Source of the DNA: a phage
NCBI GenBank assembly: GCA_020241125.1
Contig: GCA_020241125.1_4708.1
Direction: 5' to 3' (one strand)
Length of the DNA stretch: 64,000 nucleotides
Of the stretch, positions 1 to 64,000 are shown one piece after another. Made by a program: the position numbers and the translations under genes. Within the stretch, counting starts at the first letter, position 1; each line of letters begins with the position of its first letter. The notes beneath the pieces were generated by a model. It searched no databases. It was not told the origin of the DNA and worked only from the letters and a program-made list of their open reading frames with translations.

Positions 1-243
1 CCAAGTGTTCTGTCCGTACTGGTATTCAATCCCCGTCGTTAGTCGGGACGGTTTCGCATCTTTGATAACCAACGCTTGGCTAAGATGTCCACCAAACATC
101 GCAGCGCGCTGTGCTGAGTTATAATGCAATAGCCCGTTAAGTCCAGTCCCTACGCCAGTATACTCCTGTTTAATGGGAATGATTTTACCTTCAGCGATTG
201 CCTGCTTCACAGATTCATAAAGAGGTTTTTCTTTATAATGCAT
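1..243 (-). CDS. hypothetical protein, 5' complete, 3' end beyond window edge
   Basis: ATG at 241-243 preceded by AGGAAG; frame stays open to position 1 (81 codons, MHYKEKPLYESVKQAIAEGK...). Not in the ORF track because no stop falls in the window. Confidence 0.4.
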   Translation of the reverse strand, partial: MHYKEKPLYESVKQAIAEGKIIPIKQEYTGVGTGLNGLLHYNSAQRAAMFGGHLSQALVIKDAKPSRLTTGIEYQYGQNTW

Positions 244-274
244 AGGACTTCCTATTATCGAATTGAGGTACGTC

Positions 275-628
275 ATGTCTAACACGCCCCTGAACGACTT
301 TCTTAAGACAAACCCCGATGACCTCATCCACGATCTTGATTTCAGGAACGTTGTTGAGATGCATCTGGAATATTTCAAAAATGCCGGACTGGTCTCTACG
401 ATAGACATACCACCCGAACGCGCCTACGAATTCGATGGTAACTTTTATGGATTGTGTCGTGTTCTGCTTGGCGAGGGCAGTGAACCAATGCACTGGATAA
501 CCATGAGACTCAATGGTTATCGTGACCCTACGGAATACACCGCCGATGTTCTAACCATGAAGATTGTCGATACAAGCGCAATCAACACATTAAAACAACA
601 GTACCGCACAATCCACTACAGCGCTTAA
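275..628 (+). CDS. hypothetical protein
   Basis: Track ORF 263-628 (TTG start); more likely ATG at 275 with GAGG 6 nt upstream; followed by hairpin 634-662. Confidence 0.45.
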   Translation: MSNTPLNDFLKTNPDDLIHDLDFRNVVEMHLEYFKNAGLVSTIDIPPERAYEFDGNFYGLCRVLLGEGSEPMHWITMRLNGYRDPTEYTADVLTMKIVDTSAINTLKQQYRTIHYSA

Positions 629-633
629 GATAA

Positions 634-662
634 CCCTCCCACAGCGTAAAGCGTAGGGAGGG
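634..662. terminator. putative stem-loop terminator between convergent genes
   Basis: CCCTCCC (634-640) pairs with GGGAGGG (656-662); 15 nt loop. Confidence 0.35.
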
Positions 663-693
663 CATTTATACCGTCGTTCGATGACTTAATACA

Positions 694-1974
694 TCAGAAA
701 CGATTTACAGTACGTCCTGTCCACGCGCTCAGGATGTTGTTACGTTCCATCTCAGCACGACGACGTAAACCGTTTGGCGACTGCGGTGCTGGCGGCATCC
801 CCCATCCAGCAGGTTGCATGCCCATGCCTGGCCAAGCAGCATTATTGAACATCGTACCGTTACGTTCCGCAACACGGTTCATCAACGCATCAAACGTGCT
901 ATTACCTGCCGGTTGGTTACCACCACTTTCCCACTGATTAGGTTGGACAGGTGCGGTTTTACCTAACAGGTTATCGATCACACTGCCTGTTGAAGCAGGA
1001 CGCGGTTGCATACCTTCATGTGCAGCTGCTGATGGATTTGGCTTAACCGTCGGCTGCGGACGACTGTTCAGCGTTACACCCATGTTGTATTTCGCTGGCG
1101 GAATCTGACCACGATGTTGATTGATCGGTTCAAAATCCTCAACCCAAGTAACATCACAGTAGCCGTTCTCTTTACCGTCGTACTTATCACCAAACAGTTT
1201 GATGAGATTGTTCAGCGGTTCCATCAGCTTAGCGAAGCTGTGGATAAGACAATCGAAATACGGAGCATGAGGATCGCTTGACCCAGCGTTGTACGTTTCA
1301 CTTACCTCACCCGCGTGCGGGATAACGTACTCAACCAGGTTTCTCAGCATGTTAAGATCTTTCTTGGAAATCTCAACACCACACCAATACGTTTTCTTAT
1401 CTTTCGTGCTGATATGTTCTTCTTCCATGAACGGGAAAGTAACGACCGCAACGCGGGTCATCTTCTTACCCATGTAGGTTGCGCCGGTACGACGAAGATA
1501 AATTTTGGACAGCGTATACGGTGTGTCGCGTTTCAGCCAAACGGTGACCAGTTTACCCAGGGTCGTTAATGTTTTATCGCTGGCGTCCGCAAGGATGTTG
1601 AAGAACTCTTTTTGCTTCGGTCCGAAACGTTTTGCTTCTTTAGGATTGATTGCGGTTTCAACCATCCAAATCAGCATGGAGCATAGCGTGGCGTTAAAAC
1701 GAACAACCATCGCACGACGCAGGAACTGAAGTACTTCCGATTCGCCGTTCATCACGTCTTCACTTAGCGGATGGAACAGCACACGTTCAGCCAGCTGATT
1801 TCCGGTACGAACTTCAGAAACCGGCATCAGCAACGGCATGCTTTCCACGGTAGCGGCAACTGCAACAACTTTACCATCCCCATCCGTAAAACGATATTCT
1901 AATTCGTGGGCGTCATTCTCAAAATAGTTAACGCTCTGTAGTGCTTTGCGATAAGCTTCGATAAGCTTCGACAT
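694..1974 (-). CDS. hypothetical protein with P/Q/G/N-rich C-terminal third
   Basis: 426 aa track ORF; low-complexity C-terminal region. Confidence 0.6.
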   Translation of the reverse strand: MSKLIEAYRKALQSVNYFENDAHELEYRFTDGDGKVVAVAATVESMPLLMPVSEVRTGNQLAERVLFHPLSEDVMNGESEVLQFLRRAMVVRFNATLCSMLIWMVETAINPKEAKRFGPKQKEFFNILADASDKTLTTLGKLVTVWLKRDTPYTLSKIYLRRTGATYMGKKMTRVAVVTFPFMEEEHISTKDKKTYWCGVEISKKDLNMLRNLVEYVIPHAGEVSETYNAGSSDPHAPYFDCLIHSFAKLMEPLNNLIKLFGDKYDGKENGYCDVTWVEDFEPINQHRGQIPPAKYNMGVTLNSRPQPTVKPNPSAAAHEGMQPRPASTGSVIDNLLGKTAPVQPNQWESGGNQPAGNSTFDALMNRVAERNGTMFNNAAWPGMGMQPAGWGMPPAPQSPNGLRRRAEMERNNILSAWTGRTVNRF

Positions 1975-2001
1975 ATTGTATTTCCTTTTCTTTACGTCAA
2001 C

Positions 2002-2023
2002 GGTCCCCCTACAACAGGGGACC
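2002..2023. other. intergenic stem-loop
   Basis: GGTCCCC / GGGGACC inverted repeat with 8 nt loop between two minus-strand genes; no U-tract on either side. Confidence 0.3.
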
Positions 2024-2029
2024 TATGGA

Positions 2030-3616
2030 TTAGAAGTTGCCTTTGGTAGTTACCGCATCCACCAGGTTAAACAAATCAACGCTCAGCTTATACACCTCCT
2101 GCTGGCTACGGTTGAGCAGCGGGCTGTATGCGGATGGGTTGATGTTCGGCATGGTGTACGGAATCGGTGCAGAGCCGTCAACGCTGATCTTGAACTGGCT
2201 GTCCAGGAACAGGTTAATCGCGCCGCTCACCATAACCGCATTCGGGTTGTTACCCAACATGGAGGGTAGGATATTGGTAATCATGTCAGAACGCATTTGT
2301 TCAGCAGCACGGTTACAATCGTATCCTTTAATGAACGGTACAGCGTCGGTAACCGCAACCGCCCACTGACCAGGCATGATACCGAGTTCTGGGTGACCAT
2401 GGTTGTCAGCAATGAAACGGAACGACTCCAACATGCGATACGTCATCGCAGCAGGCATCATTGCAGCAAGCGATGAGCAATACAGCGTTGGATAATCGAT
2501 CACGTCCCAGCTCTGGCTGTCGGTCGGCATCCAACCAAACTCGGTGGTTGCTGATGTACCACGACGAGCTTCCACATACGGGAATAACGTTAAGACGTCA
2601 CGGATATGTTCACCGAACATCCGTTTCATGTCAGCCCAACTCAGGCTACCGCTGAAAGCGAACCCTTCATCACGCATAATCGCACCGAATACCGGATGTG
2701 CAACCAGCGGTTCTTCACGAACAGCTTGAGCGGCTTCTACGTAAATATCCTCGTTCTCTGCGCTACCTGGATGAGACCCGCTTTCGTACGTCTGACGAAT
2801 AGCGCCAACATTATCGAAGGCTTTTCTCAGATAGATGGTTGGGATGTTCGTATCAGCACTAGCGGGTTTGATTTTCTCTGTTGCGAAACACATTGCTGCT
2901 TCCACACCACGGAAAACCGGTTCCGGTTGCGGTGGGTAGGATGTACGATGAACCACATCAGCGTAGGCTGGATCGAACTGTTGCATCACGTTCTGCATGG
3001 CTGGGTCCATGAACTGGTTATCAAAACCACCATTACCTACCCAACGTGCTGTTGATGCATAGGTCAGCGTATCCTGAACACGAGTACTGAACTGAACATC
3101 ACGATTAACGGGGTCGTATGCGCCGGTCAACAGGTTCGTTGCGTCCATCGGGGTTGCACGAACAATTTGCTTACCGAACATGTCCGTTGTGGTTGTTTCG
3201 GTTACCTGGATTACGTTCGTGAAGAAGAACACCAGTTCGTTCGGCAGATCGATAGCGCGCGTTGTAAACGCATCGAGGCTTACAGAATGGTCGGTGTATC
3301 CAGAAATGTAATGGACACGCTTGGTTCCTGGTGCGAGGGCCAAGGATTCTTCTACCGCCATCATGAAATGGAAACGACGTGTGCCCCAACCATTCGCAAT
3401 CTCCGAAACCCCCTCAGGTTCTGCAGACTGCTGCAACAAACCGGTTGCAAGCTTATTGATTGCTGATGGTGTTGTTGCCGTACCGAACCGCGTCGTGTTA
3501 ATGAAGTCTTCGATGCTACGCATGCTATCTGCGTGGAATCGTAGTGGACGACGTTGTACGTTGTTATACGGTGCGGTTTCAACCATCAGTATTTCACGAA
3601 CATTCATCGGGATCAT
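2030..3616 (-). CDS. hypothetical protein
   Basis: 528 aa track ORF; AAGAGGAAA upstream; start lies 1 nt after the stop of the upstream gene. Confidence 0.6.
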   Translation of the reverse strand: MIPMNVREILMVETAPYNNVQRRPLRFHADSMRSIEDFINTTRFGTATTPSAINKLATGLLQQSAEPEGVSEIANGWGTRRFHFMMAVEESLALAPGTKRVHYISGYTDHSVSLDAFTTRAIDLPNELVFFFTNVIQVTETTTTDMFGKQIVRATPMDATNLLTGAYDPVNRDVQFSTRVQDTLTYASTARWVGNGGFDNQFMDPAMQNVMQQFDPAYADVVHRTSYPPQPEPVFRGVEAAMCFATEKIKPASADTNIPTIYLRKAFDNVGAIRQTYESGSHPGSAENEDIYVEAAQAVREEPLVAHPVFGAIMRDEGFAFSGSLSWADMKRMFGEHIRDVLTLFPYVEARRGTSATTEFGWMPTDSQSWDVIDYPTLYCSSLAAMMPAAMTYRMLESFRFIADNHGHPELGIMPGQWAVAVTDAVPFIKGYDCNRAAEQMRSDMITNILPSMLGNNPNAVMVSGAINLFLDSQFKISVDGSAPIPYTMPNINPSAYSPLLNRSQQEVYKLSVDLFNLVDAVTTKGNF

Positions 3617-3617
3617 T

Positions 3618-5204
3618 TTATTTTTTTCCTCTTAAATTTACTACGTGTTCATTTAATCGAACAACTAATTGCACAAGCTGCTGACGGATATCTGCTGGAC
3701 AAAGCATCAATCCTTTACGGTCAGCTGGGACTTTCTCAAGGATTTCCGGGCCTGCTGCTGAAACATCCCAGTCCCATTCACAAAACGCATCGGCCACCAT
3801 GTTAATACCGACAACCGGTAAAGTTGTACGTTCATCTTCATACATGGCGTGTGGATACAATTTATTGACAGTAATGATCTCCTGTGGTTTTAATTGGTGG
3901 ATAATCTGATAAACATCGTCGCGTTTGACCTGGATACCTACGGTCAGCGCGGCCAGTTGAGGAAAACCCCAATGGTCTAACAAACAAGCTGCGATCGCTA
4001 ACGCTTTTGCCTGATGCACGGCTTCAATCGGTGCCAGACTTCTCGCCGGAAGATGGCTATCAAGCAACCATTGCGCCAGTGCTCGGCATCCGCGGTTAAT
4101 TGGTTTTAACTCAACGGTGTCATCGTGTTTAGCGTACGTGTATCCGTCGTAACGTTTTGCGATACGCGCATACATGTCTTCAACTTTACCGTAAGGTGCC
4201 GTTTCGTCGACGTCGTGCAACACACGTTCCATCTGGGTAAGATACGCAATGTCGAGAATGAGTACACGTGGTGAACGTTTATCTTTCACCATCAACGCAT
4301 CAATCACGCCTTGACTGTCTTCATCTTGCGCATTCCCTCGCGGCGTTTTCTCGCGAATCGGTCCGCTGAAACGTCGTTCCGTACAAAGGTTATTCACATA
4401 GCTGAAGATCAGTGTTACTAGATGCGTACAACTCACTAACACCCCATCTTTAACGACAGGCTGTACAGCTTGGTCCAAGTCGCGTACGGCGAGACGGCGG
4501 ACGATGGCTTGTGAACGCAACCAGCCGGGCACTTTCTCCGTCGACATGTAATCCACGGTCATCGACAGCGTGATCTTTTTATCACCCGTCTGTGCGCGGA
4601 TATAGTCTTCCAGTCGGTCGTAAGCGGCGATATCATGAATGCGTGTTTTATACATCAACGACATAGCCACTTCTTCTTTACGAACCGTTCCGTACGTTTT
4701 CCCTGCGTCAATCAGAAACTCTGCCCAAATCGGCACCATCAGACGGACGTAGATCGCTAACGCCGTTAACTCAACGTAATCATTTCGTAAATAGGTTTTC
4801 TCAGGTATGTCATCCTCACCTAATGTTGTTTTCATGTCCGGTGGTAATTTTACCCAACCTGGGGTATTACACAATGCCAGAATCTCTTCGTACACAACCG
4901 GTTTGTAAATTTCACCAACAGCGCGACTCAACTCCTCCATTTGTTGTTGTGGAGCAATGTAGTTATCCATCGCTTCACGTGCTTTAACGAACCCTTCGAA
5001 GATGTCGTCAATTCGACGTGGGTTCTTTTGTTCTATCCAGGCGAGATACTTGTTAATCTCCCGCATCTGATTGCTAGCCATATCCCCATCAATCTTGATG
5101 TAACCCTGACCTGAAAATTCCACAGTACGTCCATCACGGTGTTTGATGAGATAGTGATCCAGCTTTTCTTTTCCTTGCGTCGTAATGACGGGCACTATGT
5201 GCAT
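3618..5204 (-). CDS. hypothetical protein
   Basis: Track ORF runs to 5339 with a GTG start and an Arg-rich N-terminal extension that overlaps a promoter-like motif; probable true start is internal Met 46 (MHIVPVITTQ...) with GAGG upstream. Start coordinate is approximate. Confidence 0.55.
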   Translation of the reverse strand: MHIVPVITTQGKEKLDHYLIKHRDGRTVEFSGQGYIKIDGDMASNQMREINKYLAWIEQKNPRRIDDIFEGFVKAREAMDNYIAPQQQMEELSRAVGEIYKPVVYEEILALCNTPGWVKLPPDMKTTLGEDDIPEKTYLRNDYVELTALAIYVRLMVPIWAEFLIDAGKTYGTVRKEEVAMSLMYKTRIHDIAAYDRLEDYIRAQTGDKKITLSMTVDYMSTEKVPGWLRSQAIVRRLAVRDLDQAVQPVVKDGVLVSCTHLVTLIFSYVNNLCTERRFSGPIREKTPRGNAQDEDSQGVIDALMVKDKRSPRVLILDIAYLTQMERVLHDVDETAPYGKVEDMYARIAKRYDGYTYAKHDDTVELKPINRGCRALAQWLLDSHLPARSLAPIEAVHQAKALAIAACLLDHWGFPQLAALTVGIQVKRDDVYQIIHQLKPQEIITVNKLYPHAMYEDERTTLPVVGINMVADAFCEWDWDVSAAGPEILEKVPADRKGLMLCPADIRQQLVQLVVRLNEHVVNLRGKK

Positions 5205-5254
5205 AACAACCTCTTTTCGCGGTTCCCTGTTAAAACGTCTTCTGTGACGTCTAC

Positions 5255-5295
5255 CACAAAGGTAATATAAGCGTGAATAATTTTGGATTCCGGCT
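5255..5295 (-). promoter_or_regulatory. early-promoter-like motif, copy A
   Basis: Plus-strand AGGTAATATAAGCGTGAATAATTTTGG; minus-strand reads TATATTACC after an A/T-rich block. Confidence 0.4.
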
Positions 5296-5408
5296 GAGTT
5301 ATCGCTCAGCATGCAAGGCATCCCGCCGAAGCGAGACACCTTGCACTAACGGAAAATATTCGCGTTACCTTCTGAATCGAGGACTCAGAATGCGATGCTA
5401 AAGCATGA

Positions 5409-6200
5409 TTAGAACGCTAAGCCATCAAAGGCTACGGACGGATCATCGTCGTCATTTGCGCTTGGCGCATCCCAACGGGTATCAGGGGCCGCTGAAGCCG
5501 AACTTGATGCGTTAGAGTTACCGTTGTACTGGCCGTTACCAGCATTACGGTTACCGCCGCCGTTGTTATTGTTACGGTTATAGCTATTGTTGCCACCATT
5601 ACTTACGCTACGGCTTTCACCGTCGAAATTGGTTGCGAGGATGCTCGGCAACACTGCGCGATGAATACGTACAAATTCCAACGCACAAAGCGGAGAAACA
5701 ACCCCGATCTGTAAAGGTTGCCCAGACTCATCAACCAGAGCGTGGAAACGCGGTGGCTTGAATACGAATTGGATGTTCGGTTTTTGGTACGCGGTTACAG
5801 CGATATATACCGAACCATCATCGTTCTTACCAACCCATGTTGTACTTTCGGTAATCTGTTTCTTCTTACCTGGATTATTGCGATCGTCGATAACCTTTTC
5901 GTTCTTCATCGCAAAACGTTGGCCTGGCTTACCCTTAGCAACCTGCTCGAGGATCGCAAGCAGGTTATAGAACGCGTATGAACTCATGCGTGCCCAAATG
6001 CTTTCGGCGCGACCCTGCTGGTCTTTACGACCTGTATAAACCGTGATGCGCGGTTGATTCTTAGCAACGCTAATTTTCAATGAGGGGATTGAATTACCGC
6101 CCTCAACCTTTTCGTCCGCCCACAGTTTCCAGTTGTTGTCGTCATACGCTGTAGGAATAATGTTTCCTTGTGGTTTACTGCCCGAATTCCAATTGCTCAT
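5409..6200 (-). CDS. hypothetical protein with SSB-like architecture
   Basis: 263 aa: about 190 aa globular part, then a G/N-rich linker (NGGNNSYNRNNNNGGGNRNAGNGQYNGN), ending in an acidic tip DDDDPSVAFDGLAF. Confidence 0.5.
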   Translation of the reverse strand: MSNWNSGSKPQGNIIPTAYDDNNWKLWADEKVEGGNSIPSLKISVAKNQPRITVYTGRKDQQGRAESIWARMSSYAFYNLLAILEQVAKGKPGQRFAMKNEKVIDDRNNPGKKKQITESTTWVGKNDDGSVYIAVTAYQKPNIQFVFKPPRFHALVDESGQPLQIGVVSPLCALEFVRIHRAVLPSILATNFDGESRSVSNGGNNSYNRNNNNGGGNRNAGNGQYNGNSNASSSASAAPDTRWDAPSANDDDDPSVAFDGLAF

Positions 6201-6273
6201 TTTCAGCCTCGTTACGTAGTGTGAATCAATTTCTGGTTCAGATGATAGTCAATATTAGTTAAAAATTACAGCC

Positions 6274-7071
6274 TCAGCGGAACATGTCCAACAGAAAACG
6301 TTTTGCGAAGGGGTCACGTAACTGGTTGACACCAAAGCGTGTACGGTCTTCCGTTGTTAATGGATTCCACTGACTCTGTTTCGCAAGATCTAACAGCATC
6401 CTTTTTATTTTCACCGGCCCGCTATTGAACTGTACGGCTTGGTCACCGAACGTTCCCAATGTCATCTTTGTAAATGGAAGGTTCGCAACCTCTGGACGAT
6501 CCCCACCAGTAAGTTTGGTCGACCACTGATGTTTTCGTTTCAAGGTTCCGGTATGGCTCTCCACCAAAATAAGTTCACCAAAACCGGTTCTTGCCAACAA
6601 GTCAGAAACATAGTGCGTGGTGATATACGATGTCTTGGTTATCGTGGGTAATTTACAATCCATCGATTCGATATTAGGGAGTCGATCTACAGACGCCATC
6701 AACCCACGATAAAGTGTAGCGAGTCCTTTTTGTTTTTCGGTGTGTGGCTCCTTATGTATAGCGTGCGGATAAACACGCTTTATTGACGCATAGGTTGGCG
6801 CATATATCCGCAAACGAATATGGGGAATGAGTTCATTCACCAACTGCCTTAGCTGCAGTAACTCGTTTTGAAAATCCCCTGTTATCATCGATAACGGTAA
6901 TTTATGTTGTTCAACGTCTTCAAAGCTTTCAACGAAATTGCGTGCTAAAGTACGCAGGTTGAACAACCAATCCATCGGTGTTTCTGGCTGTTGCTGTACT
7001 GCTGATAGTGTTGCTGACGTCCCTACCGATAAAGGATAATCACCTAACGTGCGGGCGTACATATTGCTCAT
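6274..7071 (-). CDS. hypothetical protein
   Basis: Track ORF 6274-7107; likely start at internal Met (MSNMYARTLG...) preceded by AAGAAGGAG. Confidence 0.5.
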   Translation of the reverse strand: MSNMYARTLGDYPLSVGTSATLSAVQQQPETPMDWLFNLRTLARNFVESFEDVEQHKLPLSMITGDFQNELLQLRQLVNELIPHIRLRIYAPTYASIKRVYPHAIHKEPHTEKQKGLATLYRGLMASVDRLPNIESMDCKLPTITKTSYITTHYVSDLLARTGFGELILVESHTGTLKRKHQWSTKLTGGDRPEVANLPFTKMTLGTFGDQAVQFNSGPVKIKRMLLDLAKQSQWNPLTTEDRTRFGVNQLRDPFAKRFLLDMFR

Positions 7072-7090
7072 ACCCCACAACTCCTTCTTA

Positions 7091-8233
7091 TCATGGCAAC
7101 GTATCAAGCCAAGCAGAAACCTTTAAGGCATCAACGTTCGGGTATTTATTACGAATGCGTTCGACCAACAAACGCTTAACGTTGTCCTTTGTCAAGTCTC
7201 CACCTTTCTCGATAACGTTATTGACAAAACTGTTCTTTAATAGCGACTGGTTGTTCTTGGCGTCCGTTTTAATTGACCAAACGAAGCCTGGATACAAAGA
7301 AGGGATAGAACGAAACGTTTTCGCCGCATCGTCTTCCTTATCGCAGCGTATTCGGATATGATCACCCTTCTTCAATGGAGCCAATTCCCGTTCCAACACA
7401 CGGACAATTTCATCTCCAACAAGACCATGCAGTTTTATCGTCTTGTAGACATCTGCTTTCTTGTTTTCAACAAATTCCCACTGGTCGTTAAACGTTTCCG
7501 TTAACATATAACGGAGATACCCTTTTGGACCTTCTTCACCGTGCGCCAAGCGACCGAACGAACCGCCAACCATGATACGTCCTTTCTGGGATTGTAAGTG
7601 AATATGTCCGCTCACGATCCATCCCTGGGTCTTCTCCACCATTGCGTTATACGCATCGCTGCTATGAACACATGTCGCTTTTAACGCTTCTGGTGGAAGC
7701 TGATATTCAAACGCACCGTGCATCAGAATGAAGCCCGGCGATCCCTTCTCATCAATAAGTCGGTTCACGGCTGACAACGTCACATCCGGGTCGTGGCTGT
7801 AGTTATCTGGAAGATAAAGTACTTTTAAACCAAAGTCTTCATCAACCATGCAGAGGTCATCGTAATAACGAACTTTCGCTCCTATCTCCATGACCTCGTT
7901 CTGTTCAACGAACCACTGACTTTGCTTCTGGTCGTGTAAGTTGGTACCCTCAAGAAAGATCAACGTAATATCGTGTTTTCTTGCATACCGTAACAACCAG
8001 GTACCCCAGGCACGAACAGCAACCACGTCACTCGTCACAAACGTCGTGATACGATCGAAGACATCACCACTGAACGTAATCACATCAAGCAGCGCAGGAT
8101 CTTCTTTTGTAATGTAATAACGCAGCTGGCTAATCAGGTTTACTGTCGGTGTTTGACGATGGATAAAGTGAATATCCGACAAGTTGATTCCACGTAATAC
8201 CCCAGGCGTTTTATTTCGACTGAAGTCTCGCAT
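7091..8233 (-). CDS. calcineurin-like metallophosphoesterase, possibly SbcD/Mre11-type nuclease
   Basis: Ordered motifs LSDIHFIH (D-x-H), SGDVFDR (GD-x-x-DR), EGTNLHD (GNHD-like), MHGAF, GHIH (GH-x-H). Confidence 0.6.
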   Translation of the reverse strand: MRDFSRNKTPGVLRGINLSDIHFIHRQTPTVNLISQLRYYITKEDPALLDVITFSGDVFDRITTFVTSDVVAVRAWGTWLLRYARKHDITLIFLEGTNLHDQKQSQWFVEQNEVMEIGAKVRYYDDLCMVDEDFGLKVLYLPDNYSHDPDVTLSAVNRLIDEKGSPGFILMHGAFEYQLPPEALKATCVHSSDAYNAMVEKTQGWIVSGHIHLQSQKGRIMVGGSFGRLAHGEEGPKGYLRYMLTETFNDQWEFVENKKADVYKTIKLHGLVGDEIVRVLERELAPLKKGDHIRIRCDKEDDAAKTFRSIPSLYPGFVWSIKTDAKNNQSLLKNSFVNNVIEKGGDLTKDNVKRLLVERIRNKYPNVDALKVSAWLDTLP

Positions 8234-9015
8234 CAGAATTCCTCTAAGTTGCTGCTGCTAATAGTCCCCGTCGTAGACGGCATGTTTCTACTACCCACCG
8301 ACGCAGTTGTTGAAGAGGTTCTGGCTAGATTCAATCCGTTTAATAACCCACACTCTTTTACCGTACGACGTGAACCATCACGAACGTCATAAAGAGGTAC
8401 GTTATAATGGTCAAAAATCCGAAGCCATTGCACGTAATCAGCAACAACATGGTCTTTGCTTTCATTCGGGGCAAAGCGATCAAGCTGATGGTCGACGTAA
8501 GCTTTAGCGCTTTCAGGATTGAAGTTATACTGTCGACGTGCTTTGTCCACCATCGCGAGGAAACATGTATTGGGGTCACGATTGATGTATGAACGCGTCC
8601 GGATAAAGATAGCCGGTACCGTAAACAGAACCTTGTTGTTATTCCCATCAGCAACGATGTTAACCGCACGATGCGGTTGGCCTGCTATCTTACACCAATC
8701 GTGAACAATGGTGCTATTACTCAGCATCTCCGCGTATTCAGGATCCTGGGAAAACATTCCTGCGAACGGATACAAGAAATGTTTAACGAACAGCGATTCA
8801 GGCAGGATGTTGGGACGCGTCATCTCCTGTAAACCTTTTCGTAGAAGCTCGCTATTGTCTACCAGCTCCTGCCACATGTCCGGTCGTGTTTTCGGGATGG
8901 ACGGATCCTGAGCGCGGCGAATGCGCTCTTCCTCATTTACAACCACTACCCCAGCCGGATACCCCAATAAATCCGTTCCTTCGCTAACGTTGCTGTTAGT
9001 TTGGCGCGCCTTCAT
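8233..9015 (-). CDS. hypothetical protein
   Basis: 260 aa track ORF. Confidence 0.5.
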   Translation of the reverse strand: MKARQTNSNVSEGTDLLGYPAGVVVVNEEERIRRAQDPSIPKTRPDMWQELVDNSELLRKGLQEMTRPNILPESLFVKHFLYPFAGMFSQDPEYAEMLSNSTIVHDWCKIAGQPHRAVNIVADGNNNKVLFTVPAIFIRTRSYINRDPNTCFLAMVDKARRQYNFNPESAKAYVDHQLDRFAPNESKDHVVADYVQWLRIFDHYNVPLYDVRDGSRRTVKECGLLNGLNLARTSSTTASVGSRNMPSTTGTISSSNLEEF

Positions 9016-9403
9016 TTACTTCCTCCTGCCACTTGATAAAATTACCACGCTCGGATCGCAGAACACCACCCAGATCGTACGATATACCTTTCTCTGTGAC
9101 AATCCCCCCAATCTGGAGATCAACACGTTCCGTCGTCGGATCGATATACTTGACACGGACTTTCAATTCCACGCGATCGTAATAACGCATTAAATAATCA
9201 TACAACATCCGGTACGTCGCATCTTCCAATTTGGGTGCGCTATACTGCGACGTTGCAATGAGGTACGGTAGTGAAACGATGGAACCTTGATAGCAATACG
9301 ACTGGGAATAATTCGATATTGCGAAATTGGTCATTAACCCATCCAGCTTTTTACCCGACGCGGTTAAAAAGCTCGACAGTCCCGGTAACGGATTCGATGC
9401 CAT
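8996..9403 (-). CDS. hypothetical protein
   Basis: 135 aa ORF with AAGAGGAG 6 nt upstream of ATG. Confidence 0.5.
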   Translation of the reverse strand: MASNPLPGLSSFLTASGKKLDGLMTNFAISNYSQSYCYQGSIVSLPYLIATSQYSAPKLEDATYRMLYDYLMRYYDRVELKVRVKYIDPTTERVDLQIGGIVTEKGISYDLGGVLRSERGNFIKWQEEVNEGAPN

Positions 9404-9416
9404 GAGGAACTCCTCT

Positions 9417-9890
9417 TTAAGCGTAATTCATTCCAACCAATCTATCGTAGTTAGGCATATGCCCTAACTCCAGTTCGACGGGCATGGATACATTGGTGCG
9501 TGGTGCGTAAAATGTTCGCGTATGCATATCGATATACCCACAGTCCAAATAAACAATATCGGACAACTCCGCTGGATGTTTAGGTGCGGGAATCTTTAAG
9601 CGATTGTAACACTCAAGCTGCCACCAGGCATGAAAAAAGTTATTGTAAGCGTACGATTTACTGTTAGCAACTTTAAGTCCGTAGATCACCCATAACGCCG
9701 CCATGAAGTTGGTCGCGTTAATTCGCATCGGTTGTTCATTATTGAGCATGTACGTGTAGGTAAACAACGGTGTGTTACCATCACCGAAACGTCCGACCAA
9801 GGTATTGTTTGTGCGTTCGACCTCAAAGGAAAAATGCTGGCTGCTATTGCCATCAAAATGGATCATTCCGTTCTCCTCAAGCTTTTTCAT
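9417..9890 (-). CDS. hypothetical protein
   Basis: Track ORF 9417-9956, but the first 22 codons overlap the hairpin and U-tract at 9923-9971; internal Met start (9890 or 9866, the latter with GAGGAG) more likely. Confidence 0.45.
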   Translation of the reverse strand: MKKLEENGMIHFDGNSSQHFSFEVERTNNTLVGRFGDGNTPLFTYTYMLNNEQPMRINATNFMAALWVIYGLKVANSKSYAYNNFFHAWWQLECYNRLKIPAPKHPAELSDIVYLDCGYIDMHTRTFYAPRTNVSMPVELELGHMPNYDRLVGMNYA

Positions 9891-9922
9891 TTCATAGAGT
9901 GGTGGAAATTCGTAGAAAGTTA

Positions 9923-9971
9923 CAAAAATAAAAAAGAATGGGCAGCCCCTCCCCACCCGAAGGTAGGGAGA
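9923..9971 (-). terminator. intrinsic terminator with UUCG tetraloop
   Basis: Minus-strand RNA folds CUCCCUACC-UUCG-GGUGGGGAG (9 bp), followed by a U-run (UUCUUUUUUAUUUUU). Confidence 0.5.
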
Positions 9972-9985
9972 GACCGCAAATATAC

Positions 9986-10450
9986 TTAAACCAAAGCTGC
10001 GATAACGTCGTTAACATTACGGCCTCGCAACTCTGCCGCTAAACGAATAACTTCATCCAGGGAACGGTTTGTACGAATCTTGGCCACTTTCCAATTTTCA
10101 GGATACTGTTCGAAGTTAAGCAACCAAGTCATTACCTTTGCTTGTTCCATACCGTTGAGTTTGATTGTCGTGCGCGGATTGGCTTTGAACCACTTCTTGC
10201 TCAGCTGCGCCATACGGCGAACAGGGTAAGCGTAAGCGCGAGTCCAGTCTTTGGACAGATTGTCGAGTAATTCACAGTAGCTGTTGTCGTAGTCTTTGTT
10301 GATACGACGTAATAACCAGTTGGCGGTCATCTGATAAAGTTTATCATCTTCACGTAACCGCATACCCGCTACTGCTAAATAAATGATAAGACCTGCGCCC
10401 AGGATGAGAGACAGGATAAACAGAATTTGGGTTTCTTGTGCTAAAGTCAT
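9986..10450 (-). CDS. membrane-anchored protein with single N-terminal TM helix
   Basis: N-terminus ILFILSLILGAGLIIYLAVAG is hydrophobic; early-promoter-like motif B upstream. Confidence 0.5.
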   Translation of the reverse strand: MTLAQETQILFILSLILGAGLIIYLAVAGMRLREDDKLYQMTANWLLRRINKDYDNSYCELLDNLSKDWTRAYAYPVRRMAQLSKKWFKANPRTTIKLNGMEQAKVMTWLLNFEQYPENWKVAKIRTNRSLDEVIRLAAELRGRNVNDVIAALV

Positions 10451-10535
10451 TTTACTATCCTCGGATTTCGTTAGGATTTAATTTCCAATATAAGGGCAAT
10501 GTGATATGCCTTATACAGTCGATTGATGTTGTACA

Positions 10536-10572
10536 TCACTTAAGTAATATAGCCGTGAAAAATGTTGGATTA
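10536..10572 (-). promoter_or_regulatory. early-promoter-like motif, copy B
   Basis: Plus-strand TAAGTAATATAGCCGTGAAAAATGTTGG; minus-strand TATATTAC core about 95 nt upstream of the 10450 start. Confidence 0.45.
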
Positions 10573-11406
10573 ACGTGTTCTCCTATCACGATGCGTATAC
10601 GACTGAAGACCGATGTCCATATGCGGTAACGTCAGCGTCTGCCAGATCTGTCGTGCGTAGCGATCGAGCGTATGATCGTCAGTAACACAATCGACGGGTT
10701 CGATGAGGTGGGTCGTATACTGGCTTTTCTCAGAGAAAGGTTCGATGTTAGCTGTATCGCCTAATCCGCTTTTCACGGTGAAGACAAGACGTGTGACGAT
10801 CATCGCCTTATGCTGCTGTTCATTATAACGAAGGCTGCGGTATACGGCATAGCTTCCTCCCTTTAAGCTTCGGGTATAACGAAGGTCGGAGGTCGTCTCG
10901 GAAATCTGATACAGCATCCAGTCCAACGTATCACGCCAGTACGCATCATCCACATCAGGAACTGTAATACCATACCGCGTAGGTAGCAGTTCTAAAAGCA
11001 ATTTATAAAGTCCGCGACGCAGACCATGCTCTTCTGTTTCCGATAAACCGTTTCCAACGTAACGTGAAATACGTGTACGTAAATACGTACGGATGAACAT
11101 ATTCGCCATCAGTGTTTTCACTCTGCTACTGGTATCCTCAAAGCGATCAACGCTGAAACTCGTTTCAATCAGCCGTCCATTAAAATACAATGCGGCAACA
11201 TACATCGCGTTATTGCTATCACGTTCAATGTTTAAACGACCGCAGATATTAGCCGCGTCGTTCATGGTAAATTCTAATTTATCGTGTTCGATACGATAGA
11301 TAATATCCTCTTGGGTTGCCAGGCTCGCAATGCGACGGTAGCCCGGAGAAGTACGTTTTACACTCATGATTGTCCTCGTTTTCAATTTTAAGATTGCATG
11401 CGGCAT
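10570..11406 (-). CDS. hypothetical protein
   Basis: 278 aa track ORF; TTTATGCCG element and hairpin upstream. Confidence 0.5.
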   Translation of the reverse strand: MPHAILKLKTRTIMSVKRTSPGYRRIASLATQEDIIYRIEHDKLEFTMNDAANICGRLNIERDSNNAMYVAALYFNGRLIETSFSVDRFEDTSSRVKTLMANMFIRTYLRTRISRYVGNGLSETEEHGLRRGLYKLLLELLPTRYGITVPDVDDAYWRDTLDWMLYQISETTSDLRYTRSLKGGSYAVYRSLRYNEQQHKAMIVTRLVFTVKSGLGDTANIEPFSEKSQYTTHLIEPVDCVTDDHTLDRYARQIWQTLTLPHMDIGLQSYTHRDRRTR

Positions 11407-11409
11407 AAA
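11395..11409 (-). promoter_or_regulatory. TATGCCG element downstream of hairpin
   Basis: Minus-strand TTTATGCCGCATG about 45 nt upstream of the 11406 ATG. Confidence 0.3.
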
Positions 11410-11434
11410 CCCTCCCCGCCTTATGCGGGGAGGG
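11410..11434 (-). terminator. stem-loop terminator
   Basis: Perfect 10 bp stem CCCTCCCCGC / GCGGGGAGGG with 5 nt loop; short U-run after it on the minus strand. Confidence 0.5.
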
Positions 11435-11449
11435 CAGCCATTAAATGGA

Positions 11450-12088
11450 TTAACCTAATTTACCACCGGCGATATTGGTGAAATCTTCGCCATCAGGAAC
11501 TTGCAGTAGGATACGTGCCATGTCCCAGTTGGTTAATGTAATTGCTTTATCATCGATACTCAGTTCTGGTAGGTCGAGTTCATGATCATCAAACTCGTAG
11601 GAAATACTCCACGTTTCATCTGTTTTAGGATCGGTTATCAACACACCGTCTGTTACACGCATGTAGTCCGGGTGCAGTTCATTACTGAACGTGCCGAACG
11701 GATCGGTGTAACATTCAGCATACCCCTCGATCTGCTGACGCTGTGCCTTCGTACGTAATTCAGGGCACGCCATGATCAGTTGTCGAGATATGCCGTTTGC
11801 AGCTCGGAAATCCTCCACGGTGTTACATGGCATAACCACATCGTCATGGAAGATGTTCTCCGATTGTCTCAGCAAAGTCTTACGGAGTTCAGCATAGTTT
11901 ATCTGATTGAATGCGTCGAACGTTGCTAACGATTCAGCGTAAAAATGCTTTACGTGTTCGCTTGCGCCGCCGAGGCTATTCATCAGCTTGTGGCCGTACT
12001 CCATAAAGCTTTTATCGAGACCGGAGGACATTTCTCCGAACCTCAGTGCACGATAACTGTCTCGTCCACCTGTAAATATTTGCGCCAT
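11450..12088 (-). CDS. hypothetical protein; possible RNA polymerase beta-prime region F / bridge-helix fragment
   Basis: 212 aa ORF with AGGAGGA 8 nt upstream, starting 15 nt after the exon 2 stop. N-terminus GGRDSYRALRFGEMSSGL loosely resembles beta-prime DSGARGS...AGMRGL; weak similarity only. Confidence 0.45.
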   Translation of the reverse strand: MAQIFTGGRDSYRALRFGEMSSGLDKSFMEYGHKLMNSLGGASEHVKHFYAESLATFDAFNQINYAELRKTLLRQSENIFHDDVVMPCNTVEDFRAANGISRQLIMACPELRTKAQRQQIEGYAECYTDPFGTFSNELHPDYMRVTDGVLITDPKTDETWSISYEFDDHELDLPELSIDDKAITLTNWDMARILLQVPDGEDFTNIAGGKLG

Positions 12089-12103
12089 TACAGGCGTCCT
12101 CCT

Positions 12104-12346
12104 TTAGCAATGGTTGTTAGTTGCTTCTATTTCGTCAAGATAAGGTTCTACGTCATCGCCCTCCACGAATTCGTTGAACCAACAGTCAATAGTGGAAATA
12201 ACCGGTGACTGGTGTTCACATTTCTTAGATACCTTAAAAGGTACGTTATTATCCATCATGCCGAGTTCGGGTCGAAAACGCCCGAAATGTTTCGCAGTCC
12301 AAATGTCTGGGACGATATGGTTGTTCATTGCGTCGCCGTCAAAGTC
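12104..12346 (-). CDS. non-virion-type RNA polymerase beta-prime-like subunit, exon 2
   Basis: Begins DFDGDAMNNH...MMDNN, matching the beta-prime NADFDGDQMAVH and LMMSTNN motifs; track ORF 12104-12349. Confidence 0.65.
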   Translation of the reverse strand, partial: DFDGDAMNNHIVPDIWTAKHFGRFRPELGMMDNNVPFKVSKKCEHQSPVISTIDCWFNEFVEGDDVEPYLDEIEATNNHC

Positions 12347-12696
12347 CACATATCTTCAGTATGAATCGCTACTTCATACCCGCAGCATTACCTGCAGCTC
12401 CTGGTGTTACCAGGACGGAGAGATCATCTCATCACCCACGAAGGGTGTTCCGCGCTACCCTCAGCGAATTCGAGGGACATGATCGTTGAACCTTCCACCG
12501 ATAATCGGTGGCTAGGCTGCTGATTAAACATTGTACGTTGGGGTGGCATCCTGGTTCAGGACTGTCGTTGAAGCCTCCCAACATCCACTCACTTATTTCC
12601 GCCTTATCGGCTCCCATAAGGGCAGAGTGGCTTTAGCCCGTCTCAGCAATTCACGGAATTCAAGCTCTTCCTTTCAGAAGGCAGGGCCTCATCTGA
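12347..12696 (-). other. putative group I self-splicing intron (no ORF) in beta-prime gene
   Basis: About 350 nt between GYNA (exon 1) and DFDGD (exon 2); read-through hits a stop. Exon 1 ends in U, insert ends in G. Contains GGUUCAACGAUCAUG with complementary AGAUGAUC downstream and several compact hairpins including a UUCG tetraloop. Confidence 0.55.
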
Positions 12697-13947
12697 AGCA
12701 TTGTATCCCTTAAGGATCATCACGCTTAACCCGATGGTATTATCCTGCGGATCGCGTTTAACCTTGGTGATTTCAAGACATTGGTTACTGCTTCGGTCAA
12801 GTGATGGGTTTCGAACAAAACCGCACACAATCCCATCGAACGGTGTATCAGCAATAAGCTCATCGTGCAGCTCACTCATCATCGGATGATAATTACGGAC
12901 ATGTTCCGCAACGAACGCACGTGCTGCTCTCGGTGAATAACCACGATGGAATAACTTGGATTGGATATGTTCTTTATTGGTTAAAGTAAATGGTGCGTAT
13001 GGGAAATGCAGATGATAATAACGATGGTTCGCTGTTATCGAACTGATTACAGTACGCGTGGTGAATGGATGTAATGTACCTAATATGTTTTTACGTGTGA
13101 TACCTTTCTTCTTACCGATGAACTCATCGAAAATCGCCGCATGGTATTGCAGTAGCTTCAATTGCACTTTCGCCATCCAGTTTTCTTTCTTTCTGGCGCT
13201 CAAAGGTGTTGTTGGGTGATAGATACTATTCAACGTACCGATAGCATCGATCGCACCTTCCATTTTGCTATCCGCATAACGACCGGTTGGCGTATTCTCG
13301 ATAACGAACATCATGGCCGCAGGAAAGCTGATATACTGACTGAAGAACTTATCACGATGGATACGGATGAATTCTCGTAGCGTATCAACTTTCTCCGTGT
13401 TCTTCGGTCCGCGTAACGTCGGTCCTTTATACAAGATCTCCATGATGCGATCGAAGTTCTGTATAAAACTATTTACACCGCGACGTATCCCGAATACATC
13501 GAATTGCTGCTCCAGATAGTTCTTGAGTTCGATGGGTCGTTTTACATTTGGACGGTAACTGGCATCAATGAGCCACGTCATCGTTTCAAAGCTTTTGATA
13601 TTCAACTCGCTTGCCAGCACGAGATGGACCAACGGGTTAATGAACGCATCAATTCCTTCAGGAACACGCGCCCAAACCGTCGAACGAATCTCTTGTTCTG
13701 CTGGATAGGTTACAACCGTTTTACAGTTCGGACACACCGTGCCGAGCAGCTCACCACGATTGTAGAAACCACAACCACATTGTGGCGTGATATCCAACGT
13801 ATCGCTGGAGTAAACACGGGTGATAAAACTGTTTAATTTCTTCTTCTCTTCGACGACTTTTGTATCGTAATCATTCAACAAAATCGGCGTGAAAGGAAGT
13901 TCTGCGAGCTGTCTATCGAAACTCACGATATCGAGCATGATGGCCAT
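12697..13947 (-). CDS. non-virion-type RNA polymerase beta-prime-like subunit, exon 1
   Basis: Zn-finger CGCGFYNRGELLGTVCPNC; RKNILG...TRTVISS (beta-prime RQNLLGKR..SGRSVI); GFVRNPSLDRSS (NRAPTLHR); ends GYNA. Track ORF 12643-13947 includes intron read-through. Confidence 0.65.
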
Positions 13948-13989
13948 GGGGTATCTCCTACAAATGAAAAAGAACGTTAGGACGTATAA

Positions 13990-14013
13990 GGGAGGGAGGT
14001 TGCCCTCCCTCCC
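13990..14013 (-). terminator. stem-loop, terminator or processing site
   Basis: 10 bp perfect stem GGGAGGGAGG / CCTCCCTCCC with 4 nt loop, between the 631 aa gene stop and the beta-prime gene RBS. Confidence 0.5.
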
Positions 14014-14039
14014 GTCAGATTACATCGAACGTTCTTCCA

Positions 14040-15935
14040 TTAGAACAGGTTGAATGCCCCACCCATGTTGTTAACGCCAACATTCGGACGATCGCTACGT
14101 GCGTAGATGTTACCGGAGATGTTACCCAGACCACGAGCACGTGCTGCCATGTTACCACGAACAGCGGTACCTGCCAGATGCTGGATGTTCTCAGGACGGA
14201 TGGTGAAGCCAGCATCAGCAGCGGCCTCGATCAGCGCCTGCAGTGCTAACGGATCGAAGTCGTAACGCATTGCCCAGCCGGTTTGTTCCCAGCTACCAGA
14301 CAGAACACGATCAATGATTTCGTGACGAGCGACAACACGCTGAGACATCGTCATATCGGTACGGTCGAAGCTGTCTTCCCAAGCTTCTACGGTATCCGGG
14401 TTAGTGATGTTCATCATGTACAGATCGTCCATATCACGAATATCGTGACGGTGACCATCCTGGTGGTTATAATGACCCAGCGGGATACGGTTACCGGTAG
14501 CGTAGACCAGTGGTGCGCCGTACTGATATTTCTTGCTGAAGCAACCCAGGGTAGTATCATCGAAGGCACGGAAGAGTGCTTTGTAACCTTCGGAGATTTC
14601 CCGGACTTCACCTTCAACTTTGCCCGTATAGATCTTCTCAGCCGCCGGGATCATACGCAGCAGCCAGCTGTATTCGCCTTCTTCCGGTACGTCGATAGAA
14701 ATCAGCAGAGACGGATACAGTACCTGTTGCAGGAACTTGTAAATCTGCTCGTTGGTTTGAGTAGACAGATCCAGCGGTGCGGTAACTTCCGGATCCAGTA
14801 CCATCGCCAGAGCACCCGGGTTATGCGGACCAATACCACGAGCAGCGTTGCTGATTAAAGACTGTGCCCACGCCATACCGCTGTTCAGCGTAGCGATGGT
14901 GCCAATCAGACCCAACACGAAAGTGTTCGGCGTGAACGCATCCAGCTCCAGCGGGTAAGCGCTGGTCATCACGTAACGCGGTTGGTATTGTACAGTCGGC
15001 GGTACCGGATAACCGTTAACCAGAACAGGGCCTTGGTTGAAGGTCGGGTTCTGCGGGCTGTAGGTCAGGTCAATGTAACCGGTGGTTGCGACCAGACGCT
15101 GCTGACTATCGTAATCGCTCATCGCTTGACGGATGCGGTTAGAGATAGTTACAGTGATGTCAGAACGCACAGGGTTACCAACAATATCGCTGTCCTGCAT
15201 ACCGCTGGTGTTGTACTGAACGCTGCTGATTGGCTGATCGCTTGCCATCATGCCCAGGTTGAACTGCGGCAGACCCAGTTTATCGCCGAGACGGATTTCG
15301 ATCGCGGTTTGGATTGCGTTATCTGCAGCAGACAGCAGGGTGGTTGCCAGATGCGCAGATTCAGCGGTGATTTCATTGGTCACCACAGCCAGACCAGCGA
15401 TACGAGCAGTACCATTAGACTTACCACCGATAGCTGCATACATTGCCGCCATGACTTCGTTGATGAACGTACCGTTCAGGTTATCAACCCAGGTACGCGG
15501 CACCAGAATGTTACCATGCGGGCCTTGTTCTTCACGACGCGGCAGCGGAGCCAAACCGGCAACCAGTGGAAGCACATAACCGAAGAAGTGGTTATGGTCA
15601 CCAACTTTTGCACCGCTCATAACAACCAGGGTCGGATACGGTACACTGTATTGGTTAGGATCGACGGTCACCATGATGAAGTCGTCTTTGAATCCTTTAT
15701 CTTCCAGTTCTTTTTCCATCAGACGACGGAGATTCAGTACCTGCTCGGAGCCAGTATTACGGCTAATACGACGGCTCAGTGTACGGTTGATCGTACGCAT
15801 CGTATGAGTTACTTTAGGCTGGCCAGCAAAATCTGCAGCGGTTTCCAGCGCCTCATCAGCACGTTGTGCGGTGCGGGTTTCAGCTGCACGAATTTCTACA
15901 TTATCGTTACCGTTATTACGTACGTCTAAGCCCAT
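14040..15935 (-). CDS. hypothetical protein; candidate phage-nucleus shell protein (chimallin-like)
   Basis: 631 aa; AGAGGA RBS; early-promoter-like motif C upstream; sits directly upstream of the beta-prime gene, the arrangement recalled for phiKZ gp54-gp55. No sequence motif verified. Confidence 0.4.
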   Translation of the reverse strand: MGLDVRNNGNDNVEIRAAETRTAQRADEALETAADFAGQPKVTHTMRTINRTLSRRISRNTGSEQVLNLRRLMEKELEDKGFKDDFIMVTVDPNQYSVPYPTLVVMSGAKVGDHNHFFGYVLPLVAGLAPLPRREEQGPHGNILVPRTWVDNLNGTFINEVMAAMYAAIGGKSNGTARIAGLAVVTNEITAESAHLATTLLSAADNAIQTAIEIRLGDKLGLPQFNLGMMASDQPISSVQYNTSGMQDSDIVGNPVRSDITVTISNRIRQAMSDYDSQQRLVATTGYIDLTYSPQNPTFNQGPVLVNGYPVPPTVQYQPRYVMTSAYPLELDAFTPNTFVLGLIGTIATLNSGMAWAQSLISNAARGIGPHNPGALAMVLDPEVTAPLDLSTQTNEQIYKFLQQVLYPSLLISIDVPEEGEYSWLLRMIPAAEKIYTGKVEGEVREISEGYKALFRAFDDTTLGCFSKKYQYGAPLVYATGNRIPLGHYNHQDGHRHDIRDMDDLYMMNITNPDTVEAWEDSFDRTDMTMSQRVVARHEIIDRVLSGSWEQTGWAMRYDFDPLALQALIEAAADAGFTIRPENIQHLAGTAVRGNMAARARGLGNISGNIYARSDRPNVGVNNMGGAFNLF

Positions 15936-16000
15936 TTGGGATTCCTCTTTTCTTAAACTTTATTAAATGACGTCATTGAATCAGCTTCTACTCGCTCATT

Positions 16001-16045
16001 CACCTAGGTAATATAACCCTGAAATTTTTTTCAATATTGGTGTAA
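16001..16045 (-). promoter_or_regulatory. early-promoter-like motif, copy C
   Basis: Plus-strand CACCTAGGTAATATAACCCTGAAATTTTTTTCAATATTGG; minus-strand TATATTACC about 70 nt upstream of the 15935 start. Confidence 0.5.
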
Positions 16046-16189
16046 CCACATTGAACGATATAAACCCCTAGGCGAACGCTGCCGAGAAGCAACATTCTTT
16101 CTACATATAATCAGGATATGTCTGTAAACTTTTACTTCTCTTATTGAGAGTAATGTCATATCCGTTTACCATCTTCTTACGGAGTTCGT

Positions 16190-17284
16190 ATGTTTCGTGT
16201 TTTAAATAACCTCCCGCGAACATCATCGGGTGTGCAACCCGTCCCTCAGAAAGACTATCTAATACGCGAAGTTCAAAGAAACCTACAGACAATCCAGAAC
16301 CACTATCAAGGTTTTACCTTCGCGGTTCAGAGCGATCACATCCTTGCGTTGCTGCTCGCACAGCTCCCTATGAGATACGACATCTCAGTACAAACTTACT
16401 ACGACATGATTCTCGATCTTACTCCAGAATTGGGTAATCGTGTTAAGTTGACAACATCAAGATACGCGGGTAAGTTATTCGACGGTGCTTTCTATCCGGG
16501 ATTGCACGAAGCTATTATCGCAACCGGTGAAAGTCGTCTTATTTCACGTGACGTTCTTGACAACTGGCGTAATTGGTCACCGGTTAGAATCGTGACGCAC
16601 CCATACGCAAATCTTCGTTACATTCCTCTTCACCGAAAGCCGGTTGAAGAAGGACGAGGTTTTGCGGTCATTATGGTTGATGTACCTTTATTAGCGCTAC
16701 AGTATCGAATGTGGTCTTTGGTCATGGGTCATAACGTCGACGGCAAATGGGTGGTTAAAGAACCGGTTACAAGCTTCCTTGCGAGTTTTCCGTTGGTTAA
16801 CGCATTATACTCACACAACGATGTTGTTATACGCAATCGTTGTTTGTGGGTATCTCCGGCTAAGAATCCACTCAAATCACCAATTTACGTTAACGACCTT
16901 GATAACGTATTCAGTCAAGTCGTTCTGTCCGTACAGCATCATTTATTACGAAGAAGACGAAGCTACACCGACATGCTTAAACAGATACCGAGTTTATACG
17001 GGGATCAGTACCAAGCAACCCGAATGGGTTACACCGTCGATCTTCGGCAAACGCGATGGGCAAGGGATCTGGGTTGTCTGTCATTATGGCAACAACTCGT
17101 CACGTTGCAAAACGTATCTGAAAGCGTCGGGTTCAGCAGTCAAATCGATAATGACCTGTACCGTGCTGCCGACCGGAGTCTAAAAGAAGGTAACTGGGAG
17201 TCCTCTCCGTTACCTGGCGATTTAAGACGTGAAGTTATCGCACAGGTTGCCGACCTCTTAAAAATTCTTCCCGCTGGTGCATAA
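16190..17284 (+). CDS. hypothetical protein
   Basis: 364 aa ORF; ACGGAG RBS; followed by hairpin 17305-17334. Confidence 0.55.
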   Translation: MFRVLNNLPRTSSGVQPVPQKDYLIREVQRNLQTIQNHYQGFTFAVQSDHILALLLAQLPMRYDISVQTYYDMILDLTPELGNRVKLTTSRYAGKLFDGAFYPGLHEAIIATGESRLISRDVLDNWRNWSPVRIVTHPYANLRYIPLHRKPVEEGRGFAVIMVDVPLLALQYRMWSLVMGHNVDGKWVVKEPVTSFLASFPLVNALYSHNDVVIRNRCLWVSPAKNPLKSPIYVNDLDNVFSQVVLSVQHHLLRRRRSYTDMLKQIPSLYGDQYQATRMGYTVDLRQTRWARDLGCLSLWQQLVTLQNVSESVGFSSQIDNDLYRAADRSLKEGNWESSPLPGDLRREVIAQVADLLKILPAGA

Positions 17285-17304
17285 TAACCTCCCTCCTCCC
17301 TTGC

Positions 17305-17334
17305 ATCCTCCCAACCCGTAAGGGAAGGGAGGAT
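17305..17334. terminator. bidirectional stem-loop terminator between convergent genes
   Basis: ATCCTCCC / GGGAGGAT 8 bp stem enclosing inner CCC-GTAA-GGG; pyrimidine run upstream. Confidence 0.5.
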
Positions 17335-17350
17335 GGGGTGGTGGGTTATG

Positions 17351-19504
17351 TTACTCTGCGGTTTCTTGCTTCGGTAAATAACTTGCTGCGATGTCTTGGG
17401 CTAACAATGTATTGTTTTTATTCGAGATGAAAATACCATAACTTTCCATTAACGCGTAATACGAACGCACGAGCGTAGAGATCAATCGACGAATATCCAT
17501 ACCTTGAATAAAGATATCAGGAAGCCCGGAGGCTTCGATCACCGGTAATGGTATCGTTAAGTTGCTTATCGTTTTCTTATCGTTACGTACAATCCAATCA
17601 CGGAAACGTTGTTGTAACCCTTTATCCTCCCAGGAATCAATCCAATCGTTAAGAAGCGTTTTGTTCTTCGTCGCCAACGGCACACGAACCCCAACATAGG
17701 GTGGTTCCTGGCAATGGCCGTACGATTGAGCAAACACCTCTTCCCACATATCGTAAGACTGTTTCGTTACTGCAACATGCGGTTTCACTTTAACACGTGT
17801 TAAGAAATCAGGATCACCACGTTTCATGGACTCAACGATTTCGTTTTCTAACGAGATAATATCGTCAAGAACCAATCGAATGCTGATCTTCTCGTTACGT
17901 AACAGCTTATCCATGATACCACACATCATGCGTTCAACACGTTTGACGATCATTTTTGGTGCTGACGCATCGCGCATAACCGGACCTTTCAATTCCAGCT
18001 TCGGTGGATTGATAGGAACCCCTTCACGCATGGTCATGTAACCGTAATAGTTTTTACCCATCGAGGTTAACGACAGAATCAAGAACATATATTCGTTCTT
18101 CATTTCCATCACGTACATATGCTCTTTCGCCACACCGATATTACCAGAACACATCGCCATCAGATGAACCGTAATCTGCGTAACCAGATAGATAAGCGTG
18201 TTTGCTAAGCGCGTCGAAACTGGATTGATCTCCATATTTCCAAATCGCCACTGAACCCACTCCTGGCAGGTAAACACCGTCGAGTCGGTATCAGACAACA
18301 CACCCACTTCACGGATTGCTGATGGGAAAGCATAAACACCAGCCGGTTGGTTCTCGGTACGCCAGAACGCCATAATCAAATCAGCATAGCTTTGAATACG
18401 CTGTAGCATTAATTTTGTCGTTGCTGCAGTAAGACGATAACCAAGCTCATTTCCTTTTTCTAGCGCTACGTAAATCGCTTCCCCATTCAAGAACTCCGTA
18501 CATTGTGCTGTAATCCAAGCGACCGTGTTGTTATCCATGGAAGCAATAATGGCTTTAGCCTCTTCCATCGTTTCAACAGGTTCGGATGCCAGCTCGCATA
18601 ACGAATCAAGAAAATCTCGAACAAATTCAGGATTAAGCTCACGTAACGAGTACAGGTTATTGCTATACATGTAGCAGGCGCGTTCCAGTGGGGTTAAACC
18701 GGTAATTAACTCCCGGATAGTCAGTTCTTTCTCTGGGTCGAAAGTATATCGATGCAAGCATTTCGATACGTTAGCCCAAACCTCTTCCGGCGTAGGGTAA
18801 TGTAGTTTGTATTTTACCATTACCTGTTCAATGGCTTTACGATCGCTGTTGCGGACAATACTCACGATGTTTTCAATTGCGATATCACAATCGTAATAAT
18901 GGAAATTGCCCGCAAGGAAGCGTTCGTTGTTCGCATTGGCTGAACCTGAAGCACAGCGACACGTTGTCGTTAAACTTGGATGCGCAATTGGATTATAAAA
19001 AGGGTTAAACTTGGACGCCTGGGTTCCTGACAAACTGTTGTTATCTAACTTGGTGTTGGTTTGTCGTTTATCGTGTAACTCAGCTTCATCTTTACGTCCG
19101 TGTGCTTGCGCTATCGACATTTGTTTCTTTTGTTTCTTACGCAACTTACCGTTTTCAACCGCAAAGTCGCTTAGCACACTGGAACGTGTTTCACGTGGAT
19201 AACAGTTAGCCCACACCGGCGTGATAATTAAATTATTTTCTTTAATATCATTGAAGTATTGGCTGAACTTGATGACTTCTTTTTCTCGATTTCCTTCGGT
19301 GCGCTGTGTTAATACAAGGCAGTCGGGATCAACCATCCCGTATTTTCCACCAGGACGAACCGTATCAAGGACAAACTGCAACGCTTCCTGCTGTGATATC
19401 CCACGCATGCGCATTAAGAACAGGGTATAATCCTGTACCGCTTCTTTGGTCATATCCAACGTACGGCCATATCCGTTTTCATCGTAAAAGAACGGATTTT
19501 CCAT
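17351..19504 (-). CDS. hypothetical protein; candidate divergent family-B DNA polymerase palm domain
   Basis: 717 aa; LSDTDSTVF (motif C-like YGDTDS), YSNNLYS about 120 aa upstream (motif B-like NSLYG), DNNSLSG further upstream (weak motif A-like); GGAGG RBS. Confidence 0.45.
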   Translation of the reverse strand: MENPFFYDENGYGRTLDMTKEAVQDYTLFLMRMRGISQQEALQFVLDTVRPGGKYGMVDPDCLVLTQRTEGNREKEVIKFSQYFNDIKENNLIITPVWANCYPRETRSSVLSDFAVENGKLRKKQKKQMSIAQAHGRKDEAELHDKRQTNTKLDNNSLSGTQASKFNPFYNPIAHPSLTTTCRCASGSANANNERFLAGNFHYYDCDIAIENIVSIVRNSDRKAIEQVMVKYKLHYPTPEEVWANVSKCLHRYTFDPEKELTIRELITGLTPLERACYMYSNNLYSLRELNPEFVRDFLDSLCELASEPVETMEEAKAIIASMDNNTVAWITAQCTEFLNGEAIYVALEKGNELGYRLTAATTKLMLQRIQSYADLIMAFWRTENQPAGVYAFPSAIREVGVLSDTDSTVFTCQEWVQWRFGNMEINPVSTRLANTLIYLVTQITVHLMAMCSGNIGVAKEHMYVMEMKNEYMFLILSLTSMGKNYYGYMTMREGVPINPPKLELKGPVMRDASAPKMIVKRVERMMCGIMDKLLRNEKISIRLVLDDIISLENEIVESMKRGDPDFLTRVKVKPHVAVTKQSYDMWEEVFAQSYGHCQEPPYVGVRVPLATKNKTLLNDWIDSWEDKGLQQRFRDWIVRNDKKTISNLTIPLPVIEASGLPDIFIQGMDIRRLISTLVRSYYALMESYGIFISNKNNTLLAQDIAASYLPKQETAE

Positions 19505-19562
19505 AAATCCTCCAAAAGTTATTTAGTCTGTCTACATCATCTCGTATATCTGTTAAAAAAGA

Positions 19563-19578
19563 AGGACGGCATAAAAAA
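19563..19578 (-). promoter_or_regulatory. TATGCCG element downstream of terminator
   Basis: Minus-strand CTTTTTTATGCCGTCC about 55 nt upstream of the 19504 ATG. Confidence 0.3.
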
Positions 19579-19607
19579 GAACCGATCCAGCCGAAGCCAG
19601 ATCGGTT
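19579..19607 (-). terminator. intrinsic terminator with UUCG tetraloop
   Basis: Minus-strand AACCGAUCUGGC-UUCG-GCUGGAUCGGUU (12 bp incl. 2 G-U pairs) then CUUUUUU. Confidence 0.6.
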
Positions 19608-19643
19608 AAAAAGGATAATAACTGACAGAAAGATATCGATGAT

Positions 19644-19745
19644 GTTCGTGAAACAAGATCTTCTCTCGTGTACAATGATGCTAGATCAGAGGGAGGTTGT
19701 AACACGAGAGGTGGTCCGCCAAAGAAGGAATAAAAAACACGAACC
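19644..19745 (-). ncRNA. structured intergenic RNA element of unknown function
   Basis: Nested inverted repeats: outer GTTCGTG / CACGAAC (19644-19650 with 19739-19745), inner CTCTCGTGT / ACACGAGAG (19664-19672 with 19703-19711) around a 30 nt loop whose minus-strand RNA contains CCUCCCUC. Confidence 0.3.
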
Positions 19746-19803
19746 TATCTTATTTCACTGATGGCACTAACCACTCAAAATATATAGTACCGTATGTAAA
19801 AGT

Positions 19804-20217
19804 TTACTGATTAATCAAGTCGTTAGCAACAATCTTGGTGTAACCCGCCTGATTAAGAATTTGATTAATTTTCGTCACGTCGGTCGCATCCTCAATAACG
19901 ATGCTGGGTTTATAGATCAGCGTCTTGGTAACGACGATTGTACTCTCCTTAATCCAAGGAATCCCTAGAATCACATACTCACCATCGGCTGTAATGACCT
20001 CGACGTAATTGTATTTCGTCGGATCGTTCGGTACACTAGACGGGAGCCGGGAATAAATCTGTTGGTGAATGGCGTCTACATCACGACCGTTACGTACAGC
20101 TGTGCGATAATTGTACACAGCGCTAATTTCTACTCCGTTGAAGTTAACCCCAAGTTCTGGGGCGTACACATCAAAACTCACAACAGAGCCAATCTTTTCT
20201 AAATCAGAAGCTGGCAT
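19804..20217 (-). CDS. hypothetical protein
   Basis: 137 aa track ORF. Confidence 0.5.
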   Translation of the reverse strand: MPASDLEKIGSVVSFDVYAPELGVNFNGVEISAVYNYRTAVRNGRDVDAIHQQIYSRLPSSVPNDPTKYNYVEVITADGEYVILGIPWIKESTIVVTKTLIYKPSIVIEDATDVTKINQILNQAGYTKIVANDLINQ

Positions 20218-20749
20218 AATAGCATCCTTTATTTAAAATGTATTCATATCCGAAAGTCGTCGCTGACCAGACCCGGATAGATGATAGTGTTCCGCCACGA
20301 TAAAACGTTTTTGTGAATTCCATATCCTGGACAACACGATAATAAACACGTCCGATAATACGCACGATAAGGTTTCGTGATAACGATCTCTCCTCGCAGT
20401 ATTCATCGATAAAGTCATCGTCGATATCCGATAAGACAACATCCGCAATTTCTTGCAGTAGATTCCTCATCAGCATCTGCCTTCCTTCGGTACCCCACCC
20501 AGACAAACAGTAATCGTCTTCTGCCTGACTATAGATGTCGTTAACCGCCTGTTCGAGCAGTTGCTCAAGATAGTAGTCATCGCGTTTTATAACGTGGCGA
20601 CGGCGCTCAGTGGCGTATTTTTCCATCCTGTGTTTCTCTTGTTCGGCGTATGTATTAACGACGCCACAGTCTTTTCTGGATCGTCCCACAATGCGCGACG
20701 AAAACTGGATACTACCATAACGGTAGGATAGATTTGTACAACCTCCCAT
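20204..20749 (-). CDS. hypothetical protein, start uncertain
   Basis: 181 aa track ORF; N-terminal part overlaps the upstream ORF in another frame, so an internal start is likely. Confidence 0.4.
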   Translation of the reverse strand: MGGCTNLSYRYGSIQFSSRIVGRSRKDCGVVNTYAEQEKHRMEKYATERRRHVIKRDDYYLEQLLEQAVNDIYSQAEDDYCLSGWGTEGRQMLMRNLLQEIADVVLSDIDDDFIDEYCEERSLSRNLIVRIIGRVYYRVVQDMEFTKTFYRGGTLSSIRVWSATTFGYEYILNKGCYYASF

Positions 20750-21075
20750 CCGTAACGATGTGCGTTAGTCGTACGTCCGACATTGAACAGACATAACTGA
20801 TTTAAGAAACAGAGCTGCATCTTCGTAAACAACACCATATCTTCACGTTTAACGTATCCGAGGATATATGCATTCTCGAACGCCTCGCGTGACAAGACGG
20901 GACGATTAAGATACCGTAACGCTAATACCAACAACGTTGTTATGCGCAACGGATCTTCTGGGTCATTCATGGTGCTCAGCTCTGCTTGTAACCAGTCAGG
21001 GATAGTAACCGTCAGACGATAGGTATCTGTTCCACGATCAACCACATTCAATGTTGAAAAAGGCAACATATCCAT
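20587..21075 (-). CDS. hypothetical protein
   Basis: 162 aa track ORF. Confidence 0.45.
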   Translation of the reverse strand: MDMLPFSTLNVVDRGTDTYRLTVTIPDWLQAELSTMNDPEDPLRITTLLVLALRYLNRPVLSREAFENAYILGYVKREDMVLFTKMQLCFLNQLCLFNVGRTTNAHRYGWEVVQIYPTVMVVSSFRRALWDDPEKTVASLIHTPNKRNTGWKNTPLSAVATL

Positions 21076-21613
21076 GAATTCCTTCTAGCTCGAGGTTGTT
21101 CTCGCCGGTCTTCGGTAATAACCCACTGGCCGTTAACATCTGTGTCATCGAGTAGTCAAAGCACGGGAATATCAGGTTAACGGTTTCCTGGATCGCGTCA
21201 ACATAACTATAAATGGCTTCATAATACTCACCGTCATGATCTACGCTAACCAGTTCCTGACACAGTTCTTCGCTTATCATTTCATATACCGGCGGATACC
21301 ACGATTGAAATGGTCGCTGCATACGTAACGACCAATACTCGTACGTCGTATACTGAAGCACGTCGTAAGCCGATACGTTAATGCGGTCGAAGAAAGCATA
21401 CTTGTCCATATGCTGATACAACATCGCCAGCACGGTTTCCAAGCACACCGATATCCGCACGCCGTCATCTTTCCCGTTAAGAAAATTAGGTTTCTGCCGA
21501 TAACGCACAAATGCCGACGGCTTTGATTGCATTATTCCACCACCAACCATAACGTCATACTCGTATCTAACGTAAAATTGAAATGCCACCAATCTTCTAC
21601 ACGTGGAATCCAC
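21038..21613 (-). CDS. hypothetical protein, start uncertain
   Basis: 191 aa track ORF; probable start at an internal Met near 21532-21550. Confidence 0.45.
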   Translation of the reverse strand: MDSTCRRLVAFQFYVRYEYDVMVGGGIMQSKPSAFVRYRQKPNFLNGKDDGVRISVCLETVLAMLYQHMDKYAFFDRINVSAYDVLQYTTYEYWSLRMQRPFQSWYPPVYEMISEELCQELVSVDHDGEYYEAIYSYVDAIQETVNLIFPCFDYSMTQMLTASGLLPKTGENNLELEGIHGYVAFFNIECG

Positions 21614-22215
21614 GTACGAAGGATTTGGTTAACTTCGCTTCGCATCACCGATAAACGACAACGAAAATCGAACTTCTCATCGTGGCCGTAGTCTTCATGC
21701 ATGAAAACTTCATCCAAAACGAACTCAAGTTGCATGTCGACATCACGGCCAGAGATATTCCGTTTGTACAGATACAGTTCAATCGTGTCGTAAAGCAACG
21801 TGTGAATATCATAATTTCCGTTCGGTGAGAAATAAGGTAATCGCTCATCGAGCATCGTAAACAGATATTCGCTGTAGTTTAATAACGGGATGATGTACCG
21901 ACGCCCTGTCTGTGGTGTGCGAATATGTATCGAAACCTGACTTGGGCGCGGAATAACCGACGGCTTAGAATCGTCTCTCTGAAATTGCTCTAAAGATCGC
22001 AACAAAGGTGGCCGCATTGTAACTCTCCAACGCCCAATTGTAAGGCCCTTCCAACATGTGTTCCCATACGTGAATAAACTCACTACCGAAGACAGGCTCC
22101 AGCGCCATGGTGAGATTCGTAAGTTCTGACGCAGCCGCATGGTAAGCATCAACATGTCTTTCCATTGACGGATCGTCTTCATTGAAAATACGTTCTGTGT
22201 CGCCAGCCCGCTCAA
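21532..22215 (-). CDS. hypothetical protein, start uncertain
   Basis: 227 aa track ORF; N-terminal about 85 codons overlap the next ORF in another frame; possibly one gene with 21965-22594 through a +1 shift. Confidence 0.3.
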   Translation of the reverse strand: MSGLATQNVFSMKTIRQWKDMLMLTMRLRQNLRISPWRWSLSSVVSLFTYGNTCWKGLTIGRWRVTMRPPLLRSLEQFQRDDSKPSVIPRPSQVSIHIRTPQTGRRYIIPLLNYSEYLFTMLDERLPYFSPNGNYDIHTLLYDTIELYLYKRNISGRDVDMQLEFVLDEVFMHEDYGHDEKFDFRCRLSVMRSEVNQILRTWIPRVEDWWHFNFTLDTSMTLWLVVE

Positions 22216-22594
22216 TAAGTTCGGTAATGAGATCTGTCCATGTCTCGTGACACGTCATCATTTCCTGTTCTCGACTTAGTATGCCGATGTCTGCGTGGAC
22301 GCTGGACTCGAACCGGTCTAAAAGGACCCGAAGAACGTGCACCTTGTCGATGTATTTCACCGTTATCCAGGAAAGCGGTTGCCACCGACTCAGCATCCAT
22401 CCGGTACTCGGGAACCCCAAACTCATATAGTACGGGTTGCACCGGACCGAAGACGGAGCGACGTTGTTTAAATCGCTCCTTAAGGGCAAGGCCTTGTTTA
22501 ATATAAACGGGTTCATTGGCGAGTTGTTCCGCTTTTCGTTTTGCGTGAGCCAATCGAAGTTCTTCCAATTGCCCAAGCCATTCAAATTGTTCAT
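21965..22594 (-). CDS. hypothetical protein, start uncertain
   Basis: 209 aa track ORF overlapping 22212-23189 by about 380 nt; plausible coding only from about 22355 or the Met at 22261. Confidence 0.3.
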   Translation of the reverse strand: MNNLNGLGNWKNFDWLTQNEKRNNSPMNPFILNKALPLRSDLNNVAPSSVRCNPYYMSLGFPSTGWMLSRWQPLSWITVKYIDKVHVLRVLLDRFESSVHADIGILSREQEMMTCHETWTDLITELIERAGDTERIFNEDDPSMERHVDAYHAAASELTNLTMALEPVFGSEFIHVWEHMLEGPYNWALESYNAATFVAIFRAISERRF

Positions 22595-23189
22595 CTGTTA
22601 GCTCCTGGGGACGTTCAACAATCGCGCCAGACGGGCAGATATTGATCGTAATGTTAATTGACGGCATCGCCATCACTCGAGGATTACTATTACGTACGCG
22701 GACAACATGTTCGGTTGCTGATTTACGATCGACGCAATACTCTGTTTCTTGGAACTCAAATGCTTTTAACGGTGTTGGTTTTATTTGACGTTTAGGAACG
22801 CGGCCAAGATCAACAATATAGGCATAATCGCACACACGTTCTATTCCGTAAATACGGTTATCCGACCAGTTCTTACCAAACAGCTTATTGTGGTGATAAG
22901 ACAGATATTCGGTTACCATACCCTGGACAACATCGAAGTCTTCTCGAAATTCAGGTTGGTACCAAATCGGACCGAGAATATCTGCGAACGATTCATGACG
23001 ATATCGAGGATCATGTCGAGTCCAGGTCATTCTCTGATTAAGATCGAAATCCACCAACAACTCGGTTAATTGCAATTTTTCCTTCGGAGAAAGCTGGCGT
23101 TGATGATGCAAACTCAGGCAATCGATAAGCGGTAATGAAACCCACGATGCTAATGTGTACAAATCGATCCTGGCTAATCTCTTGGTCAT
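22212..23189 (-). CDS. hypothetical protein
   Basis: 325 aa track ORF; last about 45 residues are Arg-rich and look out-of-frame. Confidence 0.5.
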   Translation of the reverse strand: MTKRLARIDLYTLASWVSLPLIDCLSLHHQRQLSPKEKLQLTELLVDFDLNQRMTWTRHDPRYRHESFADILGPIWYQPEFREDFDVVQGMVTEYLSYHHNKLFGKNWSDNRIYGIERVCDYAYIVDLGRVPKRQIKPTPLKAFEFQETEYCVDRKSATEHVVRVRNSNPRVMAMPSINITINICPSGAIVERPQELTDEQFEWLGQLEELRLAHAKRKAEQLANEPVYIKQGLALKERFKQRRSVFGPVQPVLYEFGVPEYRMDAESVATAFLDNGEIHRQGARSSGPFRPVRVQRPRRHRHTKSRTGNDDVSRDMDRSHYRTY

Positions 23190-23280
23190 ACTCTTTTCCT
23201 AAGTCCCCATTGTTTATACACACGATATCTGGGAATAGTTAAAATATACGGCGTAAAACGAAGCAGGAGAGTTTCTGACG

Positions 23281-23601
23281 TCATTTTCTCCCTCTTCGAA
23301 TACTACCGATACCTCTTTCGTCTAAGACGTCCCAGGCACGCTTTATTTCATCCTCCGTTGCTCTGGTATCTGGAGGGACAACCATAACACAGTCGTGGAA
23401 CGGCCAATGTGTAGGTCTGGGGTTAGCGAACAAATCATCCCATTCAAATGTCCATTCTTTCTTTGAGCGATTGTAGTAGAGCGTAAGGTACGTGTTGGTA
23501 TACGCCGGATAACCGCGCATAACTTCAATATCCTTACGATCTTGCCGTTCCTGATTCCAATCGTTAAACCGCTTTCTTATTTTCTCCCACCACTTTCCCA
23601 T
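23281..23601 (-). CDS. hypothetical protein
   Basis: 106 aa ORF; GGAG RBS. Confidence 0.5.
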   Translation of the reverse strand: MGKWWEKIRKRFNDWNQERQDRKDIEVMRGYPAYTNTYLTLYYNRSKKEWTFEWDDLFANPRPTHWPFHDCVMVVPPDTRATEDEIKRAWDVLDERGIGSIRRGRK

Positions 23602-23610
23602 GCTTTCTCC

Positions 23611-23623
23611 TACACGGCATAAA
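23611..23623 (-). promoter_or_regulatory. TATGCCG element downstream of terminator
   Basis: Minus-strand TTTTATGCCGTG about 20 nt upstream of the 23601 ATG. Confidence 0.3.
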
Positions 23624-23645
23624 AGCCTGCCCCGAAGGACAGGCT
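23624..23645 (-). terminator. intrinsic terminator with UUCG tetraloop
   Basis: Minus-strand AGCCUGUCC-UUCG-GGGCAGGCU (9 bp incl. one G-U) followed by UUUUAUG. Confidence 0.55.
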
Positions 23646-23654
23646 CGATAGAAC

Positions 23655-23855
23655 TTAACGACCATCCAATTTCAATGAAGGATGGTTGACGATATGTGCG
23701 TGTTTTGCTGGGTCATATAGCTGATATGGAAAATAGCCATGCCATTGACGGCCTTGGCATTTCGTACACAGGAACTGACCAACACCTTGTCGATTCTCGT
23801 AAGCGAGTTCGGTACTATCAACATGACCGCAACGTTCGCAGATAAACAGCGACAT
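23655..23855 (-). CDS. small zinc-ribbon protein
   Basis: 66 aa with CERCGH ... CTKCQG (two C-x-x-C pairs). Confidence 0.5.
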   Translation of the reverse strand: MSLFICERCGHVDSTELAYENRQGVGQFLCTKCQGRQWHGYFPYQLYDPAKHAHIVNHPSLKLDGR

Positions 23856-23892
23856 AGCGCATCCCCATTCACTTGAACCTTTTGGTTCGGCA

Positions 23893-24873
23893 TTAGAAAA
23901 GCAAGAAACCGCTATTCTTCGCTTCCGCTACAGTTTCGTCACCAACTTTCGGCGCTTGTTGACGTGCGTTACGATGTTCGATGTAACGTTTCGCTTCGTC
24001 CGCGATCTGTTTGATAATACCCCCTAAACGATCGGTACTTAAAACAAACGACGTCGCTTCACGAATTGGGCTGCTTTCAGGCACAAAACCATCGCAGCTG
24101 TAAATAGCGCTAACGCCCATGACTTTTGTCGCGTCTTTCGGATAAAGCGTACAGAAAGCAATCGGGCTATCGTTCTCTTTCGTCCAATCGTATCCCATGA
24201 ACGTATTCAGTTCGGTGATCGTTGGTTCCAAACCGGTAACACGTGGATGGTTTAAGAAGTTTTCCAGGTCGGCGCTGTCAAGACGACGGTTCTCGCCAGA
24301 AAACAGAACACAAAGCTGGCTAATAACAACCTGCACGTCCAGGTTGACATCCTGCTCCGATTTCCCATTTTCGCCATTCATGTGATAGCTAACAATCACT
24401 GGACGTTTCAACCCTTCTGCAGCCGCCATCAGTCCTTTGAAGGTGCGATCGGCGTTGATCGTTTGACGCTCGTCATCGAACGAGGCAACGATGCAACACA
24501 CCACACGTTCACCACGTTCCAGCAGGTTAGCAACCAACGCAGGACCTGCAACAGAACCTGAACCACCGCTCAGACTAAAGACCACGATATTAAATTTACC
24601 TGGCGTATGCTTATTCAGAATACCCGGGATTTGTGAACAGATCAGTTCAGCGTTCTCATCACGCTTCTTACCAGAACCGTCTAACTCACGACCGGCTACA
24701 TCTTTAAAGATGTAAATATGATCGTCACCCAGTGTGCTATCGCGTAGGTTAGCGCGGCTGGTATCGACATACGTCATGCTGTGTAATCCTTTCGCGACTT
24801 CGCCTTCAAATGCTGAGCCGATTTCGCCACCACAACCACCGACAGCCCAAATATGTACTTGGTTCTCTTGCAT
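23893..24873 (-). CDS. phuZ: tubulin/FtsZ-like protein (PhuZ-type spindle tubulin)
   Basis: 326 aa; N-terminal IWAVGGCGGEIGSAF (FtsZ GGGGGN / tubulin GQCGNQIG loop) and FSLSGGSGSVAGPALVA (tubulin signature GGGTG(S/T)G). Confidence 0.7.
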   Translation of the reverse strand: MQENQVHIWAVGGCGGEIGSAFEGEVAKGLHSMTYVDTSRANLRDSTLGDDHIYIFKDVAGRELDGSGKKRDENAELICSQIPGILNKHTPGKFNIVVFSLSGGSGSVAGPALVANLLERGERVVCCIVASFDDERQTINADRTFKGLMAAAEGLKRPVIVSYHMNGENGKSEQDVNLDVQVVISQLCVLFSGENRRLDSADLENFLNHPRVTGLEPTITELNTFMGYDWTKENDSPIAFCTLYPKDATKVMGVSAIYSCDGFVPESSPIREATSFVLSTDRLGGIIKQIADEAKRYIEHRNARQQAPKVGDETVAEAKNSGFLLF

Positions 24874-24937
24874 GTGAACTCCTAACTTAATATGTATTTA
24901 ACGTACAATGAATCTTTCTTTGCTAAAGGGGTGACCC

Positions 24938-25780
24938 ATGGGTGCTATTGACTACAGTGTAGATCGTATCTGTCGTACAATACCGGCAGATATCCTACAG
25001 TATTGCTATATCGATCGTTACGACTGGCGTAATCGCTATCCTCGTTCCGTAGAAGACATCATTACCGATTGGGTAATCCGTAAACGGGTTATCGGCGACA
25101 TCGATATCTACGGGGGACTACAAACCGTTATTCCCCTTGATGATGCAGGTGTCACAATCGAAGAAGTCACCATTAACTGTTATGTTTTCCACATTCCGTT
25201 GGAAGCCACACAGGGACGTTATATCACGTCCGCATTATCCATTATTTCAGGGAGCGTGAACAACTACGGAATAAACTATAACGGGCAATGGGGCGCTTTC
25301 AACCAAACCCAATTTCAACGTCAGCTTTGTGGGTGGAACCCCGCAAGCAACACGTTACAGCAAGGGATGAACGCGTTCGGTCCCATGAACGTTCTTAGTA
25401 CAGCCAACGTTGATATCATCGCCCCTAACACCATCATGGTGAACAACGTCACGCCTGTACAATTTCCCCTGAGCCTACGCTGTTTCCTTGCCCACGATCC
25501 GGAACTTACCAACCTCAGCATGGAGGTTTGGAACGACTTCTACAAACTCTGTTTATACGCCACGCAAAGTGACATCTACAACAGAACCGTTATCCGTCTC
25601 GATAGAGGTGTTACAGCACAAGGACAAGAAGTCGGTGCATTCAAGGAATACATCGATCGCTTTGCTGATGCTGAAAACACATATCAGGAATTCCTGAACG
25701 AAACGTGGGCTGGCGTTGCTGCCTGGAACGATCCACAAACTAAACGTCGCGCCATTCGACTACAAACCGGTTACTTCTGA
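24938..25780 (+). CDS. hypothetical protein
   Basis: 280 aa ORF; AAGGGG RBS; followed by terminator 25794-25818. Confidence 0.55.
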   Translation: MGAIDYSVDRICRTIPADILQYCYIDRYDWRNRYPRSVEDIITDWVIRKRVIGDIDIYGGLQTVIPLDDAGVTIEEVTINCYVFHIPLEATQGRYITSALSIISGSVNNYGINYNGQWGAFNQTQFQRQLCGWNPASNTLQQGMNAFGPMNVLSTANVDIIAPNTIMVNNVTPVQFPLSLRCFLAHDPELTNLSMEVWNDFYKLCLYATQSDIYNRTVIRLDRGVTAQGQEVGAFKEYIDRFADAENTYQEFLNETWAGVAAWNDPQTKRRAIRLQTGYF

Positions 25781-26307
25781 TTAACGACAGCTTCCTCCCT
25801 CGGTGTTTTCGAGGGAGGTATTTGCCGTTTAAACACTTTCAGCACGTTCGCAAATTCAGCGGCAATAATACAGGCCGAGGTTGATAGCTTATTACTGAAA
25901 ATGAGATCGTCCGGTAAACAATCGAACTGAATACCGTATTGCGTCTTTGTCTCATCAACGATCAATGACGGTGTCGATCTTGTCTTCGCGATGTCGGTGA
26001 TATACAAACGTAGAAATAATTCACCGTCTTCGCTATCCATAAAACGATAGGCGTTACCAGAAAACGCAACACATGGCGTAACGATAAATTGAACACGATC
26101 GTCGGTCGGATGGATATTTAACCAACGTTCGATATCATTACTACTCACATTTCGCATATTTACTACGGTAAAAGCAAATAGCGTATCGTGATGTTTGGAA
26201 TAATGCAGCACGTACGCCGCACCTTTCTTTCTGTGAATCCCTTCAATGTATTCTATTGTCGTATAGCCGGATTTATATAGCTTTACTTGCGGTTTATCAC
26301 TCATCAT
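25771..26307 (-). CDS. hypothetical protein
   Basis: Track ORF 25771-26388; probable start at Met 28 (MMSDKPQ...) where ATG overlaps the upstream stop as ATGA. Confidence 0.5.
   Translation of the reverse strand: MMSDKPQVKLYKSGYTTIEYIEGIHRKKGAAYVLHYSKHHDTLFAFTVVNMRNVSSNDIERWLNIHPTDDRVQFIVTPCVAFSGNAYRFMDSEDGELFLRLYITDIAKTRSTPSLIVDETKTQYGIQFDCLPDDLIFSNKLSTSACIIAAEFANVLKVFKRQIPPSKTPREEAVVNQK
25794..25818 (+). terminator. intrinsic terminator
   Basis: CCTCCCTCG / CGAGGGAGG stem with 7-8 nt loop followed by TATTTGCCGTTT; overlaps the 3' end of the convergent minus-strand gene. Confidence 0.5.
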
Positions 26308-26603
26308 AACAACCCTTCCCGTTTCATCGCAGCACGCATACTTGCGTAAAGCGCATTCTTCATCGCACCTGGACGCAACGGATAACAAATCTCATATCGA
26401 CGTCCTTGTTTTACAGCAATTTTCCTTCCATTCAGAAACAACGTGCCATTATCCAGCAACAACTCACCTTGTAGTACCATGAGTCCTGCTTTAACATGAC
26501 GTCCTTCTTCTTTCGTTAAGACCTTATAGCCGTGTTTATCCAATAACCACAATTCGTAGATACCATGCGCAGCCTTCGGCATTACTTTCTTCTTCGTCGT
26601 CAT
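26304..26603 (-). CDS. hypothetical protein
   Basis: 99 aa track ORF; stop overlaps downstream start. Confidence 0.5.
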   Translation of the reverse strand: MTTKKKVMPKAAHGIYELWLLDKHGYKVLTKEEGRHVKAGLMVLQGELLLDNGTLFLNGRKIAVKQGRRYEICYPLRPGAMKNALYASMRAAMKREGLL

Positions 26604-26615
26604 GGAAGATCCTCC

Positions 26616-26990
26616 TTAAACTCCTTGTCGGATCATCACCAACCGGAGCATGTTGTATTCCAATGTAGCGCTTTCTAATTCGAATTCATATCGATACCAG
26701 AAATTCGGCTCTAATTGACCTACAACACATTTACGAACATCTGTCTGCACCTTCCTCGACAACACCTGTAACAGTTGTGTTATCTCCGGCTTGAAGTAAT
26801 GCGCCAAACCTAACTGATCAGAATAAAACAGGCCACAATCAAAGATGGCCTGTAAAATAACATATTCAACCATCAGGTGACGCGCATCGGGGTCAGGGAA
26901 TGGCGAACGTAAAGCGAGATCTAACACATCGACGATTGGGCCGACATAAATGGCGGCACGGTACTCACGAATAACACTGATGTTATCCAT
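26616..26990 (-). CDS. hypothetical protein
   Basis: 124 aa track ORF. Confidence 0.5.
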   Translation of the reverse strand: MDNISVIREYRAAIYVGPIVDVLDLALRSPFPDPDARHLMVEYVILQAIFDCGLFYSDQLGLAHYFKPEITQLLQVLSRKVQTDVRKCVVGQLEPNFWYRYEFELESATLEYNMLRLVMIRQGV

Positions 26991-27003
26991 GATAACCTAT
27001 TCG

Positions 27004-27828
27004 TTAACTATCGCTTTCTGACGTATCGACGTAGTTGAAAATACGATCCCGTAAACACTCGTAACGAGGCAACGCGCTAAGAATGATCATCTTCAACTGC
27101 ATCGCGATCGATACACGTTCTTCATTCGATGCATCGTCTCCCCATTTACCCGGCTTAACCTGAATGGGTTCGTGCGGATCCTGCGGGAATATAAAACTTA
27201 ACAACAGATAATCTGTGCGGAACTCCCACACTTCTCGACCGTCGTTATCGGTTTCCTTACGCAACGTGAAGAGTTGACGTTCGGTGGTTGGATCCAACAT
27301 CAGCGGTCGGCCACGAACAATCTCCAGTTTACGTGGGCTGACGAACGTCGTACGTTCAGGAAGGTATTTTTCAACATCATCCGTATCCAACAAGAACAAA
27401 ATGATGTCGTCGAAATACTTCGGTGCGTACGTGTGTATCGGTTCACCGTCGCTATACGAAGAGATCTCTTGAAGTATTGGTGTCTTACACGAAAAGTTCT
27501 GGCATGAGCCGCGGGTGATCGGTAAGGTGGTCCATTGATGTTCTGTAGACAATTCAACAGGCACTAACGGATAGTCATCAATGAAAACCACACACGTTGT
27601 ACTAATGGGTATTCTTCCATCATTACCGGGTTCAAAAACCAAACGTATCTTACCGGTAATCAACGCCATCTCATCTGGCATTAAATGGCTTGCTGAACGG
27701 GCAAGTCTGAAACCGCTCGCCTGTTTATAAGGTTCGGGTTTATAGCCACGGACAATAAGAGACACATCCGCAAGTTCAACGCTCACGAATGCATCTTTGA
27801 TGTCTTCATTGTTCGTCGTTAACGTCAT
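27004..27828 (-). CDS. hypothetical protein
   Basis: 274 aa track ORF. Confidence 0.5.
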   Translation of the reverse strand: MTLTTNNEDIKDAFVSVELADVSLIVRGYKPEPYKQASGFRLARSASHLMPDEMALITGKIRLVFEPGNDGRIPISTTCVVFIDDYPLVPVELSTEHQWTTLPITRGSCQNFSCKTPILQEISSYSDGEPIHTYAPKYFDDIILFLLDTDDVEKYLPERTTFVSPRKLEIVRGRPLMLDPTTERQLFTLRKETDNDGREVWEFRTDYLLLSFIFPQDPHEPIQVKPGKWGDDASNEERVSIAMQLKMIILSALPRYECLRDRIFNYVDTSESDS

Positions 27829-28843
27829 TGTTCATTTTCTCCATTGCAACGAATCGTTCAAGCTCGCGTAATAAACGCTCTTTTAACGCAGGATCAACTT
27901 CCGGAGCATGTTTATCACGATACCACTCTGTCCCGTTGTATTGCAGGCTAACATGCCATGTTCCTAACGGGCTTTCCTCTGCAGCGGCGATGAAATTCTT
28001 AACGCCGGTTTTGGTAGGATACTCCATGATAGGAATAGCCTGCTTCAGATCCATTACGGTAAGATCCTGGAAGTTATAATCCAGGAGCGTTAATGCACGT
28101 TTGTCGCGTAACAGTAACCCGCAATCCAAGATAGTGAAATCGATACCCCAAAATTGTAGCTTACCGCCCGTACTGATAGGAATATGACCGCGATAAACCG
28201 CGAGATAAATCTCACCTTTATCGGTTTCTTTATTGTATCCTGCGATGAATGCTGCGGTAATTAACGGCTGATCGCCTTTCGCAAAGAAAACAGGATGCGT
28301 ACGATAAAGCCAATCATTACGGATTAAATCGGATACCTGACCTAAACGTGCCGTGGGCACCATTGTCGATCCTAAGTCACTATTACTAACTTCGAATTGG
28401 TAATATTCAAACAGAACACCGTCGACTTCTTCTTTAGCGTATGGTTCACGATCCGGATTAGCGAGTATATAACGCAACTTATTATCGATTTCGGCTACGC
28501 GTTCCTCATGGGTATCCATAAGGCTAGTGACGACGAAAGCAGCCAGATTACGTACGCTAAGGAACACGTCGTCTTTCTCCTGGTCGCTTAGTCCTTCTTC
28601 ATCTGCTAGCGTTGTCCAATGCAGTGGTCCCTCCACCATTTTCAACCATTTGTCTTCACGCTCTGGGTAAACAAAGGGCTTGTGTACAGGAACGCTGGTA
28701 TGCTGCACACGCAATAGTAACGAACAAGGGGATTGCATTATCGACTCCCATGGCACTATACCACTCGTGACAGCGATGACGTGACGATTAAGAACAAGAG
28801 AAGCTGAATAAGTAATGTTATCTAATCCTGGTAATTGATCCAT
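27806..28843 (-). CDS. hypothetical protein
   Basis: 345 aa ORF; AAGGA RBS; 308 nt AT-rich region with small palindromes upstream. Confidence 0.55.
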   Translation of the reverse strand: MDQLPGLDNITYSASLVLNRHVIAVTSGIVPWESIMQSPCSLLLRVQHTSVPVHKPFVYPEREDKWLKMVEGPLHWTTLADEEGLSDQEKDDVFLSVRNLAAFVVTSLMDTHEERVAEIDNKLRYILANPDREPYAKEEVDGVLFEYYQFEVSNSDLGSTMVPTARLGQVSDLIRNDWLYRTHPVFFAKGDQPLITAAFIAGYNKETDKGEIYLAVYRGHIPISTGGKLQFWGIDFTILDCGLLLRDKRALTLLDYNFQDLTVMDLKQAIPIMEYPTKTGVKNFIAAAEESPLGTWHVSLQYNGTEWYRDKHAPEVDPALKERLLRELERFVAMEKMNNDVNDEQ

Positions 28844-29098
28844 GATAGAAATCCTTAGTATGTTTGATATGTTGTTTAATTAACATATTAAGTTTAAAAG
28901 AGGTTATGTTTTACGTATTGTTAATAACGTATTCTTATCTCTATTAAGTTATGTTCTATCTAAAGATAGTAAACAGATATAATGCTCCCCACCTCCCCAT
29001 TCTCCCAAGTAATACTGGCCTACCGGCCCTCTCCTTTTTAAGGGAGAGAGTAAGCATTCAGTATTGCTCAAATGAATAAGCAAAACAGTATAAACTTA

Positions 29099-29122
29099 CC
29101 GTCTCGAGATAACTCGAGACGG
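29099..29122 (-). terminator. stem-loop terminator
   Basis: Perfect 10 bp stem CCGTCTCGAG / CTCGAGACGG with 4 nt loop, about 30 nt after the stop of 29152-29505. Confidence 0.45.
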
Positions 29123-29151
29123 CGTAGTAGTATCTGTTTATCTCTTTTATG

Positions 29152-29505
29152 CTAACAGCCTATTTCTGCATGAACCTTTAACGATTCGAATACATCTTGC
29201 TTCTTTATCATCGTCTTGTATAAACGTGATTGAGCAATGATCTTTATCCATTGTTGTGGATCGCGTAAATTCACATTTTCAAAACGGGGTGGGGTATTAT
29301 CTCCGTCGAGTCGGATATACCCTAAGAGCAATCCTTCATGGTCTCCTCGACGGATTTCGATATGCGGTTTGAGGAAGACATGATTGTCTGGTGGATACCA
29401 GCTTACGGTGTAGTAATGGTTTCCTGAAACAACGAATTCGTGAACGGCTTTTGTCTCATCGTCAATGACCGCATTTACGCTGGGAATCATTAATTTTTGA
29501 AGCAT
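29152..29505 (-). CDS. hypothetical protein
   Basis: 117 aa track ORF. Confidence 0.5.
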   Translation of the reverse strand: MLQKLMIPSVNAVIDDETKAVHEFVVSGNHYYTVSWYPPDNHVFLKPHIEIRRGDHEGLLLGYIRLDGDNTPPRFENVNLRDPQQWIKIIAQSRLYKTMIKKQDVFESLKVHAEIGC

Positions 29506-30089
29506 GGGACATAAACCTCCATCAACATCGCATAAAGCGCACCAAGCCCATGCAGGACTTGGTTAGGTGCAAAGGTCGGAGTGTAGCATACTTGTTCGGT
29601 TGGTGCTTGTTGACGTAAGTCTAACGGATCTCCGTTGATAAGCATCTGCAGGAGATCAGCATCATCTTGCAATGTGTCTTCATCGATATACGCATCAACA
29701 CAAAGCAGTCGGTGTAACTGTTCTGGTTTAATTGAAATACCTACAACCATGCAGTTGTTGTAGGTGGCGTTGTCCAGAAAGAAGTGAATGACGCCCGCTT
29801 GAGGATCGCCACCGTAGTGGAGCCAACGCGTAAAACCAGCCGACATCATCCATAGCGGGTTGTGTTGTAACGCACTGACGACGCGGGTCTCGAAATCCAA
29901 ACCAAACTTCTGGAAGATTGCGCCCATCTGGAAACGATCTTCATCGAGACGGTAACGGAATATACAGGCATCCGATCCCGTTGAGTTATCATACACCGAA
30001 AGATACCCACGATGGATTTCCACGGTAACATTGTTGTCGTCAAGCGTGGCGCTCGCAACGCCGTTAGAAAAGGTTGGAACAAAGCTCAT
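29490..30089 (-). CDS. hypothetical protein
   Basis: 199 aa track ORF. Confidence 0.5.
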   Translation of the reverse strand: MSFVPTFSNGVASATLDDNNVTVEIHRGYLSVYDNSTGSDACIFRYRLDEDRFQMGAIFQKFGLDFETRVVSALQHNPLWMMSAGFTRWLHYGGDPQAGVIHFFLDNATYNNCMVVGISIKPEQLHRLLCVDAYIDEDTLQDDADLLQMLINGDPLDLRQQAPTEQVCYTPTFAPNQVLHGLGALYAMLMEVYVPCFKN

Positions 30090-30637
30090 CTTGTAATCCT
30101 TAATTTACCTGAATGAATTATCGTTGATGGGTCCACGACGCGACCGTATTTCGCGTTACGTAATACACGATGCCCAAAGAAGTCAGCGGTTTCCAAAACA
30201 ACCGTGTAACAACCCAGCTGATGTTGATGTCCCCAAAACCGTTCAATGGGAATCCAGCAGGGCGACATGCCTTTGTGTCGCCAATCCGTAACACAGCCGA
30301 ATTCAGCAAACTGTTCAGTAAACCACTCGTCAATGTCGGTATCCGTAAAGAGAAACACGTGGTTTTTAACCAGATAAGCGAACCCAGGATAAAAAAGCTG
30401 AGGGTCATCTGGGTCACGGAGATAAACACGAAGTTTGTCTAGCGTACCCTCGACAACGATTGTATCGGGTAATCCTGGCGGCGTGAACCGAAGTTGGAAG
30501 TTATCCTCGTTTGCCGAGGCGTTAACCAAATACCCCAGTTGAAGGGGTCGATGCAATTCGAAAAGGTTAAACGTTAATGCATATTCGATATACTCTAATC
30601 CTATATTCATGTCTGACCTATGTGGTATGGACGGCAT
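30086..30637 (-). CDS. hypothetical protein
   Basis: 183 aa track ORF; start overlaps upstream stop. Confidence 0.5.
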   Translation of the reverse strand: MPSIPHRSDMNIGLEYIEYALTFNLFELHRPLQLGYLVNASANEDNFQLRFTPPGLPDTIVVEGTLDKLRVYLRDPDDPQLFYPGFAYLVKNHVFLFTDTDIDEWFTEQFAEFGCVTDWRHKGMSPCWIPIERFWGHQHQLGCYTVVLETADFFGHRVLRNAKYGRVVDPSTIIHSGKLRITR

Positions 30638-30742
30638 TGCATTGCCTTCCGCGAGTGTAATCAGGAAGGTAATGTAGGTTTATTTTAATCTCCATTTCGC
30701 GATGATATGACAGTCTTTATTACGTTTACCATCTGAGGGAGC

Positions 30743-31987
30743 ATGCTCATGTCTTCTATTTTACAGGTGTTTAATGCGCATGCGGAAGGCATTGACATCG
30801 ACGAGTATTTTGTTAATCAGGTTATCCGTTACGCGACACGCTTCCGTACGCAAGACCAAGAACACATGCGTTTTTTCGGTGGGGTTCTGTTAGGTGTACA
30901 GAAAATCCGATTCACAACAAGACATAACGATACATGGTTTTCCGACGTCTTGATGATGGATGAAGAAAGCTTACGGCGCGATTTGAGTAAACTACCCTTC
31001 TACAATACGCAGACCAACCGTGTTGCCTCAAACGCCTTTAACCTAAGTTGCTGTTGGTTGCTTTATGCGATCTTCCACAGCAAACAAATCAAAAAAGAAA
31101 AGGTTCGTGAAGCCGGGATGCTTGCAGCAATGCAAGTCCTCCATTATAAATTCATTTGCGGTCTGGTAGCACGACGTTATCCTTATAACGCCGATCCGGC
31201 TATCGCCATTAAGGCGTACGATGAGTTAACCCTCAAATCAGGCATCAAGCGCATGAATAGCTGGAATGAGTACATCGACGAACGCTGTAACGCCATCATT
31301 GCGCGCAATAGCACGCATCTCAGTCGCTGGTCAACCCTGGAACCAGATAGTGTCGCCGAACGTTTTGTGCGTGATGTGAATACCGGAATCCGTAAGGTTA
31401 TCAACCGTATCACCGATACGTACTATGCGATGTATGAAGAGGGTAAGAAGATAGGCACGTCCTCTCAAACTGTAGAATTAGACGACGGCCTCGCTGTTCG
31501 CGATATCAAACGCAACGAAACCACTTATCGTCAATATCTGTTCGAAATCGCTTATGACCGAACAAGTTTCGTTAAACGTGAACTCATGGTCGTCATCCTC
31601 GACGTGCATCATACTACCAATCTTTTATCCCTTGAGCGAGCGTTAAGCTATATCAGCGCTAACGTAGAACGACCGACAAGAGACGGAAAACAGGTCTCTC
31701 AGATGTTGCGGCTTGTAATGGAGCATGCTATCGAGTATATCATCTTGAATAAGGTCGATATGCGCGATCTTACGTTCTTATTCTACATGCGTAACGTGTA
31801 CACGTCCAACCGTACCAGCAACCCGAAACTGTTAGAACTGCGTAAACTTGGCTCTGAAGTCATTAAGAAAGCAACCAACGCGAGAAACGACGCTGAAGCT
31901 GCAGCGACACGTACCGGTGTCTTTCTGTATATCCTGCTTCGTGTGTTTAGCCGTAACTATTACGTTCGACGTGCGATGTCACGTTAA
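30743..31987 (+). CDS. hypothetical protein
   Basis: 414 aa ORF; GAGGGA upstream (start may be the second ATG at 30749). Confidence 0.55.
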   Translation: MLMSSILQVFNAHAEGIDIDEYFVNQVIRYATRFRTQDQEHMRFFGGVLLGVQKIRFTTRHNDTWFSDVLMMDEESLRRDLSKLPFYNTQTNRVASNAFNLSCCWLLYAIFHSKQIKKEKVREAGMLAAMQVLHYKFICGLVARRYPYNADPAIAIKAYDELTLKSGIKRMNSWNEYIDERCNAIIARNSTHLSRWSTLEPDSVAERFVRDVNTGIRKVINRITDTYYAMYEEGKKIGTSSQTVELDDGLAVRDIKRNETTYRQYLFEIAYDRTSFVKRELMVVILDVHHTTNLLSLERALSYISANVERPTRDGKQVSQMLRLVMEHAIEYIILNKVDMRDLTFLFYMRNVYTSNRTSNPKLLELRKLGSEVIKKATNARNDAEAAATRTGVFLYILLRVFSRNYYVRRAMSR

Positions 31988-32139
31988 CAATGTAACGGTA
32001 AAACTTTACTGACGTTGGTTATTATTTGAAGCATAGGGCTTCACCCAGGAGTACCATCCCTTTAAGTCGTTTGTCCTCTCCTGGTTAACTGTCGTTCTCT
32101 CACAGTGCTCGACAGACCAAAAATGCTCAGGCCTCATAG

Positions 32140-32168
32140 CCTCCTCTGGGAATGGAACCCAGAGGAGG
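32140..32168. terminator. bidirectional stem-loop terminator between convergent genes
   Basis: Perfect 11 bp stem CCTCCTCTGGG / CCCAGAGGAGG with 7 nt loop. Confidence 0.55.
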
Positions 32169-32180
32169 ACTATGTTTGCC

Positions 32181-32489
32181 TTAAAATTCAACGCGACCTT
32201 TTGTCGTAAACAATACACCTCTTTGCCAACAGAAAAGATCCTCCGATTGAGCGCAAACACGAATACCCGCATCGAATAGATGTTTTGTTCTAGCGCTTAA
32301 ACAATCAGGATCTTCTACATACAACAGAAGACGTTGGCATTTATTTTGAATGCGTTCGACAAGGATGTTCTTATCGCTTAAAATAAAATGCGCGTTATCT
32401 GTTAAGTTATCGTCGGTTTCCAGCTGCTTGACAAGTTTGATTAAAATACGTAATTGCTCAAGTGTGTCATGATCAAGTGAATCACCCAT
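32181..32489 (-). CDS. hypothetical protein
   Basis: Track ORF 32181-32501 (TTG start); likely ATG at 32489 with GAGG upstream. Confidence 0.45.
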   Translation of the reverse strand: MGDSLDHDTLEQLRILIKLVKQLETDDNLTDNAHFILSDKNILVERIQNKCQRLLLYVEDPDCLSARTKHLFDAGIRVCAQSEDLFCWQRGVLFTTKGRVEF

Positions 32490-32536
32490 GGCGTACCTCA
32501 ACGTTATACGTCGTTTGTATTATAATACGCTATCGT

Positions 32537-32560
32537 CTCCCCGCCAGTATTAACGGGGAG
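32537..32560 (-). other. stem-loop downstream of terminase gene
   Basis: CTCCCCG / CGGGGAG stem with 10 nt loop; no clear U-tract. Confidence 0.3.
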
Positions 32561-32574
32561 TCTGCAGACTACTC

Positions 32575-34806
32575 TTAGAAAAAACCGCCCGGGCGGTATT
32601 GGCCCATCGTCATCCACGCATTACGAGAAATATTCCGTTCATTCGAAGAGCGGCTTATTTGACGATAAGTATTCGCTCGTTCCTCCCTTGCTTTCGTGAT
32701 CATCGCATCAATAGAAACAGCCGCTGAATCCTCCCCACGTATTTTTCCTTTATACGTAAGAAGCTCTGCCTCCAATCGATCCAAGATAAGGCCGTTGGTT
32801 TCGGTCTTAAGCAACTCATAGATTTCAGCAACGCGTTGACGTAGCTTCGCCTGCTGTTGGTTAAGATACGCTTCATACGGATCGATTTCACCCGTTACAG
32901 ATGCTGGTAAACGACTCATGACTTTAAGTGGATCGATACCGTAATGGATCTGTTTCTTAGCACGCTTGATGAACCACATCGCTAACATCCATGCGAACGT
33001 CATGTCATCGTGCATTCCATCCTGGTGATCGACACGCCCATCTTTGATAACCAATCCGAGGATCTCGGAACACAGCATCTTGTCACGTAACTGCCCGCGG
33101 GTTTCTACAATACCTTCCATCAAGATGTCGGAATACAACTCCATACGTTTGCGCGCATCCGTTGTGAAGCCTAAATGCCGTTTACGTTGAGCATACCAAC
33201 TTTCATCACGCATGCTCAATGGTAATTTCAGGTCTTCGAACATCGCTGGATTATCAGCATGCCTGTCTACAATCGTGTTGTATACGCGTTTGAACACGTC
33301 GATGCCCGCTTGCCGCAAGAACTCTTCAATTGCGTCTAACAGCATGATTGCACTGCTTTTACGTTCAGGAATCAACGTAACGTTCTTAAAACGCATCATG
33401 AAGTTGGCCATCCAACGAGCAAAAGAAAGCAGACTCAGTTTATTAAAACGTCCTGTCGCAACAACTTCTGCTGTTTCTACATCCACCATCACCAAACCGA
33501 TAGCGTCACGACCTATTGCATCGCTGGTGTCTAAACCAGCAACCACCTTATTGTTCTGCATGTATGTCTCGATTTTACCTCGAGGTATATACCAGTTAAT
33601 GCAGTAGCCTTCAGGTGAGATCTCGATATGGTCGATTTCACGTTGTCCCGCCATGATCATCTCAACCATCTCAGCGGTTAACGGGCTTTCTGCTGAACCG
33701 TTGGTCCAGATGTTCATGTAGTCGCGGTCTTTCTGAAGTTTATCACCTTCCGTTTCGTTCATGGTTTTTGCTAACCATTCATCACTGAAGCCCAGCTGAG
33801 CGTGGTTCCATTGTGCCCCGATCCTGACGGTTGCTTTGCTGAGCTCGCACGGCACGTTGTTCAATACCGTCTGATGCAGATGCTTTTCATTACGGCAGTC
33901 AAAGAAACTTTCAGAGAACGGCGCTGAACGCATGAAAACTTCATAAGCCCATTTGCCTTCGCGTTTATCCAATTCACCTGCTGTTGTCGTATAGATGATA
34001 CTCGTCAGGTCGCCGTTGCTTAATGCTTCATCGCGTGCCGCACCCATCGCACCGATACCAGCAGGAACAATGATTTCGATGTATTTCGTAAACGCGGTTT
34101 CGTCGCTATGGAATAGCGGGGTTGTTAGACCACGGCCGATGTTTGTTGCTTGTTTCTTATCCGAACGTGGAATCTTTACCGATAACTTGTTCTTGAAACG
34201 TGTGTAGGTTACGTTCTCTTTGTTCGATGAATCACGGCTATCCAGCGTCCAGAGATACGCAGGCAGCAGATCACGTATACTACGCACATCTTCTACTGTT
34301 TTCGTACGGGCATCACCGTCTTTTGTTAACTGAATAACCTCGGTGTTTCGACTACGAACATAGGTTAGATAGCAGAACAATCCTAACATGGTCATGGATT
34401 TACCCGTCTGACGTATCTGTATCTGATACCAGTTCGTTCGGGTAAATATTCCCCAGAGCATCGGAATGTTACCGCGGTTAGCACGGAATGAAATTTTGTT
34501 ATCACCCGCTTTAGCCGGAACACGCATCACTTCACGGAAGAAGTACCATGGATTAAGATAGCATTCCGCACTGATCATCTGAATCTGTTCTGACGTCAAA
34601 TTCGGTGCATGAGGATCAACACCAATCAATCTTGGGTTTAATAACGCCATGAAAAACGCAGAGTTTCGGACACCGAATTCACGACGATACAAGATCGCTA
34701 AATCACGCCAACTTGTGTTTGTTGTTTCCCAGTGTGGAACAGCCTGAGGAAAATAATCCCAATCTTCCTCAAACAGGATGATTTTCTTCGGATCGACAAT
34801 CGACAT
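32575..34806 (-). CDS. terL: terminase large subunit
   Basis: 743 aa; terminase-type deviant Walker A IRQTGKSMT (compare T4 gp17 SRQLGKT); C-terminal nuclease-like region with DGMHDD; GGAGGAG RBS. Confidence 0.75.
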   Translation of the reverse strand: MSIVDPKKIILFEEDWDYFPQAVPHWETTNTSWRDLAILYRREFGVRNSAFFMALLNPRLIGVDPHAPNLTSEQIQMISAECYLNPWYFFREVMRVPAKAGDNKISFRANRGNIPMLWGIFTRTNWYQIQIRQTGKSMTMLGLFCYLTYVRSRNTEVIQLTKDGDARTKTVEDVRSIRDLLPAYLWTLDSRDSSNKENVTYTRFKNKLSVKIPRSDKKQATNIGRGLTTPLFHSDETAFTKYIEIIVPAGIGAMGAARDEALSNGDLTSIIYTTTAGELDKREGKWAYEVFMRSAPFSESFFDCRNEKHLHQTVLNNVPCELSKATVRIGAQWNHAQLGFSDEWLAKTMNETEGDKLQKDRDYMNIWTNGSAESPLTAEMVEMIMAGQREIDHIEISPEGYCINWYIPRGKIETYMQNNKVVAGLDTSDAIGRDAIGLVMVDVETAEVVATGRFNKLSLLSFARWMANFMMRFKNVTLIPERKSSAIMLLDAIEEFLRQAGIDVFKRVYNTIVDRHADNPAMFEDLKLPLSMRDESWYAQRKRHLGFTTDARKRMELYSDILMEGIVETRGQLRDKMLCSEILGLVIKDGRVDHQDGMHDDMTFAWMLAMWFIKRAKKQIHYGIDPLKVMSRLPASVTGEIDPYEAYLNQQQAKLRQRVAEIYELLKTETNGLILDRLEAELLTYKGKIRGEDSAAVSIDAMITKAREERANTYRQISRSSNERNISRNAWMTMGQYRPGGFF

Positions 34807-34818
34807 ATAAACTCCTCC

Positions 34819-34845
34819 GATGGAGGGTGCCGAGCACCCTCCATC
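34819..34845 (-). other. stable hairpin immediately upstream of terminase RBS
   Basis: Perfect 11 bp stem GATGGAGGGTG / CACCCTCCATC with 5 nt loop; no U-tract; abuts GGAGGAG before the terL ATG. Confidence 0.4.
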
Positions 34846-34856
34846 GTTGTATTACC

Positions 34857-36596
34857 TTATGCGACTTTACTAATAACGACTGCTGTGATACCGAGATGTA
34901 GGTCGACGCCATTCTGTACTTTAATCCAGCGGATATACAGGTTAGCGTTATCCTGTCCCGTACCACCTGGGACGTTATTGTTCCTATTCCATTGCGAGAT
35001 TTCGAAACGTTTCTGCACGTTAGGACCAACCATGATTTCAAAGTGGGTCGGTTCTGGTGCTTTCGATTCCGTTTTCTCAAGATAGAGCGGATGTGTCGCG
35101 TAGTAAAGTTGGTTCAACCATTCACCCAGATCTGAGTGTTTGTTCGTCAAGTCAACATACGCGTTACCAGCAACATCGTAAGTAAACAACGCTTTCGTGT
35201 TACGACCGTACACATCCGTTGTCGTCGGCGTTGTTTGCGAGCTGAACGTTACTGTCCAGTAATCACCGGATGTTGCCGAACCTGCTTGCAATAGCGTCAT
35301 TCGAATAGTCTGCGTATGACGTACGCGTTTGTAAACGGTAGGATCGACTTCATCTAACCAGATGTTGTACGCAAATTCCTGAGGTTGTCCGTATTTCTTC
35401 GGATTAAACTCAGGGCTGTTCAGCGCCAATTGTACTTTATCGGTTACGTTGTAGTAACGTTCACGGTCGACGTTGTACAACCAGAACACCAGCTCGTATC
35501 CCACAGCATCAGATACCCATTGCGGATAGCAGAACAGTTTAACACTGTAAGCCCCTTTCGCTTCTTTAGAAACGACGGTATAAGGCACACTGATGTGTTT
35601 CACCGCTCCTGGTAACGCGTAGGATGTGTCCTCATCGTCGTCCAGGTAGTAGTGTAACGCCAGCGGATGTTTGCTGTTGATGACCTGGGACGTGAAGACG
35701 TTAAGGCCGTCCAACACAACCTTGTTACCAGTAACCGGCCAATGTTTAATGGAACCATCACTGTAAGTGACTTCAGCCTGAAGGTCGACGGAATCCAGGT
35801 TGACGTTGATCGGTAACTCAAGCAGTTTGGTATCGCTGCTGCTCAGCCACGTTGATTTCAGTCGTACCCCGTCTTCCAGAATATATTTAATACCCTGGTC
35901 TGGGGTGCGTACATAGTCAGTGATACGAACGATCATGCGTTTCATGGATAGCGGCTGCGGACCGTCACCATAACCTACTACCATCACCTGCTCAAAATCT
36001 TCGACAGGCTTAATGCAGTAACCTTCACGAGGTGCCCAGATAGCTTTATTCGTTCCGTCTTTGTAAGCGATAAGCTGACACGGAATGAAATCGCTGATCT
36101 TATTCCCGCTGTTGTCATACATCGCACTGATGATTTCGCCTTTGGCGCTGATATCAGAACCGCGGAACACTGCGATACGTCGAATATCCGAGCCATGCAG
36201 ATGGAAACGACGATCGATGTTCATTGTAGCAGGGATCGTGTTCGTATTAATCAATACACGCCATGTATCGTACGACCACGTCGGGTCAATACCTTCAAAG
36301 GTTGTCGTCCCATCGCCCTGACCATCGAACGGAGCAGACAGCTGACCGATAAGTTTAAGGGTACTTAGTTTTGTGCGATCGTCTACGGCGATAACACGGT
36401 ACACCGCATTCGTATCCCAGTCTTCAACTTTATCGTCCACGTTGGGGACGTAAAGTTTCCAGTCTTCTTCAACGCCATTATAGATCTCTTTATACGCATA
36501 GGTGGTATAGCGTCTGTCGAGATCCTGAATAGCGAGTTTATCCGGATGCTGTTGTGCATAAAGCACCGGATTGGTAATCTCTCTTCCCATTATCAC
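34857..36596 (-). CDS. hypothetical protein, possibly virion-associated
   Basis: 579 aa track ORF in the block upstream of terL. Confidence 0.55.
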   Translation of the reverse strand: MIMGREITNPVLYAQQHPDKLAIQDLDRRYTTYAYKEIYNGVEEDWKLYVPNVDDKVEDWDTNAVYRVIAVDDRTKLSTLKLIGQLSAPFDGQGDGTTTFEGIDPTWSYDTWRVLINTNTIPATMNIDRRFHLHGSDIRRIAVFRGSDISAKGEIISAMYDNSGNKISDFIPCQLIAYKDGTNKAIWAPREGYCIKPVEDFEQVMVVGYGDGPQPLSMKRMIVRITDYVRTPDQGIKYILEDGVRLKSTWLSSSDTKLLELPINVNLDSVDLQAEVTYSDGSIKHWPVTGNKVVLDGLNVFTSQVINSKHPLALHYYLDDDEDTSYALPGAVKHISVPYTVVSKEAKGAYSVKLFCYPQWVSDAVGYELVFWLYNVDRERYYNVTDKVQLALNSPEFNPKKYGQPQEFAYNIWLDEVDPTVYKRVRHTQTIRMTLLQAGSATSGDYWTVTFSSQTTPTTTDVYGRNTKALFTYDVAGNAYVDLTNKHSDLGEWLNQLYYATHPLYLEKTESKAPEPTHFEIMVGPNVQKRFEISQWNRNNNVPGGTGQDNANLYIRWIKVQNGVDLHLGITAVVISKVA

Positions 36597-39187
36597 TCAC
36601 CTTTGATTGTGTAAAACTTCGTGAAGTCCACGCGATCTTTCAAGAACTCACGACTGACGCGTTCTAAGAACCGCAGTTGTTTAACCGTAACTTCAAGCGG
36701 CGTCCAACTGTCGTGTGGATGAATAGAGACCATCCGCCAATCGTAATTACGTAACGCAGGATCGTAGTCATAGAACCATTTATACGGCTCCATGAAATCC
36801 ATCAGTTTAACGTCCTGCATATCAGGATCGGGATCGATAACACCATTGATAAGATCGTACGTTACCGCCATCAACGTTGGGCTGATAAGCTGGTATTTGT
36901 TTTCAATCGTTACCGGCGTATCGTACTTCACACGAGGGAAATACAAGGACATATAGTCTTCAACGCGTTTATCGGTTTCAAGACTTTTGTCGCGTAGATA
37001 ATACGTGTCTGTGTTCACGAGACCACGGATAGGGGCAATAACATGGTAAATCGCATAAGGCACCCCATCGTTGACTTTGATGTCGGCAGGGTATTGCGTG
37101 TCCTCTGCGGTAACCACTTCGCTACGATCGTAAATACGTCCACCAACCACAATACGAACAACATGGTCGTCACGAACATTAAACACGTCGTCGTAAGAAA
37201 GCTGATTATGCATCGTCCAACCGGTATCGTAAACGGTTTCACCGGTTAAGTCCGTACGTGGAAAACCAGTACATCTCACGGTAACCGTGTGCGTGTTCCC
37301 TTCACTGAAATACCGTTTCGCGTTGATCATGATCGTTGGCCATTTTACGATATAATCGATATCGCGTACCAAGCTGTAGCTTTTGGTTGCTCGCTCGTCA
37401 CCTAACCATACTTCGATTTGACCAGGTTCGAAAGGCAGCGGATATTCAACATCAATACCCGTCGTAACATCCAACCATACGGTGTGGTTACGATGTTGTA
37501 TTGTGGTCTTATACGCTAAGAAGTAGGTGTCGAACAATACTAAACCGGTTTGCTTTCTTCCATCCAACGACCATTTTATTACCCCGTTCTCTTCCGTTAC
37601 CACAGAAGCATCGTCGGTAACATCCTTCCATGTGTTCGCGACAGGTTGTCCGTTACGAAGATTTACGCTATAACAGCGGTAACTCGCCCATTCACGGATT
37701 GGGACGTCGGCAACACCCATCACGTAATCAAGCGTTCTCCCACCAACACCCGATCGACCCTCAACATAGGACGTGGTTTCATATTGCGGATAAAAATGTC
37801 GGCCTGCCGGATGTTGCGTGATACCCAATAATAGACCGTCACTGTCGTACTCAAAGAACGTCGCATTTGCACGTAAACCCCATGGTACTTCAGCGGTAGG
37901 GGTACCCATATCGTCAGTAACGCGTTGTGGACTATCTGCAACCAGTTTTGCCATCGCGTTATACCCGTAAGCGGAGGTCACCATGTCGATCGTGATATTG
38001 CTTTCCTTATTACGCATGATGCGTGTATAATCACTGGCTTCAAGCGTGCGTGCAAAGAACTCGGGTATATTAGCGTTCTGTTCTAACATCGCACCGACGA
38101 TGACGTCGTCTGGAAGTTTATACAGTTCGTGGATGCGGTTATGTTCGAAGGTTAACTGCGTTTTCAAACCGCTATCACGGACAACCACTTCCAGGGTTAA
38201 ATCACGAAGCGATTCTGCTCCATCAACCCGTTCAACGAAGTAGCTGACATAATCAACAGGAATCCCGTAATCACGATGCGTGAGCATGCGGATACTATTT
38301 TCCTGGTTGGTATGGTAATAACGTCCTTTTCCGTTAGGCCCTTTCACGTAGATATCAACGTCATCACGATACCGGATTTTAGTATCCGCTTCATCTTTCG
38401 GCGGATGAATAAGATACTTCACTTTTTTGTCCAGATCGCTGTTGTACGTTTTAAGATCTTCTACACGGAAGCTGTACCGATGAACAACGGTACCGTCATA
38501 GACGACCTGAATGCTATCACCGATCTTAAAACTTGTCGGCGGAATGTCTTCAACCGCTTCACCATTGATACTGCAGTGCGTCCAGCCGATACCGGTTTCC
38601 TGAATCTTTTTACGCCAGGCGTATAGCTGACGCTGCCACTGTAGAACCTGTGTCGAGCTGGTTACAATCCCCCCAAGGACATGCACTTCACGCCCCGTCG
38701 GTTTCGTGTATGACGGATAGCCTTCTGCGAAGTCGGCGTTGAGATAGGTGCGCCAGTAATAATCACCAACGCCAAGGTCAGCGATATTCGGTTGGTCGAG
38801 CACACAGACCAGCATCGTTTCGTTTTCCAGATTACCCGTCCACGTTAATGTCAACGGGAATTCTTTACCGTCCTCGGTATAGATATTGTAATACGATCCC
38901 TTCACCTCACAGAACTTGCTGAGTTCTCGCCACCACAACCGACCCGCCCCGACATTAAAATCCTCCCCCATATGTCGTCCAATAACAAACACATGGAACG
39001 TATTGGTATCATCAGGAAGATTGAATGTACGATGCCAAGCCGTAAAGTTTTTTACTGCGCCGGTCTTTCCGGTAATACGACGCATCTTGATACGATGCTG
39101 GTTGTCCATTAATGGACGGCAGTTCACATTCAGCGCAGCATGATTTATCAAGTATTGCGCTGTAGGATTAGAAGCGTTCAACACCAC
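36593..39187 (-). CDS. hypothetical protein, possibly virion-associated
   Basis: 864 aa track ORF; start overlaps upstream stop. Confidence 0.55.
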   Translation of the reverse strand: MVLNASNPTAQYLINHAALNVNCRPLMDNQHRIKMRRITGKTGAVKNFTAWHRTFNLPDDTNTFHVFVIGRHMGEDFNVGAGRLWWRELSKFCEVKGSYYNIYTEDGKEFPLTLTWTGNLENETMLVCVLDQPNIADLGVGDYYWRTYLNADFAEGYPSYTKPTGREVHVLGGIVTSSTQVLQWQRQLYAWRKKIQETGIGWTHCSINGEAVEDIPPTSFKIGDSIQVVYDGTVVHRYSFRVEDLKTYNSDLDKKVKYLIHPPKDEADTKIRYRDDVDIYVKGPNGKGRYYHTNQENSIRMLTHRDYGIPVDYVSYFVERVDGAESLRDLTLEVVVRDSGLKTQLTFEHNRIHELYKLPDDVIVGAMLEQNANIPEFFARTLEASDYTRIMRNKESNITIDMVTSAYGYNAMAKLVADSPQRVTDDMGTPTAEVPWGLRANATFFEYDSDGLLLGITQHPAGRHFYPQYETTSYVEGRSGVGGRTLDYVMGVADVPIREWASYRCYSVNLRNGQPVANTWKDVTDDASVVTEENGVIKWSLDGRKQTGLVLFDTYFLAYKTTIQHRNHTVWLDVTTGIDVEYPLPFEPGQIEVWLGDERATKSYSLVRDIDYIVKWPTIMINAKRYFSEGNTHTVTVRCTGFPRTDLTGETVYDTGWTMHNQLSYDDVFNVRDDHVVRIVVGGRIYDRSEVVTAEDTQYPADIKVNDGVPYAIYHVIAPIRGLVNTDTYYLRDKSLETDKRVEDYMSLYFPRVKYDTPVTIENKYQLISPTLMAVTYDLINGVIDPDPDMQDVKLMDFMEPYKWFYDYDPALRNYDWRMVSIHPHDSWTPLEVTVKQLRFLERVSREFLKDRVDFTKFYTIKGE

Positions 39188-40115
39188 GGCATGCCTCCAG
39201 GAGGTATTTCATGTTGGCTTGGAAATCATTGACGTCACGCGCCATACGACGCTGATCCGCCATGAGACGAGCCAACACGGTATCACGGTAACCACGATCG
39301 TGGTCAGCAGCAGAGCATAAAAGAATAAATGTTGGTGGATGCTCTAAAGCAATCCCAGCAACTTCTTTACTATAACCCCCAACCCAGCTGTAAGCGGTGA
39401 TTTCAAACAACAACGCTTGGGTTAACGTGTTCAAACGGGGACTAATATTACTTTCTTTTAATGCTGTTACGAAAGCTGCCATGTTAGGGATATAACCCAG
39501 GTTTTCGGTTACGATACCGATGCTCGCAAAATCGTAACGAAGCGTTGTCTGGATGGTGCGCACCATAGTTAGTCTTTCATTATTTGTAAGGCTATCTTTA
39601 AACAGGCAAAGATAATACCATGCTGTTATGGTGGCAACATCACGACGTTGTTGAAGGTCCAGCCCTAAACGTTGTGTGATTTGTCCGCTAATCCAATCAC
39701 AAAAGACACGCATCGGGATAGGGCCAAGACGTTCAAAAGGACGTGTGCCCAAGGATTCCCATCCTACCTGAAGATACGCACGTGATTGAAGAAAGTTATA
39801 TTCACGTTCGTTAACAACGGTAGTACGCGATCCTGGGCGTGAAGTATCTGTTGGGGTGCGCGCGTAAGCGCGTTGGTCGATAACAACGCGCTGTCCGTCC
39901 ATCACTGTTTTAATGACCAACGGATGACCAAAAGAAGGGATATCGTCCAACGTATTTTTGTTGCCGATGACTTCGAGAACGGGAGTGTTTACGCCACTTT
40001 CTTCACCGGGTGCACTTAACAATCCGCCGACGTAAGCAACTTCGATAGCGGTTCGGATACGGTCAATGCCTTTTAGTTTTGTTCCAACAGTTGTGTCGTA
40101 AGGAGAGATGAACAT
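39168..40115 (-). CDS. hypothetical protein
   Basis: 315 aa ORF; AAAGGAA RBS; TATGCCG element about 22 nt upstream. Confidence 0.55.
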   Translation of the reverse strand: MFISPYDTTVGTKLKGIDRIRTAIEVAYVGGLLSAPGEESGVNTPVLEVIGNKNTLDDIPSFGHPLVIKTVMDGQRVVIDQRAYARTPTDTSRPGSRTTVVNEREYNFLQSRAYLQVGWESLGTRPFERLGPIPMRVFCDWISGQITQRLGLDLQQRRDVATITAWYYLCLFKDSLTNNERLTMVRTIQTTLRYDFASIGIVTENLGYIPNMAAFVTALKESNISPRLNTLTQALLFEITAYSWVGGYSKEVAGIALEHPPTFILLCSAADHDRGYRDTVLARLMADQRRMARDVNDFQANMKYLLEACRGVERF

Positions 40116-40125
40116 ATGTAATTCC

Positions 40126-40142
40126 TTTATTACGGCATATAA
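40126..40142 (-). promoter_or_regulatory. TATGCCG element
   Basis: Minus-strand TTATATGCCGTAATAAAGG just upstream of the 40115 ATG. Confidence 0.3.
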
Positions 40143-40190
40143 GAAAACGGGTTAAGCACACAGATTTACGCATAATTGTAATATTTTACG

Positions 40191-40203
40191 TTATGCCTAT
40201 GAC
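40191..40203 (+). promoter_or_regulatory. TATG-type promoter-like element upstream of tail-sheath candidate
   Basis: Plus-strand TTATGCCTATGAC about 60 nt upstream of the 40259 ATG; second TATG (AATTATGTCATAC) about 35 nt upstream. Confidence 0.3.
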
Positions 40204-40258
40204 ATTGTGTCACGTGTGCAATTATGTCATACAATTTCCTTAAATTAAGGAGAGTTCC

Positions 40259-42331
40259 ATGAGGCTTAAGAATAGCACGCCTCGCGCGATTTTTACGGGC
40301 TTTAAAGAGGGTCTTACCACGGATCCGGTTACAGCCCCAGAGATCACGCCCATTCACCTCCCGTATGTTTTCATTCAGGGTGGTCGTGGTAAAGAGGACA
40401 CCTTGCTGTTAACAGGGGACGCCCTGTCTACAGTCTACGGTGAAGATATGCTGAACTACCGCAGTAAGTACGCTTCTCCAGCAACACTGATTGCTCGCCA
40501 GGCGGCTTCTACAGGTAGCGCGATCTTCACAAAACGTTTGGTTGCGCCGGATGCAACGGCAGCACGCATCCGTATCGGTGTTGAAGTGGTCGCCGATAAA
40601 CTGGTCGTTTACCAGCGTAACGCTGACGGGTCCTTTATGAAGGACACCGACGGCAACAAAATCCCTGACGGCGATAAAACCGTTGACGGGGTGAAAATGC
40701 GTTGGATTGTTAACCACGACAAAGATGCCGTAGCGCCTAACGCCTTCGGTAAAGATGAAGTGGTTATCGGACAAATGACCGCAGCTGATGGTACCCAGAG
40801 CAACTACTATCCTATTCTGGATGGAATGGTGAGCTGGCGTGGTGCTGAAGGGGACAACATCGGCTTACGTCTGGAAGCACCGACCGCGCTGAGCAGCAAC
40901 CCTACCCGTACCGATATCATCGAACGTATCGGTGCTTTCCTGTACCGCATTCAGTTCGTGGAACGTAAGTCTTCACGAACTGCGCCGACGGTCATTCGTA
41001 CGATCAGCGGTATGGAACAAGAAACCTTCGCGTTGCAGGAAGGTGTTATCCAGCCTGATGACGAAACCGATCTGTCCTTCGGTAAAGTGGTCGTTGATGC
41101 CTACGAGTATAATGAAACGGGTAACACCCCGATCTTTGCTCCGATGGATCAGATGCATCTTTATCAGAAGAACATCGATGAAGTCGTCAAGAAGCTGTAC
41201 GAATCTGAAAGCAAAGTTAACAAAGATCTGTTAACCGACGTTGAATTCGTCGAAGGTCAGATGAACATCTTCACCGGTGTCGATTACAACGGCATCCCGT
41301 ATCAAACCATCGAAGTTCTCGATGCAGATCAGGGCGGCGTCATCTTTGATGGTACCAGCACCTTCTACGCAATTGATGGTAGCGACGGTGACGTCGACTG
41401 GGATACCTTCGACGCGTTAGCGAAACAGCAGTTCGAATCGTTCGGCAGAATGGGCGAAGATCTGGAAGACATGGCTTTCTATCCGTTCTCCATCGTGTAT
41501 GATATTGGTTACAAAGTCGACACGAAGAAAGCGATGGCAAACGTCTTGTCTCTGCGTCCGGATGTCATGATCATTGCGTCAACCCATACCTGGAAGGGTG
41601 TGGAACTGAATGTCGATGAAGAAAGCTCCATGGGCGCGATGCTGCGTAACTACTATCGTCTGCATCCAGAAAGCGTGCTTTACAATACCCCAGCTTGCCG
41701 TGCTGCGGTATTCATGCAATACGGTGAAAGCATCGAAGCGCCAAGCCTGGGTAAAGTTCCGTTGACGCTGGAAGTTGCTAATAAACTTGCAACTTACATG
41801 GGTGCTTCGGATGGTGTTATCCGCGGTACCCGCATCGATAACAACCCTGGTAACGTTGTCACAACGATGCGTAAAATCAACAAGACGTATCGTAACGCAA
41901 CGGTCCGCGATCGTGATTGGGAAAACGGCTTGAACTATGTTCAGACCTACAACCGTAATTCCAACTTCTTCCCGGCTTGGGGCACGATCTACAATAACGA
42001 CCGTTCGGTATGGCGTTCGTTGATCAACGTGATCATCGGTTGCGATCTGACTCGCGTGTGCTATCGTCTCTGGGCAGAAACCACCGGTACTACAGGAATG
42101 GATGAAACCCTGTTCCTGAAACTGATGGGCGAACGCTTCCTGGAATACACCACGGGCCGTTACAACGACCATGTGACTGTTAAGGGACGTTTCTACCTGG
42201 ATAAAGAAGACGGTTACAACGGCTTCAGCTATCACGGCGATATCAGCCTGATCGGCGATCCAGGCATGACCGTGGGTACGTTTACCATCACCGGGCTGCG
42301 TCGTAACACCGAAGCAGCAGAAGCGGCGTAA
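40259..42331 (+). CDS. major virion structural protein; candidate contractile tail sheath
   Basis: 690 aa; strongest RBS in window (TAAGGAGAG); followed 15 nt later by a 296 aa gene and a bidirectional terminator. Assigned by size and gene order only. Confidence 0.45.
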   Translation: MRLKNSTPRAIFTGFKEGLTTDPVTAPEITPIHLPYVFIQGGRGKEDTLLLTGDALSTVYGEDMLNYRSKYASPATLIARQAASTGSAIFTKRLVAPDATAARIRIGVEVVADKLVVYQRNADGSFMKDTDGNKIPDGDKTVDGVKMRWIVNHDKDAVAPNAFGKDEVVIGQMTAADGTQSNYYPILDGMVSWRGAEGDNIGLRLEAPTALSSNPTRTDIIERIGAFLYRIQFVERKSSRTAPTVIRTISGMEQETFALQEGVIQPDDETDLSFGKVVVDAYEYNETGNTPIFAPMDQMHLYQKNIDEVVKKLYESESKVNKDLLTDVEFVEGQMNIFTGVDYNGIPYQTIEVLDADQGGVIFDGTSTFYAIDGSDGDVDWDTFDALAKQQFESFGRMGEDLEDMAFYPFSIVYDIGYKVDTKKAMANVLSLRPDVMIIASTHTWKGVELNVDEESSMGAMLRNYYRLHPESVLYNTPACRAAVFMQYGESIEAPSLGKVPLTLEVANKLATYMGASDGVIRGTRIDNNPGNVVTTMRKINKTYRNATVRDRDWENGLNYVQTYNRNSNFFPAWGTIYNNDRSVWRSLINVIIGCDLTRVCYRLWAETTGTTGMDETLFLKLMGERFLEYTTGRYNDHVTVKGRFYLDKEDGYNGFSYHGDISLIGDPGMTVGTFTITGLRRNTEAAEAA

Positions 42332-42346
42332 TGAGAGGAGTCCATA

Positions 42347-43237
42347 ATGCGTCCTGATAATACCCTACTCGGTGAACAGGGTGTTGGTGCTCTTAGCAAC
42401 GCGGCTATGGTCGATATTCGTGCAGGTGCCCAAAACGGGTACATCAGCAATATCGGTACGTACGTTGCTAACGCCAACTACATTCCGAACCAAATGTTCT
42501 GTCTCCTGCTGGAGGCACCACGTGGTTTCAACTATCTACCTAACCCGGATGTACAGATTGGTTATCTGAAGGCGTTGGTAGAAGAAGTTGCGCATTCGAT
42601 TACCGGTCTGCAACGCGGATTGGAAGTTGAATTCGTTAGCGTCCCGGTTTCTGGTTCCGGTGAAATCCAGGAAGAAGTCTCTGACGTTAAACGTCCTCGC
42701 TCTAACCCGACTTTCGGGATCTATGAGAAAGAAGGTCGTTCCGTTAGTTACTTCCTGGAACAATGGATCACGTATCTGTTGATGGATCCGGATGCCAAAT
42801 ACCCGATGTTGTCGTCTATCGTATCCACTGGTGGTCCAACCGACCTGCTGGCGGATTATCGTAGCGCAACAATGCTGTTCGTTGAGCCAGACCGCCAACA
42901 CAAAAAAGTGGTTAACGCCTGGCTGTGCACGAACATGATGCCTCACGGTACCGGTGACTGGACATCACGTCGTAACAAGAACGATGCGCCAAACGTGGTA
43001 GAATTGAGCATTCAGTTCACAGCGTTAACACAGACCAACTACGGCGTGCGTGCTTTTGCACAACGTCTGCTGGATAAGATGAACCTGCTCAAAGTGAACC
43101 CGGATTTCCGTCCGGCTTATCTGAGCGACATCGATCCGGCTGTGGCAGCGCAGAAGGTTGGCTACACCTTCGACTTTGATAACAACGATACCTTTGAGGT
43201 ACCGAATACTTATCAAAACGTAACACCTCGCGTGTAA
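42347..43237 (+). CDS. virion structural protein; candidate tail tube
   Basis: 296 aa; GAGAGGAG RBS; immediately after the sheath candidate. No motif verified. Confidence 0.4.
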   Translation: MRPDNTLLGEQGVGALSNAAMVDIRAGAQNGYISNIGTYVANANYIPNQMFCLLLEAPRGFNYLPNPDVQIGYLKALVEEVAHSITGLQRGLEVEFVSVPVSGSGEIQEEVSDVKRPRSNPTFGIYEKEGRSVSYFLEQWITYLLMDPDAKYPMLSSIVSTGGPTDLLADYRSATMLFVEPDRQHKKVVNAWLCTNMMPHGTGDWTSRRNKNDAPNVVELSIQFTALTQTNYGVRAFAQRLLDKMNLLKVNPDFRPAYLSDIDPAVAAQKVGYTFDFDNNDTFEVPNTYQNVTPRV

Positions 43238-43263
43238 CGTAAAAAAAAAAGCATATTAACCTC

Positions 43264-43300
43264 CCTTCCTTCCCCGGCCTTGACGGCTAGGGAAGGAAGG
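43264..43300. terminator. bidirectional intrinsic terminator
   Basis: 11 bp stem CCTTCCTTCCC / GGGAAGGAAGG with inner GCC/GGC; A10 run upstream and TTTATGGTTTATTT downstream. Confidence 0.7.
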
Positions 43301-43312
43301 TTTATGGTTTAT

Positions 43313-43852
43313 TTACTGTTTGTTCGTGGCTTCACGAATGAAAATGACATCAGGATATTCTTGAGATTCAATGAATTCAGGATTACGATAACGACGAATA
43401 TGACGCATCGTTGTACAAGCAAGTTTGTAAAGATGTTCCTCCTCACGTTGTGTTAATAACATCAGTTGCGCGTCTGGAATCACGAATGGGAGTCTTTCAT
43501 TCACGTATTCCCGAAGGTCATCGAGATCATCGTGATGAATGCCCTCTGAGAGCTTATATAACGCTTCCAGCAATTCTAATCCACCGAACTGGTAACTTCC
43601 TATTGTCGTCTTAAACAATGCGCCAGAACGCGTGGTGGATGCTCTATCGGCGACATCGTATTGTTCTAACATATATCCGTAGACCATGCTACGTCGATCC
43701 AGTGTATCCGTAACGAGATTACGCCACCGTTCCAGTCTTTCGAGCGCTTTGTCGATAGAGTAAACGATCATGCCATGTTCATCCAACTCTTCCGCAATAC
43801 CCAATAGTTCATTGTTGTTAGGTTTTGCTGCACCGATAAGAAAAACACTCAT
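43313..43852 (-). CDS. hypothetical protein
   Basis: 179 aa track ORF. Confidence 0.5.
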   Translation of the reverse strand: MSVFLIGAAKPNNNELLGIAEELDEHGMIVYSIDKALERLERWRNLVTDTLDRRSMVYGYMLEQYDVADRASTTRSGALFKTTIGSYQFGGLELLEALYKLSEGIHHDDLDDLREYVNERLPFVIPDAQLMLLTQREEEHLYKLACTTMRHIRRYRNPEFIESQEYPDVIFIREATNKQ

Positions 43853-44313
43853 TACTCAAACTCCTTATTCCAAAACTCGATTAATGAATCGAGCTGTTCC
43901 TTACTGGTTATCTCACCTCCCCTAACAAAATGAAATCGTTCTTGAATGGCGATCTTTTCAAGGATATCGGTAAGCAAATGACGGTGACAGAAATTTCCTG
44001 CAGGACAATAACACCCTAACACCACAACCGGATGGGAGAATAAAGCCAACCATTCCGGTGTATGATCAACAAAGCTTTTGCGCATAAGCGCGTAGTAGCC
44101 TATGGTATATTCATCCTCGGTTAACGTTTTTGATTTGATTCCTGTAACAAGTTCCCATGAAGGTGCGAAGAGTGGGTTACCTGTTTTCACCGTCGTGTCC
44201 AGTAGAAACGCTCGTGTGTCTGAAAGCCAACGATATTTGGCTAATTGAAGGGTGTATAAAAACACAGCGCTAACCCCAAAGGATAAAAAATAAAACCTTG
44301 ACATAACCACCAC
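43852..44313 (-). CDS. hypothetical protein
   Basis: 153 aa track ORF with hydrophobic N-terminal stretch; start uncertain. Confidence 0.45.
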   Translation of the reverse strand: MVVMSRFYFLSFGVSAVFLYTLQLAKYRWLSDTRAFLLDTTVKTGNPLFAPSWELVTGIKSKTLTEDEYTIGYYALMRKSFVDHTPEWLALFSHPVVVLGCYCPAGNFCHRHLLTDILEKIAIQERFHFVRGGEITSKEQLDSLIEFWNKEFE

Positions 44314-44369
44314 CGCAACCCCATACAGGGCTACGGTGGGGTCATACAGAGAGACGTGTTAAGTTACAA

Positions 44370-44849
44370 TCAGTCTTTCAGCAGCTCAGCTGCATACGCA
44401 CTGATGTTGTCGCGAATATGCTTAACCTGAGTTGTTGGGAAAGATTTCTTATACGCGGTGGTCAGGCGTCCGTAAACCTGTTTCTTCTCGTTAGAGCCGA
44501 AACCAACTTCAGCGCTACGTTGAACCGTTGCGGACACAACGTCTTTGCCTAGCGGCAGGGTTACAGAAACAACGTCAACCTGCTTGTTATCCGCCATGAA
44601 CTGCGCGCCAACGCGACCTACCGCCAGACCATGAGCCAGACCGATATCGGTGGTCAGTTTCTGTGCTTTTTCCAGGATTTCTTTTTCTTCCGGCGTTACC
44701 AGAGTACCCAGGAAATCACTGCCTAACTTCTGGCTACCAGATTCGTCCAGTTTAATACCAGCGGCGATTTTATCAGAAAGAGCCTGAACTTCCGGACGTA
44801 CGTTAGAAGTGGTTTCAGTCGCTACGGTGGTTTCTACAGCTTCAGACAT
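44370..44849 (-). CDS. hypothetical protein
   Basis: 159 aa; GGAG RBS; early-promoter-like motif D upstream. Confidence 0.55.
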   Translation of the reverse strand: MSEAVETTVATETTSNVRPEVQALSDKIAAGIKLDESGSQKLGSDFLGTLVTPEEKEILEKAQKLTTDIGLAHGLAVGRVGAQFMADNKQVDVVSVTLPLGKDVVSATVQRSAEVGFGSNEKKQVYGRLTTAYKKSFPTTQVKHIRDNISAYAAELLKD

Positions 44850-44964
44850 GTTAATACTCCAATTAGTTTTTTCGATCGATCAAAAGGATAAAATCAGAAG
44901 ATTCTTTCTTCATAGGGAAAACACAAGTCGGTTAAGGTTTACTTCTTAAACTCCTTGCGTTCTA

Positions 44965-45010
44965 TCAGTTAGGTAATATAGACCTCAACTTTTTTCCAAT
45001 AATACTGCAA
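44965..45010 (-). promoter_or_regulatory. early-promoter-like motif, copy D
   Basis: Plus-strand GTTAGGTAATATAGACCTCAACTTTTTTCCAATAATACTG; minus-strand TATATTACC about 120 nt upstream of the 44849 start. Confidence 0.45.
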
Positions 45011-45785
45011 CGTTCCGCGCGAAACGAATTACCTTGTAATTGCGGGTCTGTTTGATATCTTCTTCCCCATCACTGTCACCTTCAGACGGATCTTCCCACA
45101 TGAAGTCTTGTTCGTCCGCTTTCTGTAAGTAGCGGTATAACTGCACCATGCTGCGTGCGGTCGGAGAGATAGCGCGAAGCTCATCCAATTCTTCATCCGT
45201 GAGCAGAACATGCGGTGAACGCAGTGGTTCCATTGTTGTATTACACAACAGACGAATCAGCAGATCGACGCACGGAATAACCGAACCTGGTGAGGCGATT
45301 TCTGGGTGTAATGTATAACCCCAATATACGGTGTTAAAATACGTCAAAACAGCAGGTAGTGACGGATGTTCCATCGCACGGCCAATTTGCTGTCTTACGA
45401 TAGATGCACGATCGTTCAATACATCGAAAGTAATCTGCTGCGGTTCCATAACCGCAAGTGAAATACCGTATGCGTCAGCCACACCCAGGATTTCATGAAG
45501 GGCCGAACGTTCTTCTTCGGTGGATATTGTCCCGATTGCCTTACGCCCTGCAAGGTCAATCAGCATCGGTGAAACAGCTTCTTTAACCGCATTAAAAGAA
45601 GCCTGGTAAGCATGTTTGTGAATATACAGTGTCCACGCTAATGCGCGCTCAGCCGCATGAAGTAGATCGACATAAGACAGTTCTTGATGGCATGGGCCAT
45701 ACACACTCACAGCAAGCTTGGTGGCTTTCTCAGAGGCTTGCATAATAACATCTGGTGATTTAGGCATATCGCGTTCTTCTTGCAT
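44985..45785 (-). CDS. hypothetical protein
   Basis: 266 aa track ORF. Confidence 0.55.
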   Translation of the reverse strand: MQEERDMPKSPDVIMQASEKATKLAVSVYGPCHQELSYVDLLHAAERALAWTLYIHKHAYQASFNAVKEAVSPMLIDLAGRKAIGTISTEEERSALHEILGVADAYGISLAVMEPQQITFDVLNDRASIVRQQIGRAMEHPSLPAVLTYFNTVYWGYTLHPEIASPGSVIPCVDLLIRLLCNTTMEPLRSPHVLLTDEELDELRAISPTARSMVQLYRYLQKADEQDFMWEDPSEGDSDGEEDIKQTRNYKVIRFARNVAVLLEKS

Positions 45786-45870
45786 CTTTTAAATTCCTAC
45801 TTAACAATAAAGTTCATATACGGCGTATGTATCCGTAGAATAATGGGTTCTGGTAAGATCTTACATCAAA

Positions 45871-45885
45871 ATGACGGCATAAAAA
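45871..45885 (-). promoter_or_regulatory. TATGCCG element downstream of terminator
   Basis: Minus-strand ACTTTTTATGCCGTCA about 90 nt upstream of the 45785 ATG. Confidence 0.3.
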
Positions 45886-45887
45886 GT

Positions 45888-45915
45888 ACCTCCTTACCCA
45901 CATGGGTAAGGAGGT
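45888..45915 (-). terminator. intrinsic terminator
   Basis: 12 bp perfect stem ACCTCCTTACCC / GGGTAAGGAGGT with 4 nt loop; U-run follows on minus strand. Confidence 0.6.
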
Positions 45916-46039
45916 TCGTCCATCACGACGAAAGGACGTTATGTGACGCGGTGTCCATAACGGCCCTGGTAGCAGGCATCAAAGATAACAAAAAGGATGT
46001 AAGTTGAGCTAAACCACCTAAATACGGTAACGATTACTT

Positions 46040-46078
46040 CCGTACACAATATAACGCAACATCTTTTTTACCAATGAT
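46040..46078 (-). promoter_or_regulatory. early-promoter-like motif, degenerate copy E
   Basis: Plus-strand CACAATATAACGCAACATCTTTTTTACCAAT resembles copies A-D, but overlaps the 3' end of gene 46068-46877 and lies upstream of a terminator. Confidence 0.25.
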
Positions 46079-46877
46079 TAAAGCTGCCCGCTTTAACGAC
46101 ATCACAACGTAGGTGGTTACGTAACTGATCCAGGAAGACAACCGGACTGTCGCCAGACAACATAGCCAGCGCGTGTTGGCCACCGGAACGAACAACAAGC
46201 TCATCGACCATTGGTGCTGTAATCGGGAGATCATACGCATCCATGATTGCTTTGGCTTCCTGTTCTACGTCTTTCTGGAACCCTTCCATCGTCGGAGAGT
46301 CATATTTGGTTGCAAACTCGATCCCAGGCAAGTTAACGTAATCGTAAGTCATGACACGGGTCATAACACGACGGCGCTCACGTTGCCAGATCTGAGGATC
46401 GGTTAACGCGCGAACCGAAAAACACACGTTCACCAACGGCGTTTCAAAATCTTTACGTAATGGATCACCGTACGGCCCGCAAGGAATAACATCCCCCATC
46501 ACCATCACGACAGGACGACCACGACGATCGCGTCCCGCTTCTTCTAACCAAATCTTAGAAAAGCAATGGCTTACCTTCGTTTCTTCGATTCGTAACGCTC
46601 GCTGCAAAAAGCTGGTTGCATCCTGACCGATCTCTGGTTTAGGGTGACCGTATTCACCTTTCAACGAACGATTGCGTGCGTTTGTTTGCAGTAAGCTGTT
46701 TTCCAGAAACAGCGGTTTCGAACGCTCAAGTTCGTAATATTCTTCGGTATTGTTAAAACAGTTAAATCCGCCGATAACACAGGTGTAGGCACCGTCAGCA
46801 TTAGGACGGATAATACCTTTCTTATTCACACCAAGATAACTGGTGCAAACAAGATTACTAATTGGTGGTTGCATCAT
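46068..46877 (-). CDS. hypothetical protein
   Basis: 269 aa ORF; AAAGGGG upstream. Confidence 0.5.
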   Translation of the reverse strand: MMQPPISNLVCTSYLGVNKKGIIRPNADGAYTCVIGGFNCFNNTEEYYELERSKPLFLENSLLQTNARNRSLKGEYGHPKPEIGQDATSFLQRALRIEETKVSHCFSKIWLEEAGRDRRGRPVVMVMGDVIPCGPYGDPLRKDFETPLVNVCFSVRALTDPQIWQRERRRVMTRVMTYDYVNLPGIEFATKYDSPTMEGFQKDVEQEAKAIMDAYDLPITAPMVDELVVRSGGQHALAMLSGDSPVVFLDQLRNHLRCDVVKAGSFNHW

Positions 46878-46955
46878 AACCCCTTTATAAGCAACTGAAT
46901 GAAAAAAGCGTTACATTCCCGCTTTTACGTCAGAAGGTGACGCGTAAGCGTTATA

Positions 46956-47687
46956 TCACCATTCATACGATCCGGCGCACTGATGCCCCAACAGTACCAA
47001 CGCGTCGTCTTTGGCAGCTAGGTATTTCTCTAACGTTATCCGTGAAACAGACACATTAGAGAAATCCATCACACCTAAGCGATGATCGTAATGGTTAATT
47101 TGCATCCGGTAATAACCTTTCTTTACCACCAGAAACTCGCCTTGACGCAACCATAGCGGAACGTTATCAACCTCCGCATGGATATAAAACACCGGACATT
47201 CTGTCGTAACGGAGTTTTCCTTCCCATCGCTATCTGTAATCTTCCCTTTGGGAACAGCCGCGATAAAACATTCTCCGATACGCTCGGTTTGATACCCGTT
47301 TGGATAGCGCGGATCGTGAAATAACCAGTGCTCATCGCTAATATCAACATCGGATAATAACGTACGATGTGGACGTAAGGCGATATCAAACGGAACACGA
47401 TAAATAACGTACCCGCCTAACCAATGGGCTAAGTGACCGCCAGAAAAATACTGCTTGATTGCGGTACTGTAACCGTATATACAACCCATCAAACTGCTGG
47501 ACACACAGATCCTTGGAAACGACCCGTCTTCCATACGCAAGGTACGTTGAGGGATACGTGGCATCATCGTTTTCAGTTCGGTATCGGTGCTAATATGCAA
47601 TAAACCGAAAGGAAGCGTTTTGCTCGGCACCCACGCACAACGTTCCATAATCGCTCTTGGGACAATAGTCTCGATAGACGATAACAT
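46956..47687 (-). CDS. hypothetical protein
   Basis: 243 aa track ORF. Confidence 0.5.
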   Translation of the reverse strand: MLSSIETIVPRAIMERCAWVPSKTLPFGLLHISTDTELKTMMPRIPQRTLRMEDGSFPRICVSSSLMGCIYGYSTAIKQYFSGGHLAHWLGGYVIYRVPFDIALRPHRTLLSDVDISDEHWLFHDPRYPNGYQTERIGECFIAAVPKGKITDSDGKENSVTTECPVFYIHAEVDNVPLWLRQGEFLVVKKGYYRMQINHYDHRLGVMDFSNVSVSRITLEKYLAAKDDALVLLGHQCAGSYEW

Positions 47688-47688
47688 A

Positions 47689-48399
47689 TCACCCCCTCAG
47701 AATCGCTTCTGTTTCGCTGATCGTATCCGCAGGATAAACCAAACTACTATCGATTGCGTTATTCACGTAACCACCCATTAAGTTGGTGATGGTGTTTGTA
47801 CCACTATCGATAATGTTTCGTAATCCGATATCGATGGCTTTTAACGTGCTGCGTTCCTCATCCGAAAGCAAACGCCATGCTCGACGACGATCGTTGGGGT
47901 CACGTGTGGTGATAGAAGCCAGAACAGAATAGATGCTGCTATCCGCATTCAGTTTAACGCCTGCCAATTTCGCTGACGTGTAGAGCAGCTGATATTTTTC
48001 TTTCTCAGTGTACCACCATGGCACTTTACCGAGCGTATAGATCTCGTTATACATCAGCCATGGGAAAGAGTTTCGCATCACGACATCGGTTGACACCAAC
48101 ACCGTGTCACCGGGAAGAAACACAAACTCATAAAACGGCTGGCCATCCATGGTAATTTCACGGATGTCAGACGGGTCGATATGGAGCTGGGTCAATGCGT
48201 GGCTGACACCATACTGACCATCGGGAAGAATAATCGGGCAGCACGCACAAACCCGGTTCTCACTCCCGATGATAGATAAACCCAATCCCTCGTAACGGAC
48301 GGGTGTCAGAATCGAACACCCGCCACGAGTAACAACAGATTTATCTTCTTGTATGTCCCAGTCCGCAAGCACCGCAGCACCGTTGCGGACAAGCGCCAT
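47689..48399 (-). CDS. hypothetical protein
   Basis: 236 aa track ORF; abuts neighbours with 0-1 nt spacing. Confidence 0.5.
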   Translation of the reverse strand: MALVRNGAAVLADWDIQEDKSVVTRGGCSILTPVRYEGLGLSIIGSENRVCACCPIILPDGQYGVSHALTQLHIDPSDIREITMDGQPFYEFVFLPGDTVLVSTDVVMRNSFPWLMYNEIYTLGKVPWWYTEKEKYQLLYTSAKLAGVKLNADSSIYSVLASITTRDPNDRRRAWRLLSDEERSTLKAIDIGLRNIIDSGTNTITNLMGGYVNNAIDSSLVYPADTISETEAILRG

Positions 48400-49923
48400 T
48401 TACACCTCGCTAATCTGGATAACGTAAAGCTGCTGGGCCACGTAATCGGTGGTCAGATGCATCGTTGCGATGGTCGCTGCTTCGAACACCGTGAGTTCAG
48501 GACGTTCACGCATAATCAAATCGATCTCATCGATGAGACGGTTAACGCCTTGAGCGTCTTCGTGATGCATGGTTTTCACGTACAGCGTACGGAAATACTG
48601 CTGGAAGTTAGCTACGTCGGTATCGGTAAGGGTAGCAACTTCACCACGTACGATTTCCATAACCTTCTTACGGGTATCTTCATCGAGGTCCACTGTAATC
48701 AGGTCAGCAAATACGCCCTGCAATGCCAACGCGTATGCACGTAAGCGGTTTGCGGCCTGCTGACTGGCTTTCATGTTGATGTAGTTACGGTAATGCTGCA
48801 TGAAGCCTGCACCGTTAGCCAACAGCTCATCTTTACTGATGAGTTCACGTTCTAACAGGACAGCTGCGGTCAGTGCTTCCGGCGAACCACCTTCTTGCAG
48901 ATAACCCATGTAGACATCTGCGTTAACGAAAATCGTCATCGTTGACGCATCTTCAGCACGTTGAATCTGAGAAGCCGACGGTGCAGAAAGAATCAGCTCA
49001 CCACGCTCCATACGCAGGATACGATCACGACCGACGCGGGCCATCCCGTTGATCGCCGCAGCGCGAGCTTGTTGCATTTTAGCGCGGTAGTTTTCAAGCA
49101 TCATGTCGTTGCCGTCCTGGATATCTTCCAGCAGGTTAACGGCCCACATATAGCAGAGGAATGCAGGAGTTGCCGCAGCGCGGGAACCGTGGAATGCAAC
49201 GTTATCGCTATCCGGATATATAATCAGATAAGCGGTGTTGTTCGAAGAAGGAGCGGAACCACGGAAGAAATAGTTGTAGATGTCTTCCAGCGCCTGATCG
49301 CTCATCCCTTCCGTTGCTTGCTGTACAAAACGATCCAGGTTTTCATTACCGGTATACAGCAACGTACGCAGCTTATCACCGGTGATAAACGCAAGCTTTC
49401 CGGTTGGAGTGAAATCGTTATTAATCGAAATCAAGCCATTGAGGTCATAATCGCTAACTAAGGCCTGGTACTCTTCGGAGTTATAAAACTCAGGATAGTA
49501 ACTCAGACTTACTGTCGGGATCAGTTTCGGTGCCAGGATGATCGAATCGATGCGTTTTTCCAGTTCCGGGTACAGCGCACGGCATTTCGGCAGGATGGTA
49601 TTACGCGCCAACTCTTTGGCATACACCACTTTTTCCACCACGTCTTGAACTGCGGTCTGTAAAACTTCATCGTGGATATAAACCTCGCGTTCGCTGGCAG
49701 GTGCTACAACGCCATCTTCGGTTTCATCAAGTGTTTCAGCAACAACCATACGTTCAGCACTAAGCTGCACCAACGCATCCGCGTCTTCCGGCGGCTGGTT
49801 CCAGTGCATGGTTTCACAAACCGCGGCTAACGGCGTGCCCGGAATGGCTGCGACGATTTGGTTACGTTTGATAAACCCTTCGACAATAGGCTCAACAGCA
49901 TAAACGGTTTTATTGGTGATCAT
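48400..49923 (-). CDS. hypothetical protein, possibly virion-associated
   Basis: 507 aa track ORF. Confidence 0.55.
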   Translation of the reverse strand: MITNKTVYAVEPIVEGFIKRNQIVAAIPGTPLAAVCETMHWNQPPEDADALVQLSAERMVVAETLDETEDGVVAPASEREVYIHDEVLQTAVQDVVEKVVYAKELARNTILPKCRALYPELEKRIDSIILAPKLIPTVSLSYYPEFYNSEEYQALVSDYDLNGLISINNDFTPTGKLAFITGDKLRTLLYTGNENLDRFVQQATEGMSDQALEDIYNYFFRGSAPSSNNTAYLIIYPDSDNVAFHGSRAAATPAFLCYMWAVNLLEDIQDGNDMMLENYRAKMQQARAAAINGMARVGRDRILRMERGELILSAPSASQIQRAEDASTMTIFVNADVYMGYLQEGGSPEALTAAVLLERELISKDELLANGAGFMQHYRNYINMKASQQAANRLRAYALALQGVFADLITVDLDEDTRKKVMEIVRGEVATLTDTDVANFQQYFRTLYVKTMHHEDAQGVNRLIDEIDLIMRERPELTVFEAATIATMHLTTDYVAQQLYVIQISEV

Positions 49924-50156
49924 TACTGCGCTCCCTCCAACGCATTACTACCTACGGGTTCTTTGGTTTCCAGACGGCTGTTTAAGCGCGCAGCAACCGC
50001 ATCTTCCAATCCCAACGGCATAACCTTTTTGTTCACGTCAGGATCGGCGGCATCATTACCAACGGTTTGACGTACGACCTCAGCAACCAACGTTACCGCG
50101 TTCGTCAGCGCAACAAAGCTCGCTGCCCGAGCCGTGTTAAGTTGTTCTTGGTTCAT
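49923..50156 (-). CDS. hypothetical small protein
   Basis: 77 aa track ORF. Confidence 0.4.
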   Translation of the reverse strand: MNQEQLNTARAASFVALTNAVTLVAEVVRQTVGNDAADPDVNKKVMPLGLEDAVAARLNSRLETKEPVGSNALEGAQ

Positions 50157-50230
50157 TCACTTTTCCTTTTAATGTCAGAGCATCGCATTCTTGACGTACG
50201 TCAAGAAGGTACTGCGTTCAGCGAAATAAA

Positions 50231-50256
50231 CGAGCAGGGGCATGAAGCCCCCTGCT
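50231..50256. terminator. bidirectional intrinsic terminator
   Basis: 9 bp stem GAGCAGGGG / CCCCTGCTC with 8 nt loop; T-rich on both flanks; directly after the stop of the beta-like gene. Confidence 0.55.
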
Positions 50257-50257
50257 C

Positions 50258-53200
50258 TTATTTGGCGTCGTTAAAATAAATATCAACAGCTCGTTCCGTT
50301 GCGTAGAGGAGACCAAGATTCACAGTCCCAACCACTTCCGGTGAACCGATGATACGGTTAGCGATACTGGTGCCACTGAAGATAGCATCAAGGGTGTGCC
50401 CGTCTTCGGTTTTGTTCACACCATGACCCACGGAAGAGACAACGGATTTCGCTTGAGCTGCGAAGGTACCTTTATCGCCCATCCCCGCACCAAGGTCGTA
50501 ACGCATGAAAATACGGATTGCGATCTGGTTCTCGCCTAACGGATTACCGTCTATTCTCACGTTACTGTTATTGATACGCCCCGTAGTTGCTTCGTTGAGT
50601 TTCAGTTCCTTAACGCGTTTAGCTCGCGCTTTATCTGCATCACCGACGAGCGCCGCCATGGTTTCACTCATATCCTCAATCTGAGCGCGGTACAGCACAT
50701 CGATCTGTACAACTTCACCATGAACGTCAGCACGTGGGTTATACTGACTCATACGACGTAATGCTTCAACGGCTTCCTGACTCTCATCACTCAGATCGGT
50801 CGCAATCGGTTCTTCCAGTGTTGCAAGGATCGTTCGTGGTTCAACATGATCGCCGATTTTCACGAGACCACGAATGTTGAGATGGGCGTCAACGATGAGC
50901 GTACGGCTCTTAATCGATGGTGTTACGAGACGATCGGCAAGATTGTCGAAGATATACGAACTGTCCTCGTGAGTCTCTGGAATATCCAGAATACCGACAA
51001 GAGACAGAACACCTGCGCGCCAAACAACCTGACCTGGGTTCCACCAATCGCGTTTAAAATAAAGACGATGGAAGACCACCACATCCTGATCCTTAACGCG
51101 ATCCCCGACTTTATAATCGGTAATGAGATCGTGAGGATAATACTTACCTGGTCCTTTCCCGATTATCGTACCGAGCTGGAAAACCTCTTCCCCTAACTCT
51201 GGATCGTCGTATTGTATCGTCAGCGCAGTTTTGGTGACCTTCTTAACAACACCGTCACCTTGGGCGGCAGCTGCAAAGAGTTTACCAACACGATGCGCGA
51301 TGACAGTCTCACCGCCGGTGCGCCACGGTTGTACATCGTAACCCTCAGCGGCAATCATGCGGTTGTGTTGGATCCCGACGAAGACCAGACGTTTTCCATC
51401 ATCACGGTCTACAGCCGGAACAGCTAACGCTGACGTACTCATTACCGATGAGATGCCGTCTGTCTTTTCATCGAATGGTCGTGTTTCACCATACACCGAC
51501 ACGATATTAGCATTAGGTGCAAGGTAAGCAGAGATACCCACATCCCCACTATCTTTCGTACCCTCTGACACAATACCAACATCGGACTTGTCGTATTCAC
51601 GATCACGTGCGCGTCGAAGCGATGTCTTTGAACGACCCCCGATACCGGTCATCGTTGCTTCTTCACCCTGCTTGATATCCAGCATCGGGTTGGTTTCATC
51701 GATCACGATGGACGCGCTGTCGTCGAGAATTTGGTTCCAGACACTTACCGGACTGATTGAGATTTTCTGGCGGTTTCCTTGACTGCTGTTCTCATTCTGA
51801 CGAATAGCGCCAACCAGATCCTTATACACCAATTCAGCGAACTTATCGTACGTTTTAAAACGTTGGTAGTTCACATCGTTCGTGTTAGGTGCCCAATCAT
51901 CCAGAAGCAGTTCAACAGCACGCAGTAACAACATGGCGAAATCGGTAGGTTCTCCCATGTTCTGTAGCAACGTACGGCTTACCGGATCAACGAAAAGACG
52001 CTCCATGAGTTCAAGTTCGCGTAAATGGCGAACCTTAAGTCCGGCACCATCGACAACGTTAAAATAGATATCTCGATTGTCGAAAGCACCGCGAGCGTAA
52101 CCGATGTAGTTACGGTACTCGTTAAATCCGCCCAGCAACAACGTCGTCATGCGATCGTCTTTACTGAAGATCAAACTTTCGTCATCAAAGCTCACCGCGA
52201 ATTCATCGGGTGCTAGACCCATACGAGAACCGCGAGGTACCGTACGATAGTTCGCTTTAAGATGTTCTAATAACGGGGTAAGTCCACCCAGATAACTTAG
52301 AACAACACCAACCGGAATACGTACACCCATGAATTCAAGATCGGCGGCTTCGATCGGCATCTTAGCCGCATTGATACCGAAGAAATCAGGGAACGTCCCT
52401 ACAGGTGTTGGTGTTTGTCCTGACTGACAGATATAGAGCTGATTGCGTTTATCGATTGCTAAGAATTCACCCAGCGTGTTACGCGCAAACGTCAGGAGCC
52501 CTTCGGCTAACTGTTCGTTGAACCGATCTTCCCCGATGAACTCCGGTAGCGTTTTTATATCGAGACGTATATCCCAATCAGCAAATTGGATTTGGGTATA
52601 GTTGCGTGCAAGCACAGCGAAGTAATACGGGACTTTGACGGCCGGATCAAAGACGTTACCACGTTTTAACGTGGTTAAGGGTGAGGACTTATCGTAATAC
52701 ATCGCTGTAAGTTGGCGTGTTAACCAACGACCGGCGTTATTAACGACACGCTCTGAACGTTTAACAAACACCTTACCGTAGGCGGTACTCAACGCAACTT
52801 CGGATGATGATACCTTTCTAATAGGTTTATCAACACGTTGTTTACGCATCCGGTATTTGATGCCGTTAACGACATAAATGCCGTCCTTACGAACCTTCGG
52901 CAACATCACCGGGAACGTGGTTGGGACACCGCCTACAGGGGCCAGTTTAATCGTGATGACTTGATAATCCCCCATCACGTCAACAACATCTTCAACTTTA
53001 TATCCCGTGACAGGGTAACCTGCCTGTTGTACGGCAACAACAGCGGCTGCGATGTCCTTTTGCATCACGTGTTCAACGTAATGTTTATCCCACACCGCAA
53101 GCGTCGATTTACATAGGCTCTTATCGACGATAACATCCGCTTCCGGCATAACCTTTGCTGGCGCTAATTTCGCGGCTTTTGGTTTAACTTCAACATACTC

Positions 53201-54604
53201 AGCAAGTGTTAATCCAGAACCGTCGGGTGCTTCGATTTCATGGATGGCGTCAGCATTACGCATCGCTGCTTTATATTGGACGCCGCTTAACTGACCCGCA
53301 TCAGCCAGATCGCTCGCGCGTACCAACACCGCATCCGATAACGACTGAATATATTCACCGTGCGTTTTTGGTAACGTTGCCGCGTCAAAGACATCAACCT
53401 TTTCTTCTTCGGTATCGTCGGTAACGACTTCGAAGAGATCGTCGGTAATGTCCTGATCTTCATCGGGTTGGAAATCTGGTTGTACTTCTACCCCGGGTAC
53501 TTCACGGACATCTTCGAACGAGCGTTCTACAATGGCGTTCCACGCATCAGCGTCATCGTCTTCATCCGACCCACCAACCAACTCCGCTTCTAACTCATCG
53601 GGATCAAGAACAGTGGCCAGATCCTCACCGTTAGGAAGCACGACGTCGCGATCATCGTACTCTGCATCCGGGCTGTCCGCAAGAATATCTCGCTCTTGAC
53701 GAAGAACCTGTTCCTCTTCTTGTTTCTGTTCTTCTTCATTCGCGCTCTGCGACCATAGACGTGTTACCGCCATCATCCAACGACGCTGGAAGGTTTCGAG
53801 TGTCGTTTTATCGAGTTCTTCCCCTTCCTTTACAAGCCCGGTACGCCATTCTTCCAACAGGCCGAGATTCAGCGTAAAGAAGTACACACCGTCTGTAAAT
53901 ACAACGTTAAGCTTATCCAGCGTGGCTCTGTCTAACGAAGCCATTGTGCTGTTCTCACGATCGGTTCCCAACCAGCGGAAGAAGTCAAAGAACGACAGCT
54001 CCTCCGGCGTGGCGAAATTCATGAGGTTGTTACGGGTCGGTGCCTGTTGCGTGGTACGCATCAACGAAATCTTCGGCAATGTTGACGGTATACGGAACAA
54101 CAAAAAGTGTTGGCGATCGCTTTGCTGCGCGATTTCGTTGGCTTTCGACCAAATTGTTTTACGTACGTTGAACCATTCATCATACCAACGGGTGAGCGTT
54201 GGACGATAGATGTACATGTGGTTAAGATGTGCGTAGTTAGCAACGATCTGAGCGTTGATGTTTTTCTCCACCGTACTTAGATCGGTAACCAAACGAAAAC
54301 GACGATGTGACGCACGATAATCCAATTTCGCTCGTGGGAGCTGGAATCGCTGATCACGTCGAGGTGCACCCTGTTTGGTTGCGAGATCATCAGCAAACGA
54401 AATCCATAGTTGAGCACTTTCTTTACTCAACATGTATTCGTTTTCTGGAGGACCTATCAATGAAGGATCCGTTGCGGTGTAATGATAGACAGCATAACGT
54501 GGCAGCTGCAATAGCTGCACTAAACGTAATCTCGGTGACAATAGCTCTTGGTATCGTCTGACGCCAAACTGTCGGTAGTAATCAAGGTATTTAAGTTTTG
54601 CCAT
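50258..54604 (-). CDS. virion-type RNA polymerase beta-like subunit, N-terminal fragment
   Basis: 1448 aa; DVGIVSEGTKDSGDVGISAYLA resembles beta ICPIETPEGPNIGLI; near C-terminus GMGDKGTFAAQAKSVVS (GDK..RHGNKGV-like) and EDGHTLDAIFSGTSIANRIIG (DGTPVDIV..PSRMNIGQ-like); ends before the GEMEVWALE region. Confidence 0.55.
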   Translation of the reverse strand: MAKLKYLDYYRQFGVRRYQELLSPRLRLVQLLQLPRYAVYHYTATDPSLIGPPENEYMLSKESAQLWISFADDLATKQGAPRRDQRFQLPRAKLDYRASHRRFRLVTDLSTVEKNINAQIVANYAHLNHMYIYRPTLTRWYDEWFNVRKTIWSKANEIAQQSDRQHFLLFRIPSTLPKISLMRTTQQAPTRNNLMNFATPEELSFFDFFRWLGTDRENSTMASLDRATLDKLNVVFTDGVYFFTLNLGLLEEWRTGLVKEGEELDKTTLETFQRRWMMAVTRLWSQSANEEEQKQEEEQVLRQERDILADSPDAEYDDRDVVLPNGEDLATVLDPDELEAELVGGSDEDDDADAWNAIVERSFEDVREVPGVEVQPDFQPDEDQDITDDLFEVVTDDTEEEKVDVFDAATLPKTHGEYIQSLSDAVLVRASDLADAGQLSGVQYKAAMRNADAIHEIEAPDGSGLTLAEYVEVKPKAAKLAPAKVMPEADVIVDKSLCKSTLAVWDKHYVEHVMQKDIAAAVVAVQQAGYPVTGYKVEDVVDVMGDYQVITIKLAPVGGVPTTFPVMLPKVRKDGIYVVNGIKYRMRKQRVDKPIRKVSSSEVALSTAYGKVFVKRSERVVNNAGRWLTRQLTAMYYDKSSPLTTLKRGNVFDPAVKVPYYFAVLARNYTQIQFADWDIRLDIKTLPEFIGEDRFNEQLAEGLLTFARNTLGEFLAIDKRNQLYICQSGQTPTPVGTFPDFFGINAAKMPIEAADLEFMGVRIPVGVVLSYLGGLTPLLEHLKANYRTVPRGSRMGLAPDEFAVSFDDESLIFSKDDRMTTLLLGGFNEYRNYIGYARGAFDNRDIYFNVVDGAGLKVRHLRELELMERLFVDPVSRTLLQNMGEPTDFAMLLLRAVELLLDDWAPNTNDVNYQRFKTYDKFAELVYKDLVGAIRQNENSSQGNRQKISISPVSVWNQILDDSASIVIDETNPMLDIKQGEEATMTGIGGRSKTSLRRARDREYDKSDVGIVSEGTKDSGDVGISAYLAPNANIVSVYGETRPFDEKTDGISSVMSTSALAVPAVDRDDGKRLVFVGIQHNRMIAAEGYDVQPWRTGGETVIAHRVGKLFAAAAQGDGVVKKVTKTALTIQYDDPELGEEVFQLGTIIGKGPGKYYPHDLITDYKVGDRVKDQDVVVFHRLYFKRDWWNPGQVVWRAGVLSLVGILDIPETHEDSSYIFDNLADRLVTPSIKSRTLIVDAHLNIRGLVKIGDHVEPRTILATLEEPIATDLSDESQEAVEALRRMSQYNPRADVHGEVVQIDVLYRAQIEDMSETMAALVGDADKARAKRVKELKLNEATTGRINNSNVRIDGNPLGENQIAIRIFMRYDLGAGMGDKGTFAAQAKSVVSSVGHGVNKTEDGHTLDAIFSGTSIANRIIGSPEVVGTVNLGLLYATERAVDIYFNDAK

Positions 54605-54607
54605 GGG

Positions 54608-56254
54608 TTAGGCTCCACGAGGTCCCGTTAAGTTGCGTAATAGGAACGCAACCGTATCGTAACCAATATCGATGTTGAATTTATTTTTACCACTTACCCA
54701 GAAAGCTCGCTTCTTGTGCGAGTTGGTAATTTCGTCAATAGCTTCCATGGAATAAAGAACGTTAACCGAGACCGTATCACCATCAAAGTCCCCACCAAGT
54801 CCGGCGAGGTATGGCGCAGGGACAATAGTCGTTTCTACGAACGAAGCATTAGGTAACCAGTCGGGGTATTCCCATGCGATAAATCGTTCATCCGTTATTG
54901 GTTCCCAGTTACTATCCAGTTCGGTTTTCGGTTTTGCGGCGACGGTTGTACGTGCGTAACAGGTTAACGGGATAACGGATTGCATACCTGATACCGGATA
55001 ACGTGTTACCATCGCAGCCAGGTTATTCCAGTACTTATATCCGGCAATATAGATAAGCTCGGTGTAAGTAATGGGGTGAACATCCGCGCCAGGTTTATTC
55101 AACATCTCCGGGGGTAATTCACTCATGTCACGGAATAACCGAAACGAATCGTTGTTCACATAGACGAGGCAAAGATATCGTCCATTGACCATGATAGGCT
55201 CGTTACGCACGCCAGGATCGCTTAAGGTGTTCAGTAAACGTTCTATTCCGTCCCATGTTGTAAAGTCATCGATGGTGTCTGGATCAAGCGTGACGCGCTC
55301 ACGTTCCATCGTTTCGGTATCAATAAGTTCAACTTCTGTAACATCACGGACAAATATTTCCTGCAAAATACCTGTACGTAACGCATGTTGCGTTACTGGG
55401 AGAGCGGCTTTACTCATCTGGTATAACCCTAACTGAACCGCGGTACAGGAAGGCTGGTTAGGCGACCCTAATACCTCCGTTGTGGGGTTAATTGCCGAAA
55501 TAACGTTACGGGTTGAGTTCCAAACGCGACGTGAACCAAACTTACCTTGGAAGATCCCTTTCTTACCCTGGAACATATCCAACAGTAAAGCGTAGATATC
55601 GTTGAATGTTCTCTGTAAGCTCCAGCGCTGGCCGTCGTAAACGGGATCGGAATAATCTTTTAATCCATCAGGGACGGTGTTAGAAATTGCAAGGAAACGA
55701 CGATACAACTCCGTGATTTCTTGCTCGCTTTCATACCCACCTTCTTTTACTTCTATTTCACGTAAGCCTGCAGGCAATACCAGTAAGTGACGGGTCATCG
55801 CTTTGAACATGTTCTCTTCGACAACTTTAATTCGTAGCTCTCGTTGAGCTGAACCCGTTGAAACGAACTTGATATCCGCGACGTGTTGTGCAAAGAACCC
55901 GTATCCTGTTTGTCCTGTTAATGCATCAGACGCAACGAAGTCGCGTTGTTCGGGATCCCACCGAGCGTACGCCTTCCCCGACATGATATCGCCATAGAGG
56001 TGTTTTAATCGAATGAGACGGTCGTAAATGACAGGATGCAGGATTTCAACCTTGCATTCAATCACCGCAAATCGACGGTCTCGATCTTCACTACCCGCAC
56101 TACCAAAGATGGTGTAAGAATAGAAACCATCATCGTGGAAATTACCGGTGCTTGGGTCACGAATGCTCATGCTCGTGATCTTGGGGAGAAAACGTAACTG
56201 CTGTTTATCGAGGTGTAAAATACTAATATTAAACGGCTCTCTGACTTTAGCCAT
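54608..56254 (-). CDS. virion-type RNA polymerase beta-prime-like subunit, N-terminal fragment
   Basis: Track ORF 54608-56296; likely start at Met 15 with AAGAGGAG. Motifs LLVLPAGLREI (VLPPDLRP), ITELYRRF (DLNDLYRR), GGDFDGDTVSVNVLYSMEA (NADFDGDQMAVH). Confidence 0.7.
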   Translation of the reverse strand: MAKVREPFNISILHLDKQQLRFLPKITSMSIRDPSTGNFHDDGFYSYTIFGSAGSEDRDRRFAVIECKVEILHPVIYDRLIRLKHLYGDIMSGKAYARWDPEQRDFVASDALTGQTGYGFFAQHVADIKFVSTGSAQRELRIKVVEENMFKAMTRHLLVLPAGLREIEVKEGGYESEQEITELYRRFLAISNTVPDGLKDYSDPVYDGQRWSLQRTFNDIYALLLDMFQGKKGIFQGKFGSRRVWNSTRNVISAINPTTEVLGSPNQPSCTAVQLGLYQMSKAALPVTQHALRTGILQEIFVRDVTEVELIDTETMERERVTLDPDTIDDFTTWDGIERLLNTLSDPGVRNEPIMVNGRYLCLVYVNNDSFRLFRDMSELPPEMLNKPGADVHPITYTELIYIAGYKYWNNLAAMVTRYPVSGMQSVIPLTCYARTTVAAKPKTELDSNWEPITDERFIAWEYPDWLPNASFVETTIVPAPYLAGLGGDFDGDTVSVNVLYSMEAIDEITNSHKKRAFWVSGKNKFNIDIGYDTVAFLLRNLTGPRGA

Positions 56255-56499
56255 GGAGACACTCCTCTTTACCACCACCGGCTGCGGCGGTATCATCTGA
56301 ACACACGAGAGACGTAATGGGTGATGGCGTCACCCATCGCTTCCTTGCTTGAGGCGAGGAAGTTATTAGGTTACGTACCTGCCTGATTTTATCAGGTGGG
56401 CGATGTGTGAAGTTACGCTTCAACATTATCAATGCCGAAGGTAAACTTCGTGCATCACGTTCCAACGTAACATGGGAACGTATCGAACTGGAGGTATAC

Positions 56500-59400
56500 A
56501 TGGTAGATAAAACCCGTGTTGAGGGTGATGATAATTGGGACAACTGGGATGAAGACTTCTCCCTGGATCTCGATTTTAACGAACCCAAAGACGATCGTAA
56601 ACCGATAACACGCTTTGCGATAGGAGCGGTTAAAGGTGCTGCTGAGGATCTTACTTCCTACGAAAGAATGAAGGAGATCGCCAGAAACGCATTGCCTAAG
56701 GGCTACAGCGACGGTATGGATCTTATTGATTCCGCCGTCGGATCCACGAAGGAACTATACAATGAAGCCGTTCGTGACGTTCTTCCTAAGGTCCAAAGCT
56801 CAAAACGGTTAGCCGCACAACTGACCAAGAAATACCGTGCGAGCATGCCCGATTTCTCGAAGAAAATTCTTGAGCAATGGGAGCGAGAAGCCAAGGAAGA
56901 AGACGAACGTAAACAAGCTGAAGAAACCCTTCGTCAACGCATGGCGAGCGCGGGGGACGATGAGATCGCCCGCAAGGTTGCCGAGGCATTAGGCGAATCA
57001 GCAAACCAAAGCGCGGATCAGTTCGCTGAACAGCAAGCGAAAGAGAGTATCCGTGACGATATCGCTGACAAACGGTACGCTGTAACCAACAAACAAATGA
57101 GCGCGATGCAAGAAGGCGTCGCCAAGATGGTTGGTTTCAACAACGAATTCGCTGCACGCTACATGCGTAAAAGCCTGGAACTGAAATATCGTTCCTTAGC
57201 GATTCAACGTGCAAGTTTTGATCAGCATAAAAAGTTAGCCGAAGTCTATATCGGTTTATTACAAAACATCCAGAAGAATACGGCTTTACCTGATGCGGCT
57301 AAAGCAAAAATGTCGGAAGAATTCCGCCGTAGCGCGTACCAACGTTTCTTTGGTAATGCGTTAGATGCGATGAGTTCTTTCGAGAACCGTTTCTTTGCCG
57401 ATGTTAAGAAGAACCTTGCCACCAACGCATTAGGCGCTTTAAAAGGTGTCGTGTCCGGCGCAAACGATGCGTTATACGGTTTAAACGAAGCGCGTGACTC
57501 GATGTCCATGATGGACGGGATGGGGTCAGAAGGCGATATTAAGGAAATGCAAGGAAAGATGTTGGGTCAGTTCATTGGCTCAACTGTCGCGCCGTGGATG
57601 GCTAATAAAGGCAGGATGGCGTTACGCGATTTAGCAAAACGTCACCCCAATGCTAAATTCGCTAGCGCGTTAAAAGCCGTGGATCAAGGTGGTGAGGCTG
57701 CCGCTTACACGACGCGTAATCTCGGTAAACTGCTCCAGGAAGATATTCGTAAAAACGAATTCAATCTTAGCGATCCGTTTTACAAGCAATTGTTACGCGG
57801 TGCAGGGCGTTGGGCGTTCAACATGGACAGCGGACGTAACTTCCGCGTGATGAACGACACCGCTGAAACACTGGCGGAGCAAACATCTTTCGACGGTTTA
57901 ACTTACCGCAGTATCAATGAAGTTATTCCTGGTTTTCTTGCACGCATTCTGAAAAGCAGTGAAGGTATCCGCACCGGAAACAGCGATCCTGACTACGAGG
58001 TCTATGACGGCATCAGCGGACAATTCGTGTCTCAGCGCACGCGTGAACAAAGCGTCAATGACACGCTGTTTAACAAACGTACATTTGGTTATTACGCCAG
58101 CCGTTTCAACGAGGTTATCTCGGTCATCGATCCCGATAAGCAATTATCGGAAAAAGCCAGAAAGGCGCTGGCCAAGCAGTTGGCGCGAGATAGCGACGCG
58201 AACATCGCATTCGACCCGGCTCGTTTTACGGATGAAAGCAACTTCGATCGTAGTATTGACCGCGACGCTATTAAGGAACTTTCCACGTACTTTCGTGACC
58301 GTTACGGTATTCGTGATGATGTCAACGATAAGGGCGAACGTCATCAGGTCATTGGAAACCGCGGGCAATATTACACGGAACGTAACCGAGCCGATCTTCG
58401 TTACGGTCATCTGAAATCTTTACAACCGGATATCCAGCGTAACCTTAACCTGCTGAAACGTACTGGTGACGTCCAATATCTGGAACGGATTGGGATTGTA
58501 ACGAGAAATAGCGACGGAAGCTACTCGGTTAATCACGATCGGTATTTCTCTGAAATCGATCAATACATCGACCGACCGGAGTACGCTGACCGCGGCGATG
58601 TCAATACGCGATTAACCGCTCAGGAAACAAGAGCGCTGGCGCTGGGTTATCGTGACGCAAAACCATCAGCTGGTGACGTCCAAAATGTCGGCCTGCCGAA
58701 CATCGGTCGTAAGGCTGCTGGAACAGTAACCGTTGATGAAAACATCGGCTACGATAAATGGTGGAACGACACAGGTGTTATCACCACATCGCTTGAAGAA
58801 CAGAATCGAGCGTGGCAAGAGCTTTATCTCGAGGCGTTGTCCGAAGCATCCGAACAACGTGTTGAAATGCTTGCGCTGCTGAAAGCCATTTCTGAGAAAG
58901 ACTGGTCTAATAACGTTTCGCTGGATGGTGAAGATGTACCTGAAGGTACAGCACCCATTTCATTTATCGATCGTGCCAAACAAAAACTCGGCGGACGCAA
59001 CCTGTTTAAAGGCGGCCGCAATCTCCTCTGGAAAGGAATTAAAAATACCGCACGTTTAGGTGTTAAAGGCGCACGCTGGGGTGCAGAACGCACGTTGGGT
59101 AGTTTGGTAAATTCTGGCCGACGCATTATCAATTTCAACCGCTTCGTGTTCGGCGCATTATCCAAGGTTGATCAGGTTCCGTTTGACATTTACGTTAAAG
59201 GGGAATCCCAACCACGCATACTGGCTGCCAAACTTCGTCAGGGGTTATACTTCGACGAAGCGACAGGAAAAGCCGTAAAACGGATGAAGGATATCAAAGG
59301 CCCACTCGTTGATGCGGATGGAAACATCGTAATCAGCAACGAGGATATCGAGAAAGGGTTGGTCACTCGCGCTGGTCGTGCCTTTGAGAATTCAGGACTT

Positions 59401-62400
59401 AAAGCATGGGCACGTGAAGGTCTTAATGGAATAACGACGGCATTAAGTCTCCCACGGATGTTAAAACGCGGTGCGGTTGAGATCTACAAACAGCTTGACA
59501 AAACACCCGACGTTTACGTCAAGGGAGAATCAACGCCTCGTCTGTTGTCCATGGTGTTAGCAGCGGGTGGGTATTTCCGTCGCTCGGATGGACAAGTCAT
59601 CAAAAATCTTGAAGACATCGATGGTGATGTTGTTGATGCACAAGGTAACGTCGTACTTACGCTTGCCGACATGCAGAAAGGACTTGTCGATAAATACGGT
59701 AAAGCGATTCGTCGTTTAAAAGAAAAGCTCATCAACTTCGGTGTAAAAGCTTTTACGTTACCGTTAACGTTGCTACGTAAGACAAAGGACATCCTTAAAG
59801 CCCTTCCAGGTAAAACCGTTAACGGTCTACGGCGGATGGGATTAAATTTCCAATCACCCGACGCATTACTGGTGGGAACAACGTCGAGCATGGTAGATCG
59901 CCTCGATGCTATTTACCAGCTTCTTGACCAGCGTATGCCGGGAGGTGATAAGGATTACCGCGATTGGAATGGCGATGGTGTTCGAGAAGGATCGTTGGAA
60001 GACCTGAAACGTAAGCGTGAAGCCAAGGAAAACGGTAAGGATGACATCGGCAAAGATTCCAATAAAGGAGAAGAAAAGGAGAAGAAACGAGGGTTACTCG
60101 GAAGCCTTTTCGATATGCTCGGTGATACCGCAATAGGTAAACGTCTCATGGCGAGTCCGCTTGGAAAAATTCTGGGTGGTCTTGGGGCGGTGTTAAGCGG
60201 CGGTGCGTCGTTAACTGGGTTGTTGGGCAAAGGTCTCATTAGAGGAACCGGCGCGCTGGTCAAGGGAGGACTAAGTGCGGCAGGATGGTTAGGACGTGGT
60301 GCGTTAATGGCGGGTGGGGCCGCGTTGAACGCCGTTGGTGGGTTATCGGGATTAGGTGCATTCCTCATCTCACCTGTTGGGCTTGCTATCGCTGGCGGTG
60401 CGTTGGCTGCTTATGCTGGATGGAAGATCTATCAGCATTTCGCCGAGAAGCCTGACCCGATGCAGAAGCTCCGTCTTATTGCATACGGTGCAAAAGGGGA
60501 TGATAAAGACTTCAATAAGAAGCTGCTTGCGACAGAAACATACCTCACCGACCATGTGGTCATGACCGGGGATACCATCGGATTCGATCCGAAAGCCGAT
60601 TCTGAAAAGATTCTCGAAATCTGGGAATTGTCTCTGGAAGATTCCGACCGAATGAACGAATGGAAACGCTGGTATCTGCATCGTTTTATTCCTGTTTTCG
60701 CTCGTGCGTACAAACTCTGGAAAGAGCATATGCCGGACGAGAAGAAATACATGGAAATGGATAAATATCCGAACGGTGAGAACAAAGTGAAATGGTCGGA
60801 AGCGTTTATCTGGCCTTCCGATAGTCCTGATGGTCCGTATTACGTCGAAGCTAACCCGTTGGGTTCTTCTGGTGCGACGCGTTATATTGCTGGTCAAGAC
60901 GTCAAAACCTTGATGCTGAAACAGCTCGAAGCCATCAAGAAAGAGTACCAGAATCAGATTAAGCAATACACTCATGATGAGGCTATTGCTGATTGGTCAC
61001 GGATGTCTGACACACAACGTAAATCCGTTGCGCCTAACGCATTACGTGGTCAGAAAGCGTCATTACGTTTTAACGATAAACGTTACAACAGCGCTGGTGC
61101 TAAAGGACGACAGAAACTGGATGCAACCGCGGTTATTGAAAGCGTAGACCGTCGTGGTAGAAAATGGGTTGCCGGTGGATACATCGATGAACTCACCAGT
61201 CTCCGTGTTCGTGCGTACGGTATTAAGGTTCCGTTGTTAAGTCAGATAAAAGTGCTGATGGAACTCGAAGACGCTGTAGAACCTGGCGTTGTCGCTGAAG
61301 GTAAAGGTGTTAAATACGGTGGCGATCTTGTCGCGCTCTACAAGAAATTCGCGACGAAGTTCGGAAGAGACGTTAACAGCAAGCATGATCAGGATATCTG
61401 GTTTGCTTGGATGAACAACCGTTTCCTGCCCGTCTTTTTAACCTATTACCAACAAGTTAGCGACATGGGCGGTCAAGGACTTCTGTCCGACGTGGTACAG
61501 AACCTGAAAGACAGCCAACGTTGGGAAATCGGTGAAGAACTTGTCGCAGCGCAATACCGTGATGAGAAAGGTACACTGCAGCCCGTATGGTCGTGGAACA
61601 GTTGTGGTTTCTCCGGTACTGAAGCTAACACCACCAGCAGTTCAACAAAGAGTCAGCTCGATCTGTTAAAAGAATATGCGGATAAAGAGAAGGTTCGTGA
61701 GAAGAACGCGGAAGCATCGCAAGAGGATACCGATAAATTATCGAAGATCCAAGAGCTGATGATGAAGCAGGCTGGGTACGAGAAGAAAGACGGTGTCTGG
61801 CAGAAGAAATCTCGCATTACCGGCGGGATGAGTAACTCCGAAGCGAATTACAACCCCAATGGGAATAAGGTCGGTGCAAGCAGCTTTACTGCTTCAGCTA
61901 CTTCCAGTGCGGGATTGGGGTCAACCGGCGATCTTACCGGATTGCCTAACATGGGCTTACAGAAACCTGCAACGGGGCCAGGTCCCGAAGCTGGACGTCG
62001 TGCGCTTGTTAAATCCGCTGTGAAACGCGGTATTACCGATCCAATGGAAATGGCGATGTTCCTTGCAAACATCGAACATGAATCGGGGAACTACACTCAC
62101 GTACGTGAGGGGAACTATAAGACACCAGAGCGTCTTAAACAGGTCTTCCCTTACAAATTCCGTGACGTGCAGGATGCAGCGCAGACGATTAGCATGGGGC
62201 CGGAAGCGGTGTTCGAACGCGTGTACGGTAATCGTAAAGACTTAGGGAACACGCAGAAAGGAGACGGGGCGAAGTATTTAGGACGTGGCTTCATTCAGGT
62301 TACCGGTAAAGCTAACTACGCTCGTCTGTCCAAGACCTTGAATAAAGATCTTGTCAGCGATCCATCATACCTGGAAACGCCGGAAGGTGCGGCGGAAGGT

Positions 62401-63165
62401 AGTGTCGCGTGGTGGCTCAACCGAGGCAATGTGTTACGCGATCCTGCGAAACGGGGTGATGTGCGCCAAGTTCGTTATCTGGTTAACGGTGGCTATAATG
62501 GATTACGTGACGTTGAACAGCGCTCTGCTTATTGGATTCAGGCGGCTAAGAATGGCACCCTGAAGAAAATGATGGATGAGTTATCGGGATCAACATCAGG
62601 CGATCAAGCTGAAGGACCGACTACCGCCGAGCAGGTGAAGAATGAAGCAGCCCAAGAGGCAAACGGAACGCCAACTGTAAGCAACGATCCGCAAGCCCCA
62701 GCACCTTCAACCACCCCTGAAGCTAAACCGTCTGCGGCTGCCGGTACGGCTCCAGCACCCGGAGAAGCATCACCAGCGCCTGGAAGTTTCGAAACAGCGA
62801 AAGCTGCGGCAGGACAACCGACATCAACGCCAGCACTTAGCGATTTGCCGTCAAACCCTGGCGCAAATCGAGGGATATCGGTTCCGAATACGCCTGCACA
62901 GGTCGCGCAGTCTGCGACACAAACATCGGCCGCGAGTGAGAACTTCTACGGTAGCGCAGGTGAAATTCTCCGACAGCAGCTGACCACGCAGCAGAACATC
63001 GAGAAGAACACCGGTAGAACGAATGAACTTATTTCGGAATTAATCCAAGCCGTTAAGGGTTCTTCTATCGGTAAGGGTTCTGCAAGTCCTTCTCAACAAC
63101 AGGCGATGTCGCTACCTAATCGTCCGCAAGGAATCTCTCCAACACGGACAAGGTACGCGCAGTAG
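56500..63165 (+). CDS. giant virion protein with GH19 lysozyme-like domain
   Basis: Track ORF from 56407; likely ATG at 56500 after GGAGG. About 2220 aa: coiled-coil-like N-terminus, 108-codon tandem duplication, Gly-zipper hydrophobic segment, GH19-like block (NIEHESGN ... YLGRGFIQVTGKANY), P/A/T-rich C-terminus. Confidence 0.7.
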   Translation: MVDKTRVEGDDNWDNWDEDFSLDLDFNEPKDDRKPITRFAIGAVKGAAEDLTSYERMKEIARNALPKGYSDGMDLIDSAVGSTKELYNEAVRDVLPKVQSSKRLAAQLTKKYRASMPDFSKKILEQWEREAKEEDERKQAEETLRQRMASAGDDEIARKVAEALGESANQSADQFAEQQAKESIRDDIADKRYAVTNKQMSAMQEGVAKMVGFNNEFAARYMRKSLELKYRSLAIQRASFDQHKKLAEVYIGLLQNIQKNTALPDAAKAKMSEEFRRSAYQRFFGNALDAMSSFENRFFADVKKNLATNALGALKGVVSGANDALYGLNEARDSMSMMDGMGSEGDIKEMQGKMLGQFIGSTVAPWMANKGRMALRDLAKRHPNAKFASALKAVDQGGEAAAYTTRNLGKLLQEDIRKNEFNLSDPFYKQLLRGAGRWAFNMDSGRNFRVMNDTAETLAEQTSFDGLTYRSINEVIPGFLARILKSSEGIRTGNSDPDYEVYDGISGQFVSQRTREQSVNDTLFNKRTFGYYASRFNEVISVIDPDKQLSEKARKALAKQLARDSDANIAFDPARFTDESNFDRSIDRDAIKELSTYFRDRYGIRDDVNDKGERHQVIGNRGQYYTERNRADLRYGHLKSLQPDIQRNLNLLKRTGDVQYLERIGIVTRNSDGSYSVNHDRYFSEIDQYIDRPEYADRGDVNTRLTAQETRALALGYRDAKPSAGDVQNVGLPNIGRKAAGTVTVDENIGYDKWWNDTGVITTSLEEQNRAWQELYLEALSEASEQRVEMLALLKAISEKDWSNNVSLDGEDVPEGTAPISFIDRAKQKLGGRNLFKGGRNLLWKGIKNTARLGVKGARWGAERTLGSLVNSGRRIINFNRFVFGALSKVDQVPFDIYVKGESQPRILAAKLRQGLYFDEATGKAVKRMKDIKGPLVDADGNIVISNEDIEKGLVTRAGRAFENSGLKAWAREGLNGITTALSLPRMLKRGAVEIYKQLDKTPDVYVKGESTPRLLSMVLAAGGYFRRSDGQVIKNLEDIDGDVVDAQGNVVLTLADMQKGLVDKYGKAIRRLKEKLINFGVKAFTLPLTLLRKTKDILKALPGKTVNGLRRMGLNFQSPDALLVGTTSSMVDRLDAIYQLLDQRMPGGDKDYRDWNGDGVREGSLEDLKRKREAKENGKDDIGKDSNKGEEKEKKRGLLGSLFDMLGDTAIGKRLMASPLGKILGGLGAVLSGGASLTGLLGKGLIRGTGALVKGGLSAAGWLGRGALMAGGAALNAVGGLSGLGAFLISPVGLAIAGGALAAYAGWKIYQHFAEKPDPMQKLRLIAYGAKGDDKDFNKKLLATETYLTDHVVMTGDTIGFDPKADSEKILEIWELSLEDSDRMNEWKRWYLHRFIPVFARAYKLWKEHMPDEKKYMEMDKYPNGENKVKWSEAFIWPSDSPDGPYYVEANPLGSSGATRYIAGQDVKTLMLKQLEAIKKEYQNQIKQYTHDEAIADWSRMSDTQRKSVAPNALRGQKASLRFNDKRYNSAGAKGRQKLDATAVIESVDRRGRKWVAGGYIDELTSLRVRAYGIKVPLLSQIKVLMELEDAVEPGVVAEGKGVKYGGDLVALYKKFATKFGRDVNSKHDQDIWFAWMNNRFLPVFLTYYQQVSDMGGQGLLSDVVQNLKDSQRWEIGEELVAAQYRDEKGTLQPVWSWNSCGFSGTEANTTSSSTKSQLDLLKEYADKEKVREKNAEASQEDTDKLSKIQELMMKQAGYEKKDGVWQKKSRITGGMSNSEANYNPNGNKVGASSFTASATSSAGLGSTGDLTGLPNMGLQKPATGPGPEAGRRALVKSAVKRGITDPMEMAMFLANIEHESGNYTHVREGNYKTPERLKQVFPYKFRDVQDAAQTISMGPEAVFERVYGNRKDLGNTQKGDGAKYLGRGFIQVTGKANYARLSKTLNKDLVSDPSYLETPEGAAEGSVAWWLNRGNVLRDPAKRGDVRQVRYLVNGGYNGLRDVEQRSAYWIQAAKNGTLKKMMDELSGSTSGDQAEGPTTAEQVKNEAAQEANGTPTVSNDPQAPAPSTTPEAKPSAAAGTAPAPGEASPAPGSFETAKAAAGQPTSTPALSDLPSNPGANRGISVPNTPAQVAQSATQTSAASENFYGSAGEILRQQLTTQQNIEKNTGRTNELISELIQAVKGSSIGKGSASPSQQQAMSLPNRPQGISPTRTRYAQ
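59185..59832 (+). repeat. in-frame tandem duplication of a 108-codon module inside the giant protein gene
   Basis: DIYVKGESQPRILAAKLRQGLYFDEATGKAV...DADGNIVISNEDIEKGLV (from 59185) against DVYVKGESTPRLLSMVLAAGGYFRRSDGQVI...DAQGNVVLTLADMQKGLV (from 59509). Confidence 0.6.
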
Positions 63166-63176
63166 TCATTAGTTAA

Positions 63177-63196
63177 GGGCGGGAATCTCCCGCCCT
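63177..63196 (+). terminator. stem-loop terminator or attenuator
   Basis: GGGCGGGA / TCCCGCCC 8 bp stem with 3 nt loop followed by TCTTCTT, then the RBS of the next gene. Confidence 0.45.
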
Positions 63197-63214
63197 CTTC
63201 TTGAGGAATGTTAC

Positions 63215-64000
63215 ATGGGTATTCTTGTTCAAAACGCCCTAATCACCAAACAGGCGTTTTTATTACCGGGCGATAGCAGCACGCTTAGTGCTGACATGAT
63301 TAAAGCGAGACATACACCGTATTCCTACGATAACGTCGATGATACCACCTTAGGCGGGAACTGGGTGCTTAACCCACCACCGCAATATACCAAATTTGCC
63401 GACATCAAGGAACGCCGACGTGCGGTTATGCCTGGATCAACGGGCATGGGCCGAGGCTATAGTGAAAGCATTAACAGCTTTAAAGAGGTCGTTACGTTAC
63501 GATTCGGTAAACCTCGCTTTACAGGCGCAAGTATCTTCTTTACTGATTTCTACGATGCCGATGTTGCCGTAACGGTTAAAACCGGTCGCGATCCCGGTAT
63601 TCTTTATTACGCAGCCAAAGCGTATACCACCGTTCTTTCTTACCTCACACCTCTACCCTACTTGTATATGGTTGGACGTATCGGTCGATATTTCCTGGGT
63701 AAGCCTACCAGTCAATATTACTATCAAGTACCAACCATGCACGTGTATTGGGCGTCTTTCCAAACGCTGGTAAACCAAACAGCGATAAACATGGGTCTTA
63801 TCGCCGGTGCCGGTAAAGATAAAGGCTATGTGGAAGAAGGGGGTACCGTACTCCACCAATATTCAATCGGTGGTCAGAACGTTGAAGAATTCATCAACTA
63901 CGCCTCTAAGACGCTACCGGGGATTTATAAGAAAGGTGGTGGGATCGATATCTACCAGATCGCAACACGACGTCAGCGCATACAGAACGCATGGGTACGT
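63215..64000 (+). CDS. hypothetical protein, 3' end beyond window edge
   Basis: ATG at 63215 with GAGGA 6 nt upstream; frame open for 262 codons to window end (MGILVQNALITKQAFLLPGD...); not in track because no stop in window. Confidence 0.5.
   Translation, partial: MGILVQNALITKQAFLLPGDSSTLSADMIKARHTPYSYDNVDDTTLGGNWVLNPPPQYTKFADIKERRRAVMPGSTGMGRGYSESINSFKEVVTLRFGKPRFTGASIFFTDFYDADVAVTVKTGRDPGILYYAAKAYTTVLSYLTPLPYLYMVGRIGRYFLGKPTSQYYYQVPTMHVYWASFQTLVNQTAINMGLIAGAGKDKGYVEEGGTVLHQYSIGGQNVEEFINYASKTLPGIYKKGGGIDIYQIATRRQRIQNAWVR

Follow-up and report, generated by a model that had tools for sequence, protein, structure and literature searches.

Late promoters of the phiKZ type are very short signals. 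The phiKZ late promoter consists of the tetranucleotide T(-3)A(-2)T(-1)G(+1), which overlaps the transcription start site; all four bases are required in vitro with the five-subunit non-virion RNA polymerase, and a 2026 cryo-EM structure places the four non-template bases in a pocket of the β-like subunit gp123 (PMC4666361, PMC12809450), in which Tyr399 encloses T(-1). No flanking consensus accompanies these promoters, and the region from +1 to +51 is needed for their activity. In P119L, the phiKZ reference promoter, which is located between divergent genes, the distance from the initiating G to the gp119 ATG is 47 nt. Phage AR9, with a homologous non-virion polymerase, likewise has a very short late promoter; by contrast, its sigma-like subunit reads template-strand uracils in the form 3′-UUGU-(6N)-AU/C-5′. 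The late promoters of jumbo phages encoding their own RNA polymerases are regarded as unpredictable from sequence (PMC7598289), and in the literature searched, the only such promoters that have been mapped are those of the Pseudomonas phages phiKZ and 201phi2-1. Furthermore, a terminator motif, BCCYCCCCHWWDGGGRRGGBYTTATKYYGT, has been described in phiKZ (PMC10914365).

The DNA analyzed here is a stretch of 64,000 nt from a phage contig (GCA_020241125.1_4708.1), referred to as the window. It is 97.5% identical to Escherichia phage vB_EcoM_Goslar, a nucleus-forming E. coli jumbo phage related to phiKZ whose structural genes are expressed late according to RNA-seq, and it corresponds to Goslar 155523-223010 minus two stretches present in Goslar only. 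A preliminary description of the window proposed short TATG-containing elements, upstream of a tail-sheath candidate and of four further genes, as candidate late promoters, with reference to a TATG-type core of the phiKZ late promoters; such a core is indeed established for phiKZ (PMC4666361, PMC12809450). The sheath assignment also holds, since the plus-strand gene at 40259-42331 matches phrog_3242 (E 1.5e-189) and Goslar gp218, and the gene downstream of the TATGs is thus a late virion gene. Divergently from it, a gp28-like virion gene (Goslar gp219; orthologue of phiKZ gp28) occupies 39168-40115 on the minus strand. The gap between the two genes, delimited by the open reading frames and the annotation of Goslar gp219/gp218, spans 40116-40258 (143 nt); as it is flanked by divergent late operons, it must hold promoters for both. 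The order of a minus-strand gp28-like gene followed by plus-strand genes for sheath and tube is conserved family-wide, and of the 18 other phages retrieved, 17 have the gp28-like and sheath genes annotated as a divergent pair.

The two elements described upstream of the sheath gene, TTATGCCTATGAC at 40191-40203 and AATTATGTCATAC at 40220-40232, are present exactly as reported, and with them three TATGs in the sense of the sheath gene. The first (40192-40195, within TTATGCC) has its G40195 64 nt before the ATG at 40259, the second (40198-40201, within TATGAC) has G40201 58 nt before this ATG, and the third (40223-40226, within TTATGTCATAC) has G40226 33 nt before it. Three further TATGs are found on the minus strand at 40136-40139 (within TATGCCGT), 40171-40174, and 40228-40231, i.e., 21, 56, and 113 nt before the ATG of the gp28-like gene. 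In total, the sheath gap alone holds six TATG/CATA versus 2.6 expected, a number reached in 140 of 5000 shuffles (uncorrected), and with several TATGs per gap the true start cannot be picked out. The arrangement resembles that of the phiKZ late promoters in that a sense-strand TATG stands tens of nucleotides before a late virion gene (47 nt in P119L; 58 and 33 nt here, and 34 nt at the gene at 30743, discussed below) and in that the flanks are not conserved in either. It differs in having two or three TATGs to a gap, as well as a local palindrome, neither of which has been described for P119L.

Conservation was compared in three Goslar-like genomes. The diverged relative IMGVR_UViG_3300011560 matches the window at 87.7% of third codon positions (12% diverged) and is 96.6% identical to it in intergenic DNA, so that a retained TATG hardly discriminates. 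A 55-nt block (40196-40250) containing the second and third TATGs is unchanged in this relative, and the first is lost (TTATG to TAATG). Accordingly, the first sheath TATG is probably not functional, as judged from the sequence comparison. G40201, in TATGAC, is the best candidate for the late transcription start, and G40226 is a second candidate, which might instead belong to the 3′ arm of a leader hairpin.

Within a single genome, TATG provides little positional signal. The Goslar genome was rebuilt with 247 annotated genes, which yielded 131 oriented upstream gaps, and dinucleotide shuffles served as the null. Sense-strand TATG upstream of genes numbers 91 in Goslar versus 70.5 +/- 7.3 expected (z 2.8), and the antisense form CATA in the same gaps numbers 68 versus 67.5; in the 30 upstream gaps of the window there are 26 TATGs versus 22.4, a count reached by 123 of 500 shuffles. 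The words with the highest enrichment upstream of Goslar genes are TATGCCGT (8 versus 0.18 expected), TTATGC (17 versus 3.7), and TTTATGC, and these TTATGC-type words sit directly 3′ of GC-rich hairpins. The raw genome-wide excess is therefore attributable to terminator boxes of the phiKZ type (a GC-rich hairpin followed by TTATGCYGT), which account for 26 of the 91 upstream TATGs. A cleaner count comes from the gaps between divergent genes, where promoters are required but terminators are not: 27 TATGs versus 24.9 expected, 19 of 38 oriented gaps with a TATG versus 17.2, and 13 versus 10.0 in the zone from -18 to -75. The distance histogram shows a weak excess at 26-45 nt (20 versus 13.4) that falls inside the spread given by the same four letters (T, A, T, G) in other orders. 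The preliminary description had taken a lack of positional enrichment over shuffled sequence as telling against its proposal, and once the terminator boxes are removed no such enrichment is left, so that by this measure the claim fails; within-genome positional enrichment of TATG is, however, not a defining feature in phiKZ either. Its extended form, (A/T)TATG(T/A)C, is likewise not established, because the sequences flanking 52 hairpin-free TATGs are uninformative (at most 0.12 bit per position), and it is at most a weak preference. A motif search in the 131 Goslar upstream regions by k-mers and expectation-maximization recovered terminators and early promoters only, with no late motif, and some virion genes that need their own promoter follow a gap lacking TATG, e.g., Goslar gp204 (position 56500 of the window). 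In practical terms, single-genome counts of TATG upstream of genes mostly count terminators.

These counts, the uninformative flanks, and the unremarkable distance histogram are all as expected if every TATG listed were a chance tetramer in AT-rich spacer DNA and the real promoters were not recognizable by sequence. We regard this explanation as unlikely, mainly owing to the behavior of the orthologous sheath gap across the family. The sample comprised 18 phages from about 13 lineages, which are not mutually independent and include some doubtful annotated starts; Ralstonia phage FLC1-1B was left out because its annotation shows no gene in the 400 nt upstream, and Vibrio phage pVp-JHP1101 because its gp28-like and sheath genes overlap. 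Sheath-sense TATG occurs 38 times in the 18 gaps versus 11.5 expected, a value reached in none of 1000 shuffles, and 17 of the 18 gaps contain at least one TATG versus 8.7 expected. The excess is maintained with the window excluded (35 versus 10.4) and with the last 16 nt of every gap removed (33 versus 10.7). Among 12 lineage representatives, again without the window, TATG numbers 26 versus 8.5 (z 6.5) and ranks first of the 256 tetramers, ahead of the ribosome-binding signals GGAG/CTCC. The signal is specific to strand and gap: the opposite orientation, CATA, is not enriched in the gaps of the 12 representatives, TATG on the other strand in all 18 gaps numbers 16 versus 10.7 expected (56 of 1000 shuffles), and in control regions within the sheath gene TATG stays at the expected level (34 versus 31.7; 39 versus 38.9). 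Hence, in the comparison of orthologous gaps across the family, sheath-gap TATG is far above chance. The set in which sheath-sense TATG leads the tetramers of this gap comprises phages of Escherichia, Pseudomonas, Erwinia, Salmonella, Serratia, Klebsiella, Ralstonia, Xanthomonas, Stenotrophomonas, and Vibrio. Against the chance explanation there also stand the occurrence of TATGAC at one and the same distance before a second late gene in the window and in phiKZ, and the avoidance of TATG elsewhere in the genome, both of which are described below.

Some sequence context is shared beyond the tetramer itself. In phiKZ, 201phi2-1, and PS119XW, the similarity between the sheath gaps begins exactly at a TATG located 64-66 nt before the ATG. 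The form TATGAC precedes the sheath gene in eight phages, including SEGD1, Machina, Asesino, Derbicus, PhiEaH1, 2050HW, and KpLz-2_45, and TATGA[CT] makes up 14 of the 38 sheath-gap sites; this weak preference for A at +2 and C or T at +3 is a point of difference from the phiKZ late promoters. In 2050HW and PhiEaH1, TATGAC is followed by TATGTACATAC, which by eye resembles TTATGTCATAC of the window, although a MAFFT alignment of the three promoter regions did not recover this by-eye alignment. In the sheath gaps of SEGD1, Machina, Asesino, and Derbicus, GACC-N4-GGTC stands directly after the conserved TATG, with a constant stem and a variable loop; in a transcript starting at the G, this element would form a stem-loop at the extreme 5′ end.

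Inverted repeats are also present in the window. A repeat search identified TATGACAT / ATGTCATA (40198-40231), two perfectly complementary 8-nt arms separated by 18 nt; this inverted repeat contains the second and third TATGs together with the minus-strand TATG at 40228-40231. A second inverted repeat, TCCTTAA / TTAAGGA (40237-40251, plus strand), was found in the same search and forms the second hairpin in the RNA fold; it overlaps the ribosome-binding site of the sheath gene, and a hairpin hiding this site in the leader RNA is possible. The palindrome at 40198-40231 might be the working unit, either as the operator of a dimeric phage regulator or as a leader hairpin controlling the stability or translation of the sheath mRNA, with the TATGs incidental to its arms. 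The perfection of the repeat and the repeats nested within it, the unchanged block at 40196-40250, the coverage of the ribosome-binding site by the second repeat, the stem with variable loops after TATG in the SEGD1 group, and the need of the phiKZ late promoters for +1 to +51 are all consistent with such a role. Nevertheless, RNA folding of 40195-40258 does not reach significance (z -1.85; 14 of 200 shuffles fold as well), the inverted repeat is absent from the gaps of the phiKZ group, and it is TATG and not the palindrome that recurs across genera. We therefore judge it quite improbable that the palindrome is the essential element, and a palindrome would in any case be compatible with a promoter at the same place rather than opposed to it.

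The resemblance of some of these elements to terminators also needs to be considered. TTATGCC and the minus-strand TATGCCGT in the sheath gap match the 3′ box of the terminator motif of phiKZ and 201phi2-1 letter for letter (PMC10914365), TATGCCGT and TTATGC are among the most enriched Goslar upstream words, and sense hairpins followed by TAT continue with G in 36 of 51 cases; the copies in the gap might thus be terminator 3′ boxes (a hairpin plus TTATKYYGT) or remnants of them. At genuine sites, the box lies 3′ of the hairpin on the transcribed strand only, and on both sides of the hairpin between convergent genes. In the window, a GC-rich hairpin followed by (T)TATGCYGT was found on the minus strand at 23618-23646, 12375, 19570, 44302, and 45878 and on the plus strand at 17347-17350, and bidirectional terminators with one hairpin and a box on each side were found at 32135-32174 and 43252-43306. 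Positions 40186-40258, by contrast, are devoid of the defining hairpin: the 40 nt upstream fold with only -1.5 kcal/mol at 40195 (plus) and -1.1 kcal/mol at 40136 (minus), as compared with -17 to -30 kcal/mol at real sites. Since the gap moreover lies between divergent genes, where terminators are not expected, the TTATGCC and TATGCCGT copies are not terminators; the plus-strand TTATGCC copy is, in addition, the one lost in IMGVR_UViG_3300011560. A terminator origin of these copies is accordingly very improbable, and none of the five sites of the preliminary description is a terminator box, because no hairpin precedes any of them. A special, hairpin-free box in the form of TATGCCGT before the gp28-like gene was considered separately and rejected, as TATGC[CT]GT without a hairpin occurs at chance frequency, with 18 copies in coding DNA.

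Promoters of other kinds were also sought in the gap. The phiKZ type of early promoter, which is AT-rich, has the core TATATTAC, and is used by the virion RNA polymerase, is present in the phage of the window as well: the motif tttCACGGCTATATTACyT..GTGA is clear in Goslar at about 13 sites, and TATATTAC cores lie on the minus strand of the window at 5262-5269, 10544-10551, 16008-16015, and 44973-44980. The TATG of the sheath gap is a signal separate from these early promoters, and a search for a full early promoter in the sheath gap returned only a 7-of-8 core match, AATATTAC (40178-40185, minus strand), which lacks the CACGG and GTGA flanks. Among the genes preceded by early-promoter motifs are those for the gp68-like polymerase subunit and the nuclear-shell protein (chimallin), and a variant core is located at 30669-30676. 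A host sigma-70 promoter, GTGTCA-17-TACAAT (40207-40235), might alternatively drive the sheath gene. This is the only 9-of-12 match in the sheath gap, where shuffled sequences give 1.1, i.e., it is at chance level, and phages of the phiKZ type transcribe without the host polymerase, inside a protein-shelled nucleus; host-driven expression of the sheath gene is thus extremely improbable.

The polymerase that would read TATG is encoded by the Goslar-like phage, as it is by phiKZ. Homologues of all five subunits of the non-virion polymerase were found, two of them in the window and the others in Goslar. The gene for the sigma-like subunit, homologous to phiKZ gp68, lies at 3618-5204 on the minus strand (PDB chain 9rjs_B / 7ogp_B, PHIKZ068, E 5e-28), and that for the N-terminal β′ subunit, homologous to phiKZ gp55, at 12643-13947 on the same strand (PDB chain 7ogp_A, PHIKZ055, E 1.3e-60). 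In Goslar, gp171 corresponds to PHIKZ071 (gp71-73), gp165 to PHIKZ074, and gp039 to gp123 (blastp E 5e-57), with an overall identity of 28.5% between gp039 and gp123. In comparison with phiKZ, no more than about half of the gp123 pocket is retained in Goslar: of its 14 residues, seven are identical in gp039 (Ser144, Phe151, Lys158, Lys190, His331, Ser334, and Gln466), two are conservatively replaced (His185 to Tyr and Tyr406 to Phe), and five are changed (from Asn186, Ser330, Asn398, Tyr399, and Ser402), including the replacement of Tyr399 by Lys. The half-retained pocket is suggestive without being conclusive, and its changed residues count against the promoter reading.

Taken as a whole, the sheath gap (40116-40258) is the control region of two divergent late virion operons, and at least one of its second and third TATGs (TATGAC with G40201, TTATGTC with G40226) probably serves as a late promoter of the phiKZ type, an assignment that we hold with some confidence by analogy with phiKZ. 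From the sequence, the synteny, the enrichment across the family, the conservation, and the presence of the polymerase, all of which are observed, we infer that transcription would start at the sheath TATGs. On the phiKZ model, the five-subunit non-virion RNA polymerase would open the DNA at the sheath gap, its gp123-like β subunit would bind the non-template T(-3)A(-2)T(-1)G(+1), and the RNA would start at G40201 or G40226, so that the leader would measure 58 or 33 nt. Elements of this kind are already known, and the sheath site would be a new example in an E. coli phage. If confirmed, TATG recognition would be a family-wide property, the sites would represent the first late-promoter predictions for Goslar, the E. 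coli model of the phage nucleus, and engineers would be provided with defined late expression signals.

The remaining sites of the preliminary description, whose TATG strings are all present where described, here measured at 34-70 nt upstream of their genes, differ in their support. At the gene at 30743, TATGAC (30706-30709, plus strand) has its G30709 34 nt before the ATG. This gene is the orthologue of the phiKZ structural head protein gp32, and in phiKZ itself TATGAC precedes the gp32 ATG by the identical 34 nt, which sustains the site as a candidate late promoter. The comparison was extended to four extra phages; in two of them the protein is extended at its N-terminus, and in one the gene is arranged in tandem instead of divergently. 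A TATG lies about 36 nt (2050HW) and 40 nt (Eowyn) before the annotated starts, none is present in Simmy50, and overall four of five lineages have a TATG at 34-40 nt. The upstream gap (30611-30742, 132 nt) shows no difference from IMGVR_UViG_3300011560. By analogy, TATGAC at 30706-30709 is probably the same kind of late-promoter site as the sheath TATGs.

At the gene at 16190, the TATG (16117-16120, plus strand, within GGATATGTC) has its G16120 70 nt upstream, and the phiKZ orthologue gp52 has TATGAT 83 nt before an annotated start that is itself uncertain; because the gap (15936-16189, 254 nt) differs from IMGVR_UViG_3300011560 at a single position, conservation does not discriminate there. 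At the gene at 24938, the TATG (24891-24894, plus strand, within AATATGTAT; G24894 44 nt upstream) is preceded by a base that varies in IMGVR_UViG_3300011560, and no TATG occurs within 200 nt upstream of gp42, the phiKZ orthologue of this gene, which speaks against this site. The minus-strand TATG at 28884-28887, 41 nt before 28843, is kept in IMGVR_UViG_3300011560 with changes in the bases on either side. These three sites and the first sheath TATG cannot be separated from chance. The original proposal of late promoters is thus supported for the second and third sheath TATGs and for the site at 30743. It is not supported for the first sheath TATG, which is lost in the relative, for the site at 24938, or as regards genome-wide enrichment, and the sites at 16190 and 28843 are candidates. 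Intergenic DNA is in general more conserved than silent codon positions, and the near-identity of the gaps at 15936-16189 and 30611-30742 suggests a dense regulatory content. The plus-strand island genes at 16190-17284, 24938-25780, and 30743-31987 have phiKZ orthologues (gp52, gp42, and gp32) that are likewise inverted relative to their neighbors, so that this opposite-strand island arrangement is old and conserved.

TATG is conspicuously avoided within genes. Against a null that permutes the codon order within each gene and thereby preserves codon usage, it is the most depleted tetramer in the coding DNA of the window (195 versus 314, z -8.0) and of Goslar (725 versus 1109, z -14.2), with sense-strand ratios of 0.62-0.65 and rank 1 of 256 in both. 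Virion genes are more strongly depleted (ratio 0.57) than a presumed early block (0.78), and in phiKZ coding DNA TATG ranks fifth. CATA is likewise depleted in Goslar-like coding DNA (0.57-0.63), and in 18 sheath genes it numbers 4 versus 27.1 and 11 versus 28.5 in dinucleotide shuffles. Over the whole window and both strands, 342 TATGs are present versus 501.6 +/- 19.5 expected. The purging of TATG from genes fits a signal that is read by a polymerase and must not arise by accident. A bias at codon junctions may partly underlie the depletion, since TATC is strongly enriched.

Given that hairpin-TTATG units flank the bidirectional terminators and that TATG is the tetramer most purged from genes, TATG might be a dual-use signal of the non-virion polymerase across the nucleus-forming jumbo phages, acting both as the late start and as the box after the terminator hairpin; we consider this idea rather doubtful. 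It could take two forms. In the first, each terminator would double as a promoter, forming a cassette at whose G transcription begins anew. In the second, the pocket beneath the β lobe would recognize TATG not only at promoters but also during elongation, where the tetramer in the open bubble would signal a pause or termination; the pausing that sigma-70 induces at sequences resembling the -10 element provides a parallel.

Several minor features of the window were noted. Scans of the window against Rfam and for tRNAs gave no matches, and two long gaps, 12350-12642 (293 nt) and 28844-29151 (308 nt), contain no called gene and no Rfam match; the former is the place of the intron and HNH insertion of Goslar. 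The two Goslar stretches missing from the window (Goslar 168195-169660 and 211748-213798; window 12689-12698 and 54781-54789) are both annotated as a group I intron with a homing-endonuclease gene (gp186, HNH; gp206), and each adjoins an RNA-polymerase subunit gene. The gene at the second insertion is an uninterrupted open reading frame of 548 amino acids in the window (54608-56254).

Follow-up and report, generated by a model that had tools for sequence, protein, structure and literature searches.

A stretch of phage DNA of 64,000 nucleotides (the window) holds two adjacent genes that run against their neighbours, which raises the question of what they encode and where their transcript begins and ends. 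The source is a Goslar-like, nucleus-forming jumbo phage (Chimalliviridae, genus Goslarvirus), and its DNA is ~97.5% identical to that of Escherichia phage vB_EcoM_Goslar across 3.3 kb. Open reading frames lie on the + strand exactly at 40259-42331 (690 aa) and 42347-43237 (296 aa), and the flanking genes on both sides (36593-39187, 39168-40115, 43313-43852 and onward) are all on the - strand, so that the rightward two-gene island described in the initial annotation holds. The features of the locus are as follows.

40116-40258, between divergent genes: intergenic control region of 143 bp, between the phiKZ-gp28-like gene (- strand) and the sheath gene (+ strand)
40247-40252, + strand: Shine-Dalgarno sequence AAGGAG of the sheath gene, 6-nt spacer, anti-SD duplex of -9.2 kcal/mol
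40259-42331, + strand: tail sheath gene, 690 aa, orthologue of Goslar gp218 and phiKZ gp29
42335-42340, + strand: Shine-Dalgarno sequence GAGGAG of the tube gene, 6-nt spacer, duplex of -8.6 kcal/mol
42347-43237, + strand: tail tube gene, 296 aa, orthologue of Goslar gp217 and homologue of phiKZ gp30
43241-43250, + strand: A10 homopolymer in the 3' UTR of the tube gene, U10 on the - transcript
43264-43300, no strand assigned: putative terminator hairpin with arms CCTTCCTTCCC (43264-43274) and GGGAAGGAAGG (43290-43300)
43301-43314, + strand: T-rich tract TTTATGGTTTATTT, interrupted, directly 3' of the stem
43313-43852, - strand: convergent neighbour, 179 aa, homologue of Goslar gp216, of unknown function

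The 690-aa product is identified by homology as the contractile sheath subunit. It matches the solved Goslar sheath chain over residues 1-690 (PDB 11ei_L, E = 0), phiKZ gp29 over residues 4-686 (PDB 9xpf_A, E = 4.7e-80), PDB 8au1_A (6.5e-78) and the 'tail sheath' family PHROG 3242 across 4-685 (1.5e-189). The Goslar orthologue is likewise annotated 'tail sheath'. A further match, to Pfam PF20961 phiKZ_gp29PR (2.8e-56; 191 bits, cutoff 26), lies at aa 142-377; this family models the outer, protease-resistant sheath domain. The protein is 97% identical to Goslar gp218, and the 20 amino-acid substitutions that separate the two all fall inside residues 127-397, an interval enclosing the gp29PR domain. 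Cryo-EM of the Goslar sheath resolved a six-fold helical assembly around the tube, and a contracted tail was seen in a micrograph (bioRxiv 10.64898/2026.04.21.720040).

The 296-aa product is, by the same kind of comparison, the inner tail tube subunit. It has the same sequence as PDB 11ec_AG, 'Tail Tube of Bacteriophage Goslar' (100% identity, 1e-202), the genes of the two phages differing at 11 synonymous and 0 nonsynonymous sites, and it matches Pfam PF23806 Phage_TTP_14 (8.9e-113, 377 bits against a cutoff of 27) with aa 2-286 of 296 aligned to model positions 4-289 of 292. The relation to phiKZ gp30 (PHIKZ030, PDB 9xpf_G, 3e-45) is more distant, with an identity of only ~35%, but both products remain full-length homologues of phiKZ gp29 and gp30 (PDB 9xpf, 3j0h).

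These assignments bear out the proposal that the genes encode a sheath and tube pair of abundant virion proteins. The initial annotation had left room for a capsid or some other abundant virion protein outside the tail, a reading that draws on the sizes and the strong codon bias, properties that suit any abundant structural protein. This reading is now extremely improbable and was rejected: each protein aligns end to end, and almost without differences, with a solved chain of the tail sheath or tail tube, Pfam and PHROG point to the tail for both, and a capsid family is absent from the Pfam, PHROG and PDB results for either protein. The major capsid protein of Goslar, gp41, is encoded elsewhere (bioRxiv 10.64898/2026.04.21.720040). 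Because near-identical solved structures exist, the fold of both proteins can be regarded as settled.

The arrangement of the genes is also that of known relatives. In Goslar (NC_048170.1, 197222-200200; PDB 11ei, 11ec, 11hf, 11lc, 11lx, 36za), gp218 and gp217 have the same order, spacing and Shine-Dalgarno sites, and the region upstream of them (40116-40258 here) is 100% identical. The sheath gene lies directly upstream of the tube gene in Goslar, phiKZ, PhiEaH1 and PCH45, and the placement of gp27-like and gp28-like genes (- strand) beside sheath and tube (+ strand) is kept in the last three; as here, gp27 and gp28 of phiKZ are divergent and upstream. The phiKZ + strand block, however, goes on with gp30.1, gp31 and gp31.1, and does not form a two-gene island. 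On the other side, the convergent 179-aa gene, for which a PHROG search returned no match, is the final gene of a - strand block that runs into the hairpin.

High expression of the pair, as claimed earlier, is supported by codon bias, which ranks 3rd and 4th among 53 genes of the window for sheath (Fop 0.688, Nc 41.0) and tube (Fop 0.662, Nc 44.7). The same measure singles out the nuclear shell protein and gp214, which is present at > 200 copies per virion. Layer counts from the Goslar virion tail, 47 for the sheath and 46 for the tube with six subunits each, agree with this (bioRxiv 10.64898/2026.04.21.720040), and in Goslar RNA-seq data the tail sheath groups with the later, phage-nucleus-dependent genes. 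The further claim that the two genes carry the strongest Shine-Dalgarno sequences in the window is wrong. By anti-SD duplex energy they rank ~16th (sheath) and ~20th (tube) of 55 gene starts, and longer matches occur at several other genes, among them TAAGGAGGA for 26304-26603 (- strand) and AAAGGAGGA for 11450-12088 (- strand). The sheath site is thus good, though not the strongest, and that of the tube gene sits inside the 15-nt gap between the sheath stop codon and the tube gene.

The late promoter of phiKZ is TATG, with the G at +1 (PMC4666361). Candidate TATG sites for the non-virion RNA polymerase (nvRNAP) occur upstream of the sheath gene at 40192-40195, 40198-40201 and 40223-40226 on the + strand, a motif that is too short to be diagnostic or, with three candidates, to locate the promoter. 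The same divergent region contains an exact TATGCCGT on the - strand (40132-40139), and this sequence is enriched across the window, with 7 matches against 2.2 expected. A generic promoter scan found fewer sigma-70-like sites than in shuffled sequence. The late genes of these phages are not known to be transcribed by the host polymerase, so no promoter is proposed from that scan.

At the other end of the pair, the tube stop at 43237 and the convergent stop codon at 43313-43315 leave a 75-bp gap that contains a single hairpin. Its arms form a perfect 11-bp stem enclosing 15 nt, within which an inner stem of 3-4 bp (43276-43279 with 43285-43288) closes a 5-nt apical loop. Among the 11 intergenic hairpins of the window it ranks first in stability, at -27.3 kcal/mol on the + strand and -28.2 on the - strand. 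Folding of the region gives z-scores of -4.8 (+) and -4.1 (-), and none of 200 shuffled sequences does equally well. Strong hairpins of the window concentrate between genes, 10 of 15 falling within the ~9% intergenic share, and in most of the strong intergenic ones (T)TTAT comes next on the transcribed strand. Two hairpins internal to the sheath gene (40908-40935 and 40952-40982) were rejected as signals, being weak and inside coding sequence.

Several searches missed the hairpin or came back empty. A generic terminator scan of the window did not call the hairpin because its loop exceeds 8 nt, an Rfam scan of the whole window at gathering thresholds gave no match, and a scan of genome contigs for the hairpin flank gave none either. 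The Goslar RefSeq record annotates terminators elsewhere and none at the equivalent position. Stems and flanks of the hairpin are invariant in six Goslar-like genomes, and hairpins stand at the equivalent position in phiKZ, PhiEaH1 and PCH45, with a similar flank in PhiEaH1. Three Goslar-like IMG/VR contigs were found via the tube protein, two of which a pattern scan also recovered.

A known parallel is the experimentally derived intrinsic terminator motif of phiKZ, BCCYCCCCHWWDGGGRRGGBYTTATKYYGT (Putzeys et al. 2024, PMC10914365). Like this motif, the hairpin is intergenic and just past a stop codon, and has a GC-rich stem with a pyrimidine-rich 5' arm (CCTTCCTTCCC) and a purine-rich 3' arm (GGGAAGGAAGG), followed directly by TTTATG on the + strand. 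The + strand flank, TTTATGG, is the same as that after phiKZ gp30.1, where a hairpin of the same stem-plus-TTTATG type follows the gene. The hairpin described here differs from the motif in its longer, 11-bp stem, in a 15-nt loop with an inner stem where the motif has a loop of 4 nt, and in the bases past TTATG, which diverge from KYYGT. Given a very stable hairpin and then TTTATG, it is reasonable to read the element as the + strand terminator of the sheath-tube transcript, as had been proposed.

Whether it also acts in the other direction is less straightforward. The locus resembles a canonical bacterial bidirectional terminator in having one strong hairpin between convergent genes, an A-run upstream and a T-rich tract downstream. 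It was indeed first described as an A10-hairpin-T-run terminator stopping transcription from both directions; of this description the hairpin is real and the A10 exists, but the A10 is not adjacent to the stem and the 'T-run' is the interrupted TTTATGGTTTATTT. Between the A10 and the core stem there are 13 nt, or 7 nt if the weak extension of the stem is counted, and the + strand U-tract reads UUUAUGGUUUAUUU. The T-rich tract is invariant in 6 of 6 genomes, and its end overlaps the stop codon of the convergent gene. Its interruption and the distance of the A-run set the element apart from the canonical type, as does the polymerase expected to read it, the phage nvRNAP and not the host enzyme. 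On the - strand the flank is GAGGTTAATATGC, with no match to TTAT(K). A U-tract directly 3' of the stem on both strands is therefore not found; the - direction does not fit the canonical signal, and at 13 nt from the core stem U10 is too far away for a canonical intrinsic terminator.

These features lend some weight to a narrower reading, in which the hairpin ends only the + strand sheath-tube transcript while the - transcript reads through, collides or is trimmed back to the hairpin, which on that side would stabilise the 3' end against exonucleases. The - strand has GAGGUUAAUAUGC between stem and U10, with neither an adjoining U-tract nor an exact TTAT, and the A-run varies between 8, 10 and 12 nt among relatives (10 here, 12 in Goslar), which suggests weak constraint. 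Yet none of the six genomes has a run shorter than 8 nt, and the hairpin, equally stable on the - strand, is the sole strong structure in the convergent gap. The other convergent junctions examined for structure (17285-17350 and 31988-32180) also have a single hairpin each, and convergent genes separated by bidirectional terminator regions are on record for phiKZ (6 regions; PMC10914365) and 201phi2-1 (15). Termination of the + transcript alone is thus possible but rather unlikely, and bidirectional action of the hairpin is plausible. Since no other strong structure stands between the convergent genes, the hairpin probably serves the opposing - transcript as well.

A separate observation concerns the centre of the hairpin. 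The central 15 nt (43275-43289) are the exact reverse complement of the loop in Goslar. This phage and Goslar are the closest pair on both flanks, yet their loops are opposite, and both loop orientations are present in both sub-clades of the six genomes. A flip of the same kind is seen at a second hairpin (45888-45915). The six genomes are related differently on the two sides of the hairpin at 43264-43300, which suggests a mosaic junction nearby.

It might be asked on this basis whether the inverted repeat acts mainly as DNA, as a cruciform or a recombination site at a module boundary, and not as an RNA signal. Exact inversion of the 15-nt centre among close relatives requires a DNA-level event at the repeat, and the change of kinship on either side of it is compatible with such a role. 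Loop inversion is, however, expected as a by-product of any perfect inverted repeat, while in the make-up of its arms, its place behind a stop codon and the TTTATG on its 3' side the element agrees with mapped phiKZ RNA terminators. Both loop orientations are moreover nearly isoenergetic as RNA, which fits selection acting on the RNA stem alone. A mainly DNA-level function therefore appears improbable, and the hairpin is better read as an RNA terminator.

A more speculative proposal is that Goslar-like terminator hairpins are recurrent hot spots of small inversions and that TTATG(CCGT) may double as an initiator of nvRNAP late promoters, which we put forward tentatively and consider doubtful at present. 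If true, recurrent inversion would imply that the arms repeatedly switch templates or recombine while the DNA is replicated inside the phage nucleus. The second idea would turn the many hairpins with TTATG(CCGT) behind them into terminator-promoter cassettes, and the published 'terminator motif' of phiKZ would need a new interpretation in its 3' half.

Taken as a whole, the locus is very probably the sheath-tube bicistron of a Goslar-like phage, co-transcribed late by nvRNAP and with the hairpin at 43264-43300 as its terminator. Sheath and tube would be transcribed together, late in infection, by the phage non-virion RNA polymerase from a short TATG-type promoter within the 143-bp region at 40116-40258. 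A moderate Shine-Dalgarno site of its own for each gene would yield roughly equal amounts of the two products. The transcript would end at the stable pyrimidine/purine hairpin, followed by UUUAUG, and the same hairpin probably also ends or stabilises the opposing - transcript.

That the two genes encode sheath and tube is already known from Goslar, whose tail structure has been solved and where combined cryo-EM and mass spectrometry identified gp218 as the sheath and gp217 as the tube (bioRxiv 10.64898/2026.04.21.720040). With atomic structures and virion copy numbers of Goslar published, the significance of the present assignment beyond correct annotation is small. The Goslar tube gene, still a 'virion structural protein' in RefSeq, can now be named, and a strong, unannotated terminator of the phiKZ type can be added to the maps of Goslar-type genomes. 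The hairpin could also serve as a model for studying termination by the phage-encoded RNA polymerase, and the enriched TATGCCGT together with the loop-inversion polymorphism offers cheap leads for transcription mapping in the chimalliviruses of E. coli.

The 3.3-kb region holding the two rightward genes is 97.5% identical to positions 197063-200365 of Escherichia phage vB_EcoM_Goslar (NC_048170.1), whose record labels gp218 'tail sheath' and gp217 'virion structural protein'. The ORF listing places the genes 15 nt apart:

40259-42331, + strand, sheath ORF, 690 aa
42347-43237, + strand, tube ORF, 296 aa

Residues 1-690 of the 690-aa protein match the Goslar PDB chain 11ei_L, 'Tail sheath protein gp29' (E = 0), and the protein also matches phiKZ gp29 (9xpf_A, 4.7e-80). 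The 296-aa protein is 100% identical to 11ec_AG, 'Tail Tube of Bacteriophage Goslar', and matches phiKZ gp30 (3e-45). Family searches of the pair returned phiKZ_gp29PR (2.8e-56) and Phage_TTP_14 (8.9e-113) in Pfam, and 'tail sheath' (1.5e-189) in PHROGs. Both gp218 and gp217 are modelled in the 3.4 Å map of the Goslar tail, which has C6 symmetry with 47 sheath layers and 46 tube layers, and both serve as high-copy standards for virion mass spectrometry (cryo-EM preprint, 10.64898/2026.04.21.720040). The sheath and tube pair suggested in the initial annotation is therefore correct, and these matches rule out a capsid or other non-tail fold. The finding is an ordinary one, as the proteins are known and structurally characterised, and are encoded here by a new phage closely related to Goslar.

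Genes on the - strand flank the pair, 36593-39187 and 39168-40115 upstream and 43313-43852 plus at least seven others downstream. Since all neighbours are on the - strand, the two genes form a real rightward island, as first annotated. The adjacent upstream gene, 39168-40115, is a homologue of phiKZ gp28 (Pfam PhiKZ_VTX, 3.6e-88), and the other is a homologue of phiKZ gp27 and Goslar gp220, the baseplate spoke protein (Pfam DUF7193). The order gp27-gp28 on the - strand followed by gp29-gp30 on the + strand is kept in phiKZ, Erwinia phage PhiEaH1 and Serratia phage PCH45. In phiKZ, however, the + strand block runs on beyond the tube gene, so the pair does not stand as a two-gene island in every phage. 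The gp28 homologue, a vertex-binding protein in phiKZ, is a conserved neighbour of the sheath gene; its orthologue gp219 was not seen at the Goslar capsid vertex, where a gp65 domain fills the space (10.64898/2026.04.21.720040). A homologue of the tube is present in 288 phage records; all of these seem to be phiKZ-like jumbo phages, and only Goslar exceeds 60% tube identity.

All 20 nonsynonymous changes between the sheath and its Goslar counterpart fall in residues 127-397, which span the Pfam gp29PR domain (142-377), while 40 synonymous changes are scattered along the whole gene. Outside this segment the sheath carries synonymous changes only, as does the entire tube (11 synonymous, 0 nonsynonymous). 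Compared per residue across three sheaths of the same length (window, Goslar and UViG_3300045988; the 692-aa UViG_3300011560 sheath was left out), 22 of 24 variable positions lie inside the segment.

The Shine-Dalgarno sites, AAGGAG (sheath) and GAGGAG (tube), each with a 6-nt spacer, are not the strongest in the window, contrary to what was first proposed: their anti-SD duplex energies (-9.2 and -8.6 kcal/mol) rank about 16th and 20th among 55 gene starts, and several other genes carry AAGGAGG-type sites. Scored against Ikemura-type optimal codons of E. coli, the sheath gene has a preferred-codon fraction (Fop) of 0.688 and the tube gene one of 0.662, with Nc values of 41.0 and 44.7, placing them third and fourth of 53 window genes in codon bias. 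Above them stand the gp214 homologue, 44370-44849(-), and the nuclear shell protein chimallin, 14040-15935(-), with Fop of 0.81 and 0.78 and Nc of 36 and 35, respectively. The measure tracks abundance, because one of these two is the nuclear shell protein and the other a homologue of the uncharacterised Goslar gp214, of which each virion holds more than 200 copies (10.64898/2026.04.21.720040).

In Goslar RNA-seq the tail sheath is among the later, nucleus-dependent genes (10.1101/2023.09.20.558163), consistent with its being transcribed by the non-virion RNA polymerase of the phage. In phiKZ, the late promoter for this enzyme is TATG, whose G is position +1 (PMC4666361). The divergent 143-bp region upstream of the sheath gene, identical in Goslar, contains:

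40192, 40198 and 40223, + strand, candidate late-promoter TATG
40132-40139, - strand, exact TATGCCGT

The TATGCCGT element occurs seven times in the window against 2.2 expected, a count reached in 0 of 100 shuffles; its remaining copies are:

10844-10851, 19566-19573, 23614-23621, 45874-45881 and 50015-50022, - strand
11789-11796, + strand

Five of the seven copies are intergenic, on the coding strand and shortly upstream of genes, several directly after a hairpin. The TATG of the phiKZ late promoter lies within the element, which also equals TTATKYYGT, the 3' portion of the terminator motif published for phiKZ; the placement and content of the element hint at terminator-promoter cassettes.

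Between the tube gene and the convergent gene 43313-43852(-) lies an inverted repeat, 43264-43300, with perfect 11-bp arms CCTTCCTTCCC / GGGAAGGAAGG and an inner stem of 3-4 bp. At -27.3 kcal/mol (+) and -28.2 (-) it is the most stable intergenic hairpin in the window, the ten others ranging from -17 to -25 kcal/mol; for the 88-nt region the folding z-score is -4.8, and 0 of 200 shuffles fold equally well. The A10-hairpin-T-run described initially holds only in part: the A10 run (43241-43250) is 13 nt from the stem, or 7 nt counting a weak AACC/GGUU extension, and the T-rich tract is the interrupted TTTATGGTTTATTT. The terminator motif derived from ONT-cappable-seq of phiKZ, BCCYCCCCHWWDGGGRRGGBYTTATKYYGT, describes a pyrimidine/purine hairpin with TTAT after it (PMC10914365). 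On the + strand the repeat shares this arm composition and has TTTATG directly after the stem, and its flank is the same as that of the hairpin after phiKZ gp30.1, GCCTCCCTTCGGGGAGGCTTTATGTTGT. In PhiEaH1 and PCH45, too, a GC hairpin flanked by T-rich sequence lies directly 3' of the tube gene. Of 15 strong hairpins in the window, 10 fall in its intergenic part (~9%), and (T)TTAT comes next on the transcribed strand after most. The repeat thus likely ends the sheath-tube transcript as a phiKZ-type terminator.

Beyond the stem, the - strand reads GAGGUUAAUAUGC and then U10, departing from both the phiKZ motif and the canonical rule for bacteria. Action in both directions is plausible, at about even chances, because the 75-bp gap between the convergent genes holds no other hairpin, this one is as stable on the - strand as on the +, and there are precedents between convergent genes in phiKZ (six bidirectional regions; PMC10914365) and in 201phi2-1 (15 regions; PMC11512511). 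The Goslar record has predicted terminators elsewhere, with none annotated at this position. The element would be a terminator of known kind, well supported in the + direction and uncertain in the other.

Further differences from Goslar lie elsewhere. Two insertions in Goslar RNA polymerase subunit genes, 168195-169660 (HNH endonuclease gp186 and a group I intron) and 211754-213798 (a group I intron and gp206), are missing from the window at 12689-12698 and 54787-54789. The counterpart genes, 12643-13947(-) and 54608-56254(-), are uninterrupted, and an Rfam search of the window found no intron. At a second terminator-like intergenic hairpin, 45888-45915, with a 12-bp stem followed by ACTTTTTATGCCGT on the - strand, the 4-nt loop is ACAT in the window and its reverse complement, ATGT, in Goslar. 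Three further hairpins differ by single loop substitutions only, and none of the arms compared differs in its stem. The A homopolymer that follows the tube stop codon varies in length among close relatives, from 8 in ERZ1643250 to 12 in Goslar, with four genomes at 10.

Pairwise distances among six Goslar-like genomes (41226-46586 region) are unequal on the two sides of the 43264-43300 hairpin, as for ERZ1643250 and UViG_3300011560 (2.6% left, 5.8% right), a mismatch that suggests that a mosaic junction, left by recombination, lies close to where the convergent genes meet. The 15-nt centre of the hairpin (43275-43289) reads CGGCCTTGACGGCTA in the window and its exact reverse complement, TAGCCGTCAAGGCCG, in Goslar, while arms and flanks are identical. 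The genomes divide three each way:

Loop orientation as in the window: window, IMG/VR UViG_3300011560, ERZ1643250 NODE-25
Loop orientation as in Goslar: Goslar, IMG/VR UViG_3300045988, OGZS01000006

Orientation is independent of flank relatedness: the window and Goslar are opposite although they form the closest pair on either flank, diverging by 2.1% and 1.9%, and the two UViG genomes, 1.8% apart on the right, are opposite too. As RNA, the two orientations are nearly isoenergetic. That close pairs are split means that at least one inversion, and probably several, took place, and the pattern implies that small inversions have recurred at this repeat.

Follow-up and report, generated by a model that had tools for sequence, protein, structure and literature searches.

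In phiKZ, where rifampicin-resistant, host-independent early transcription is established, the virion RNA polymerase (vRNAP) consists of gp178, gp149, gp180, gp80 and gp176, of which gp180 is a middle-gene product present at ~10 copies per virion. All five vRNAP subunits of the Escherichia coli jumbo phage Goslar were found by virion mass spectrometry at about 7–14 copies, with ~14 for gp207 and ~8 for the gp176-type protein, which is listed as a vRNAP subunit for both phages. The remaining beta portion in Goslar is a separate 224-aa protein, gp196, with gp78 as the companion beta-prime C-terminal subunit, and a GFP fusion of gp196 enters the early vesicle together with the injected DNA. We found no report of a vRNAP structure, or of the role of the N-terminal extension of its beta-like subunit, in the PDB or the literature searched. 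Here we describe the corresponding genes in a 64,000-nt stretch of phage DNA (hereafter the window), which shares 96–97% DNA identity with Goslar. The vRNAP gene system was already known, and the interpretation first given to this locus, a split polymerase of virion type next to a giant virion protein, is supported by our analysis.

A two-gene unit collinear with Goslar and phiKZ

Both polymerase ORFs lie on the minus strand, with the gene for the beta-prime N-terminal subunit (54608–56254; 548 aa plus stop; PHROG 2986, E = 1e-180) upstream of that for the beta-like large subunit (50258–54604; 1448 aa plus stop; PHROG 3148, E = 0), which starts 4 nt past the beta-prime stop. The 548-aa protein is the orthologue of phiKZ gp180 and of the spliced form of Goslar gp205, from which it differs at 2 of 548 residues, and the 1448-aa protein is the orthologue of Goslar gp207 and phiKZ gp178. 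The longest version of the upstream ORF (54608–56296) has 562 codons; a Shine-Dalgarno sequence, AAGAGGAG (56262–56269, minus strand), which precedes the ATG at 56254 by 7 nt, favours this codon, and with it the 548-aa product, over the earlier ATG at 56296. This 548-aa product is likewise called, intron-less and with the same gene order, on at least seven independent public contigs. Directly 3' of the beta-like stop, an intrinsic-terminator-like stem-loop (50232–50257, minus strand) with a 9-bp stem, seven GC pairs and a T-rich tail closes the unit, and a terminator is annotated at the equivalent Goslar position. We are highly confident that the two genes form a single minus-strand transcription unit for two vRNAP core subunits in a Goslar-like chimallivirus. 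Scanning 49800–56500 for sigma-70 promoters yielded six sites, fewer than the 8.4 expected from shuffled sequence, a shortage that is expected because a phage polymerase reads these genes.

As had been noted from the ORFs, the pair is divergent to the gene of a giant protein: a plus-strand ORF (56407–63165) begins beyond a 152-nt intergenic region and encodes a 2252-aa virion protein (PHROG 3201, E = 3e-295). The lysin ascribed to this neighbour is found in a C-terminal GH19/endolysin-like domain, with residues 1867–2091 matching endolysin PHROG 181 (E = 8e-53). The protein is not part of the polymerase; it is the orthologue of Goslar gp204, which carries a tail-protein label and occurs in virions at ~5 copies, and the positional counterpart of phiKZ gp181, which is annotated as ‘tail-associated endolysin’. 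Its matches are to GH19/chitinase-like endolysin families, unlike phiKZ gp181, which is described as carrying a transglycosylase-type lysin.

The resemblance to the phiKZ arrangement gp178-gp180-gp181, put forward in the original prediction, extends to a gene-by-gene match over gp175–gp181, in which the order and orientation of the protease, gp176, gp177, gp177.1, gp178, (gp179), gp180 and the divergent gp181 are all reproduced, with products of comparable size. Goslar has the same neighbours (the gp204 lysin protein and gp208–gp212) and the same terminator. A third vRNAP subunit gene inside the window (47689–48399, minus strand) encodes the 236-aa fifth subunit of phiKZ gp176 type. Matching 275 phage records by tblastn, this subunit is 100% identical to Goslar gp210 and 28.6% identical to PHIKZ176 (E = 7e-26), which illustrates how distant the phiKZ proteins are from those of the window; by sequence it had no match in the PDB even at E = 10. 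The missing C-terminal parts of beta and beta-prime had been expected outside the window, and collinearity with Goslar places them there, the gp196 counterpart ~5.7 kb past the window end and the gp78 counterpart far away.

Polymerase homology and catalytic residues

The upstream protein had been read as a beta-prime N-terminal fragment with recognizable motifs through DFDGD and no zinc finger, and we confirmed each of these points. In a profile search against the PDB, the best solved relative was AR9 beta-prime N (E = 7.6e-15), and matches were also obtained to plastid and cyanobacterial beta-prime/gamma (E = 5e-8) and to residues 211–356 of E. coli beta-prime (E = 7e-6). The AF2 model of the 548-aa protein (mean pLDDT 80) gave 583 Foldseek matches in the PDB at E ≤ 0.001, with AR9 beta-prime N again the best (5e-15), and the best 50 of the 583 are all largest-subunit chains of multisubunit RNAPs. 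The sequence GGDFDGD occupies residues 487–493, the DFDGD codons for the catalytic magnesium-binding aspartates (residues 489–493) lying at 54776–54790 on the minus strand. In an alignment of 30 homologues, down to 38% identity, D489, D491, G492 and D493 are invariant, and the two residues preceding DFDGD are GG or GA in the family as opposed to NA in cellular enzymes. We found no CxxC or zinc-finger pattern in the 548-aa protein and no invariant cysteine in the family alignment. Since the aligned N-terminal segment of AR9 beta-prime N has no cysteine pattern either, the N-terminal zinc ribbon marks cellular enzymes and not the phage split type.

[quoted passage not shown] The two share 13–15% identity with global TM-scores of 0.3–0.4, which are probably low because the isolated model arranges its domains differently. 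Cyanobacterial gamma and plastid RpoC1, which are free-standing beta-prime N-terminal halves, rank directly after AR9 in both the profile and the fold searches. They differ from the phage protein in their length (~620–690 residues compared with 548) and in their partnership with alpha and omega, and they are described as keeping the zinc finger and as being split later in beta-prime.

For the 1448-aa protein, the profile match to Thermus beta (E = 3.2e-15) consists of four colinear segments spanning beta 118–870, aligned in the order 118–136, 395–462, 532–656 and 822–870, of which the first two are individually weak. The last three of these align with a beta-homologous body (residues 500–1448; 50258–53107, minus strand) that contains a fork/Rif-region homologue, an ADRDD motif, the hybrid-binding region and the beta double-psi barrel. 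Residues 1–500 make up about one third of the protein. They include a conserved alpha/beta domain of ~310 residues (53675–54604, minus strand), with no counterpart in cellular beta and no structural relative, and an acidic, D/E-rich linker (residues 314–412; 53369–53665, minus strand) that is predicted to be disordered, with pLDDT <50 over most of the stretch. At the other end, the C-terminal portion reads GDKGTFAAQAKS...SIANRIIGSPEVV...*, stopping ~30 residues past ANR, the counterpart of cellular PSRMN, and the C-terminal clamp and switch regions of a complete beta are absent. The beta-like motifs and the end right after the PSRMNIGQ-like region were correctly described, and nearly all of the 150 beta-like homologues listed share this end point, which speaks against a chance resemblance. 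The label ‘beta N-fragment’ fits less well: the homology to beta stands, but the protein comprises most of beta together with an N-terminal extension of ~500 aa.

It takes profile searches or fold comparison to reveal the RNAP homology of the two proteins. Pfam-A identified no RpoB or RpoC domain in either of them, which shows that this model library is insensitive to such sequences and is not evidence against homology, and a single-sequence phmmer search of the 1448-aa protein against the PDB returned only a chance match (E = 0.3). When the full 1448-aa protein was used in a word-indexed homologue search, just three proteins were found, the list of candidates having probably been flooded by the acidic linker; the same search with residues 1–290 gave zero matches, missing even the identical protein. 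The family was taken from an exhaustive HMMER search, in which more than 2200 cluster representatives at 50% identity match the beta-like protein.

The original prediction had pointed out AAQAKS where cellular beta has its RHGNKG active-site loop, as either a real divergence or an alignment error. The loop in question (residues 1376–1387; 50444–50479, minus strand) is the counterpart of cellular GDKMAGRHGNKG. Among 30 homologues, down to 27–28% identity, K1378 and K1386 are invariant at the 8-residue spacing of cellular enzymes, R1417 is also invariant, and G1376 and D1377 are at least 90% conserved. The cellular loop residues R, H, G and N, by comparison, are conserved nowhere in the family, for which the consensus is GDKGVFxNQLKT. 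The window has FAAQAKS against VFxNQLKT in this consensus, and the loop of phiKZ gp178, a protein of 1451 aa with the same GDKG..NQ.KT pattern and the same end point, reads GDKGVVANQMKT. We take the two lysines of GDKxxxxxxxK to be E. coli K1065 and K1073, and the phiKZ nvRNAP carries an equivalent pair, K386 and K394. The divergence is thus real and family-wide, the suspected alignment error can be set aside, and both catalytic lysines are kept.

Unoccupied intron sites in the polymerase genes

The new detail in the window is that both genes are free of the group I introns found in their counterparts in Goslar, phiKZ and a near-identical relative, L012. Goslar carries a 2.0-kb group I intron with an endonuclease gene (gp206) within the DFDGD codons and phiKZ has an intron with gp179 at D|FDGD (Rfam, 92 bits), whereas the homing site in the window, between 54788 and 54787 on the minus strand, is unoccupied. 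A second unoccupied site is found in the beta-like gene, immediately 3' of 51398 on the minus strand, next to the codons for D1068-D1069 (51398–51403), which are at least 90% conserved. In L012 (SRR7721869; 95–97% DNA identity), this position after DD is occupied by an ORF-less group I intron (Rfam, 54 bits). The homologous site in PhiPA3 holds the gp210 homing-endonuclease intron, right after the conserved DD of the gp211/gp209 vRNAP beta gene, a position equated there with E. coli RpoB D675 and phiKZ gp178 D1072 (Birkholz et al., Science 2024). The L012 intron therefore shares the site of the PhiPA3 gp210 intron but does not have its endonuclease gene, and the window gene is uninterrupted. 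Searching the whole window with the Rfam group I model at the gathering threshold gave no match, both vRNAP reading frames are continuous, and we conclude that the window carries empty-site vRNAP alleles.

Interruption at DFDGD is also reflected in the homologues, as 11 of the 120 listed clusters stop there, ten of them just past the first Asp and one of them two residues short of that point. The Goslar GenBank record likewise annotates only exon 1 of the beta-prime N gene (502 aa). In GenBank, the Goslar orthologues are named ‘hypothetical protein’ or, generically, ‘RNA polymerase beta subunit’, with beta-prime N cut at the intron.

Compared with Goslar, the empty DFDGD site in the window is recoded at five consecutive codons through synonymous third positions. 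This recoding could confer resistance to an intron endonuclease of the Goslar/phiKZ type (gp206/gp179 family), a proposal that we liken to the interference system of PhiPA3 gp210 against phiKZ gp178. It is possible, if somewhat doubtful, that the intron-free vRNAP alleles are one side of an ongoing phage-versus-phage conflict; separately, and with the same reserve, the ~310-residue domain of the beta-like protein may be a capsid-targeting or head-assembly-coupling module.

Assignment to the virion polymerase

The evidence given above on gene structure, homology, synteny and conservation of catalytic residues comes from the window pair itself. Packaging into virions, activity, injection and timing are carried over from published work on Goslar and phiKZ, and on this analogy the pair very probably encodes two core subunits of a virion-packaged multisubunit RNAP. 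The virion type claimed in the original prediction is likewise suggested by Goslar gp205, gp207 and gp210, which are 96–100% identical to the window proteins and were found in purified virions. That prediction had counted absence from virions together with late rather than early expression as evidence against itself. The first half of this reasoning stands, but late expression is to be expected, because phiKZ vRNAP genes are middle genes whose products are destined for progeny particles.

Both phage polymerases are built of split beta and beta-prime pieces, and the closest solved structure by both sequence and fold, AR9 beta-prime N, is an nvRNAP subunit, so that the pair might instead belong to the nvRNAP working inside the phage nucleus. 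We consider this very improbable, for three reasons. The Goslar counterparts of the pair carry the vRNAP label and were detected in virions. The pair is also syntenic with gp178 and gp180 of phiKZ, two packaged proteins that co-purify as vRNAP. Finally, the window has a separate nvRNAP beta-prime N gene (about 12347–13947) with a zinc finger of CxC...CxxC type and a DFDGD exon of its own. The intron of that nvRNAP gene (12347–12696) was undetected by the Rfam group I model even at E = 10; a dead remnant or a further protein split was ruled out by 26 compensatory base-pair changes relative to Goslar.

We give equally little credence to the view that the proteins are mainly structural head components with a retained polymerase-like fold and an essential role in capsid assembly. 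The annotation of phiKZ gp178 and gp180 as ‘structural head protein’ and the large non-polymerase N-terminal domain of the beta-like protein are consistent with it, but the invariance of the catalytic aspartates and of the lysine pair in the 30 sampled homologues speaks for a role as an enzyme that has been kept, the vRNAP is credited with early transcription in phiKZ and Goslar, and a capsid role could be additional and not an alternative. Least credible of all is that the 2.0-kb deletion-like gap relative to Goslar marks degenerate ORFs of an assembly artefact or a defective Goslar variant, since the gap is a precise intron absence with an uninterrupted reading frame, two amino acid changes against 80 nucleotide changes relative to Goslar indicate strong purifying selection, and the independent public contigs carry the identical intron-less protein.

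As core subunits of a packaged enzyme, the 548-aa protein would supply the clamp/lid region and the double-psi barrel bearing the DFDGD magnesium site, and the 1448-aa protein the fork region, the hybrid-binding region and a second barrel with the two invariant lysines. By analogy with Goslar and phiKZ, their partners would be a small beta C-terminal subunit, a beta-prime C-terminal subunit and the gp176-type fifth subunit, with no alpha or omega subunits in the complex. About 5–20 complexes would be made in mid/late infection by the other polymerase of the phage and packed into the capsid. They would leave it together with the DNA, enter the early-infection vesicle and there transcribe the early genes independently of the host polymerase.

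For the window, the main value of these results is correct annotation. The intron-free alleles are natural uninterrupted coding sequences useful for expression and structural work, and, set beside their interrupted relatives, they form a natural pair of empty and occupied sites with which intron homing and interference among jumbo phages of E. coli can be studied. A virion polymerase lets nucleus-forming jumbo phages begin transcription in a sealed vesicle without the host enzyme, and the vRNAP genes are thereby central to the phage life cycle and to resistance to host defences.

Split subunits of the polymerase

At the DNA level the polymerase region shares 96% identity with that of Escherichia phage vB_EcoM_Goslar, a jumbo phage of the Chimalliviridae (phiKZ group) that forms a nucleus; collinearity with Goslar extends over the entire window, at 96-97.6% identity, two large gaps excepted. 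For the protein encoded at 54608-56254 (minus strand, 548 aa), PHROG, profile, fold and motif evidence agree with its earlier identification as a beta-prime N-terminal fragment. It matches the PHROG family 'RNA polymerase beta subunit' from end to end (E 1e-180). In a single-sequence search of the PDB it matches the AR9 phage polymerase's beta-prime N subunit (E 4e-4); with a profile of 30 homologues this match improves to 7.6e-15 and is followed by split beta-prime chains from plastids and cyanobacteria (5e-8), and the profile also matches E. coli beta-prime residues 211-356 (7e-6). When the AlphaFold model (mean pLDDT 80) was compared with the PDB by Foldseek, 583 matches were obtained at E<=0.001, the best 50 of which are all chains of multisubunit RNA polymerase complexes, headed by AR9 (5e-15). 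GGDFDGD is present, with D489, D491, G492 and D493 invariant in the family, and the protein ends about 55 residues past DFDGD, which makes it a phage-type N-terminal fragment. The zinc finger is lacking, as first described: there is no cysteine pattern, and no cysteine is conserved in the family.

The beta-like character of the second protein (50258-54604, minus strand, 1448 aa) is also borne out, and is visible with profiles only. Pfam-A and single-sequence PDB searches returned no match, PHROG gave a full-length match (E 0), and an exhaustive HMMER search with residues 500-1448 collected 2200 cluster representatives. Among 150 listed homologues, almost all have 1300-1550 residues and nearly all share the end point of the query. 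A profile of 30 homologues matches Thermus beta at 3.2e-15 through four segments in the correct order. In Thermus numbering these are 118-136, then 395-462 with the fork and the rifampicin-region motif NP...GGRS, 532-656 with the hybrid-binding region (...DD..R) and, for the GDK barrel loop, 822-870. The label 'beta N-fragment' is topologically correct, the protein ending about 30 residues past ANR, which replaces PSRMN, yet most of the conserved beta core is in that fragment. In Goslar a protein of its own, gp196 (224 aa), supplies the remainder of beta, and collinearity with that genome places the beta-C and beta-prime-C genes outside the window, as the original prediction had stated.

AAQAKS, found where cellular beta has its active-site loop, had been left as either a real divergence or an alignment error; the alignment was correct and the divergence is real. 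The loop reads GDKGTFAAQAKS in the window versus GDKMAGRHGNKG in cellular beta, GDKGVVANQMKT in phiKZ gp178 and GDKGVFxNQLKT in the beta-like family consensus. Across the family, K1378 and K1386 do not vary and keep the cellular eight-residue spacing, the same lysine pair to which the structure paper on the phiKZ non-virion RNA polymerase (nvRNAP) points, while R, H, G and N of the cellular loop are kept nowhere in the beta-like family.

The beta-prime N ORF extends over 54608-56296 (minus strand, 562 codons), and the start proposed at 56254 proves the better one: AAGAGGAG precedes that ATG, no similar site lies before the upstream ATG, and the 548-aa product is also called on several independent public contigs. 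The beta-like ORF (50258-54604, minus strand, 1448 codons) starts 4 nt past the beta-prime N stop with GGAG ahead of its start, and its stop is followed by a GC-rich stem-loop of 9 bp and a T-rich tail (50257-50232). Given this 4-nt spacing and the stem-loop, the pair looks like one unit, probably transcribed from the 152 nt between the divergent genes as far as the putative terminator.

Virion assignment and gene neighborhood

Assignment to the virion-packaged polymerase (vRNAP) is transferred to this phage from the literature on near-identical proteins, which is direct. The phiKZ vRNAP is described as comprising gp178, gp149, gp180 and gp80, with gp176 added more recently; its gp180, a middle-gene product, has DFDGD, is present at ~10 copies per virion and is injected. 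In a Goslar virion study, the supplementary table gives ~14 copies of gp207 (beta-like), 13 of gp196, 8 of gp210 (fifth subunit) and 7 of gp205 (beta-prime N), and GFP-tagged gp196 is packaged and seen with injected DNA in the early-infection vesicle. A third vRNAP gene, that for the fifth subunit, is inside the window (47689-48399); its product has 100% identity to Goslar gp210 and is a homologue of phiKZ gp176, with no detectable polymerase homology of its own. Late rather than early expression, which formed part of the refutation proposed earlier, would not count against a virion enzyme, since such an enzyme is produced for the progeny virions. The description as a 'second' polymerase is apt because the window contains another beta-prime N gene as well, that of the nvRNAP, which encodes a zinc finger.

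The phiKZ gp178-gp180-gp181 layout named in the original prediction is matched gene for gene, the phiKZ order being head protease, gp176, gp177, gp177.1, gp178, gp179 and gp180, then the divergent 'tail-associated endolysin' gp181. In the window, the last position is taken by a giant ORF (56407-63165, plus strand, 2252 codons) divergent from the polymerase pair, which is lysin-bearing as predicted (endolysin family match at residues 1867-2091, E 8e-53) and whose Goslar orthologue is present at ~5 copies in virions.

Immediately downstream of the polymerase unit come homologues of two Goslar genes, gp209 (507 aa; window 48400-49923, minus strand, the phiKZ gp177 position) and gp208 (77 aa; window ~49923-50156, minus strand, the gp177.1 position), which the Goslar virion study places at ~280 and ~380 copies, among the most abundant unmodelled virion proteins. 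By collinearity, window 1-243 (minus strand) falls within the homologue of Goslar gp171 (annotation 'RNA polymerase beta subunit', presumably part of the nvRNAP), of which the window has the N-terminal end only.

Introns in the polymerase genes

A 2.0-kb gap between the beta-prime N genes of the window and Goslar corresponds to a group I intron in Goslar (Rfam 67.7 bits; 13531-15574 of the Goslar DNA L001) that carries the endonuclease gene gp206, similar to phiKZ ORF179. Its junctions are clean (...GGC GGT GAT / intron ...AAGG / TTC GAC GGT GAT), with U ahead of the 5' splice site and G as the final intron base, and therefore split the motif as D/FDGD. The same arrangement is found in phiKZ, in which annotated gp180 ends with ...LGAD and a stop, after which come gp179, a group I core (92 bits) and the exon FDGDTVSF.... 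Homologue clusters truncated at this point make up 11 of the 120 listed (10 right after the first Asp, one two residues earlier).

Unlike Goslar and phiKZ, the window has no intron at this site (54776-54790), and the identical protein is likewise encoded by an uninterrupted allele on at least seven public contigs. Compared with spliced Goslar, 80 of 1647 bases differ, changing 2 residues only. Five of these differences, all synonymous, are at third positions of five consecutive codons at the empty site (-7, -4, -1, +2 and +5; GGT GGG GAC TTT GAT in the window versus GGC GGT GAT/TTC GAC in Goslar), and apart from these the downstream exon differs at just one of its 180 nt. This pattern would fit either co-conversion at intron gain in the Goslar lineage or a recoded, endonuclease-resistant site.

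The beta-like gene of the window is uninterrupted as well. In a relative (Logan contig L012, SRR7721869; 95-97% DNA identity to the window), this gene has an ORF-less group I intron of ~463 nt (Rfam 54 bits; contig 13856-14222) directly after ...ADRDD, equivalent to window 51397/51398. The PhiPA3 gp210 intron is at the same beta-like site, and its endonuclease nicks the intron-less phiKZ gp178 gene, giving PhiPA3 a competitive advantage.

The nvRNAP beta-prime N gene of the window (12347-13947 region, minus strand) has a 350-nt ORF-less intron at 12347-12696 (minus strand), placed between the NA and DFDGD codons (...AAT GCT / ... GTG / GAC TTT GAC); the mechanical ORF at 12643-13947 (434 aa) runs on into it. 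Group I-like motifs are present (GAAUUGCUG, plus AAUCAGCAGCC...GGUUCAACGA), and the proposed fold includes a P3/P7 pseudoknot. All 85 of 85 proposed pairs form in both the window and Goslar sequences, with 26 compensatory changes versus 1-2 in slid controls; the Rfam group I model did not detect this intron even at E 10. The Goslar nvRNAP gene (13848-15661 of the Goslar DNA L003) appears to contain two tandem introns around a 13-nt mini-exon (C GAC GGT GAC GCT), because of which the Goslar gp247 and gp185 CDSs would be mis-annotated. Intron 1, inserted at ...GAC TT/C, has an Rfam core of 46.9 bits and the HNH gene gp186. Intron 2 is homologous to the intron of the window, with 72% identity against 97% for the genome, and lies 18 nt further downstream (DA/MN versus NA/DF). 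GCU precedes this intron at both its window and its Goslar site, which suggests that it shifted over a short distance to a position offering the same short guide pairing.

Annotation and significance

In both reference records (NC_048170.1 gp205 and AF399011.1 PHIKZ180) the beta-prime N annotation halts at the intron, giving 502 aa in Goslar and 490 aa in phiKZ that end in ...GD or ...GAD plus read-through, and omits the exon for FDGD and the C-terminal ~55 residues.

The observation and interpretation in the original prediction are both correct. The feature belongs to a system already described, here in a phage closely related to a well-studied one. The useful additions are the exact gene models, the resolved loop question, the fifth-subunit gene located in the window, the N-terminal domain of the beta-like protein, and the pattern of intron presence and absence. 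The intron-free gene of the window gives the true full-length beta-prime N protein.

Follow-up and report, generated by a model that had tools for sequence, protein, structure and literature searches.

A giant gp181-family tail protein, probably a tape measure, with a GH19 lytic domain in a close relative of jumbo phage Goslar

We identified, in a window of 64,000 nucleotides of phage DNA (the whole stretch analysed), a gene encoding a giant virion protein. The evidence supports its assignment to the family of phiKZ gp181, with a GH19 domain replacing the SLT domain at the same position. We think it reasonably probable that this is the low-copy giant tail protein of chimalliviruses (phiKZ gp181 / SPN3US gp239 / Goslar gp204), which would act as the tape measure and carry both a wall-lysing cassette that can be exchanged and a segment active on membranes.

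The gene and its surroundings comprise the following features:
54608..56296, - strand: virion RNA polymerase (vRNAP) subunit gene, 562 aa, divergent from the giant gene and uninterrupted (synteny)
56490..56494, + strand: Shine-Dalgarno GGAGG, 5 nt upstream of ATG 56500 (sequence)
56500..63165, + strand: giant tail protein CDS, 2221 aa plus stop, orthologue of Goslar_00232 / HOV27_gp204 and phiKZ gp181
63215..64000, + strand: first part of the next gene, truncated where the window ends; homologous to Goslar gp203 / phiKZ gp182 (open frame, synteny)

The open reading frame on the + strand ends at 63165 and could start either at a GTG (56407) or at an ATG (56500). The ATG agrees with the N-termini of homologues P0003-P0005 and gives a product close to the roughly 2220 aa originally predicted, with a predicted mass of 246 kDa. 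The GenBank and RefSeq models of the Goslar orthologue begin 31 codons earlier, at the GTG, and the start in the GenBank record (GTG 56407) is probably too far upstream by those 31 codons. The source phage is closely related to the E. coli jumbo phage Goslar, with which the window shares about 96% identity; for the region of Goslar_00232, nucleotide identity is 96.1% and amino-acid identity 98.3%. Counted from the ATG, the orthologue (Goslar_00232 / HOV27_gp204, YP_009820915.1) has the same length and differs by only 38 substitutions, of which a single one (T1956S) lies in the GH19 domain. There are 255 differing codons between the two genes and the amino acid is altered in only these 38; this codon comparison leaves no doubt that the gene is coding, and indicates purifying selection relative to Goslar. 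The neighbouring vRNAP gene has a group I intron in Goslar and none in this phage. Gene order is identical here and in phiKZ (protease, vRNAP genes, divergent giant gene, gp182 homologue), where gp181 likewise points away from the vRNAP genes and precedes gp182. This synteny is shared with RAY, RSL2, an Elvirus and SPN3US, whose gp239 is the syntenic homologue of the giant protein.

The protein is a mosaic of conserved regions, duplicated modules and linkers around the lytic domain:
56602..58548, + strand: N-terminal region, aa 35-683, better conserved across the family than any other part
59164..59496, + strand: module A copy 1, aa 889-999, beta-rich folded core at aa ~892-964 (AlphaFold pLDDT ~88-91)
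59491..59805, + strand: module A copy 2, aa 998-1102, folded core at aa ~1001-1074 (internal duplication, AlphaFold)
59950..60099, + strand: charged Lys/Glu-rich linker, aa 1151-1200 (K+E 0.34, KERD 0.58)
60100..60429, + strand: Gly/Ala/Leu-rich hydrophobic segment, aa ~1201-1310 (G+A+L 0.56-0.70 per 50 aa)
60454..60996, + strand: module B copy 1, aa 1319-1499, alpha/beta globular domain (internal duplication, pLDDT 85-95)
61186..61806, + strand: module B copy 2, aa 1563-1769 (internal duplication, pLDDT 81-98)
61816..61989, + strand: low-complexity disordered linker, aa 1773-1830, upstream of the lytic cassette (pLDDT below 50)
62005..62541, + strand: GH19 catalytic domain, aa 1836-2014 (profile, fold and catalytic-residue evidence)
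62617..62949, + strand: P/A/T/S/Q-rich linker, aa 2040-2150, downstream of the cassette (composition)
62947..63162, + strand: C-terminal tail, aa 2150-2221, conserved; short helix (…ILRQQLTTQQ…ELISELIQAV…), then a basic end rich in Pro

The N-terminal region matched phrog_3201 (E 3e-295) and no Pfam family. Similarity to phiKZ gp181, a structural peptidoglycan hydrolase of comparable size (2237 aa), covered this region (BLASTP, 24% identity, E 5e-45) and aa 887-1730 (E 7e-37). The duplicated modules that had been noticed in the sequence correspond to two internal duplications, aa 889-999 with aa 998-1102 (46% identity, E 6e-19) and aa 1319-1405 with aa 1563-1651 (28% identity, E 8e-4), both of which are also found in gp181. 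All four copies are confident globular domains in AlphaFold, and a fold search of the PDB with module B copy 1 returned no match. The compositional calls of the original prediction were also borne out, i.e., the Lys/Glu-rich linker and the P/A/T-rich stretch, where P/A/T/S/Q residues make up a fraction of 0.64-0.72 across aa 2051-2150. The former linker opens with the family motif D-x-[DN]-G-D-G-x-R-x-G-S (here DWNGDGVREGS, family consensus GDxDGDGxRxGS). The disordered linker at aa 1773-1830 forms the 5' limit of the part that is exchangeable, the similarity to gp181 stopping at aa ~1730. The C-terminal tail is common to the GH19, SLT and M23 members examined, and hhalign aligned the tails of the GH19 and SLT clades (~70 aa) with a probability of 94.5% (E 7.9e-8). 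These BLASTP matches, the shared tail and the identical gene order together uphold the proposed equivalence to phiKZ gp181.

The segment described as a glycine zipper is indeed a hydrophobic stretch rich in Gly, Ala and Leu, but a strict zipper periodicity is not supported: GxxxG motifs are not enriched (3 against 7.1 expected in composition-preserving shuffles), and AlphaFold models it mostly as low-confidence coil with a helix at aa ~1292-1314, giving no confident transmembrane helices over most of its length. The most hydrophobic helix of the whole protein closes the segment (aa 1285-1303, nt 60352-60408; 19-aa Kyte-Doolittle score, KD, of 1.91). Most homologues have an equivalent SxPVxLG helix (KD 2.0-2.35); the helix is weak in phiKZ gp181, where the whole segment is less pronounced and the hydrophobicity peak lies elsewhere.

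The lytic block, proposed to be of GH19 type and to be distinguished from GH23/SLT, is supported as GH19 by all four approaches. Its profile matched GH19 endolysins in the PDB at 3e-73 and GH19 chitinases at 1e-17 to 1e-10, and a phmmer search of the PDB matched 9eoi at 1.6e-22. The motifs EHESGN (aa 1859-1864, nt 62074-62091) and YLGRGFIQVTGKANY (aa 1926-1940, nt 62275-62319) lie in this domain, where Glu1861 (nt 62080-62082), Glu1870 (nt 62107-62109) and Thr1935 (nt 62302-62304) fall in the invariant E/E/T columns. The AlphaFold model of the domain is confident (pLDDT 92.1), and its 49 top Foldseek matches are all GH19.

In phiKZ gp181 the same relative position is occupied by an SLT/GH23 cassette with no detectable similarity to the GH19 one. 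The statement that gp181 carries a lytic transglycosylase was accurate (Pfam PF01464, aa 1885-1978, 28.4 bits for a cut-off of 21.3). The GH19 domain thus sits at the SLT position of a gp181 homologue, and therefore the idea of a different lytic-domain family at the same place holds. Its implied novelty was overstated: existing annotations already record the GH19 variant, and it is fairly common among phages of this family. The GenBank product of the Goslar orthologue is 'putative chitinase, COG3179', and in UniProt the RSL2 homologue is entered as a GH19-domain protein. Among 146 full-length family representatives, the lytic domain was SLT in 73%, GH19 in 11%, M23 in 7%, lambda-lysozyme-like in 2% and not recognisable in 7.5%; because of this last group, wall lysis may be dispensable. 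GH19 occurs at the gp181 lytic position in at least four phage genera. The homologues at the same locus in Erwinia phage RAY (gp162, aa 1831-2014 of 2239), Ralstonia phage RSL2 (ORF039, aa 1679-1865 of 2039) and an Elvirus (annotated 'endolysin', aa 2000-2189 of 2537) have GH19 domains 34-44% identical to the one described here, whereas the N-terminal parts of these proteins of 2039-2537 aa are only ~24-27% identical.

Virion mass spectrometry had been suggested as a check on the claim that this is a virion protein, and data from Goslar provide it. In purified virions the 98.3%-identical orthologue was detected by 34 peptides and noted as 'Tail protein', at an estimated 3.4, 5.1 or 8.0 copies, near the values of known 3- and 6-copy hub proteins (Goslar LFQ-MS). 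In the accessible part of the peptide table its virion peptides map to aa 393-771 and to aa 2102, the latter past the cassette, and the peptide AAAGQPTSTPAPSDLPSNPGANR falls in the P/A/T/S/Q-rich linker. Three tryptic peptides of the GH19 domain were not found in this incomplete part of the table, which is weak evidence. SPN3US gp239 was named tape measure protein and is missing from tailless particles. According to cited work phiKZ gp181 is essential, and its lytic domain is muralytic (60,000 U/mg, as cited in PMC5380687). Tape measures combining lytic domains with membrane activity are established, e.g., T5 Pb2 (table in PMC5380687; discussion in PMC13338283).

The giant gene lies directly upstream of the gene for Goslar gp203 / phiKZ gp182, which serves in the baseplate hub as tail-tube initiator or spacer ring (Goslar preprint; PMC13250141). 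The lumen of the tail tube measures ~68 A (PMC13250141), leaving room for small folded domains. The giant protein is neither modelled nor mentioned in the Goslar structure or in the phiKZ atlas, so its location in the lumen has no density behind it. If fully helical, 2221 aa would be far longer than a tail of ~175-200 nm requires.

An unlikely, though not negligible, alternative is that the protein is a virion-associated wall lysin located elsewhere in the tail, e.g., in an unmodelled peripheral part of the baseplate, with no role as ruler or membrane channel and with its non-catalytic part serving as scaffold or host-surface binder. The model of aa 860-1830 speaks for it, as beads on a string with four globular modules, whereas classical tape measures form a continuous helical rod, and ~3-8 copies fit six-fold baseplate symmetry equally well. 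Against it, the giant gene adjoins and is co-oriented with the tube-initiator/spacer gene, neither structural paper names another tape-measure candidate, the SPN3US and phiKZ workers give this role to the giant-protein family, and a conserved hydrophobic segment is hard to explain in an external baseplate protein.

The remaining explanations are far less probable. In older literature gp181 appears as a 'needle-like cell-puncturing device, putative trimer' (PMC5380687), and a lytic domain with low copy number does recall T4 gp5 with its lysozyme domain. A role as central spike, the original proposal for gp181, is nevertheless very improbable: cryo-EM assigned the spike, its tip and the hub to different proteins (phiKZ gp164, gp163.1 and gp101; Goslar gp13 and gp48), with all of the hub and inner-baseplate density accounted for (Goslar preprint; PMC13250141), and the AlphaFold model of aa 860-1830 shows neither beta-helix nor OB-fold. 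We give as little credit to a tail fibre or receptor-binding protein, the label of RefSeq ('tail fiber protein') and of phrog_3201, which looks like annotation propagation. Pfam and fold searches revealed no fibre-like repeats, beta-helix or carbohydrate-binding domain, the host-recognition filaments of Goslar are assigned to DUF7941 proteins, and a catalytic wall hydrolase with a hydrophobic segment is unfit for a fibre. Least credible is a genuine chitinase or end-of-cycle endolysin, although GenBank names include both terms and chitinases are the founding members of GH19. Among solved structures, the nearest relatives are phage endolysins and a T6SS effector that targets peptidoglycan (E 3e-73 against 1e-17 for chitinases; Foldseek TM ~0.7 against 0.45-0.5 for plant and bacterial chitinases), SLT and M23 wall-degrading domains can take the place of the GH19 domain, and a 246-kDa structural protein packaged in virions is implausible as a soluble endolysin.

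These relatives, i.e., the phage GH19 endolysins (Salmonella SPN1S, 4ok7; P. aeruginosa, 9eoi; KTN6 gp46, 8p8e) and the T6SS effector TseP (8xcl), have the catalytic fold and the Glu-Glu-Thr/Ser triad in common with the domain described here, at 28-32% identity. They are free-standing enzymes of ~200 aa, which often contain a peptidoglycan-binding domain too and are either secreted or active from within at lysis, whereas the domain here is built into a 246-kDa virion protein and would work from the outside during entry. The tape measures of T5 (Pb2) and mycobacteriophage TM4 follow the same logic, i.e., a ruler with a hydrophobic or fusogenic segment and a distal muralytic domain, and no sequence homology to them was detected. 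Pb2 has ~1200 aa, belongs to a non-contractile tail and carries a muralytic domain of peptidase type (reported by Boulanger et al. 2008). The tape-measure role is shown for Pb2 and only presumed for the giant protein.

Under the tape-measure reading, the protein would be housed in the unusually wide lumen of the tail tube, presumably with its C-terminus docked at the baseplate hub. Its last ~400 residues, i.e., the disordered linker, the GH19 cassette, the second linker and the conserved C-terminal tail, may form a delivery module. Upon contraction of the sheath and loss of the spike, the C-terminal end would leave the tube first. The GH19 domain would then cut glycan strands locally, with Glu1861 and Glu1870 as its catalytic residues, and the Gly/Ala/Leu-rich segment (aa 1201-1310) would engage the inner membrane, possibly by insertion, and may help to open or line the conduit for the DNA.

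The giant protein of the window (56500-63165, + strand, 2221 aa) is very probably a tail protein of the family of phiKZ gp181, carrying an active-looking GH19 cassette, i.e., an exchangeable wall-degrading domain. Its parts, all encoded on the + strand, are the following:

aa 889-999 and aa 998-1102: the two copies of module A (46% identity, E 6e-19)
aa 1151-1200: Lys/Glu-rich linker, by composition
aa ~1201-1310: Gly/Ala/Leu-rich hydrophobic segment (strongest 19-aa window with KD 1.91, at aa 1285-1303)
aa 1319-1405 and aa 1563-1651: the two copies of module B (28% identity, E 8e-4)
aa 1836-2014: GH19 cassette
aa 2051-2150: P/A/T/S/Q-rich stretch, by composition

Taken as a single sequence, the giant protein matched the Pfam profile PF00182 at 18.5 bits, under the 25.5-bit cut-off; many of its close small relatives clear Pfam's own threshold for this profile. 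Searches with phmmer against PDB sequences matched GH19-type phage endolysins (1.6e-22 to 2.6e-16). Among the matches of a profile built from 54 sequences were solved GH19 endolysins (3e-73) and, at 1e-17 to 1e-10, classical GH19 chitinases of plants and bacteria (barley, jack bean, Streptomyces ChiC), but no GH23 domain or transglycosylase. Three columns of the 54-sequence alignment are invariant: E1861 (in HES), E1870 (in VRE) and T1935 (in IQVTG). We take them to be the equivalents of Glu67, Glu89 and Ser120 of the barley enzyme, i.e., the general acid/base glutamates and the water-positioning Ser/Thr. The AlphaFold model of the domain is all-helical (pLDDT 92.1), and the top 49 Foldseek matches in the PDB were all GH19 enzymes; the first lytic transglycosylase, MltE, came only at rank 50 (E 0.42, TM 0.23). 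Since these four independent lines (phmmer, profile, invariant residues, AlphaFold/Foldseek) agree, the lytic domain is, by sequence, profile, predicted catalytic residues and modelled fold, a GH19 domain. We looked for a GH23/SLT match or a non-catalytic fold, either of which would have contradicted the original prediction of GH19, and found neither. The cassette looks active, and its predicted function is to hydrolyse beta-1,4 glycosidic bonds of peptidoglycan with inversion, as expected of GH19. A side observation concerns a 161-aa NCBI fragment on a 484-nt contig (P0042, [quoted passage not shown]), which is 99% identical to the GH19 domain and probably stems from DNA of a Goslar-like phage included in a bacterial assembly.

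The remainder of the protein and its locus tie it to gp181. The window phage and phiKZ share the order head protease, head protein, large vRNAP subunit, second vRNAP subunit, giant gene and gp182-type gene. In both phages the giant gene is transcribed divergently from the vRNAP subunit genes, and it lies, as in the conserved locus of the family, directly upstream of the gp182-type tube-initiator/spacer gene. The protein matched phrog_3201 at E 3.4e-295 and aligned with gp181 by BLASTP over aa 35-683 (E 5e-45) and aa 887-1730 (E 7e-37), stretches that take in both duplications and the Gly-rich region. Similarity to gp181 disappears across the catalytic region; over the last ~70 residues, members with GH19 and members with SLT are related once more (hhalign 94.5%, E 8e-8). 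This loss of similarity between conserved flanks points to the catalytic domain being a cassette set between disordered linkers. The architecture is that of the family, with a single cassette followed by a conserved C-terminal tail. At this place phiKZ gp181 has an SLT/GH23 domain (Pfam SLT, PF01464, at its aa 1885-1978), whereas the window protein lacks PF01464 and carries GH19 in its stead, a replacement at the same position that had been anticipated from the sequence.

The GH19 variant is not unusual, and public annotation already records this specific observation. The same cassette occurs in the same giant gene and locus in Erwinia phage RAY (Agricanvirus), in Ralstonia phage RSL2 (Chiangmaivirus), whose protein is already named a GH19-domain protein in UniProt, and in an Elvirus. 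An exhaustive search with the N-terminal 1200 aa retrieved 1,645 family clusters at 50% identity, and our census of cassettes covers the 146 full-length proteins among the best 150 of them. SLT was found in 106 of these proteins (73%), GH19 in 16, an M23 peptidase in 10 and a lambda-lysozyme-like domain in three; 11 (~7.5%) had no recognisable lytic domain. Since SLT is the majority state and not a universal one, it should not define the family. The lytic domain was always 110-390 residues from the C-terminus, and none of the 146 proteins had two. At the cassette position, the metagenome members P0020, P0026, P0011, P0012, P0022, P0030 and P0031 have an M23 peptidase, a domain with a weak match to lambda lysozyme (1am7, E 0.002) or no recognisable lytic domain.

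On a tree of the N-terminal region (neighbour-joining, unbootstrapped), cassette types fall into clusters with a patchy distribution: the tree requires at least ~10 changes between GH19 and other states, versus 16 with shuffled labels. In a second unbootstrapped neighbour-joining tree, the GH19 cassettes of giant proteins group together relative to small endolysins, which argues weakly against the Goslar lineage having recently taken GH19 from an endolysin. Rough as they are, both trees suggest that cassettes were exchanged repeatedly among these phages, and not captured in one recent event. SLT, GH19, M23, lambda-lysozyme-like domains, or none, may have been repeatedly swapped by recombination in the flanking disordered linkers.

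Outside the cassette, composition and hydropathy bore out the Lys/Glu-rich linker, the Gly/Ala/Leu-rich hydrophobic segment and the P/A/T-rich stretch of the original prediction. The duplicated modules that it had proposed correspond to two significant internal duplications, A and B, found by windowed searches (self-BLAST of the whole protein gave the identity match only). We modelled aa 860-1830 with AlphaFold on a 37-sequence family alignment. All four copies of modules A and B fold confidently (pLDDT ~81-98) and the Gly-rich segment and linkers come out disordered, so that the model consists of four globular modules and linkers, with no helical rod. Foldseek searches with this model found no solved structure resembling modules A or B in the PDB (best E 0.7) and family members only in BFVD, the viral structure library. 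Pfam searches with the whole protein and its non-lytic parts gave no non-catalytic match beyond noise (Talin_R4, DUF3659, HEAT), and NCBIfam searches gave nothing. Just before the Lys/Glu-rich linker, we observed an acidic motif, DWNGDGVREGS (window 59962-59994, aa 1155-1165), whose family consensus GDxDGDGxRxGS is kept across very divergent homologues and resembles a DxDxDG-type calcium-binding loop.

The label of glycine zipper, in contrast, does not hold for the hydrophobic segment. It contains three GxxxG motifs, versus 7.1 ± 2.0 expected from shuffles of the same 120 aa, and four zipper triplets, (G/A/S)xxxGxxx(G/A/S), versus 6.1 ± 2.3. The conserved feature is a Gly-rich region with a single helix at its end that contains proline and is strongly hydrophobic; this helix is present in most homologues (KD 2.0-2.35) and weak in phiKZ gp181.

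The proposal that the giant protein belongs to the virion finds support in published data on orthologues. In the Goslar virion mass spectrometry data, the orthologue (Goslar_00232) has 34 peptides and the table note “Tail protein”; its copy number per virion is estimated at 3.4-8.0, similar to that of hub proteins known at 3 or 6 copies. Peptides were placed in aa 393-771 and in aa 2102-2124, the latter beyond the catalytic domain; three tryptic peptides of the GH19 domain were absent from the examined part of Goslar Table S4. The syntenic homologue of SPN3US, gp239, bears the name tape measure protein, and particles without tails lack it. Low copy number and tail association are known from these orthologues (Goslar copies, SPN3US gp239), not from the window phage. 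The isolated domain of gp181 is strongly muralytic, according to its citation in PMC5380687. In the literature the tape-measure role is called “likely” or, for SPN3US, the name is used without a length test. The giant protein is neither modelled nor mentioned in the main texts of the papers on the intact-virion structures of Goslar and phiKZ, and it does not appear in the EPI-vesicle proteomics preprint, the core-genome paper or the 2026 jumbo-phage review either.

Homology and published data show the giant protein to be an essential part of the tail, present in few copies and equipped with a wall-degrading domain. Beyond this, we propose the following course of events. The protein would lie in the tube lumen as a tape measure, with its conserved C-terminal tail docked at the hub; in other myophages, C-termini of tape measures plug the tip (PMC13338283). 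Upon contraction and loss of the spike, the C-terminal module would leave first and GH19 would cut glycan strands locally. The hydrophobic Gly/Ala/Leu-rich segment would then engage the inner membrane, much as proposed for T5 Pb2, lambda gpH and the HK97 tape measure (PMC5380687, PMC13338283). We consider the tape-measure and membrane steps moderately likely, and the overall explanation, which joins them to a gp181-family GH19 tail protein, likely.

An older idea, in which gp181 is a cell-puncturing spike, is contradicted by the 2026 cryo-EM work, where other proteins make up the spike, its tip, the hub and the initiator rings, and we reject it. The main rival is a lysin attached to the baseplate, without a ruler role. 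We retain it for two reasons, although we judge it unlikely: the published structure leaves a large part of the peripheral baseplate unmodelled, and the modelled middle of the giant protein is globular and not rod-like. As to the lumenal tape measure that we favour, the tube of phiKZ has a lumen ~68 Å wide (PMC13250141), which could hold small folded domains. The Gly/Ala/Leu-rich segment may be the virion element that contacts the inner membrane at the tube tip, and could seed the DNA-receiving EPI vesicle, the early-infection vesicle of these phages. Cryo-ET shows the inner tube of phiKZ attached to this vesicle, with no protein assigned to the step (2026 jumbo-phage review). The joint reading, with a true exchange cassette and a segment that engages the inner membrane and seeds the EPI vesicle, is the most speculative, and we give it a small chance of being right.

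The gene model in public records probably needs correction as well. The giant protein is encoded by one open reading frame of the + strand that stops at 63165 and has two possible starts, GTG at 56407 and ATG at 56500. A GGAGG Shine-Dalgarno sequence (56490-56494) precedes the ATG, and the equivalent of its Met is the N-terminus in homologues 47-87% identical. The GenBank and RefSeq models of Goslar begin at the GTG equivalent to 56407, 31 codons further upstream (window 56407-56499). Given the GGAGG and the match to the N-termini of more distant homologues, the public Goslar gene model is probably too long, and the coordinates originally predicted, with 2221 aa, are the better model.

Escherichia phage vB_EcoM_Goslar, a nucleus-forming jumbo phage (Chimalliviridae), is the closest public relative, with DNA identities of 96.1% in the gene and 96.7% in the surrounding 20 kb. 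Between the two phages 255 codons of the gene differ, and in only 38 is the amino acid changed; from this comparison of sequences, the frame is under purifying selection. Goslar-like phages are widely sampled, since the full-length cluster P0001 (98% identical) comprises 615 sequences from public read-set assemblies. In the neighbouring vRNAP subunit gene (54608-56296, - strand, 562 aa), which is uninterrupted in the window, Goslar has an extra ~2,051 bp at the junction ~54781-54789 (Goslar record 211748-213798). A group I intron is annotated there, with an intron ORF of 490 aa that resembles phiKZ ORF179. The allele of the window phage is therefore a natural intron-less one, consistent with Rfam finding no intron in the window. 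Of this gene, the Goslar record in GenBank gives only the 502-aa product of the first exon. Neither tRNA genes nor Rfam families at gathering threshold were found in window 1-64000.

The Goslar orthologue (HOV27_gp204, YP_009820915.1) is a “putative chitinase, COG3179” in GenBank and a “tail fiber protein” in RefSeq. The latter name has spread over dozens of jumbo-phage records (RefSeq NC_048170, PHROG phrog_3201), and other records use “endolysin” or “chitinase”; our analysis found no support for any of these three as the function. For the window, the result is mainly a correction of annotation: the gene encodes a gp181-family tail protein that carries a GH19 wall hydrolase, neither a “tail fiber” nor a chitinase, and its start is probably ATG 56500. 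The result will not surprise phage specialists, to whom both modular lysins of virions and tape measures that bear a lysin are familiar. For the family, the census shows that one essential structural protein tolerates, at a fixed site with conserved sequence on either side, at least four wall-degrading domains that are unrelated or only distantly related, or no such domain, a tolerance useful for engineering virion-borne lysins. In chimalliviruses, the giant protein is also a reasonable candidate for what brings tail tube and inner membrane into their first, unexplained contact.
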